Positions 1 through 32,000 of a stretch of DNA of 32,000 bases are shown here, one piece after another. Numbering within the stretch: position 1 is the stretch's first letter; each line of letters opens with the position of its first letter. The notes under the pieces were generated by a model. That model saw only the letters and a program-made list of their open reading frames with translations. It was not told the origin of the DNA and did no database searches. This DNA comes from Gemmata obscuriglobus. Its GTDB lineage: Bacteria; Planctomycetota; Planctomycetia; Gemmatales; Gemmataceae. Made by a program: the position numbers and the translations under genes. The stretch is taken from contig NZ_CP042911.1 in assembly GCF_008065095.1 (NCBI RefSeq), positions 4,590,001-4,622,000 of the forward strand, read 5' to 3'.

Positions 1-2760
1 GGCGCTAGCGCACCCGCACCTGGCGGTGACACCCCGACCCCCAAGAAGGGCAATCGGCCGCGACCCGATACCGATCCGTCTCCGGCGCCGACCTCGCCCG
101 CGCCGGCCCCCAAGGGACCGTTCGGGTCCGGGCGGCCGGGGTCCGAGCGCGACACGCCGCCGTTCAACGGCGCGGCGCTGCGTGCGGTGGTGCCAATGCT
201 GGACGCCGCCGAACTCACGGCCACCGAGACCGAGGCCGACCGCAAGCCGCCCGTTCGCACCGGCGGCGCCGTGCTGATCCGCGGCGCCACCGTGCTCACC
301 GGCACCGGCAAAACGCTCCCGAACACCGACATCCTGGTCGAGTCCGGAAAGATCCGCGCCATCGGCGCCGGCTTGCCCCCCGCACCCGGCGTAAAGGTGA
401 TCGACGCGAACGGCATGTTCGTGACGGCCGGGATCATCGACACGCACTCCCACTTCGCGATGTCGGGCGGGATCAACGAGTCGTCGCTGTCGGTGGTCCC
501 CGAAGTGCGGGTGCGGGACGTGATCGACTCCGAGGACGTGCAGGTCTACCGCGCGCTCGGGGGCGGGGTGACCACCGCCCGCCTGCTGCACGGCAGCGCG
601 AACGTGATCGGCGGGCAGGACGCGGTCATCAAGATGAAGTACGGAGCGACCGCGCGGGAGATGCTGGTGACCAGCGGGCCGCGCGGGGTGAAGTTCGCCC
701 TCGGCGAGAACGTGAAGCGCACCGACGGCCGGTTCCCGAACAGCCGGCTCGGGGTCGAGGCGGTCCTCGTCCGCGCGTTCACCGAGGCCCAGGCGTACCA
801 GAAGAAGTGGGCCGAGTACGAGTCCCGCAAAGGGACCAGCGACCCGCTGCCGGAGCCGCGGCGCGACCTGCGCCTCGAGGCGCTGGCGGACATCCTCAAG
901 GGCGACGTGCGGGTCCACTCGCACTGCTACCGGTCCGACGAGATCCTGATGCTGTTGCGCGTGGCCGACCAGTTCGGCGTAAAGGTGAAGTCCCTCCAGC
1001 ACGTGCTCGAGGGCTACAAGGTGGCACCGGAGATCGCCGCGCACGGCGCCAGCGTGAGCCTGTTCAGCGACTGGTGGGCGTACAAGATCGAGGCGTTCGA
1101 CGCGATCCCCTACGCCGCGAAGCTGCTCAAGGACGCCGGCGCCTCCGTATGCCTCAAGTCGGACGACAACGAGCTGATGCGGCACCTGAACCAGGAGGCC
1201 GCGAAGCTGGTGAAGTACTGCAGGTTCACACCTGAGGAAGCGCTGCACACGATCACCCTGAACCCCGCCAAGCAACTCGGACTGGACGCGCGGCTCGGCA
1301 CAGTCGAGGTGAGCAAGGACGCCGACCTCGCGATCTTCAACGGGCACCCGCTGAACTCCTTCGCGCGGTGCGAAATGACACTGATCGAAGGCGAGATCTA
1401 CTTCCAGCGGTCGCCGAAGCTCACGCCGTTCGACCCGGCCGCGGCGGAGCCCGCGAAGCCGGCGCCGAAGTTTGCCGCGCTCCCGGAACTGCCGAAGGGC
1501 ACCTACGTGCTGCACGGGGGCACGATCCACTCACCGGGCAAGGAACCGTTCGTCGGCACGGTCACCGTGGACGCCGCTACCGGCAAGCTCCTTCACGTCG
1601 CACAGGGCGGGCTGAAGGTCGGCGGCGCGCGGCCGGCGGTTCGCGAGGTCGATTGCACCGGGCTGCACATCTTCCCCGGCATGATCGACGCCGGGACCGT
1701 GCTGGGGCTCGTGGAAATCGACTCGGCCCGCGAGACCAACGACTTCCGCGAAGGCGGCGACTTTCAGCCGGACCTCCGCGCAAGCGTCGGCATCAACCCG
1801 GACTCGGAGCTGATCCCCGTGACCCGGGCCAACGGGGTGACCACAGCGCTGACGCGGCCCACCGGATCCCTGCTGCCGGGTCAGGGGGCGCTCATCAACC
1901 TCGCGGGCTGGGTGCCGGCAGAAATGGTCGCGGTAGACGGGCTCACGCTCCACATCGAGTACCCCCCGGCGAACGCCGGCGGCTTCCGCGGCGGGTTCAA
2001 CCCGACCGTCGCGTTCGAGAGCGACGGCGCCTCGGCGGCCCGCTTCCGCCGCGAGCAAAAGCTCACCCAGCTCAAGGAGCTGTTCGAGACGGCCCGCCGG
2101 TACGACGACGCGAAGAAGGCCGGCGCGCCGGTCGCGGCCAACCCCCGGCTCGACGCGCTACGGCCGTTCGTGCGCGGCGAGAAGCCGGTGGTGTTCACCG
2201 CGGAGCGCAAGGCCGACATCGCCGGCGTGCTCAAACTGGCCGACGAACTGAAGGTGAAGCCGATCCTGAGCGGCGCGTCCGAGGCGTGGAAGCTCGCGGA
2301 GGAGCTGAAGCGGCGCGACGTGCCGGTGATCCTGGGACCGGTGATGAGCATCCCGCGCGAGACCGGCGACAAGTACGACGCGGCCTACACCGCGGCGGCC
2401 AAACTGCACGCCGCGGGGGTGCGGTTCTGCATCCGGTCGGCGGGCTCGAACAACGCCCGCAACCTGCCGTACGAAGCGGCAATGGCGGTCGCGCACGGGC
2501 TGCCGCCGGAGGAGGGGCTGAAAGCGGTGACGCTGTACCCGGCGGAAATCCTGGGCGTGGCCGACCGGTTCGGCTCCATCGAGGTCGGCAAGCGGGCGAA
2601 CCTCGTGATCGCCAACGGCGACGTGCTCCAGGCGACGGCCCAGGTTCTGTGCGTGTTCGTGGACGGCAAGCCGCACGAGCCGACCAGCAAGCAGAGTCGG
2701 CTGTTCGACAAGTACCAAAAGCGGTTGAACGAGGGGCGCGAGCGGCCCCCGGGCAAGTGA
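1..2760 (+). CDS. amidohydrolase-family protein with two tandem amidohydrolase-like modules; 5' end probably lies outside the window
   Basis: The ORF track gives 187..2760 (GTG start). The same frame has no stop and no start codon back to nt 1, and its third codon positions are mostly G/C, so the gene probably begins upstream; otherwise it starts at GTG 187 or ATG 196. Module 1 carries the metal-binding HxH motif 'GIIDTHSHF' and 'VSKDADLAIFNG'. Module 2 repeats the fold signature ('IFPGMIDAGTVLG', 'VGKRANLVIANGD') without the HxH. Confidence 0.8.
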   Translation, partial: GASAPAPGGDTPTPKKGNRPRPDTDPSPAPTSPAPAPKGPFGSGRPGSERDTPPFNGAALRAVVPMLDAAELTATETEADRKPPVRTGGAVLIRGATVLTGTGKTLPNTDILVESGKIRAIGAGLPPAPGVKVIDANGMFVTAGIIDTHSHFAMSGGINESSLSVVPEVRVRDVIDSEDVQVYRALGGGVTTARLLHGSANVIGGQDAVIKMKYGATAREMLVTSGPRGVKFALGENVKRTDGRFPNSRLGVEAVLVRAFTEAQAYQKKWAEYESRKGTSDPLPEPRRDLRLEALADILKGDVRVHSHCYRSDEILMLLRVADQFGVKVKSLQHVLEGYKVAPEIAAHGASVSLFSDWWAYKIEAFDAIPYAAKLLKDAGASVCLKSDDNELMRHLNQEAAKLVKYCRFTPEEALHTITLNPAKQLGLDARLGTVEVSKDADLAIFNGHPLNSFARCEMTLIEGEIYFQRSPKLTPFDPAAAEPAKPAPKFAALPELPKGTYVLHGGTIHSPGKEPFVGTVTVDAATGKLLHVAQGGLKVGGARPAVREVDCTGLHIFPGMIDAGTVLGLVEIDSARETNDFREGGDFQPDLRASVGINPDSELIPVTRANGVTTALTRPTGSLLPGQGALINLAGWVPAEMVAVDGLTLHIEYPPANAGGFRGGFNPTVAFESDGASAARFRREQKLTQLKELFETARRYDDAKKAGAPVAANPRLDALRPFVRGEKPVVFTAERKADIAGVLKLADELKVKPILSGASEAWKLAEELKRRDVPVILGPVMSIPRETGDKYDAAYTAAAKLHAAGVRFCIRSAGSNNARNLPYEAAMAVAHGLPPEEGLKAVTLYPAEILGVADRFGSIEVGKRANLVIANGDVLQATAQVLCVFVDGKPHEPTSKQSRLFDKYQKRLNEGRERPPGK

Positions 2761-2811
2761 CCGCGCAGGCCGGCGCCGTGAATGAGATTCGGCCTTTGCT
2801 GGATGAAGAAA

Positions 2812-2848
2812 CGCCCGCCCCCGCACGCCGGAGCGTGCGGGGGCGGCG
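2812..2848 (+). terminator. GC-rich hairpin downstream of the amidohydrolase gene (candidate intrinsic terminator)
   Basis: The arm cgcccgcccccgcacgc (2812-2828), loop cgga, and arm gcgtgcgggggcggcg (2833-2848) give 14 perfect bp plus a bulged extension, starting 52 nt after the stop at 2760. There is no adjacent T-tract; the nearest T5 is at 2876-2880. Confidence 0.5.
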
Positions 2849-2902
2849 ATCAGCCCCGCCCCGCGATTTTTCACTTTCTTGTATGAGCGCCGACGGCTCG
2901 CG

Positions 2903-2943
2903 GATCAGTATCGGTGAGGTACGTGCCCTCCCCGATACTGATC
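2903..2943. repeat. inverted repeat upstream of the ECF sigma gene (possible operator or 5' leader hairpin)
   Basis: GATCAGTATCGG (2903-2914) and CCGATACTGATC (2932-2943) are perfect reverse complements. The arms extend to 17 bp (…GGTGAGG / CCTCCCC…) with one mismatch around a 7-nt centre. The repeat ends 53 nt before ATG 2996. Confidence 0.4.
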
Positions 2944-2995
2944 GCGGTTCCCGGACCCACGTGATCCGGAGCCGCGACAGAGGGCGAGCCGCATC

Positions 2996-4408
2996 ATGTC
3001 GAAACGACTGCTCTTCCGACTGCTGGCTTCTGCCCCGCCCGGGACCGACCACGTCACCGACGCCGAACTGCTGCGCCGCTTCGCCGCGTCCGCCGATTCG
3101 GCCGCGTTCGAGCTGATCGTTCACCGGCACGCCCCCGCGGTGTGGGCCGCGTGTCGGCGGCTGCTGGCCGCCGACGCCGACGCCGAGGATGCGTTCCAGG
3201 CCGCGTTCCTGGCCCTGCTCCGCTGTGCCCTTGACGTTCGCACCCCGTGCGTGGGCGGGTGGCTCCACCGCGTCGCCGTCCACGCCGCCCTCAAGCTCCG
3301 CGAGCGAACGCGGCGCGTCACCGCCGTCGAGCCACAACAGTTCGACGCGACCCCGGCGGCGCCCGTCGAACCGGCCGATTCTGAACTCGTGGCGGTCGTT
3401 CACGAGGAACTCGCCCGGTTGCCCGAGCGCGAGCGCCTCCCGGTGGTCCTGTGCGACCTGGAGGGGTTGTCCCACGCCGACGCCGCCAAGGCGCTCGGCT
3501 GGCCCGTGGGCACCGTGTCCGGGCGCCTCAGCCGCGCGCGAGCCACACTCCGCGCGCGGCTGGGGCGCCGCGGGTTCGCGCCGGCCGCGTTCGGGCCGGT
3601 CGGGATGGCACCGCCGCACCTCGTGACCCGAACCTTACCCATGACCGCCGGACAGGTGTCGCCTGCGGTCGCTTCACTTACCGAGGGAGTTCTTGCAGTG
3701 CTGAACACGACGCATTGGATCAGGGCAGTGGCAGCGGCCGTGGTTGTGTGTTCGGGAATCGCCGGCGTCGGCAGCATGTTGGCTGTTGCGCCAAGCGGCA
3801 CGTCTCAGCCGCAAAATGCTGAGGCGGTCCCGCCCCCGCGTGCTCCGGGCACCCCCGCGCCCAAGAGCGAGATCACACAACCCGGGGTGCAAAACAACGT
3901 CGAAGACAAGCGCCGCCTCAAGCCCCCCACCCAGCACTCAGTAACCGCCTTTCCCGAACTCGCTCCGCCCGACTGGGGGGATACGCCGCAGAAGCGCACA
4001 GCAGCACTCAAACAACTGTGCCCGCGACTGACCGGAGTGATCGACCTGAAAGCGGATCCGGCAGACGACACGCTGCGGAAGCTACTGAAAGCCCGCCTCC
4101 AAGCGGGCATTAGTGAGCACATTCGAACCGTCGCAGCCTTGGAAGTGACCGGCCCCGGCCTGCAATTCCAGGCCGAATTTCACGACTGGCTGGCCGACAT
4201 GCAAGCCATTGTTGCCGAGCTGTGGGACCAACAGCCAAAGGAACAAGAGCTGTGGCTCAGGGAAATGCTTATTACCGCCAAATCGTTCGAGCGATACACA
4301 GAACTCCGCGTGCAGGCCGGCGCATTAACTCCACAATCGCTAGACGTGGCGAACCGACACCGGCTAAAAGTCGAAACGGAATTGTGGAAGGTCAAGAACC
4401 CGAAGTAG
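2996..4408 (+). CDS. ECF-type RNA polymerase sigma factor fused to a transmembrane segment and a ~200-aa C-terminal domain
   Basis: Sigma region 2 is 'FELIVHRHAPAVWAACRRLL..DAEDAFQAAFLAL'. Region 4 HTH is 'LPERERLPVVLCDLEGLSHADAAKALGWPVGTVSGRLSRARATLR'. A hydrophobic stretch 'AVAAAVVVCSGIAGVGSMLAVA' (about nt 3722-3790) follows, then a Pro-rich linker and a helical C-terminal domain. The whole is one uninterrupted frame. Confidence 0.85.
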   Translation: MSKRLLFRLLASAPPGTDHVTDAELLRRFAASADSAAFELIVHRHAPAVWAACRRLLAADADAEDAFQAAFLALLRCALDVRTPCVGGWLHRVAVHAALKLRERTRRVTAVEPQQFDATPAAPVEPADSELVAVVHEELARLPERERLPVVLCDLEGLSHADAAKALGWPVGTVSGRLSRARATLRARLGRRGFAPAAFGPVGMAPPHLVTRTLPMTAGQVSPAVASLTEGVLAVLNTTHWIRAVAAAVVVCSGIAGVGSMLAVAPSGTSQPQNAEAVPPPRAPGTPAPKSEITQPGVQNNVEDKRRLKPPTQHSVTAFPELAPPDWGDTPQKRTAALKQLCPRLTGVIDLKADPADDTLRKLLKARLQAGISEHIRTVAALEVTGPGLQFQAEFHDWLADMQAIVAELWDQQPKEQELWLREMLITAKSFERYTELRVQAGALTPQSLDVANRHRLKVETELWKVKNPK

Positions 4409-4844
4409 TCCGTGTCAGCGGCATCAAGCACATGACGGACTGCGCAACTGCGCGGTAGCAGGTCGAACCGGGGAGGCGAAGGGCATGGGCGGCCTCACCC
4501 GGTTCAACCCGCGTTCCGAAGGCGAACTCGGAACTGAGCGGATGGTGTCCGAAAACTCCGTCGCGGGCGCCGGGGAAATCACCAACGAAACGGCGGGCGA
4601 TTAGGCAAGGAAGCAATTTCGGGCAAGTGTGATACGAGCAGCCCAGAGCAGGACTCGCGCCGCCCGTTGATTATTCCGTGTCAAATAACACAAGTCATTT
4701 CCTAATAACGATTTATGATTGCGATTGCCAATCGTGTCGCGAGTTCAGACTTGTCGATAAATCCGGCATGTGTCCGGGAAATCGGAAATCGCCCGACTCA
4801 TGTTTGCTTTCTCCCGGGTCCGCAGTGTATATTTCCTTCAGACT

Positions 4845-4903
4845 GGCCGCGGCAGCCACACTGAATGGGCGACAGTGTGACAGCTTGCGGCCGGTCCTTT
4901 TTT
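4845..4903 (+). terminator. two-tier hairpin followed by T6 (intrinsic-terminator-like) inside the gene-free low-GC island
   Basis: GGCCGCGG (4845-4852) pairs with CTTGCGGCC (4884-4892), including two G-U pairs. The inner stem is CACACTG (4857-4863) / CAGTGTG (4873-4879). TTTTTT lies at 4898-4903, 5 nt after the stem. A T6 run is rare in this high-GC sequence. No annotated gene ends nearby. Confidence 0.35.
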
Positions 4904-5117
4904 GTATTCGCATTTTCGTCCCATCAAGTTTGCACCGTCCACGCGAGTTGCGTGCGACGAATTCACTCCACGGCCTCTTCAAAATACCTTTCCCACTCGT
5001 TTGGCGTCTCGCGATTTCGAGACCGTCACTTGCACACCGGAAACGCCACCAAACACAACAACCCGCTTCGTATCACGAACGTGAGGCGCGGCCGCGCCCA
5101 CACATCGGAGGGAAGCC

Positions 5118-5888
5118 GTGGACGTGCGCGAATACAACCGCCGGGCCTGGGACCGGCAAGTAGCGACCGGGAACAAATGGACCGTGCCGGTCGGTCCCGA
5201 GGTGACGGCCGCGGCCCGGCGTGGTGAATGGTCCGTGGTCCTCACCCCGACGCGACCGGTTCCCCGCGATTGGTTCCCGTCACTGGCCGGTTTGGATGTG
5301 TTGTGCTTGGCGTCCGGAGGCGGACAGCAAGGGCCGGTACTGGCAGCCGCCGGAGCCCGAGTTACCGTATTCGACAACTCGCCGGCGCAGCTCGCTCGAG
5401 ACCGTTCCGTGGCCGAGCGCGACTGGCTGACCCTCACCACCATCGAAGGTGACATGCGGGACCTGTCCGCATTCGGAAACGGATCGTTCGGACTGGTGTT
5501 CCATCCGTGCTCCAACGGGTTCGTGCCGGACGTGCGCCCCGTGTGGCGCGAGTGCTTCCGCGTCCTGAAACCCGACGGGGTTCTCCTGGCGGGGTTCACG
5601 AACCCGGTGCTGTACGCCTTCGACGACGTGGCCGCCACCGACCGCGGCGAACTCGTCGTGCGGCATCCGATCCCGTATTCGGACCTGACCAGCCTGACGG
5701 ACGAAGAGCGAACCCGATACACGAGCAAAGACGAGCCGTTGTGCTTCGGGCACACACTGGAAGATCAGATCGGCGGGCAACTGGACGCCGGGTTCCGAAT
5801 GACCGCCTTCTTCGAGGACCGCGACCCGACACACCCGCTGGCGAAGTACCTGCCCGCCTTCATTGCCACCCGCGCCGTCAAGCCGTGA
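5118..5888 (+). CDS. class I SAM-dependent methyltransferase
   Basis: GTG start is preceded by GGAGGGA (5107-5113). The SAM-binding motif I-like '[28 protein letters not shown]' and acidic post-I residue fit a Methyltransf_11-like organisation. Third-position G/C bias is strong. Confidence 0.85.
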
Positions 5889-5920
5889 CGGCCGCCGGCC
5901 CTCCCCTCCGGACCCGCCCC

Positions 5921-7351
5921 ATGCTCCCGTCCGTCCTCTTACTCGCCGCACTGGCCGCACCGCCGGTCGCCATCGATGTCGGCGACCGCAAGCAACTGTT
6001 CATCGACGACGCGCTCATCGCCCGACGCGACCGGGTCGAGTTGCGCGTCAACCCGCCGCAAAAGCTCGGACCGCTCAAGGACGACAGCGGCAAGCCGCTC
6101 CGCGGGCACGTCGCCCGCGTGATCGACGGCGAGAAAGCGCGCCTGTACCTCGGACACGAAAACGTGCAGGTACTGGAGAGCACGGACGGGCTCGCGTTCC
6201 GCCGTACCGGCACGAAGCTGCCCGGCGGGCACTTCCCGACCATCTTCCTGGACCCGCACGAGACCGACGCCGCTAAGCGGTACAAGCTGTTCCACCTGGA
6301 GTTCTCCGAACCGTTCGACCCGGCCAAGCACGGGGTGTTCGCCAGCTACTCGCCCGACGGGGTGAAATTCACCAAGGTGGGGCGGGTGCTCCCGTTCTTC
6401 ACCGACAACCCGACGGTGGTTCACTGGGACGAGCGGATCAGGAAGTACGTCATCTACACCCGCGCGTTTGATTACACCTCCGAGAACCAGCGCCGCATCG
6501 GGCGGATTGAGACCGACGACCCGCTCAAGCCGTGGCCGTACACGAAAACCGAGAAGCACCGCATTTTCCCGTCGGTCGAGAACCTGCCGGTCGTGTACTC
6601 CGCCGACAAGGAAGACGACCCGCATTCGGACGTGTACTACAACGCGGCCGAGCCGTACCCGTGGGCCGGCGGCGTGTACCTCATGTTCCCGTCGCACTTC
6701 CGCCACTTCTCTCCCCAGCGGCACCCGTTCGTGCGGCCGCGGGTGAAGGGTCAGTGGGAGGATTACGGAATGCTCGAAGTGCAGTTGGCCGTGAGCCGCG
6801 ACGGGGTGAAGTGGTCGCGCCCCGAGCGGACCGCGTACATCCCGACGGGGTTAGCGGACGAGTGGGACCGGTGGTACACGGTGGCCGCCCCGGGGTTCGT
6901 GCGGCGTGGTAACTACGTGTACCAGTACTACTATTCCAGCGGCCGGTTGCACGACTCTGCAGTGCTGCGCCCCGAGTACGACAAGATCGCGGGTCAAGAG
7001 GGCGGTGTCGGGGTGGTGCGCCAGCGGCTCGACGGGTTCGTCTCGGCCGACGCCGATCACAAGGGCGGCTGGCTTACCACGCCGCCGCTCATTTTCCGGG
7101 GCAGTAAGCTGCGGCTGAACATCGACACCGGAGCGGCGGGGAACGCGTTCGTCGAGTTGCAGGACGCGGACGGAAAACCGATCCCGGGTTTCACGCTGGC
7201 GGAGTGCGAGGAGATCGGGGGAAACTTCGTTGACCAGTGCGTCTACTGGAAGGGCAAGGAGGACGTATCGGCACTCGCTGGGCGACCCGTGTGTATTCAC
7301 GTCAGGATGAAGCGCTCGAAGCTCTTCGCTTTCCAGTTCACCAAGGAGTGA
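5921..7351 (+). CDS. secreted hypothetical protein, possibly a beta-propeller glycoside-hydrolase-like fold (function uncertain)
   Basis: The frame of track ORF 5507..7351 overlaps the methyltransferase upstream, so I take ATG 5921 ('MLPSVLLLAALAAPPVA', signal-peptide-like). An alternative start is GTG 5885, which overlaps the methyltransferase stop as GTGA and adds '[12 protein letters not shown]'. I see no motif I can name with certainty. The fold guess rests only on general resemblance ('LFIDDALIA', 'WDERIRKYVIYTR'). Confidence 0.7.
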   Translation: MLPSVLLLAALAAPPVAIDVGDRKQLFIDDALIARRDRVELRVNPPQKLGPLKDDSGKPLRGHVARVIDGEKARLYLGHENVQVLESTDGLAFRRTGTKLPGGHFPTIFLDPHETDAAKRYKLFHLEFSEPFDPAKHGVFASYSPDGVKFTKVGRVLPFFTDNPTVVHWDERIRKYVIYTRAFDYTSENQRRIGRIETDDPLKPWPYTKTEKHRIFPSVENLPVVYSADKEDDPHSDVYYNAAEPYPWAGGVYLMFPSHFRHFSPQRHPFVRPRVKGQWEDYGMLEVQLAVSRDGVKWSRPERTAYIPTGLADEWDRWYTVAAPGFVRRGNYVYQYYYSSGRLHDSAVLRPEYDKIAGQEGGVGVVRQRLDGFVSADADHKGGWLTTPPLIFRGSKLRLNIDTGAAGNAFVELQDADGKPIPGFTLAECEEIGGNFVDQCVYWKGKEDVSALAGRPVCIHVRMKRSKLFAFQFTKE

Positions 7352-7379
7352 CACCTTTCACCGAGACTCAGCAGTTGGT

Positions 7380-7447
7380 GGCGGCGGACTGTTCCCCATG
7401 CGACCAGGGGGAACAGCCCGCCGCCGGGTAACTGTTCCGGCGAACAG
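7380..7447 (+). terminator. two consecutive hairpins after the 5921..7351 gene
   Basis: Hairpin 1 is ggcggcggactgttcccc (7380-7397), a 10-nt loop, and ggggaacagcccgccgcc (7408-7425): 18 bp with one mismatch. Hairpin 2 is ctgttc (7432-7437), cggc, gaacag (7442-7447). They begin 29 nt after the stop. There is no T-tract. Confidence 0.5.
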
Positions 7448-7755
7448 AGCGACAACGCACTTGAACTTCCGACCCTCACCGAGCGCCTGGACTGTCGCTT
7501 CCTGGGTGACCGCAGGCAAAAATAAACACTCGTCCGGATCGCAAAACACTCTCACACTTCGGGCCGCAAGAGGCGGGAGCCGGTAACCCGGCTCATGGCA
7601 CCCGCCAAGTCTCTCGCCCCGCAACGAAATCGTTCCGCAAATGTCTCCGCCGCCGAACCGACGGAGTTTATCTCAACGAGCATGTGTGAAGAAATCGTGA
7701 TGACTTCATGAGTGCCGGACGCTCACGAGTGTAGCCCTTGACCGACACGAGGCAG

Positions 7756-9615
7756 ATGATGGACCGACGGATAACGGCAACCACAGCCGCGGCACTTTCG
7801 GCAGCGCTCGTCGCGCTGTGTGCGCCAACAGCCTTTCCGCAACCGCCGGGCGGAGGGTTCGGGGGTAAGGGCGGGTTCGGGCCGCCCGGCGGGCAAGAGC
7901 GGAAGCTGGTTGCAGAGTATGACAAGAATAAGGACGGCTGGCTCAACGCGGACGAGCGGAAGCCGGCGCGCGAGGCCGCCAAGAAGGGCGGCCGGGGCGG
8001 GTTCGGCGGTCCGAAGGGTGGGTTCGGGAAAGGCGGCGAGAGCGGCAAACCCGGCCCGAAGGTGAGCCCGGCCGAGGTGAAAAACTATCCGGACGCCAAG
8101 TTGTACGACGCGAGCGTCCTCCGCACCCTGTTCCTGGAGTTTGAAAACGCCGACTGGGAGTCGGAGATGCAGGACTTCCACGGCACCGACGTGGACCTGC
8201 CAGCGACCGTCACGGTGGACGGCAAGCGGTACCCGAACGTGGGCGTCCACTTCCGGGGGATGTCGTCGTACATGGGGGTGGGGGCCGGGTCCAAGCGGTC
8301 GCTCAACATGTCGTTCGACATGGCCGACGGGAAGCAGCGACTCTACGGGTACAAGACGCTGAACCTGCTGAACGCGCACGAGGATCCGTCGCTGATGAGC
8401 ACGGTGCTGTACTCTCACATCGCGAACAAGTACACCCCGACCCCGAAGGCGAACTTTGTGAAGGTGGTCATCAACGGCGAGAGCTGGGGCGTGTACGTCA
8501 GCGTTCAGCAGTTCGACAAGGTGTTCCTCAACGAGAACTACAAGACGACGAAGGGCACCCGGTGGAAGGTCCGCGGTTCGCCGGGCGGGCGCGGCGGGCT
8601 GGAGTACTTCGGCGACGACCCCGCCGCGTACAAGCGCATCTTCGAGATGAAGAGCGGCGAGAACGAGGACGCCTGGAAGGCCCTGGTGAACTTCTGCAAG
8701 GTGCTCAACCAGACCCCGCCGAACAAGCTCGAAGAGGCGCTGAAGCCGATCGCGGACCTGGACAACATCCTGTGGTTCCTGGCCCTGGACGCCGCGCTCA
8801 TCAACTGCGACGGGTACTGGATCCGGTCCAGCGACTACAGCGTTTACCTGGACGAGAAAGGCAAGTTCCATGTCATCCCGCACGACATGAACGAGGCGTT
8901 CCGCCCGGCCGGCGGCCCTGGCATGGGTGGTCCGGGGATGGGCGGGCCGGGTGGCGGCGGATTCCGGCCGCCGGCCCCTGGCGAGGTGCTGCCGGCGCCG
9001 CTTCAGGACGCGCTCCAACTCACCGCGGAGCAGAAGAAGCAGCTTGCCGAAATCCAGAAGGAAACGGAGGCGAAACTCGAAAAGTTGCTGACCGCCGAAC
9101 AGTTCAAACAATTCAAGGAGATGAAGGAGCGTGCGCCCGGCGGTCCCGGTGGGTTCGCCGGGCCGGGAGGCGGGTTCCCCGGCGGTCCGGGCGGTGGCTT
9201 CCCGGGTGGGCCGGGCGGATCCGGTGGCGGCGGACGCGGGGTCGAACTCGACCCGCTCGTCGGACTGAACGACGCCAGCAAACCACTCCGGAGTAAGTTG
9301 CTCGCGGTGCCCGCGCTGCGGGCCAAGTACCTTGCGAATGTGAAGCGGATCGCGGAAGAGTCACTTGACTGGAAAGCGCTCGGGCCGGTCGTCGCTCAGT
9401 ACCGCAAGCTGATCGAGAAGGAAGTGGAGTTGGATACCCGGAAGCTCGACTCCTTCGAGGCGTTCAAGCGGAACACCGACGACAACGCGCCCAGCGCCGG
9501 TGGCGGCGGCGGTGGCTTCGGACGTGGGTCGCAGGGGATGAACGTCCGGGCGTTCGCCGAGCAGCGCCAAAAGTACCTGCTGGCCAACCCCGAGGTTAAG
9601 AAGGCCGCGCCCTGA
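7756..9615 (+). CDS. secreted CotH-family (atypical kinase fold) protein with an EF-hand loop and Gly-rich tracts
   Basis: CotH-like core: 'LPATVTVDGKRYPNVGVHFRGMSS..SKRSLNMSFD', 'LNLLNAHEDPSLMSTVLYSHIA', 'VKVVINGESWGVYVSVQQFDKVFL', 'NCDGYWIRSSDYSVYLDEKGKFHVIPHDMNEAF'. From ATG 7756 the N-terminus 'MMDRRITATTAAALSAALVALCAPTAF' is signal-peptide-like. The track start TTG 7738 is an alternative. Confidence 0.8.
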   Translation: MMDRRITATTAAALSAALVALCAPTAFPQPPGGGFGGKGGFGPPGGQERKLVAEYDKNKDGWLNADERKPAREAAKKGGRGGFGGPKGGFGKGGESGKPGPKVSPAEVKNYPDAKLYDASVLRTLFLEFENADWESEMQDFHGTDVDLPATVTVDGKRYPNVGVHFRGMSSYMGVGAGSKRSLNMSFDMADGKQRLYGYKTLNLLNAHEDPSLMSTVLYSHIANKYTPTPKANFVKVVINGESWGVYVSVQQFDKVFLNENYKTTKGTRWKVRGSPGGRGGLEYFGDDPAAYKRIFEMKSGENEDAWKALVNFCKVLNQTPPNKLEEALKPIADLDNILWFLALDAALINCDGYWIRSSDYSVYLDEKGKFHVIPHDMNEAFRPAGGPGMGGPGMGGPGGGGFRPPAPGEVLPAPLQDALQLTAEQKKQLAEIQKETEAKLEKLLTAEQFKQFKEMKERAPGGPGGFAGPGGGFPGGPGGGFPGGPGGSGGGGRGVELDPLVGLNDASKPLRSKLLAVPALRAKYLANVKRIAEESLDWKALGPVVAQYRKLIEKEVELDTRKLDSFEAFKRNTDDNAPSAGGGGGGFGRGSQGMNVRAFAEQRQKYLLANPEVKKAAP

Positions 9616-9679
9616 ACCCATCCGGCGGGCGGAAATGCTCCTCCGCGTCCGCCGTGTATCAGGGTTGTTAAAGAGTGAG

Positions 9680-9726
9680 GATCTGGCCGCGTGGGCGACG
9701 CATGTCGTCGCCCACGCGGCCAGATC
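9680..9726. terminator. perfect 21-bp-stem hairpin between convergent genes (candidate bidirectional terminator)
   Basis: gatctggccgcgtgggcgacg (9680-9700), loop catgt, and cgtcgcccacgcggccagatc (9706-9726) are exact reverse complements. The hairpin lies between the + gene ending at 9615 and the - gene ending at 9772. Confidence 0.65.
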
Positions 9727-9771
9727 GTTTCAAGTGGTCCGCGCCGACACGCAAGAGACGAACTCACCGTG

Positions 9772-10623
9772 TCATTTGTCGGAGAGGTAGAGTTCGGTGA
9801 ACTTTGCGACCGCCGCGGCCACCTTGTCGGCGGTCGCGGTGCGGCTCGCGGCGTCGCGGAAGTCCCCGCCGAACTCCAACTGGATCGCGTCGATGCCGTA
9901 ATCGCCGCTACCGTAGGTCTGCACGATGTCGCCGCCGCTGAGCGTGGCGTACTCCTTGTCCGCGAGCTTCTCGGGGTACACCTTGTACCCGCCCGCGGCG
10001 AGCAGCCCGAAGAAACTGTTCGGACCGGTGTGCGCCTTCTCGCCGTACCGCTGGACCAGTAACGCGACCGTCTTTCCGTCCTTGGTGCCGCGAATGACCG
10101 TGTCCTTCATGCGCCCCTGGCCGTGAATGTCGAGCAGCAGCCCGCGGCCGTACCGCTTCTTCACCTCGCGGCAGTAGGACGCCAGGGTGCCGCGGTAGGC
10201 GTCGTACGTCGGCTTCGCCTTCGCGTCCTCATAGGCGATCTCGGGCGGGCGGTTCGCGTCAATGAACTTGCGGTGGAACTGCGCGACCACGAGGTACGGC
10301 TTCTTCCCGGTCTTCTTGGCGATCGCCGCGGCTGTCGCGTGGGCGAGCTCTTCCGTTCCGCCGTCCCGCCCAGCGAAGAACCCACTCCCACCGACCGGCA
10401 ACCCGTCACCCTTCCGGGGCGACACGCCGGGCACATCCTTGGTGCCGCCGTGCGGAGCCGAGAGAATCACCGGCGAATCGCCCGGCTCGACCGCCACCAG
10501 GGGACTCGTCGGCGGCTTCCCGATCGCGTGGGGCGTCGGTGCGACCGGCGCGTCGGCCAGGGCAACGACAGCCGCGAGCGCCAGCGCGACCGTGATAAGA
10601 GCGAACCGACGAAGTGGCAGCAT
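9772..10623 (-). CDS. secreted N-formylglutamate amidohydrolase (FGase)-family zinc hydrolase-like protein
   Basis: Signal peptide 'MLPLRRFALITVALALAAVVALADA'. FGase-family-like motifs appear in order: 'ILSAPHGG', 'FIDANRPP', 'LLLDIHGQ', 'IQLEFG'. The family assignment comes from motif recognition only. Confidence 0.65.
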   Translation of the reverse strand: MLPLRRFALITVALALAAVVALADAPVAPTPHAIGKPPTSPLVAVEPGDSPVILSAPHGGTKDVPGVSPRKGDGLPVGGSGFFAGRDGGTEELAHATAAAIAKKTGKKPYLVVAQFHRKFIDANRPPEIAYEDAKAKPTYDAYRGTLASYCREVKKRYGRGLLLDIHGQGRMKDTVIRGTKDGKTVALLVQRYGEKAHTGPNSFFGLLAAGGYKVYPEKLADKEYATLSGGDIVQTYGSGDYGIDAIQLEFGGDFRDAASRTATADKVAAAVAKFTELYLSDK

Positions 10624-10650
10624 GATGGGCCTTGAAACGAGAAAGGGGAT

Positions 10651-10676
10651 CGGGCGTCACGGGTCCGTGACGCCCG
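10651..10676 (-). terminator. hairpin downstream of the DUF1559 gene
   Basis: cgggcgtcacgg / ccgtgacgcccg is a perfect 12-bp inverted repeat with centre gt, so the effective loop is about 4 nt. It lies 12 nt after the minus-strand stop at 10688. On the minus strand it is followed by the T-rich atcccctttctcgtttc. Confidence 0.45.
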
Positions 10677-10687
10677 CGGTTAGAGCA

Positions 10688-11668
10688 TTAGTAGTCCGTC
10701 AGCACTTCCCCGTGACTGCGGGTGAGCAGGGCCGCCACGATCCCGACCGACACGGACTGGCGGATGAAAGCCACCGAACCGTCGGCTCGCGCGATGTTCA
10801 TACCGCCCGAGTGAAACGAGTACGCTTCTCCGTCATTTGTTCCGTTCATGGCCAGAGTGCGAGTCGATCGTGTGGCGGTATCGTCGTCGGACACACCGGT
10901 GGCCGGGTTGCTCCCGTCGAAGATGTGGTAATTGCGGTGGTCGGGCCACATCTGCGTGTTAGCGGTGGTGTCACCAGTCGGGCGACCAATCCGGTAGGCA
11001 GTCGGACCACCCGCCGCCTCCATCAGCATGATGGTGTTTGACGTGCCGTCGGTGATGGCAGTGAACGGCGTATCCACGTTCGGTCGCGTCGCCGCGCTCC
11101 ACGAGCTATTCACGGTGGCCGACAGCAACGTATCAGTGTTAATGGTGCTCCGGCATCGCGCGAAAATCAGGTAGTCAGTTACGTATCCCGTCACGGTGCC
11201 CCCTCCGTAGGTTGACGGGGCACCGAACGACCGGGTACGATCACTACCGGGTGACGACGGGCACAAGTAGATGGGGATCGGCGAAGCGGCCAGCGGCCGG
11301 TTCACGAGTTCTCGCCAGTCCAAGGCCGAATCGTACTTATTCTGAATGTTCGACTGTTCAATGTACGGCAGGAGAATGAAGTGGAAGCTGCGAGCCGCAC
11401 GCGTCCCCTTCGGTGCCGGGAACGGTAGGGTATTCGGCGCGTTCGAATCGAAGTCGATGGCCGTGGGCGGTAGGCCGCCGTAGGTGTTCTCGTAGTTATG
11501 CGAGGCCAAGCCGAGCTGCTTGAGGTGGTTCTGGCACTTCATGCGTGCAGCGGCTTCGCGCACCTTCTGCACGGCCGGAAGCAGCAGCCCGATGAGGATC
11601 GCAATAATCGCGATCACCACCAGCAACTCGATCAGCGTGAACCCGCGGCGGGGTCGGACGGGAGGCAT
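10688..11668 (-). CDS. DUF1559 protein with prepilin-type N-terminal cleavage/methylation domain and C-terminal H-X9-DG motif
   Basis: '[34 protein letters not shown]' is a classic type IV pilin-like leader plus hydrophobic helix. The C-terminal '[14 protein letters not shown]' fits H-X9-DG. A Shine-Dalgarno GAGGAA lies 5 nt upstream of the ATG. This family is greatly expanded in Planctomycetota. Confidence 0.9.
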
Positions 11669-11768
11669 AGCACTTCCTCAAAAATGAATAGCGAATCAAC
11701 GTGCCGGTCGTGGGGGGGACCGGCCGGGCAGCGAGAATAGAGAGTCGGCGTGAGCGGTCGGCGGCGGG

Positions 11769-12545
11769 CTATTCTTTACCGGCGGTCCACAGCAGGGCCT
11801 TGCGGAACAGGGCCTTTGCCTCCGGCGTGTCGGTCTTCTCGGGGTGCGGGCTCCAGCAGAACACCCGCCCGGTGCCGTAGCTGCCGCGGGCGGCAGCGGT
11901 CGTGCCCTTCATCACTCCGGGCTTCGCCCCGCCCTTGCTGAAAATCTCGGTTTCGTAAGTGGCCAGTTCCTCGTAATCCGGGATGGCGTCGTCCTTGCCC
12001 GGTGCGAGCAGCGGCCCCTGACCGTAGTAAACGGTCAGCTTCTCCGCCTTGGTGTCGAAGAACTCCTTGCCCTTGGGGCCGAACCGCAGTTCCACGTCGC
12101 CGGTGCCGCGCGCCCAGTGGGCGCGGTCGAGCACTTCGGCGTCGAGGATGTGTAAGGACCAGTCGTAGCTGCGGCTCGCGAGGTAGGCGCCGGCGCAGAT
12201 GCCGATGTAGCCGTTGCCGTCCTTCACGAACTGCTTCACCTTCGCGCGGCCCTCTTCGCCCAGGTCCTTCGCCTGAGCGGACCCGCTCCCGCCGGGCTGG
12301 ATCAGCACCCGGAAGTCTTTGAGGGCACCGGCGCGGATGTCTTCACCGGTCACGAGCGTGACCTCGAACCCGGGGGTCTTCTCAACGGCCGCCGCCGCCG
12401 GCCCCTTGGTCTTGGCGGCACCGCCACCGGCGAACAGCGCGACCCGCACCGGTTTGTCGCCCTTGGCGGGCGGTTCCGACTGGGCGAACGACACCGACAG
12501 CACGACCGCGACCAGTGCGGCGAACGGTACGACGGAACGGGGCAC
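11769..12545 (-). CDS. secreted BPL_N / class I glutamine-amidotransferase-like domain protein
   Basis: GTG start with signal peptide 'MPRSVVPFAALVAVVLSVSFAQS'. 'FRVLIQPGGSGSAQAKDLGEEGRAKVKQFVKDGNGYIGICAGAYLAS' resembles the nucleophile-elbow region of GATase1-like/BPL_N domains. The functional call is tentative. Confidence 0.65.
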   Translation of the reverse strand: MPRSVVPFAALVAVVLSVSFAQSEPPAKGDKPVRVALFAGGGAAKTKGPAAAAVEKTPGFEVTLVTGEDIRAGALKDFRVLIQPGGSGSAQAKDLGEEGRAKVKQFVKDGNGYIGICAGAYLASRSYDWSLHILDAEVLDRAHWARGTGDVELRFGPKGKEFFDTKAEKLTVYYGQGPLLAPGKDDAIPDYEELATYETEIFSKGGAKPGVMKGTTAAARGSYGTGRVFCWSPHPEKTDTPEAKALFRKALLWTAGKE

Positions 12546-12695
12546 GTTTTTGCCTTTCCGCGCGGGTGATTAACAGGGAAAATGAAGCGGAAGGAGAGTA
12601 TCGCCTCAGAGAGGATCACGACAAACCGGTTCCGGGGGTGACACGGCCGATCGATTTGTTACGATTTTTCTCTTCAACTACGTCCCAACCGCGTG

Positions 12696-13274
12696 ATGAC
12701 CGAAGGTTCCATTACCGCCTGGGTTCAGCGCCTCGCCGCCGGCGACGGTGACGCCGCACGGCCGCTCTGGGACCGGTACTTTCGCCGCATGGTGTCGCTC
12801 GCCGCCGGGCGCATGGTCGGGCGCGCCGCCGACGCCGAGGACGTGGCCCTGTCCGCCTTCTTCCAGTTCTGCCGGGCCGCCTCGGGTCAGAAGTTCGCCC
12901 GGCTCGCCAGCCGCGACGACCTGTGGCACCTGTTGGTGGTGCTGACCGCTCGAAAGGCGGTGGACTGGCGCAAACACCAGTCGGCCCAAAAACGAGGCCG
13001 CCCCACCGACGAGTTGCCCGACGACGTTCCCGGGTCCATAGTGGACCCGGCACTGGCCGCGGCGGTGGGGGACGAGATCCGGATGCTGTTCGACAAACTC
13101 GATTCGGACGAACTGCGGGAGCTGGCCCGGTTCAAGCTGGACGGGTACACGAACGAGGAGATCGCCGAGCGGCTCGGTTGCACGGTCCGCACCGTGTGCC
13201 GCCGGCTCGCCCTGATCCGCGACATCTGGGAATCCGACCCGCCGGCCGAGCCCGACGCTCGTCCCAGGCACTGA
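12696..13274 (+). CDS. ECF sigma factor (Sigma70_ECF / ECF43-like type that is genomically linked to Ser/Thr kinases)
   Basis: The N-terminus 'TEGSITAWVQRLAAGDGDAARPLWDRYFRRMVSLA' is typical of the planctomycetal Sigma70_ECF family. Region 4 HTH is 'YTNEEIAERLGCTVRTVCRRLALIRDIW'. ATG 12696 is preferred; GTG 12693 is the track start. The stop lies 12 nt before the kinase start. Confidence 0.85.
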   Translation: MTEGSITAWVQRLAAGDGDAARPLWDRYFRRMVSLAAGRMVGRAADAEDVALSAFFQFCRAASGQKFARLASRDDLWHLLVVLTARKAVDWRKHQSAQKRGRPTDELPDDVPGSIVDPALAAAVGDEIRMLFDKLDSDELRELARFKLDGYTNEEIAERLGCTVRTVCRRLALIRDIWESDPPAEPDARPRH

Positions 13275-13286
13275 ACAGGCGCCTCC

Positions 13287-15212
13287 ATGCCCGACACCGC
13301 CCCCTCCACGTTCCTTGGGCTACCCACCGGCGCCAAACGCCGCGTGGACGCCGTGTGCGTCGCGTTCGAGCGCGCCGGGGCCGGCGCGCGGATCGAGGAC
13401 TACGTGGAGCAGGTCGAGCCGGCGGCCCGCGACGCGCTCCTGACCGAACTGGTCGCGCTGGAGCTGGAGCAGCGCCGGGCCGCCGGCGAGCGCCCGCAAG
13501 CGGCGGAGTACGTCGAACGCTTCCCGAGCCGTGCGCCGGCGGTACGCGCGGCGTTCGGAACGGCGACGCCCGCAGTGGGGGACGTGTTGGGCAAGTACCG
13601 GCTCACCGGGGTGCTCGGGCGCGGCGGGATGGGGGTGGTGTTCGAGGCGGACGACCCGGTCATCGACCGAAAGGTGGCGGTCAAGGCGCTGCCGGACGCG
13701 CGGTCCGCCGACCCGCACGCCCGCGAGCGGCTGCTGAGCGAGGCCCGCCTCGCCGGACAGTTACTACACCCGAACGTGGTGGCCGTGTTCGAAGCCGGAG
13801 AGGCGAACGGGGTCGCGTTCCTGGTCCTGGAGCGCGTCCCCGGCGGGAGCTGCGCGGACCGGCTCAAGCGCGACGGGGCGCTCGACTGGCGGTTCGCCAC
13901 CCGCGTCCTCGTGGACGCGTGCCGCGGGTTGGTCGCGATTCACGGGGCCGGGTTCTTGCACCTGGACGTGAAGCCAGGCAACATCCTGCTACCGGAGCGA
14001 GCCGGCACGCCGGACGGCTCGACCGGAAGCGGGGTGCTCGCGAAGCTCGCCGACTTCAGCCTGTCGGCTTCGGACGGCACCGTCACCGTCCCGGGTTCCA
14101 CCGCCGGCACGCCCGCGTACATGGCCCCCGAACAGCGCGACGGGGCACCGCTGACCCAGCGCACGGATGTGTTCGGGCTCGGGGCCGCGTACTTCGCGTT
14201 ACTCACCGGCTCGGCGCCTTACGCCGGCGCGACGGTAACGGAGGTGGTGGCGGAACAACTCCGCGAGCCGGCCCCGGACCCGCGCGCCTTGAACCCGGCG
14301 GTGCCCGCGAGGGTCGCCCGGATCGTCCGGAGCGCGATGGCCCCGCGACCGGAAGACCGCTACCCGTCGGCCGCGGCGCTGCTCACGGACTTGGAGAAGG
14401 TACTCGCCCCGCCGCGGCCGCGTCTCTGGCCGGCGGCGCTCGCTCTTGGGGCGCTGCTCGCGGCCGGCGCGTGGGCGGCGTGGGAACTGCTGCCCGGCCC
14501 CGGGCGGGCGCGCCAGCCCGCCGTGTTCGCAACGGTCGACACCTGGGAACCGCTCCTGGACCAACACGACTTGGGGCAATGGACGCCGGTGGTGCCCGAC
14601 GGCGTCACCCCGATCGGGGTCGGCCCGCAAAGCCTGTTCGGGCTGGTCACGCTCGACGGCCGCCCCGCGGTGCGGGCGACCGGAACGGGTTTAGGGAGCG
14701 TCGAGTCGGGCCGGGAGTTCGAGAACTTCCACCTGCGGTTCGAGTACCGCTGGGCGGAAGCGGCCGGCGAGCACTACGCGAGCGTGCGGTACCACTGCAC
14801 CGGGGAGCTCGGCTCGCGCGGCACGCACGGAATGCAGTTGCACCTCCAGCGGGCCGGCGAGTACCGGCGGCTCAACGACCTGCTCCGGATTGATGTCGGC
14901 GTGATCCGCGGCGGCGCGGTGGAATCGGTGCGCCCGGGCGGCCGGCGGATCGACCCCGAGTTGCTCGCGGAGGTCCCGGTGGGCCGGTGGAACCGGGCCG
15001 CGATCGTGTGTGTCGACGATTGGGCGGTCCATGTCATCAACGACACGCCGGTGCTGTCACTGGCCCGGTCGCGCCGGGCGGACCCGCCGGACGAGCCGCT
15101 CCGCCGCGGGCGCATCCGGTTCCAGTCGATCAAGGGCGAAATCTTTTTCCGCAACATTGAGGTCCGGCGCGTCACCGAACTGCCCCCGGAGTACCGGCGC
15201 CCCGCCGAGTGA
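13287..15212 (+). CDS. membrane Ser/Thr protein kinase with C-terminal extracytoplasmic DUF1080 (3-keto-disaccharide hydrolase / lectin-like) domain
   Basis: Kinase motifs: 'LGRGGMGVVFEA', 'VAVKAL', 'HLDVKPGNILL', 'LADFSLS', 'GTPAYMAPEQ'. The TM segment is 'LWPAALALGALLAAGAWAAW'. The DUF1080-like C-terminus has 'FENFHLRFEYRW' and 'GRIRFQSIKGEIFFRNIEVRRV'. Confidence 0.9.
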   Translation: MPDTAPSTFLGLPTGAKRRVDAVCVAFERAGAGARIEDYVEQVEPAARDALLTELVALELEQRRAAGERPQAAEYVERFPSRAPAVRAAFGTATPAVGDVLGKYRLTGVLGRGGMGVVFEADDPVIDRKVAVKALPDARSADPHARERLLSEARLAGQLLHPNVVAVFEAGEANGVAFLVLERVPGGSCADRLKRDGALDWRFATRVLVDACRGLVAIHGAGFLHLDVKPGNILLPERAGTPDGSTGSGVLAKLADFSLSASDGTVTVPGSTAGTPAYMAPEQRDGAPLTQRTDVFGLGAAYFALLTGSAPYAGATVTEVVAEQLREPAPDPRALNPAVPARVARIVRSAMAPRPEDRYPSAAALLTDLEKVLAPPRPRLWPAALALGALLAAGAWAAWELLPGPGRARQPAVFATVDTWEPLLDQHDLGQWTPVVPDGVTPIGVGPQSLFGLVTLDGRPAVRATGTGLGSVESGREFENFHLRFEYRWAEAAGEHYASVRYHCTGELGSRGTHGMQLHLQRAGEYRRLNDLLRIDVGVIRGGAVESVRPGGRRIDPELLAEVPVGRWNRAAIVCVDDWAVHVINDTPVLSLARSRRADPPDEPLRRGRIRFQSIKGEIFFRNIEVRRVTELPPEYRRPAE

Positions 15213-15265
15213 CGCGAACTCGAATGGAGTACACGGCACCCGGCGTGATCGCGTCGAGCCGCCTG

Positions 15266-16399
15266 CTACCCGCACGTGTCTACCACGACCACATCGACCC
15301 CCGCAACGGCCCGCAGCAGTTGATCCAATACGCTTGCATGGAAGAGCCGCCGGTACCAGGACCGCTGCGAACGCCCGATGACGATGTGCGTGATCCCGTA
15401 CTCGCGCGCGAACGACGACACGGCGTCCGGCAAGCTGGCCCCCTTGAAGCGCAGCGGAACGCCGTCCAACTGCTGGGCCAGAGTGAGCGAGTCCGTCAGC
15501 CGGCGCTCGGTCGCCGCGTCCACCCTCTCGGTGCGCTCGGAGGGAGTCTCGATATAGACCGCGTACCACGGGGCGCCGAACCGGTCGGCGAGCCGGGCGC
15601 CCTTGCGCAGCAGTTTTAGCGCATTCGGGCTGCGGCTCGACACGCACACCATCACCCGCTCGGACGTATTCGCAACTCCCGAATCGCGCTCCCGCTCCTG
15701 GCGCCGGCGGTCCAGCACGTGCGCCACCTGCTCCAAAGCGATCTCGCGCAACTGGTTCAGGTTCGGTTCCGTGAAGAAGTTCGCCAGCGCACGTTCGATC
15801 CGCTCCGCGGGATATATCTTCCCCGCCCGCATCCGCTCTTGAAGGTCTTCCGCCGGCAGGTCCACGTTCACCACTTGGTGCGCCTGGGCGAGTACGTAAT
15901 CCGGCACCCGCTCCTTCACCTTCACCCCGGTGAACCGCTCCACCATCTCGTACAAGCTTTCGAGGTGCTGCACGTTCATAGTGGTGATGACGCTGATGCC
16001 GGCCCGGAGCAACTCCTCCACGTCCTGGTACCGCTTACCGTGCCGCCCGCCGGGGGCGTTGGTGTGCGCCAACTCGTCCACCAGCACGACCGTGGGGCGT
16101 CGGCGGAGCACCGCGTCCAGGTCCATCTCCTCGAGTACTACGCCGCGGTACTCGAGCTTTCGACTCGGCACCTTCTCCAGTTCGCCGACCATCGCCAGCG
16201 TGTCCGCCCGGCCGTGCGTCTCGACCACGCCGATGGCCACATCGACGCCTTGCCGTTTGAGGCGCTGCCCCTCCTGAAGCATCTCGTAGGTCTTGCCGAC
16301 GCCGGGGGCGAAACCGAGATAAACCTTCAGCCGGCCGCGCTGCTGTTCGCGCAACAGCGACAAAAACAGCTCCGGGCTGGGGCGGGTGTCGGTGCTCAC
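15266..16399 (-). CDS. stand-alone KdpD N-terminal sensor domain + universal stress protein (Usp) domain protein; no TM or transmitter domains
   Basis: 'RGRLKVYLGFAPGVGKTYEMLQEGQRLKRQGVDVAIGVVETHGRADT…VLVDELAHTNAPG…RYQDVEELLRAGISVITTMNVQHLESL' matches the cytoplasmic KdpD N-terminal domain. The C-terminal part ('VMVCVSSRSPNALKLLRKGARLADRFGAPWYAVYIE…THIVIGRS') is Usp-like. The GTG start overlaps the upstream kinase stop (GTGA, 16396-16399). Confidence 0.85.
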   Translation of the reverse strand: MSTDTRPSPELFLSLLREQQRGRLKVYLGFAPGVGKTYEMLQEGQRLKRQGVDVAIGVVETHGRADTLAMVGELEKVPSRKLEYRGVVLEEMDLDAVLRRRPTVVLVDELAHTNAPGGRHGKRYQDVEELLRAGISVITTMNVQHLESLYEMVERFTGVKVKERVPDYVLAQAHQVVNVDLPAEDLQERMRAGKIYPAERIERALANFFTEPNLNQLREIALEQVAHVLDRRRQERERDSGVANTSERVMVCVSSRSPNALKLLRKGARLADRFGAPWYAVYIETPSERTERVDAATERRLTDSLTLAQQLDGVPLRFKGASLPDAVSSFAREYGITHIVIGRSQRSWYRRLFHASVLDQLLRAVAGVDVVVVDTCG

Positions 16400-18252
16400 G
16401 AGCGGCCCTCCGCGAGGTGCGCCGGGAGTATGATGCGGAACGTCGTGCCCTTCCCCGGTTCGCTCTCGCAGGTGACCGTACCGCGATGGGCGACCACCAC
16501 CTCTTTCACGATGGCGAGACCGAGCCCGGTCCCGCCCTCCTCGCTCTGACCCGGGATCCGAAAGAACCGATCGAACACGTGCGCCAGGTGCTCGGCCGGG
16601 ATGCCCACCCCGGTGTCCGCGACGCTCAGGACGACGGCCCCGTCGGTCGTCATGCCGGCCGCGAGTGCGACCGTGCCGCCCGGAGGCGTGTAGGTGATCG
16701 CGTTGTTCAGCAAGTTGCCGAGCGCCTGCCCGAACCGATCACTGTCCACCACCACCGCGGGCACAACGGCGTTCGTGTTCACCGCGAGCGTGATGTGCTT
16801 GTCGTCCGCACGGGCACGGGCCGCATCGGCGGCCGTTCGAAGCAGTTCTGCTGGATCTGCGGGATGAAACGTGCCCTCGTCGTGCGGCTTCTGCAGCCGG
16901 GCGAGTGCGAGCAACTGCTCAATGAGCGCGAGCAAGCGCTCGGCGCTGTCGCGGGCGTCGATCAGGAGTTCGGTCTGCTTCGTGGTCAGCGGCCCGACGG
17001 TTTCTTCAAGCAGAATGTGAACCGCGAGCCGCACCGAGGTGAGCGGCGTCTTCAGTTCGTGGCTCACGGTCGCCACAAGGTCACTCTTGAATTGATCCAG
17101 GAGCCGGAACCGGGTCACGTCGTGGAGCACCACCGCCGCGCCCAGCGTGTCCCCGTCCGGATCGCGGATCGGCCGCACGTGCGGGAGGTAGGTGCGATCC
17201 TCACCGCCGAGCCGGAACGAAACGGTCTGGTCGAACTGGTCCGGCTGGTAGGCGCGCTGAAGTTGGAGCGCGTCCGCAACCGGCCCGCCGAGCGGTTCGG
17301 GCGGCGACCACACCGGCCCCGGGTCGCCCTGCGCCGTGGGGCCGACGCCGAACAGTGCCCGGGCCGCCGGGTTCGCGAGGTCGGCGCGGCCCGCCGGATC
17401 GACCACCAGCACCGGGTCCGGAAACGAGTCGATCGTCGCCTGAGCGGTCCGCTGCGCCCGCACGAGCCTGTCGAGGTTGGACCTCCGATATTTGCGCAGC
17501 TCGCGCGTCATCACGTTGAACGCGGCGGCGAGCCGCCCGAGTTCGTCCCGGCCGAACACAGGAACCGTGCGCTCGAGTTGCCCGGAACCGCCGATCGCGT
17601 GCGCCGCCTCGGTCACGGCCCGGATCGGCCCGAGGATCGTGCGCAACAGGTACCACCCGGCCCCCGCGAGAAGCAGCGCGACCAGCCCGAGTGCGGCCCC
17701 GAACGCGCCCATTGCCGTGCGGGCAGTGTCGCGCGCGCGGTCGCGGGCCTGCTCCATGTTCTCTCGGTTCACGCGCAGAATCTCGCCCGCCACGGCCTTG
17801 CTCTCGTTGAACCGCTCCAACAGTCCGGAAGGGCCGAAGTACATGGCCGTTCGCTCGGGCGAGCCAGGGGGCAGCGCATAAAACTGGCGCCCCCGCTCGC
17901 GGTACTCCGCTTTTAGGCCACGCAGCCGGGAAACGAGTTCGTCCTCCGTCGGGTGGATCGTGACGTTCGCGGCCTCGACCGCGAACTGCTCCTCGAGCAC
18001 AACCCAGTTCGCCTCGAACTGGCGGGCCGCGAAGGCCTCGCGGCCCGCCAGGGCGAACTGGAACGACGAATCGATCCGCTCGGCCGCCTCGCCCAATCGG
18101 AACATGGCCTGCACGCTCACGTAGTTCTCGCGCAGGATGGCATCGATGCCCCCGCCCACGCGGTCGAGCAGCATGACGCCCGCCGCGCCCAGCGCGACCA
18201 GCAGCAGCGCGAGCGGGGCGAGCGACAGAAGGATACGTGTGCGTAGGCTCAT
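16396..18252 (-). CDS. membrane sensor histidine kinase (2 TM, ~170-aa extracytoplasmic domain, HAMP, PAS, HisKA, HATPase_c)
   Basis: TM1 is 'ILLSLAPLALLLVALGAAGVMLL' and TM2 is 'AFGAALGLVALLLAGAGWYLL'. HAMP: 'DELGRLAAAFNVMTRELRKY'. H-box: 'VATVSHELKTPLTSV'. N/G boxes: 'LLNNAITYTPPGG', 'VADTGVGIP', 'GGTGLGLAIVKEVV'. The ATG overlaps the upstream regulator stop (ATGA, 18249-18252). Confidence 0.9.
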   Translation of the reverse strand: MSLRTRILLSLAPLALLLVALGAAGVMLLDRVGGGIDAILRENYVSVQAMFRLGEAAERIDSSFQFALAGREAFAARQFEANWVVLEEQFAVEAANVTIHPTEDELVSRLRGLKAEYRERGRQFYALPPGSPERTAMYFGPSGLLERFNESKAVAGEILRVNRENMEQARDRARDTARTAMGAFGAALGLVALLLAGAGWYLLRTILGPIRAVTEAAHAIGGSGQLERTVPVFGRDELGRLAAAFNVMTRELRKYRRSNLDRLVRAQRTAQATIDSFPDPVLVVDPAGRADLANPAARALFGVGPTAQGDPGPVWSPPEPLGGPVADALQLQRAYQPDQFDQTVSFRLGGEDRTYLPHVRPIRDPDGDTLGAAVVLHDVTRFRLLDQFKSDLVATVSHELKTPLTSVRLAVHILLEETVGPLTTKQTELLIDARDSAERLLALIEQLLALARLQKPHDEGTFHPADPAELLRTAADAARARADDKHITLAVNTNAVVPAVVVDSDRFGQALGNLLNNAITYTPPGGTVALAAGMTTDGAVVLSVADTGVGIPAEHLAHVFDRFFRIPGQSEEGGTGLGLAIVKEVVVAHRGTVTCESEPGKGTTFRIILPAHLAEGRS

Positions 18253-19616
18253 GCGTCCCCCTTTAACTCGCGCTGCCGCTTACGGTACAGCGTGCTCGGG
18301 TTGATGCCGAGCACCCGCGCCGCCTCGTCCAGCGACGGCGCCGCCGCGACCACGCGGCGGATGTGTTCCGCCTCGAGGGCTTCGAGCGTGACCGGGCCGC
18401 CGAGTTCGACCCGCGCCGCCCCGCCCCCGGCGGCCGTGAGTTGACCCGGCATGTGTTCCAGACCCACACGCTCTTCGCGTGTCAGGATGACTCCGCGCTC
18501 TACCGCGTTCCGCAGTTCGCGAACGTTTCCGGGCCACAGGTACGCGTCCAGTGCCGCTTCCGCCTCCGGCGTGAACCCGGTCACCGGCTTCCCGGACTGC
18601 CGGGCGAAGAACCTCAGCAGGTGGCGCGCGAGCGGCAACACGTCCCCGCGGCGCTGACGCAGCGCGGGCATGGTGATTTCGATCACGTTCAACCGGTAAA
18701 ACAAGTCCTCGCGAAACCGCCCAGTCCGCACCTCAACCTCAAGCGGGCGGTTGGTCGCCGCGACGATCCGCACGTCCGCGCTCCGCGCCGCCGGCTCGCC
18801 CACCCGCTCGTACGTCTTGTCCTGGATCAGCCGCAACAGCTTCGGCTGGAGCGCCAGCGGCAGGTCGCCGATCTCGTCGAGGAACAGCGTCCCCCCGTCG
18901 GCCACGTCCACCTTGCCGATCTTGTCGGCAACCGCCCCGGTGAACGCGCCCTTCGCGTGCCCGAACAGGTCGCTCTCCAGCAGGTCAGCGGACAGGCTCG
19001 GGCAGTGAACGGTCACGAACGGGCGCGCGGCCCGCTTGCTGCGCGCGTGCAGTTCCCGGGCGAGCACCCCCTTGCCCGTGCCGCTCTCGCCCCGCACCAG
19101 CACCGTCGCTTCCGTCGGGGCAACCTGGAACGCTACGTCCAGGGCCGCGCGGACCGACGGCTCCGCGGAGTCCAGTTCGACCTCCGGCGGGAGCTGCCGG
19201 ACCTGTTCTTCGAGCGCCGCCACCCGGTCGCGCAGCCCGCGAACGAGCGCCGACCGGTCGAGGGCCAAGCGGAGTTGGTTCGGCGTGAACGGCTTCGGCA
19301 GGTAGTCGAACGCGCCCTTCCGGAGCGCCTCGATCGCGGTGTCCAGGCTCGCGTGCGCCGTGACGATGACGACGTGCAGGCCCGGCGCCGCTGCCAGCAG
19401 TTCGGGGAGCAGTTCGAGCCCCTTTTCGGGGCCGAGCTTGAGGTCGAGGAACGCGAGGTCGAACCGCTGCGCGCGAAGCGCCTCGAGCGCCTGCGCGCGG
19501 TTCGCGGCGTCCTTCACCGTGTGGCCGAAGCTCTCGAGCGCGATGCGGATCGTGCGCCGCAGGCTGGCCTCGTCGTCGATCACCAGCAACTGAAGCGTAC
19601 CGCGTGAAGTTTGCAT
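18249..19616 (-). CDS. sigma-54-dependent Fis-family response regulator (REC - AAA+ sigma-54 activator - HTH), NtrC type
   Basis: REC: 'LQLLVIDDEASL…DLAFLDLKLG'. Walker A: 'GESGTGKGVLA'. RpoN-contact loop: 'GAFTGA'. 'ELFYRLNV'-like: 'DLFYRLNVIEITMPALRQR'. C-terminal HTH: 'EAARVLGINPSTLYRKRQ'. I take ATG 19616 ('MQTSRGTLQLLVIDD'). The track's 26-aa extension to 19694 precedes the REC fold and overlaps the regulatory repeats. Confidence 0.9.
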   Translation of the reverse strand: MQTSRGTLQLLVIDDEASLRRTIRIALESFGHTVKDAANRAQALEALRAQRFDLAFLDLKLGPEKGLELLPELLAAAPGLHVVIVTAHASLDTAIEALRKGAFDYLPKPFTPNQLRLALDRSALVRGLRDRVAALEEQVRQLPPEVELDSAEPSVRAALDVAFQVAPTEATVLVRGESGTGKGVLARELHARSKRAARPFVTVHCPSLSADLLESDLFGHAKGAFTGAVADKIGKVDVADGGTLFLDEIGDLPLALQPKLLRLIQDKTYERVGEPAARSADVRIVAATNRPLEVEVRTGRFREDLFYRLNVIEITMPALRQRRGDVLPLARHLLRFFARQSGKPVTGFTPEAEAALDAYLWPGNVRELRNAVERGVILTREERVGLEHMPGQLTAAGGGAARVELGGPVTLEALEAEHIRRVVAAAPSLDEAARVLGINPSTLYRKRQRELKGDA

Positions 19617-19628
19617 GGTGCTGCCGGG

Positions 19629-19641
19629 TTGCAAATTGCAA
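19629..19641. promoter_or_regulatory. 13-bp palindrome TTGCAA-A-TTGCAA immediately upstream of the regulator start codon
   Basis: Two self-complementary TTGCAA hexamers (19629-19634, 19636-19641) lie 13 nt from ATG 19616 on the minus strand. Function is unknown: operator or leader element. Confidence 0.3.
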
Positions 19642-19650
19642 TCCTCGTCG

Positions 19651-19688
19651 TGCGGGGTGCAACCGGATGCGCCAAGCCCCGCATCCGG
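19651..19688. promoter_or_regulatory. interleaved inverted repeats, candidate enhancer (UAS) for the sigma-54 activator
   Basis: CCGGATGCG (19663-19671) / CGCATCCGG (19680-19688) is a perfect 9-bp inverted repeat. TGCGGGG (19651-19657) / CCCCGCA (19677-19683) is a second, overlapping repeat. The centre lies about 70-80 nt upstream of the -24 element at 19743, a usual distance for bEBP binding sites. Confidence 0.35.
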
Positions 19689-19740
19689 GTACATCTGCGA
19701 AACCGCTTGGATTTCTAGCAGTTCCGCGTTTGGGGCGACT

Positions 19741-19758
19741 TCGGCACGCGGCCTGCCA
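19741..19758 (+). promoter_or_regulatory. candidate sigma-54 (RpoN) -24/-12 promoter for the kdp operon
   Basis: tcGGCACGcggccTGCca compared with the consensus TGGCACG-N4-TTGCW: GG at 19743-19744 and GC at 19755-19756 have the canonical spacing (first G to the G of GC = 12 nt). It lies about 40 nt upstream of the first micro-ORF ATG (19797), and an NtrC-type activator is encoded divergently. Confidence 0.5.
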
Positions 19759-19796
19759 ATGAGTCGTTTCGCAATTCCGCTGCCGAGGGTTCCGCG

Positions 19797-19892
19797 ATGA
19801 ACGAAACGATCTGGCTACCCGCGCTGCTCCTACTCGGGCTGGCGTCCGTTGCGCTCATGTTCCTGTTCGTCGAAGCCTGCGACAAGGTGTGA
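19797..19892 (+). CDS. 31-aa single-TM micro-protein (hypothetical) at the head of the kdp operon
   Basis: My own translation: MNETIWLPALLLLGLASVALMFLFVEACDKV, ending in TGA. 25 of 30 third codon positions are G/C, like real genes here. It is too short for the ORF track, and no family was recognised. Confidence 0.4.
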   Translation: MNETIWLPALLLLGLASVALMFLFVEACDKV

Positions 19893-19899
19893 GGACGCC

Positions 19900-19980
19900 A
19901 TGCTCTGGTTCACCGCGCTCGTGACGCTGTTCCTATTGGGCTATTTGCTCGCAGCGCTGTTGCGCCCCGAGCGGTTCTAA
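19900..19980 (+). CDS. kdpF: K+-transporting ATPase subunit F
   Basis: My own translation: MLWFTALVTLFLLGYLLAALLRPERF, ending in TAA (26 aa). It matches the KdpF pattern: a hydrophobic helix ending in 'LLGYL..ALL.PE.F' (compare E. coli '…LLLGYLVYALINAEAF'). Its position upstream of kdpA fits. Confidence 0.75.
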   Translation: MLWFTALVTLFLLGYLLAALLRPERF

Positions 19981-19992
19981 CTCGGAGGATTT

Positions 19993-20118
19993 ATGCCCGC
20001 GTCTGCCGTGCTGGAAGTGGTGGCCGCGCTCGCCGCCATCGTGACCGTGTGGTTTGCTCTCCTGGGCTGGAAGCTCCTGCCCGGGGCGGACGGTCCCGGG
20101 TCCCGCGCACGCCCCTAA
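19993..20118 (+). CDS. 41-aa single-TM micro-protein (hypothetical) between kdpF and kdpA
   Basis: My own translation: MPASAVLEVVAALAAIVTVWFALLGWKLLPGADGPGSRARP, ending in TAA. GGAGGA at 19984-19989 lies just upstream of the ATG. Third positions are G/C-rich. No family was recognised. Confidence 0.4.
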   Translation: MPASAVLEVVAALAAIVTVWFALLGWKLLPGADGPGSRARP

Positions 20119-20224
20119 GGCGCGGGGCGGCCCGAACGAAACGGTCCGAACCGCATGAGCGGTTCCGGCACCCCCGCGCGCCGCGCGTGCGGATCTGACA
20201 CCATTTACCCGGAATGGCACCACC

Positions 20225-22120
20225 ATGATACTTCTGCCGGTCCTGATTATCGGCCTGACCGTCGCGCTGTCGATCCCGTTGGGCCGGTACATGGCCCGCG
20301 TGCTCGACCGCGCCGGCCCCAGCAACGCGATTGAGCGGCTCATCGACACCGGCGGCCAGAACTGGAAGCAGTACGTGTCCGCGATGCTGCTGTCCAACGC
20401 GGCCCTGTTCGTGTTCGGGTTCGTGGTGCTCGCCGCGCAGCCGTGGCACCCCGCGTTCCTGAACCCGGACAACAAGGGGATGCTGTCCCCCTCCACGATC
20501 TTCAACACCGCCTGCTCGTTCCTCACGAACACGAACCTCCAGCACTACAGCGGCGAGGTCCACCTGACGTACGGGAGCCAGATCTTCGGGATCATGTACA
20601 AGCAGTTCATGACGCCGGCGATCGGGCTGGCGGCCCTGCTGGCGGTGATCCGCGGCCTGCGCGGCGATAAGACCGATGGGGCAGCAGAACAAGCGGGAAG
20701 CTCCCCCGCAATAATTGTGGGCAACTACAACCTCGACGTGTGGCGCGGGCTGGTCTACGTTGCCCTGCCCCTCTCGGTGGTGGTAGGCCTTCTGCTGATC
20801 GCCGGCGGCACGCCCATGACGTTCCGGGGGAACCAGGACGTTCCAACGCTTCAGGTCGGGGCGCTGGGCACCACCGACGACGGCTCCGCGAAACCACAAA
20901 CGATCGCACGCGGTCCGGTCGCTGCGGTGGTGGCAATCAAGCAACTCGGCACCAACGGCGGCGGGTTCTTCGGGCCGAACTCGGCGCACCCGCTCGAGAA
21001 CCCGACCGCATGGACCAACGTGATCGAGTGCGTGTGCATCATCCTCATCCCGATGGCGTGCCTGGTGATGTTCGGCCACATGATCCGCAACCGCCGGCAC
21101 ACGGGGGTCATCTTCGGGGTGTCGCTTGTGATCCTGATCGCCCTGACCGCCTGGGGCCTTCACCACGACACCGCGAAGCCGAACCCGGGTCTGGCTGGTG
21201 GCCCGGCGATCCTCGACGCAAAGGGACAACCGCCCACCGTCACCACGCTCAACAGCGAGGGGGGCATCGAGCAGAAGCCGCTGCCCGACCACGCCACCCG
21301 CGAACGTGTGGGACTGCCGGTGACGCAAGACACCGGCAACCTGGAGGGCAAGGAGTTGCGGTTCGGCCCCGGCGCCGGGCCGACGTGGGCGGCGGTCACC
21401 ACCTGCACCAGCAACGGGTCGGTGAACTGCATGCACGACAGCCTGAACCCGCTCGCGGGGCTGGCGCCCCTCACCGGGATGTGGCTCAACTGCGCGTTCG
21501 GCGGCATCGGGGTCGGCCTCATCAACATGCTGATCTACCTCGTCGTCGCGGTGTTCCTCGCGGGGCTGATGGTGGGCCGAACGCCGGAGTACCTGGGCAA
21601 AAAGGTCGAAGCCCGCGAGATGAAGCTCGCCGCCCTGGCGCTCCTCGCGCACCCGATCCTGATACTGGCCCCGCTGGGGCTGTTCGCGGCGGCCGGCTGG
21701 CTCGACCCGTCCACCAACAACCCCGGCGCGCACGGGTTCGGCGAGGGGGTGTACGAGTTCACCTCGTCGTCCGCCAACAACGGCTCAGGCTTCGAAGGGC
21801 TGGGCGACACCTTCGGGTTCAGCGACGCCGACAAGAACGCGAGCGCCCCCGCGCCGTACGCCCCGCACTGGGACATCGCGTGCGGGCTGGTGATGATCCT
21901 CGCGCGGTTCATCCCGATCATCGCCCCGATCGCGTTCGCGGCGAGCCTCGGCGGCAAGAAGCCGACCCCGTTCACCTCGGGCACGCTCCGCACCGACACG
22001 GTCACGTTCGGGTGCGTGCTGCTCGGCACGATCCTGCTCGTGGGCGCGCTGATGTTCTTGCCGATCGCGGCTTTGGGGCCGGTGGCCGAGCACTTCGGGC
22101 CGCTCCCGTTCGGCCGATGA
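20225..22120 (+). CDS. kdpA: potassium-transporting ATPase subunit A (K+ channel-like subunit)
   Basis: '[27 protein letters not shown]', 'NLQHYSGE', '[24 protein letters not shown]', '[11 protein letters not shown]', '[11 protein letters not shown]', 'EYLGKK' are the conserved KdpA selectivity-filter and loop motifs. At 631 aa it is longer than the ~557-aa E. coli protein. Confidence 0.95.
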
Positions 22121-22202
22121 TTTCCGTTCGGCGCGCGGAACCAAGGGCGCCCTCCTGGGAATTCTGCGTCCCGACCCCCGCACTGCGAATTCAAGGAATT
22201 CA

Positions 22203-24398
22203 ATGAGTACCGCAACGCTTCCGAACCCGACCGCCGACGACCTGAAACAGGCGCGCCGGCTCAGCCGCAAGCAAGGACTGTTCGCCCCCGACCTGCTCAA
22301 GTCCGCGCTGGTCCGCGCGTTCGTCATGCTCCGGCCGGACATCCTGTGGAAGAACCCGGTGATGTTCACCGTCGAGATCGGCACCGTCCTGTCGATCGTT
22401 TACACCGGGGTGAAGGTCTTCGCGCCCGGTTCCACGCTCGCCTCGCTCGGGTACCTGGTCGCGCTGGACGTGTGGCTGTTCCTGACGGTGCTGTTCGCGA
22501 ACTTCGCGGAGGCGCTCGCCGAGGCCCGCGGTAAGGCACAGGCTGACGCGCTTCGCAAGACGCGCCAGGAAACGCCGGCCCGCCGGCTGCGCATCGCGAA
22601 CGCCGAGCGGACGCCGTCCGGTACACTCGCGGCGTGGCACCGCGACCCCGAAGCGTTCACCGACCGAATCTCGTCCACGCAACTGAATCGGGGCGACTTG
22701 GTGCTGGTGGTGGCCGGCGAGTTCGTACCCGGCGACGGCGAGATCGTGGAGGGGGTGGCCAGCATCGACGAGTCGGCGATCACCGGCGAGTCCGCCCCCG
22801 TAGTGCGCGAGGCCGGCGGCGACCGCTCCGGCGTAACCGGGGGCACCCGGGTGCTGTCAGACGCGATCCTTGTCCGCCTCACGACGTCCGCGGGCCAGTC
22901 GTTCCTGGACCGCATGATCGCGCTCGTGGAGGGCGCCGCGCGGCAGCGCACGCCGAACGAGATCGCGCTCTCACTGGTGCTAAGCACGTTCACCCTCATC
23001 TTCCTGGTGGTGACCGCGACTCTATGGCCGATGGCCCGGTACGCCGAGGAGTACATGGCGAACTACCTGGGCGCTGCGGGGCTGAAGAGCCTCGGGACCG
23101 ACGTCCCGACCCTCGTCGCGCTGCTGGTGTGCTTGATCCCCACGACCATCGGCGCCCTGCTCGCGGCCATCGGCATCGCCGGCATGGACCGCGCGCTGCG
23201 TGCCAACCTGATCGCGAAGAGCGGTAAAGCCGTCGAGGTGGCGGGCGATATCGACACGTTGCTGCTCGACAAGACCGGCACCATCACGCTCGGGAACCGC
23301 CGCGCGACCGAGTTCCGCCCCGCCGGGCACTTCGCCGCGGCGGAGTTGGGCCGGTTGGCGGCACTGGCGTCGGCCGCGGACGAGACGCCCGAGGGCAAGA
23401 GCATCGTCGAACTGTACCGCCGGCTCCCCGGCGCCGTGGACGCCACCACGCCCGCGGGGTCGAAGTTCGTGGCGTTCACCGCGCAGACCCGCATGAGCGG
23501 CATCGATTTGCCCGACGGCCGCAACATCCGCAAGGGCGCGGTCGACGCGATGCTGCGGCACTTGGCGCAAACCGGCGGTGTCGTCCCGCCGCAGGTGCAG
23601 GAGCAGGTGAACGCGATTGCGTCCCAGGGGGCGACCCCGCTGCTCGTGTGCGAAGGGAACCGGCTCGCGGGCATCGTGGTGCTGGAGGACATCCTCAAGC
23701 CCGGCATCCGCGAGCGGTTCGAGCGGCTGCGGAAGATGGGCATCCGCACAGTCATGGTTACCGGCGACAACCCGCTGACCGCGAAGGCCATCGCCGAGCA
23801 GGCCGGCGTGGACGACTACATCGCGGAGGCCACCCCGGAGGCAAAGCTGGCATACATCCGCAAAGAGCAACACGGCGGGCGGTTGGTGGCGATGATGGGC
23901 GACGGGACCAACGACGCGCCCGCGCTGGCCCAGGCGGACCTTGGCGTCGCGATGAACAGTGGCACGCAAGCGGCGAAAGAGGCCGGCAACATGGTGGACC
24001 TCGACAGCGACCCGACCAAACTGATCGAGTGCGTCGAGATCGGCAAGCAGCTACTGATGACCCGCGGCGCGCTGACCACCTTCAGCATCGCCAACGACGT
24101 GGCCAAGTACTTCGCCATCGTCCCGGCGCTGTTCGCAGCCACACTGCCGTGGCTCAAGGCCCTCGACTTCATGAACCTGACGAGCCCGGTGTCGGCGATC
24201 ATGGCGGCGGTGATCTTCAACGCGATCATCATTCCGCTGCTGATCCCCGTGGCGCTAAAGGGCGTGACGTACCGCCCGGTCGGGGCCGACGCACTCCTGC
24301 GCCGCAATCTGCTCGTCTGGGGCCTCGGCGGGGTGATCGCGCCGTTCGTCGGCATCAAGCTCATCGACTTGGCGCTCGCCGCGCTGGGGCTCGCGTAA
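22203..24398 (+). CDS. kdpB: potassium-transporting ATPase subunit B (P-type ATPase catalytic subunit)
   Basis: '[10 protein letters not shown]', '[18 protein letters not shown]', '[12 protein letters not shown]', the phosphorylation site '[14 protein letters not shown]', '[10 protein letters not shown]' and '[25 protein letters not shown]' are present. Confidence 0.95.
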
Positions 24399-24449
24399 TC
24401 CGCACCTTTGCACGCACCGCCCGGCGCGCCGGGCGAAAGGGAAATAACA

Positions 24450-25505
24450 ATGAAAGCTCTGCTCTCGAATCTGCTGCTCGTTGTGCTGAGTGTCGTCATC
24501 TGCTGCGTCCTGTACCCGCTCGGGCTGTGGGCGTTCGGTCAGGCGGTGTTTCCTACGAAAGCGAACGGCAGCCTGCTGACTGCGCCCGGCCCTGACGGCT
24601 CGCCCCGCGTCGTGGGGTCGAGCCAGATCGCCCAGCCGTTCACCGGCGACGAGTACTTCTGGCCGCGCCCGTCGGCGGCGGGGTACAACGGGGCCGCCGC
24701 GAGCGGCTCGAACTGGGGCGCCAACAACCCGAAGCTGCGCGACCGCGTCGCGCAGCAGCTTGGGTCGATCGTGCGGTACAAGAAAGGATCACCGTCGGCG
24801 GTCCGCACGCCCCAGCAGGACATGGAGGCGTGGTATTCGGTCAAGCCAGACCGAGCCGCCGACTGGGCCGGGGTATACTCCGTGGCCGCATCAAACTGGG
24901 CCAAAACCGACCTTGCAAAGGACAAATACGGGCTACAAGGTGAGTACATCCTCGCCTGGGCGCAAAGCCACCCGGAGGTGGTCGAGGATTGGAAGAAGGC
25001 GAACCCCACGAGGTCCGACGAGCCGAAGCCGGAAGACCTCGTGGCCGGGTTCTTCGCCAGCTTCGCCAAGACGCACCCCGGCAAATGGCCCGCAGCGGTC
25101 AAATCGAGGAATACCAACGGAACAGCTACCAAACGCATCGTACCGGCGGGGCCGGATGCGGCGGTCCACGCGAACTTCTTCGACATGTGGCTGCAAGACC
25201 CGGCGAACCGCGATAAGGTGGAGCACCTTGAACCGTTCCCGGCCGACATGGTAACCGCGTCCGGTGCGGGGCTGGACCCGCACATCACGCTTCGGAACGC
25301 GCTTTCGGTGTACCAACTCGATCGCGTTGCCGCGAAGCGGACGCCAGCCAGCGGCGATGCCGGACGAGTGCGTGCAGAGATCGCAGTGCTGGCCCGAGAG
25401 CACTCGTTCGTGCCGCTCTCCGGGCTGGTGGGCGAGCCGCTCGTAAACGTGTTGGAACTGAACCTCGAGTTAGACGCAAAGTTCCCGCTGACGGCCGCGA
25501 AGTGA
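24450..25505 (+). CDS. kdpC: potassium-transporting ATPase subunit C with a large internal insertion
   Basis: From ATG 24450: 'MKALLSNLLLVVLSVVICCVLYPLGLWAFGQAVFPTKANGSL', 'GSSQIAQPFTGDEYFWPRPSA', 'SGSNWGANNPKL', then 'MVTASGAGLDPHIT' and 'GEPLVNVLELNLELD'. All are KdpC hallmarks. The track start at 24408 adds 14 non-hydrophobic residues before the TM helix. Confidence 0.85.
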   Translation: MKALLSNLLLVVLSVVICCVLYPLGLWAFGQAVFPTKANGSLLTAPGPDGSPRVVGSSQIAQPFTGDEYFWPRPSAAGYNGAAASGSNWGANNPKLRDRVAQQLGSIVRYKKGSPSAVRTPQQDMEAWYSVKPDRAADWAGVYSVAASNWAKTDLAKDKYGLQGEYILAWAQSHPEVVEDWKKANPTRSDEPKPEDLVAGFFASFAKTHPGKWPAAVKSRNTNGTATKRIVPAGPDAAVHANFFDMWLQDPANRDKVEHLEPFPADMVTASGAGLDPHITLRNALSVYQLDRVAAKRTPASGDAGRVRAEIAVLAREHSFVPLSGLVGEPLVNVLELNLELDAKFPLTAAK

Positions 25506-25671
25506 TTTGAACGTCTGCCCCGTACCCCTCCGCGGCCGGACATTTACTTGTACCGCCTTCCGGCCGACGCCTCGCGCTGGTATGCTTCTTACTCGAGTGG
25601 GTAACTCGCTCACCCGATCGTCTCTCCCTTTCGCTCCAGGCCCGGGAGTCGCCCCTCCCGGTTAGCTCGCC

Positions 25672-28600
25672 ATGTGGACCCGCGCTACCCTATCTGCTTC
25701 GGGTCGTGCGCTCTCCGGACGGCCCCCGAGGCCAGCCCGCATCGCGTGGGCGTACCTGTTGTTCGGCCTTGCCTGGATCTGGCTGACCGACCGGGCCGTC
25801 TGGGCCGGCACGCGAAGCGACCAGGCGTTCTGGCTGTCGTCCGGGAAGGGCACGGCTTTCGTACTCCTGTCGGCGCTGCTCGTGTTTTATCTGGCGCGTC
25901 GCGAGCTCGAGACGTTCGCCGGCGCTGGCGCGCTGCTGCGGGCCGTCGCCGACGGCACCACCGATGCCGTGTTCGTCAAGGACCGCGACGGGCGGTACCT
26001 ACTCCTCAACGAGTCCGCGGCACGGTTCGCCGGTCGGCCGGTGGCCGAGCTGCTGGGTCGCGACGACACCGCTCTGTTCGACCCGGCCAGCGCCCGCATG
26101 GTTCGGGACCACGACCGGAGGGTGATGGCCGCAAACCGGGCCGAAACGACAGAAGAGGAGCTGACCACGGCCGGGGTCACCCGCACGTTCCTCGCGACCA
26201 AAGCCCCGTACCGCAACGAACACGGCGAGGTCATCGGGCTCGTGGGGATTTCGCGAGACATCACCGACCGCAAGGACGCCGAACGAGAGCTGCGGGCCGA
26301 ACGGGACCGGTTCCAGAAGTTCGTCGAGGCCGTTCCCCTGGTGCTGTGCTCCTTCCGGTTGAGCCCGGACGGAACGACGTCTTTTGTGTACTCCAGCCCG
26401 CGGATCGAGGACATCTACGGCATCGGCCCAGCCGCCCTTGCCCGAGACGCCGCACCGATCTTCGGCCTCATCCACCCTGACGACCGGGACCGCGTGCGAT
26501 CCGGTATCGAGGAGTCCGCGCGCGGTCTGTTCCAGTGGCGGGCAGAGTTCCGCGTCCGACCGCCCGGCCGCGACGAACTCTGGATCGACGGCCGTTCTGC
26601 GCCCGAGCGCGAGGCGGACGGCTCGACGGTCTGGCACGGGTACATCGCCGACATCACCCCACGAAAGCGGACCGAACACGCACTCCAAACGACCCGCGAC
26701 CAGCTCCGGGAGGCGCTCCGGGTCGCCCGGCTCGGCAGTTGGACCTGGGATGAGGTCGCCGGGCGCGTCGAGTGGTCCGACGAAGCCGCCGCGGTACTCG
26801 ACTTGCCGGCGCCCACCATCCCAATGCCACTGGATTCGCTCATGGGTCTGATCTACCCGGACGACCGGGGCACGGTCCTGGAGCAGTTCGCAGCTGTCCG
26901 CGCCGGTGCGGACCGGTTCGCCACAGACCTTCGCGTCACCACCGCCGACGGAGTGGCGTGGATCCACTGCCAGGCGCGAGCCGTACGGGAAACGGGCGGG
27001 CGGCTCGCGCGACTGGACGGGCTGGTCCAGGACATCACCGAACGGATGCGTGCAGCAGGGGCTCTCCGCGACCGAGAGAGCCTCCTTTCTATCGTCACCA
27101 GTGCGGCGCGAGTCGGGCTGGTGGTGGTGAACGACCGGTACGAGTACCTGTTCGCGAACGACACCTACGCGGCAGTGCTCGGCATACCCCCGGATCAAAT
27201 CGTCGGCCGGCGGGTGCCGGACCTGCTGTCCGCCAGTTGGCCACAGATCAAACCGCACCTCGATCGGGCGCTGGCCGGCGAGCACGTGAGCTACGACCTC
27301 GAGCGCGAGCCGCTGCCAGGGGGGGCCGGCTGGCGGACGCTGCGGGTCATGTACGAGCCGCGCCCGAAAGACGGGCGGCAAACAGCCGTCGTGGTCGTGA
27401 TCGACCAGACGGAACAAAAGCAGGCCGAGACCGCGATTCGGGAGAGCGAAAAGCGGTTCCGCACGTTGGTGAGCGCCCTGCCGGACGCGGTGTACATCAA
27501 CGCCGGCGGGCACGTGGCATTCTGTAACCCGGCTTGTGTTCGTCTGTTCGGCGCGTCCGCCCCCGAAGCGCTGATCGGCAAAACCCCGTTCGATTTGATG
27601 CACCCGGACGACCACGAGACCATCCGCCAGCGAATCGCAGCCATCTCCGCGAGCGGCGCTTCGAACCCCGGGATTGAGGAGCGGATCGTTCGCTTCGACG
27701 GCACCCCTGTTCCGGTGATGGTGACGGCGATCGCGATCACCGACCGCGGGGAGCGTGCGTTTCTGGTAGTCCTTCGTGATCTGAGCGAGCAGAAACGGGC
27801 CGAGCAGCAGCTCCACTATCAGGAGTTGCTGCTCCGGGAGGCGGCCGAACTCGCTCACGTCGGCGGCTGGTGGTTCGACCCGGTGACGCTTGAGGGCGAC
27901 TGGACCCCGGTTGTGGCCAACATCCACGACCTGCCCCCGGATGCGCCTCCGCCCAAACCGGACCGGGGCATCGAGTTCTATGTCGAAGAGGACCGACCGC
28001 GGATTGCGCAGGCGGTGCGCGCCGCGACCGAATCCGGCACGCCTTATGACCTTGAGCTGCAACTGGTTTCGGCACGCGGGGCGTTCAAGTGGGTCCGCAC
28101 CATCGCACGGCCGATCGTTGAGGAGGGACGAGTAATCCGGGTCCGCGGATCGCTCCAGGATATCACCGACCGTAAGCGGGCCGAGGCCGAGATCCGCCAC
28201 CTGAACGCGGATTTGGAGCAGCGCGTGCGCGACCGAACGATCGAACTGGAGGCAGCGAACGCCGAGCTGGAGGCGTTCTCCTACTCCGTCTCACACGACC
28301 TGCGGGCGCCGCTGCGCGCCATCGACGGGTTTTCTCAAATTGTGCTCAACGAGTACGGACCACAGCTCCCGGCCGACGCCCGCGAGTACCTGACCGACGT
28401 GTGCGCGAACACGCTGCGCATGGGACGACTGGTGGATGACCTCCTGACGTTCTCGCGGCTCGGCCGCCAGCCCGTCCGGCGCCAGCCGGTGAACACGAGC
28501 GAATTGGTCGCGGGCTGCCTCGACGAACTGTTGCGGCAGACCGGCGCCCGCCGCATCGAGATCCGGTCGAACGAACTGCCCCCCTGCGATGCGGACCCGG

Positions 28601-28989
28601 CCCTGCTCCGGCAGGTGTGGCTCAACCTGCTGGCGAACGCGCTCAAGTACAGCAGCCTCAGCAGCCTGGCGCTCATCGAAGTGGGCGCAACCGCGTCCCC
28701 GGACGGACCCGTCTACTTCGTCCGGGACAACGGCGTCGGGTTCGACATGCGGTACGCGCACAAGCTGTTCGGTGTGTTCCAGCGGCTGCACCGGGCCGAG
28801 GACTACGAGGGTACCGGCATCGGGCTGGCGCTGGTCCAACGCATCGTCCACCGCCACGGCGGTCGCGTGTGGGCCGACTCGGAACCGGGCAAAGGGGCGA
28901 CGTTCTCGTTCACCCTCGGACGGCCGCTCCCCGACCCGGGGCGGTGTTCCGCGGCCACGGCCTTGGTTTCCGGAGAGAGCGCACCATGA
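25672..28989 (+). CDS. multi-PAS (about six PAS/PAC units) membrane sensor histidine kinase
   Basis: Two N-terminal hydrophobic helices ('IAWAYLLFGLAWIWL', 'AFVLLSALLVFYLA'). Six recurring PAC-end linkers: 'SRDITDRKDAE', 'IADITPRKRTE', 'VQDITERMRAA', 'VIDQTEQKQAE', 'LRDLSEQKRAE', 'LQDITDRKRAE'. H-box: 'FSYSVSHDLRAPLRAIDGF'. HATPase: 'LLANALKYS', 'VRDNGVGFD', 'GTGIGLALVQRIV'. Confidence 0.9.
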   Translation: MWTRATLSASGRALSGRPPRPARIAWAYLLFGLAWIWLTDRAVWAGTRSDQAFWLSSGKGTAFVLLSALLVFYLARRELETFAGAGALLRAVADGTTDAVFVKDRDGRYLLLNESAARFAGRPVAELLGRDDTALFDPASARMVRDHDRRVMAANRAETTEEELTTAGVTRTFLATKAPYRNEHGEVIGLVGISRDITDRKDAERELRAERDRFQKFVEAVPLVLCSFRLSPDGTTSFVYSSPRIEDIYGIGPAALARDAAPIFGLIHPDDRDRVRSGIEESARGLFQWRAEFRVRPPGRDELWIDGRSAPEREADGSTVWHGYIADITPRKRTEHALQTTRDQLREALRVARLGSWTWDEVAGRVEWSDEAAAVLDLPAPTIPMPLDSLMGLIYPDDRGTVLEQFAAVRAGADRFATDLRVTTADGVAWIHCQARAVRETGGRLARLDGLVQDITERMRAAGALRDRESLLSIVTSAARVGLVVVNDRYEYLFANDTYAAVLGIPPDQIVGRRVPDLLSASWPQIKPHLDRALAGEHVSYDLEREPLPGGAGWRTLRVMYEPRPKDGRQTAVVVVIDQTEQKQAETAIRESEKRFRTLVSALPDAVYINAGGHVAFCNPACVRLFGASAPEALIGKTPFDLMHPDDHETIRQRIAAISASGASNPGIEERIVRFDGTPVPVMVTAIAITDRGERAFLVVLRDLSEQKRAEQQLHYQELLLREAAELAHVGGWWFDPVTLEGDWTPVVANIHDLPPDAPPPKPDRGIEFYVEEDRPRIAQAVRAATESGTPYDLELQLVSARGAFKWVRTIARPIVEEGRVIRVRGSLQDITDRKRAEAEIRHLNADLEQRVRDRTIELEAANAELEAFSYSVSHDLRAPLRAIDGFSQIVLNEYGPQLPADAREYLTDVCANTLRMGRLVDDLLTFSRLGRQPVRRQPVNTSELVAGCLDELLRQTGARRIEIRSNELPPCDADPALLRQVWLNLLANALKYSSLSSLALIEVGATASPDGPVYFVRDNGVGFDMRYAHKLFGVFQRLHRAEDYEGTGIGLALVQRIVHRHGGRVWADSEPGKGATFSFTLGRPLPDPGRCSAATALVSGESAP

Positions 28990-29429
28990 GTACGCACCGG
29001 CCCCTTGATGTGCTGCTGGTCGAGGACGACCCTAGCGACCTGAAACTCACGCTCCACGCGTTCCGCAAGTACCACCTCGCCAACACCCTCCACGTCGCAC
29101 GCGACGGGGCTGAGGCGCTGGAGTTCGTGTTCGGGACGGGTAGGTACGCCGACCGGACCGGGGGTCACCCGCACCTGATTTTGCTCGACCTCAAGCTGCC
29201 GCTCGTGGACGGCATCGAGGTGCTCCGCCGGCTCAAGGAGAGCCCGGTCAGCCGTTCCATCCCGATCGTCGTCCTGACCTCGTCCCGAGAGGACAGGGAC
29301 CTGACCGCGTGCTATGAGTTGGGTGTGAACAGTTACATCGTCAAGCCGGTGGACTTCGACCAGTTCGGAGAGGTGGTGCGCCAGCTCGGCTTCTACTGGC
29401 TCCTCATCAACCAGCCCCCGCCCGAGTAG
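28986..29429 (+). CDS. single-domain response regulator (CheY/Rcp1-like receiver)
   Basis: 'LDVLLVEDDPSDLKLTLHAF…PHLILLDLKLPLVDGIEVL…PIVVLTSS…NSYIVKPVDF'. ATG 28986 overlaps the kinase stop (ATGA, 28986-28989). It lies within the frame of track ORF 28617..29429. Confidence 0.9.
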   Translation: MSTHRPLDVLLVEDDPSDLKLTLHAFRKYHLANTLHVARDGAEALEFVFGTGRYADRTGGHPHLILLDLKLPLVDGIEVLRRLKESPVSRSIPIVVLTSSREDRDLTACYELGVNSYIVKPVDFDQFGEVVRQLGFYWLLINQPPPE

Positions 29430-29433
29430 CCCT

Positions 29434-32000
29434 ATGGCCGAAGGACCGCTCCGCGTGCTGCTCGTCGAGGACAACCCGTCCGACGGGCGCCTCGTTCAAC
29501 ACGAGCTGCGGCGCGCCGGGTACGCGCCCGCGGTGACCCGCGTCGACAGCGAACCGGCATTCGCCGCGGCGCTGGCCGCGGCGCCGGACGTGATTCTGTG
29601 CGACTGGAACCTGCCCCAGTTCGACGCCCTCCGCGCGCTGGAGGTCGCGCGCGAGCGGGTGCCGGAGGTTCCGTTCATCATCGTGTCGGGATCGATCGGC
29701 GAGGAACACGCGGTGCGGGCCATCAAGCTCGGCGCGTCGGACTACCTGCTGAAAGACCGGCTGGGCCGGCTCGGGCCGGCGGTGAAACAGGCCCTCGTGC
29801 AGCGCGACCTGCGTGACGCCGAGCGGCGCGCCCGGGACGAACTCCGCGCGAGCGAGGAGCGGTACCGGGTGCTGGCGGACAGCGTCCCCCAGATCGTGTG
29901 GACCGCGCGGCCCGACGGGTCCATCGACTACACGAACCGGCGGGCCACCGAGTACGCCGGCACGAACGGCCGGCTCACCGACTGGAGCTGGGAGCGCCTG
30001 GTCCACCCGGACGACCTGCCACATACGATGGCCACGTGGGGCGCGGTGCTCCGCACGGGCGAGCCGCACGAGTTCGAGTTCCGGCTGCGCCGCTCGGACG
30101 GAGCGTTCCGGTGGCACCTTGCCCGGCAGGTCGCGCTGCGCAGCCCCGACGGAGCGGTCGAGCGCTGGTTCGGCACCTGCACCGACATTCACGACCAAAA
30201 GACGACGGCGGAACTGCTGGCCCAGGACGCCCAGGTGCTCGCGCACGTCCGGGACTCGGTCGTCGTAACGGACCCCGACGGGGTCGTGACCTACTGGAAC
30301 GCCGGGGCGACGCGGCTGTTCGGGTGGACGGCCCAGGAGATGATCGGCCGCCGCTACTCGGACCGGTTCCCAGCCGAGTTCCGCCCGGAGCTGAGCCGGG
30401 AGGTTCGGGCGCGGGCGGACGGGACCGAGTGGCACGGCGAGTACGAGGACCTCCGCAAAGACGGAACACGGGTGTGGGTCCACGCGCGGGTGGGGCCGAT
30501 CCGGGACGCCGCCGGGCGGGTGTGCGGGGTCCTCGGGCTGGCGTCCGACCTGACCGACCGCAAGCGGGCCGAGGAGTCGCTCGCCGCGGTGATGCGGAGC
30601 GTGGCCGACGCGATCGTTACCATCGACGAGCGCGGCACGATCGTCTCCGTGAACCCGGCCACCGAGCGCCTGTTCAACTACACCGCTGACGAACTGGTCG
30701 GCCGGAACGTGCGGGTTCTGGTGTCCGAACCGCCTCGCGGGCGTCACGACAGCTATTTGGAGGATCATTTCGGCACCGGCGTGTCCAGTCTCATCGGCGT
30801 GGGGCGCGAGGTGGAAGGGCGGCGCAAGGACGGCACCACCTTCCCGGCCGACCTGTCGGTGACCGAGTTCCGGATCGAGGACGCCCGCCACTTCACAGGC
30901 GTGGTGCGCGACGTGACCGAGCGCAAGCGGTTGGAGGCCCAGTTCCGTCAGGCGCAAAAGATGGAGGCAGTGGGGCGCCTGGCGGGCGGGGTGGCGCACG
31001 ACTTCAACAACCTCCTCACCGTCATCAACGGGTACACCGACCTGCTCCTCGGCGGTCCGCTCGCCGAGAACGACCGGGCCGCGCTGGCGGCGGTCCGCGA
31101 CGCCGGCGAGCGCGCCGCCGGGCTCACGTCCCAGCTCCTGGCGTTCAGCCGCAAGGCGATCGTCGCGCCCCAGGTGCTCGACCTGAAAGAGGTGGTGGCG
31201 CAGGCCGAGCGGTTGCTCCGCCGGCTGATCGGCGAGGACGTGGCGCTCACCGTAACGTCCCACGCGGGGCCGTGCTGGATCGAGGCGGACCTGAACCAGC
31301 TCGACCAGGTGATCATGAACCTCGCGGTCAACGCCCGCGACGCGATGCCCACCGGCGGGCGGCTCACGTTCGAGACGCGCCGGATCCCGGTCGCGCCGGG
31401 CAGCTCGACCGACTCGGGGGAGCTGCGCGCCGGGTGGTACGTGAGCCTGGCCGTGCGCGACACGGGGTGCGGGATGTCCAACGAGGTGAAGGCCCGGCTC
31501 TTCGAACCGTTCTTCACCACCAAGGGGCCTGGTAAAGGCACCGGCCTGGGGCTCGCCGTGGTTCACGGCATCGTCAAACAGGCCGGGGGGCACATCTGGG
31601 CCGAAAGCGCGCCCGGAGCCGGCACCACGTTCCACATCCTGTTCCCCGAGGCCCCGGCGCCGACCGGGCCGGGCGAATCGGCGATCGGCGAGGCCCTCCG
31701 GCCCGGGACCGAGACGGTCCTGCTCGTCGAGGACGAGGACGCGGTTCGCTCGCTCTGCAGTCTCGTGCTCGAGGCCCAAGGGTACACCGTACTCCCCGCC
31801 GCGGACGGCCGGGCCGCGCTGGCTGCAATCGCGGGGCGGCGGGACCGCATCCACCTTCTGGTCACCGACGTCGTGATGCCCGAGATGAGCGGCCGGGCAC
31901 TGGCGGACGCGGTGCGGACGTTACAGCCGGACGCCCGGGTGCTGTTCATCAGCGGGTACACCGACGACGCGGTCGTGCGGCACGGGGTGCGGGGCGAGGC
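29434..32000 (+). CDS. hybrid sensor histidine kinase / response regulator (REC - 3x PAS - HisKA - HATPase_c - REC), 3' end outside the window
   Basis: This gene is not in the ORF track. I translated frame 1 from ATG 29434 to nt 32000 and found no stop. The translation reads 'MAEGPLRVLLVEDNPSDGRL…VILCDWNLP…FIIVSGS…ASDYLLKD' (REC); PAS units ending 'CTDIHDQK', 'ASDLTDRKRAE', 'VRDVTERKRLE'; H-box 'MEAVGRLAGGVAHDFNNLLTVINGY'; 'MNLAVNARDAM', 'VRDTGCGM', 'GTGLGLAVVHGIV'; then 'VLLVEDEDAVR…LLVTDVVMPEMSG…VLFISGY' (REC). It starts 4 nt after the preceding stop. Confidence 0.85.
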   Translation, partial: MAEGPLRVLLVEDNPSDGRLVQHELRRAGYAPAVTRVDSEPAFAAALAAAPDVILCDWNLPQFDALRALEVARERVPEVPFIIVSGSIGEEHAVRAIKLGASDYLLKDRLGRLGPAVKQALVQRDLRDAERRARDELRASEERYRVLADSVPQIVWTARPDGSIDYTNRRATEYAGTNGRLTDWSWERLVHPDDLPHTMATWGAVLRTGEPHEFEFRLRRSDGAFRWHLARQVALRSPDGAVERWFGTCTDIHDQKTTAELLAQDAQVLAHVRDSVVVTDPDGVVTYWNAGATRLFGWTAQEMIGRRYSDRFPAEFRPELSREVRARADGTEWHGEYEDLRKDGTRVWVHARVGPIRDAAGRVCGVLGLASDLTDRKRAEESLAAVMRSVADAIVTIDERGTIVSVNPATERLFNYTADELVGRNVRVLVSEPPRGRHDSYLEDHFGTGVSSLIGVGREVEGRRKDGTTFPADLSVTEFRIEDARHFTGVVRDVTERKRLEAQFRQAQKMEAVGRLAGGVAHDFNNLLTVINGYTDLLLGGPLAENDRAALAAVRDAGERAAGLTSQLLAFSRKAIVAPQVLDLKEVVAQAERLLRRLIGEDVALTVTSHAGPCWIEADLNQLDQVIMNLAVNARDAMPTGGRLTFETRRIPVAPGSSTDSGELRAGWYVSLAVRDTGCGMSNEVKARLFEPFFTTKGPGKGTGLGLAVVHGIVKQAGGHIWAESAPGAGTTFHILFPEAPAPTGPGESAIGEALRPGTETVLLVEDEDAVRSLCSLVLEAQGYTVLPAADGRAALAAIAGRRDRIHLLVTDVVMPEMSGRALADAVRTLQPDARVLFISGYTDDAVVRHGVRGE

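Follow-up and report, generated by a model that had tools for sequence, protein, structure and literature searches.

An NtrC-type activator and its own membrane kinase appear to switch on the kdp locus of Gemmata obscuriglobus, with a kinase-less KdpD most likely acting as a direct brake on the pump

Regulatory genes at the Gemmata kdp locus

How is the Kdp K+ pump of Gemmata obscuriglobus controlled if not by the KdpD/KdpE pair? The question is raised by the window analyzed here (the whole 32-kb stretch of DNA), in which the ORF list and Pfam matches delineate a trio of regulatory genes, divergent from kdpFABC and translationally coupled, with 4-nt overlaps at 18249-18252 and 16396-16399. A sequence-only reading had described the trio as a REC-AAA+-Fis activator, a HAMP-PAS kinase and a KdpD-N+Usp protein, with start/stop overlaps of 4 nt, and had noted the lack of an OmpR-type KdpE in the window. 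The profile searches it proposed recovered PF02702 and PF00582 in the 377-aa protein and Sigma54_activat in the activator, the overlaps agree with the ORF coordinates, and a domain search of the 32-kb window found no OmpR-type or winged-helix regulator, the sole REC domain besides that of the activator being a single-domain receiver (~28995-29429). It is this sigma-54 activator, with a membrane kinase of its own, that appears to switch on the kdp locus in place of KdpD/KdpE; the kinase-less KdpD is most likely a direct brake on the pump.

The activator (18249..19616, reverse strand) is an NtrC-type sigma-54 enhancer-binding response regulator displaying the Pfam architecture Response_reg + Sigma54_activat + AAA_lid_14 + HTH_8 and an intact GAFTGA motif (residues 223-228 counted from M27). 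The longest ORF reaches 19694; however, the start is most likely M27 (19616), because homologues align from M27+7 and the corresponding NCBI call in G. algarum has 453 aa. In that species the activator and kinase genes are separated by a gene for an amino-acid permease.

The next gene (16396..18252, reverse strand) codes for a 618-aa sensor histidine kinase, for which Pfam (HAMP + PAS_4 + HisKA + HATPase_c) and AF2 indicate the order TM1, periplasmic four-helix bundle, TM2, HAMP, PAS, DHp and CA. The domains and the two TM helices described earlier are recovered; the extracytoplasmic part bracketed by these hydrophobic helices is ~150 aa. AF2 predicts residues 1-265 to be all-helical (pLDDT 87), and the best Foldseek matches of the model are a NarQ sensor-TM-HAMP fragment and other four-helix-bundle sensors, albeit with a weak E-value (~2e-3). 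By this model, the sensor is a NarQ-like four-helix bundle. It contains an invariant DSSFQFAL motif (residues 61-68). The best family matches of the kinase are WalK, PnpS, PhoR and AtoS, and all scores against the NCBIfam equivalog families fall far below their cut-offs. We also considered whether the kinase could be the C-terminal half of KdpD and rejected this, as the homology is limited to the generic DHp/CA core and the protein has periplasmic and PAS sensors of its own. Its closest parallels in layout are the KinB/AlgB, AtoS/AtoC and ZraS/ZraR systems, which likewise combine a TM-helical periplasmic domain-TM-HAMP-(PAS)-DHp-CA kinase with a REC-AAA+-HTH_8 activator (one kinase homologue is named 'KinB' by JGI), and the NarQ-type four-helix-bundle-HAMP module suggested by the top Foldseek match. 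Unlike these NtrC-family systems with periplasmic helical sensors, the Gemmata sensor has its own invariant DSSFQFAL and the target operon is kdp.

Recurrence of the regulatory genes with kdp

Using the KdpD-N protein as a query, we collected 80 related loci spanning Planctomycetota, Verrucomicrobiota, Desulfobacterota, Acidobacteriota and Myxococcota. Full-length alignments at 35-70% identity place the same kinase in 63 of the 80 loci; kinase and activator occur together in 42 and kdp genes in 65, while five have no partner, three of which are 11 kb or shorter. The synteny survey proposed for Planctomycetota thus links the trio to kdp there and in four further phyla. Three gene orders are seen in different phyla, which points to a linkage by function, not by accident. 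The KdpD-N gene follows kdpC in most phyla, several genes off from the kinase; in three Myxococcota loci (L074, L075 and L079) the kinase and KdpD-N genes are adjacent and overlap in the order opposite to that of the window.

A conserved sigma-54 site and candidate enhancer

Ahead of small ORF X (19797..19892, forward strand), the first gene of the kdp operon, lies a sigma-54 -24/-12 promoter-like element, CGGCACGCGGCCTGCC (19742..19757, forward strand; GG at 19743-44 and GC at 19756-57), with a predicted transcription start near 19768. It is off consensus (CGGCAC...CTGCC; 5/8 match outside the invariant GG/GC) and fits the other strand nearly as well; given this quasi-palindromic nature, its strand was taken from the relatives and the position of the upstream activating sequence (UAS). 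In the Gemmataceae loci a YGGCAY-N5-xTGC site precedes small ORF X by 30-64 nt, and in other phyla TGGCAY-N5-TTGC is found at the head of the kinase-kdp operon. In ~20 of 23 co-directional loci the site lies in the gap upstream of the kinase, heading a kinase-X-kdpFABC-KdpD-N operon, and where activator and kinase are both present it falls between the two genes. Against the locus background, the binomial tails for the Gemmataceae and co-directional placements are 7e-12 and 7e-26.

A candidate UAS for the activator is the palindrome TTGCAAATTGCAA (19629..19641), an exact TTGCA-N3-TGCAA that occurs once in the 32-kb window (0.01 expected), the sigma-54 site sitting 113 nt downstream of it. In 30 of 61 loci a match of at least 9/10 to this palindrome precedes the sigma-54 site by 60-125 nt, versus a background of 0.06 per kb. 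Conservation of both elements, along with the kinase and activator beside kdp in several phyla, supports the earlier proposal that the output is routed through RpoN; at the level of sequence, control of kdp via an NtrC-type activator and RpoN instead of KdpD/KdpE is well supported.

The three-part kdp circuit is not new, though poorly characterized. The sequence-only reading knew of no characterized example, but the kdp operon of Desulfovibrio vulgaris Hildenborough (kdpFABC being DVU3339.1-3337) codes for the same three parts, namely the sigma-54 regulator DVU3334, the PAS kinase DVU3335 and the KdpD-N+Usp protein DVU3336, and DAP-chip showed DVU3334 to bind upstream of kdpF (Rajeev et al. 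2011, PMC3333781). The sigma-54 regulome of Kazakov et al. (2015, PMC4641369) also lists DVU3334 as the sigma-54 regulator of kdpFABC. Compared at the level of description, the two systems share the three regulatory proteins linked to kdpFABC, GAFTGA in the activator, a sigma-54 promoter predicted upstream of kdpF and a palindrome with a 3-nt spacer, CGTTACATTTTGTAACG in D. vulgaris (DVU3334; kdpF -149, i.e. ~150 nt upstream) and GGTTGCAAATTGCAATC here, which differ at one half-site position (A versus G); the geometry also agrees with GTTGCGATATGCAAC (DVU3305). They differ in that D. vulgaris has a single operon of kdpFABC, KdpD-N, kinase and activator, whereas the Gemmata regulators form a divergent operon, and in that two additional regulators bind kdp of D. 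vulgaris. Data on the D. vulgaris kdp system are confined to in vitro binding, and the accessible part of the D. vulgaris EMSA table has no entry for the DVU3334 motif.

The kinase-less KdpD and its potential target

The third gene of the trio (15266..16399, reverse strand) codes for a soluble, kinase-less 'short KdpD' of 377 aa, with KdpD-N (PF02702, E 4e-94) and Usp (PF00582) as its only Pfam domains. It scores 382 bits against NF038185 ('KdpD-like non-kinase potassium sensor'), below the cut-off of 550, and matches the KdpD N-domain structure 2R8R with E 1e-73 and at least 60% identity. The KdpD-N catalytic motifs are all intact: Walker A spans G29-T37 (GFAPGVGKT, G-x5-GKT) and is followed by Y38, and Walker B comprises D108/E109. 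The Usp domain bears R265-x3-R-x8-WYAVY, a motif of the E. coli type (RxxxR-x8-WxAVY). All 120 closest homologues have 361-387 aa and the same two domains, the Gemmataceae short KdpD proteins retain the full Walker A/B set at 75-98% identity, and a histidine-kinase half is encoded by none of the 80 related KdpD-N genes. KdpD-N+Usp+EIIA fusions also occur in related loci.

Silberberg et al. (2024, PMC11018627) showed the KdpD-N domain to be an atypical serine kinase, which inactivates KdpB by phosphorylating its TGES serine: KdpD(1-230) by itself phosphorylates KdpB S162 in a manner requiring Walker A, Walker B (D109/E110) and W39/R190, and a natural KdpD/Usp-only protein of D. geothermalis does likewise. 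The same study found kinase-less KdpD forms predominantly in species without KdpE. In the window, KdpB (22203..24398, forward strand; 731-aa P-type ATPase subunit, E 1e-241 to E. coli KdpB 6HRA_B) has its DKTGT at 356, and E. coli E161/S162 align to E196/S197, making TGES 194-197 the predicted target of the short KdpD. To our knowledge all P-type ATPases carry the TGES serine, and hence its conservation in the window cannot discriminate between models.

The short KdpD proteins of D. geothermalis (DgKdpD; PMC11018627), Anabaena, D. radiodurans and Alicyclobacillus resemble the Gemmata protein in comprising KdpD-N+Usp without transmembrane, GAF, DHp or CA regions, in their Walker A G-x5-GKT and Walker B DE motifs, and in their link to kdp genes with a TGES serine in KdpB. 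Their gene follows kdpC, whereas that of Gemmata follows the sigma-54-linked kinase; their transcription, where known, uses a separate unspecified two-component system or a riboswitch; and DgKdpD is stimulated by c-di-AMP, while Gemmata has an E. coli-type Usp motif. With E. coli KdpD/KdpE, Gemmata shares the pump genes, the homologous KdpD-N and Usp domains and, presumably, induction at low and pump inhibition at high K+; however, its KdpD protein lacks DUF4118/TM, GAF and transmitter, the window has no OmpR-type KdpE, and a sigma-54-type promoter with a remote enhancer takes the place of the sigma-70 promoter with its proximal KdpE box.

A potential two-layer control of the pump

In light of the above, we favor, as the likelier account, a two-layer control of the Gemmata Kdp pump, by sigma-54 transcription and by a post-translational KdpD-N serine kinase. 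In the first layer, the membrane kinase, with its periplasmic four-helix bundle, HAMP and cytoplasmic PAS, would respond to a signal, presumably K+ or osmotic, by phosphorylating the REC domain of the adjacent activator. The activator would bind the palindrome at 19629-19641 and, through ATP-dependent remodelling by its GAFTGA loop, open the RpoN-holoenzyme at 19742-19757, the -24/-12 promoter driving the operon X-kdpF-Y-kdpA-kdpB-kdpC. In the second layer, the 377-aa protein would act not as the kinase's sensor half but as a stand-alone short KdpD, whose Walker A/B domain may phosphorylate KdpB S197 and thereby shut off membrane-resident pumps when K+ is replete, with the Usp domain as regulatory input.

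The sequence-only reading instead took the KdpD-N+Usp protein to be the detached sensing module of KdpD, which would bind the HAMP-PAS kinase in trans and tune its kinase/phosphatase balance, giving a three-protein input to the activator. The GTGA overlap of kinase stop and KdpD-N start, with the reverse order in Myxococcota, fits a physical partnership of both proteins, which are also adjacent in D. vulgaris. The E. coli N-terminal domain, according to work attributed to Heermann et al., reportedly modulates the transmitter and complements in trans. Rajeev et al. likewise took DVU3336/3335 to be a kinase 'split into two ORFs' (PMC3333781). Against this, the kinase, with sensors of its own, has no KdpD-type membrane/GAF region and resembles KdpD only in the DHp/CA core, the KdpD-N gene lies away from it in most phyla, and short KdpD is kept in lineages with unrelated or no two-component systems, where it acts on KdpB; moreover, the published biochemistry endows KdpD-N with a function of its own (PMC11018627). 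The split-sensor proposal is thus not supported as stated: trans-modulation, although compatible with a serine-kinase role, is a possible but now less economical reading, to which we give perhaps a minor share of the probability.

Less probable still is that the short KdpD leaves KdpB unphosphorylated and acts at the DNA/activator level, for instance by stabilizing the activator at the enhancer, or as a nucleotide/K+-binding 'sensor'. The name of NF038185 and the E. coli-type Usp domain point this way, and the isolated E. coli N-terminal domain was reportedly found to stabilize KdpE at DNA (in work ascribed to Heermann et al. 2003); but the regulator here and KdpE belong to separate families, the Walker A/B set is complete and strongly conserved in Gemmataceae, and serine-kinase activity was measured directly in a natural short KdpD (PMC11018627). 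Finally, that kinase and activator control something else, with kdp constitutive or under a KdpD/KdpE pair outside the window, would accommodate a distant pair (the absence of kdpDE covers the 32 kb), the 5/8 sigma-54 match and the permease gene of G. algarum, but is highly improbable given that kinase, activator, sigma-54 site and palindrome accompany kdp through three gene orders in at least five phyla, that many loci have the kinase inside the sigma-54 kdpFABC operon, that the palindrome occurs once in the window and that kinase-less KdpD is mostly found where KdpE is missing (Silberberg et al. 2024, PMC11018627).

Other genes of the pump operon

The remaining pump genes, all on the forward strand, are kdpF (19900..19980; 26 aa; TIGR02115, E 2.5e-9, above cut-off; counterpart in G. 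algarum called with PF09604), kdpA (20225..22120; 631 aa; PF03814, E 2e-188) and kdpC. The long kdpC ORF (24408-25505) matches PF02669 in two stretches (residues 20-128 and ~275-356), with an insertion of ~150 aa between these conserved segments; its start is most likely M15 (24450..25505, 351 aa), and the G. algarum call likewise has 351 aa. Between kdpF and kdpA lies small ORF Y (19993..20118), a hydrophobic 41-aa frame of uncertain gene status, for which G. algarum has a gene call of 41 aa and one other homologue was found (related locus L009).

Small ORF X, the unannotated gene upstream of kdpF, codes for a single-TM peptide of 31 aa, MNETIWLPALLLLGLASVALMFLFVEACDKV, which found no family match in Pfam and NCBIfam searches. 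It is conserved ahead of kdpF in four phyla (33 loci), has 36 cluster representatives in a library of 1.84 billion proteins, all matched at the C-terminus, and its divergence by codon position (0.40/0.23/0.61) is typical of coding sequence.

Domain architecture of the KdpD-N/Usp protein and its partners

The 377-aa product of the gene at 15266-16399 (minus strand) was recovered in a Pfam scan with PF02702 (E 4e-94) and PF00582 and no other domain, which agrees with the proposal of the sequence-only reading that this soluble protein is limited to the KdpD-N and Usp domains. It covers only positions 5-372 of the 895 positions of the PRK10490 model and does not qualify as a canonical single-polypeptide KdpD, which combines KdpD-N, Usp, a 4-TM DUF4118 region, a GAF-like domain, and the DHp and CA domains. 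By sequence comparison it is assigned to the short-KdpD architecture, yet falls outside the narrow NCBI model NF038185, since its score against this model (E 3.5e-114, 382 bits) lies below the cut-off of 550 bits. The match to the N-domain structure in PDB 2R8R (E 1e-73) is accompanied by a Walker A motif, GFAPGVGKT at residues 29-37 (G-x5-GKT), a Walker B motif, DELAH at 108-112 with D108/E109, and a tyrosine (Y38) in place of W39 of E. coli. An arginine within the stretch LQERMRAGKIY occupies what we take to be the position of E. coli R190. The Usp domain contains a perfect E. coli-type RxxxR-x8-WxAVY signature, and the same stretch can be read as SRS-x20-WYAVY, retaining the important serine and tyrosine positions and the spacing of the c-di-AMP motif of Staphylococcus aureus (SxS-x20-FTAxY); a PDB sequence search retrieved no structure for the Usp domain in KdpD from S. 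aureus. Gemmata sp. JC717 / G. algarum provided the best database match (98% identity), in keeping with an origin in Planctomycetota.

The other two genes of the operon encode a histidine kinase of 618 aa (16396-18252, minus strand) and an activator (18249-19694 as the longest ORF, minus strand) that probably starts at M27 (19616), and the ORF coordinates agree with the two 4-nt start/stop overlaps reported earlier. The activator displays the NtrC-family architecture, namely the Response_reg, Sigma54_activat, AAA_lid_14 and HTH_8 domains with an intact GAFTGA motif and the HTH at the C-terminus, and thus the REC-AAA+-Fis assignment of the sequence-only reading is borne out by both domains and motif, as is that of the kinase by matches to HAMP, PAS, HisKA and HATPase_c. 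Domain searches of the kinase revealed neither DUF4118 nor a KdpD-type GAF domain, and its top family matches (WalK, PnpS, PhoR and AtoS) are all far under their cut-offs. Modeled with AlphaFold (pLDDT 87), residues 1-265 form a TM helix, a four-helix bundle, a second TM helix and a HAMP module, for which the best structural match is the sensor fragment of NarQ, along with other four-helix-bundle sensors, at a weak E-value of ~2e-3. A PDB sequence search with the sensor gave nothing significant, so that its predicted placement among the four-helix-bundle sensors comes from this weak fold comparison. The sensor also carries an invariant periplasmic motif of its own, DSSFQFAL. Searching for homologues of the kinase N-terminus gave mostly fragments, usable for alignment and not for a census. 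Together, the domain matches and the modeled fold indicate that this kinase is not the C-terminal half of KdpD.

An OmpR-type regulator (REC plus winged-helix KdpE) was not found within the 32-kb window, in line with the sequence-only reading; the only REC domains encoded there belong to the sigma-54 activator and to one single-domain receiver (~28995-29429, plus strand). The latter goes with a multi-PAS histidine kinase of 1105 aa (25672-28989, plus strand) encoded directly downstream of kdpC. We considered this kinase as an additional kdp regulator and rejected it, as it shows no synteny with kdp in any related locus, and for the same reason the two genes probably constitute an unrelated two-component pair.

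Conservation of the regulatory genes with kdpFABC

When species-representative genomes were scanned once for relatives of the KdpD-N/Usp protein, 80 loci (designated by L-numbers) were obtained, spread over Planctomycetota, Verrucomicrobiota, Desulfobacterota/Syntrophia, Acidobacteriota (Aminicenantes), Myxococcota and Gemmatimonadota, and six proteins of the window were placed on them by tblastn. The association of the regulatory triplet with kdp recurs widely among them: kdp genes are present in 65, the kinase in 63, and the kinase together with the activator in 42, with only 5 loci showing no partner, 3 of which span no more than 11 kb. Given that the kinase aligns over approximately its whole length at 35-70% identity, these loci share the same sensor and not just the catalytic core. 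Three gene orders occur: kdpCBA followed by the divergent activator-kinase-KdpD-N genes in Planctomycetota, including the window; the activator followed by kinase-kdpFABC-KdpD-N in Verrucomicrobiota, Desulfobacterota and Acidobacteriota; and, near to the order in Desulfovibrio vulgaris, kdpFABC-KdpD-N-kinase with the activator alongside in Myxococcota.

The transmitter (kinase half) is missing from all 80 KdpD-N genes, which stop directly after the Usp domain or after an extra tail of ~190 aa. In 22 of the loci (L041:10001-11677, L035, L037, L042, L043, L049-L051, L053, L054, L056-L060, L062, L063, L066, L068, L071, L073 and L078) KdpD-N and Usp are fused to PTS_EIIA_2 (PF00359, E 6.5e-15), a domain that is absent from the window protein. 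EIIA(Ntr)/PtsN of E. coli interacts with KdpD, and the natural fusion recalls this interaction.

Individual loci depart from these arrangements. In the closest sequenced relative (L081/L082, Gemmata sp. JC717 / G. algarum), a gene for a 623-aa AA_permease_2 protein at 6232-8103 separates the activator gene from the kinase gene, two genes that share a 4-nt overlap in the window. Several Verrucomicrobiota loci (L033:4198-4935, L029-L031, L034, L036, L038 and L039) contain an extra REC gene between the kinase gene and X-kdpF, X being a small ORF before kdpF. In L033, L034 and L038 this gene comes on top of a sigma-54 activator encoded farther upstream, while in L029-L031, L036 and L039 the upstream sequence is missing or no activator was seen. 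In L033, where its C-terminal domain was examined, it encodes a 245-aa REC + TPR protein.

Predicted sigma-54 promoter and enhancer of kdp

The region between the divergent operons contains a candidate sigma-54 -24/-12 element, CGGCACGCGGCCTGCC, at about 19742-19757 (plus strand) with the GG-N10-GC spacing. It is sub-consensus and has the form GGCA-N8-TGCC, as in L003, L004 and L008, with an approximately equal score on the minus strand, and might in principle point toward the regulator operon as well. We assign it to kdp because the corresponding sites in L006, L007, L009 and L011 are unidirectional and because the enhancer lies on its far side. Equivalent sites are found 30-64 nt upstream of the first ORF of the kdp operon in the Gemmataceae loci. 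Where the kinase and kdp genes are co-directional, a near-consensus TGGCAY-N5-TTGC is present in the gap upstream of the kinase gene in ~20 of 23 loci, lying between the activator and kinase genes in loci that have both, and hence would head an operon running kinase-kdpFABC-KdpD-N. Against the background frequencies of the loci themselves, the binomial tails for these sites are 7e-12 and 7e-26, values that are inflated by kinship, although the intergenic regions are unalignable between phyla.

The candidate enhancer is a palindrome, TTGCA-N3-TGCAA, at 19629-19641, 113 nt upstream of the sigma-54 element, which occurs once in the 32-kb window against an expectation of 0.01. Of 61 loci, 30 have a match of at least 9/10 to it at a distance of 60-125 nt upstream from a sigma-54 site, compared with a background of 0.06 per kb. 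The predicted kdp control region thus combines the GG-N10-GC promoter and the remote upstream palindromic enhancer typical of NtrC-family regulation; the window itself contains no rpoN gene. A perfect 9-bp inverted repeat, CCGGATGCG-N8-CGCATCCGG (19663-19688), lies between the palindrome and the sigma-54 site; it was rejected as an enhancer since it is missing from the closest relatives. No Rfam family matched anywhere in the window at gathering thresholds, so that the long 5' region of kdp has neither a ydaO/c-di-AMP riboswitch nor any other known leader RNA, and a scan of 15100-20300 for sigma-70 promoters and terminators was uninformative about the divergent operon of the regulators.

Relation to known systems and proposed two-layer control

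The sequence-only reading knew of no characterized example of such a circuit, but the same three-part regulatory set has been described in D. vulgaris Hildenborough (PMC3333781), where DVU3334, the sigma-54 regulator, bound DNA upstream of kdpF in vitro (DAP-chip) and is listed as the regulator of DVU3339.1-DVU3337 (PMC3333781, PMC4641369). The window resembles the DVU3334-3336 module in having a sigma-54 regulator, a PAS kinase and a KdpD-N/Usp protein linked to kdpFABC with a palindrome upstream of kdpF, a likeness of parts, linkage and palindrome. The D. vulgaris supplement assigns CGTTACATTTTGTAACG, located at -149 relative to kdpF, to DVU3334 and gives GTTGCGATATGCAAC as an EMSA-validated DVU3305 site, and these two listed sites agree with the window palindrome in the geometry of half-sites and 3-nt spacer; the EMSA validations in a portion of its Table S6 include no entry for the DVU3334 motif. 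Our literature searches on sigma-54 or enhancer-binding proteins with kdp or KdpD, and on KdpD in Planctomycetes, found no description beyond D. vulgaris and no paper on a wide distribution of the module or its presence in Planctomycetes, which also go unmentioned in a comparative paper on sigma-54. Hence, this kdp system is of a known but under-characterized type, to which the present analysis adds the breadth of conservation and defined cis-elements.

A second line of evidence concerns the KdpD-N domain itself, which has been shown to be an atypical serine kinase that phosphorylates S162 of KdpB and thereby inactivates the pump, with KdpD(1-230) being sufficient for this phosphorylation (Silberberg et al. 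2024, PMC11018627). A natural KdpD/Usp-only protein of Deinococcus geothermalis phosphorylates KdpB under c-di-AMP control, and kinase-less KdpD forms predominate where KdpE is missing (PMC11018627). The window protein shares with this class the KdpD-N + Usp-only architecture and retains the motifs required for such activity, namely Walker A, Walker B and the aromatic Y38, and the TGES motif of the window KdpB, the predicted substrate motif of the KdpD-N serine kinase, keeps E196/S197.

We favor a two-layer control as the likelier overall reading. Very probably, the kinase, the activator and the sigma-54 promoter drive transcription of X-kdpF-Y-kdpABC, Y being an ORF between kdpF and kdpA. The KdpD-N/Usp protein, by analogy with the short KdpDs, would probably act as a post-translational brake on KdpB. 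The sequence-only reading had instead presented it as a KdpD sensor detached from its transmitter and acting in trans on the kinase, which is compatible with two-layer control. The 4-nt overlap of the two genes, which recurs with their order reversed in Myxococcota, fits a complex; the kinase, however, has its own four-helix-bundle sensor and is not the C-terminal half of KdpD, and the KdpD-N domain has a function by itself. On these two grounds a free-standing serine kinase that inhibits the pump accounts for the protein better than a detached sensor does, and we regard the action in trans as unlikely. More doubtful still is a dual role, in which the protein would phosphorylate KdpB and also dock onto the kinase to shut off the sigma-54 kdp promoter, with an EIIA(Ntr)-like link and X as a component. 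If so, one cytoplasmic sensor of nucleotide or K+ status would coordinate pump inhibition and promoter shut-off via two different partners, the fused EIIA(Ntr)-like domain of sister lineages would plug the nitrogen-PTS directly into this node, and the 31-aa peptide X would add one more small and as yet undescribed part to such Kdp systems. That the KdpD-N/Usp protein acts at the level of the activator or of DNA seems improbable, and a merely coincidental adjacency of kinase and activator to kdp highly improbable.

The comparison of loci offers a candidate answer to a question left open by Silberberg et al., namely how transcription is controlled in short-KdpD organisms. The answer is testable: in Planctomycetota, Verrucomicrobiota, Desulfobacterota/Syntrophia, Acidobacteriota and Myxococcota, control would lie with a sigma-54 promoter and a defined palindromic enhancer, served by an NtrC-type activator and a dedicated kinase of the four-helix-bundle-HAMP-PAS type. 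What was a little-noticed observation of 2011 in D. vulgaris would thereby become an alternative to KdpD/KdpE of wide occurrence. The predicted promoter and enhancer supply exact sites for mutagenesis.

Pump genes, small ORFs and neighboring genes

The pump genes kdpA, kdpB and kdpC, identified by Pfam on the strand opposite to the regulators, are preceded by kdpF (19900-19980, plus strand; 26 aa). The kdpC gene (24450-25505, plus strand), probably starting at M15 (24450), encodes 351-365 aa compared with ~190, and has a ~150-aa insertion between two conserved KdpC segments that is neither repetitive nor of low complexity. A long KdpC is also seen in other Planctomycetota loci and in some Desulfobacterota-like loci (L035, L037 and L050), and KdpA (631 aa) and KdpB (731 aa) exceed their E. 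coli counterparts in length.

Immediately upstream of kdpF, X (MNETIWLPALLLLGLASVALMFLFVEACDKV; 19797-19892, plus strand) encodes a 31-aa single-TM peptide that precedes kdpF in 33 related loci (among L003-L069 and others), distributed over Planctomycetota, Verrucomicrobiota, Desulfobacterota and Acidobacteriota. Its C-terminus conforms to F[VI]xxC[DE][KR][VI] (FVxxCDKV in the window), and the divergence at its three codon positions (0.40/0.23/0.61) is highest at the third, as in coding sequence. X has 36 cluster representatives in a library of 1.84 billion proteins, matches no Pfam or NCBIfam family and is uncalled by NCBI in G. algarum; such kdp operons may have in it a leader peptide or a small component that has gone undescribed. 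In the X-kdpF intergenic region of L012, a unit that includes AGGCTTGTGAACTGCG is present three times in tandem with a period of 23 nt. For the hydrophobic 41-aa ORF Y (19993-20118, plus strand), there is a gene call in G. algarum, and L009 has one similar peptide; otherwise Y lacks conservation.

Two ORFs elsewhere in the window, at 5507-7351 (plus strand, 614 aa) and 29407-31854 (minus strand, 815 aa), have no Pfam match and, given its G+C content of 66-72%, may not be genes. Convergent with the KdpD-N/Usp gene is a gene (13287-15212, plus strand) for a fusion of a Ser/Thr protein kinase with a 3-keto-disaccharide-hydrolase-like domain; G. algarum has the same fusion as a neighbor, with an ECF sigma factor beside it.
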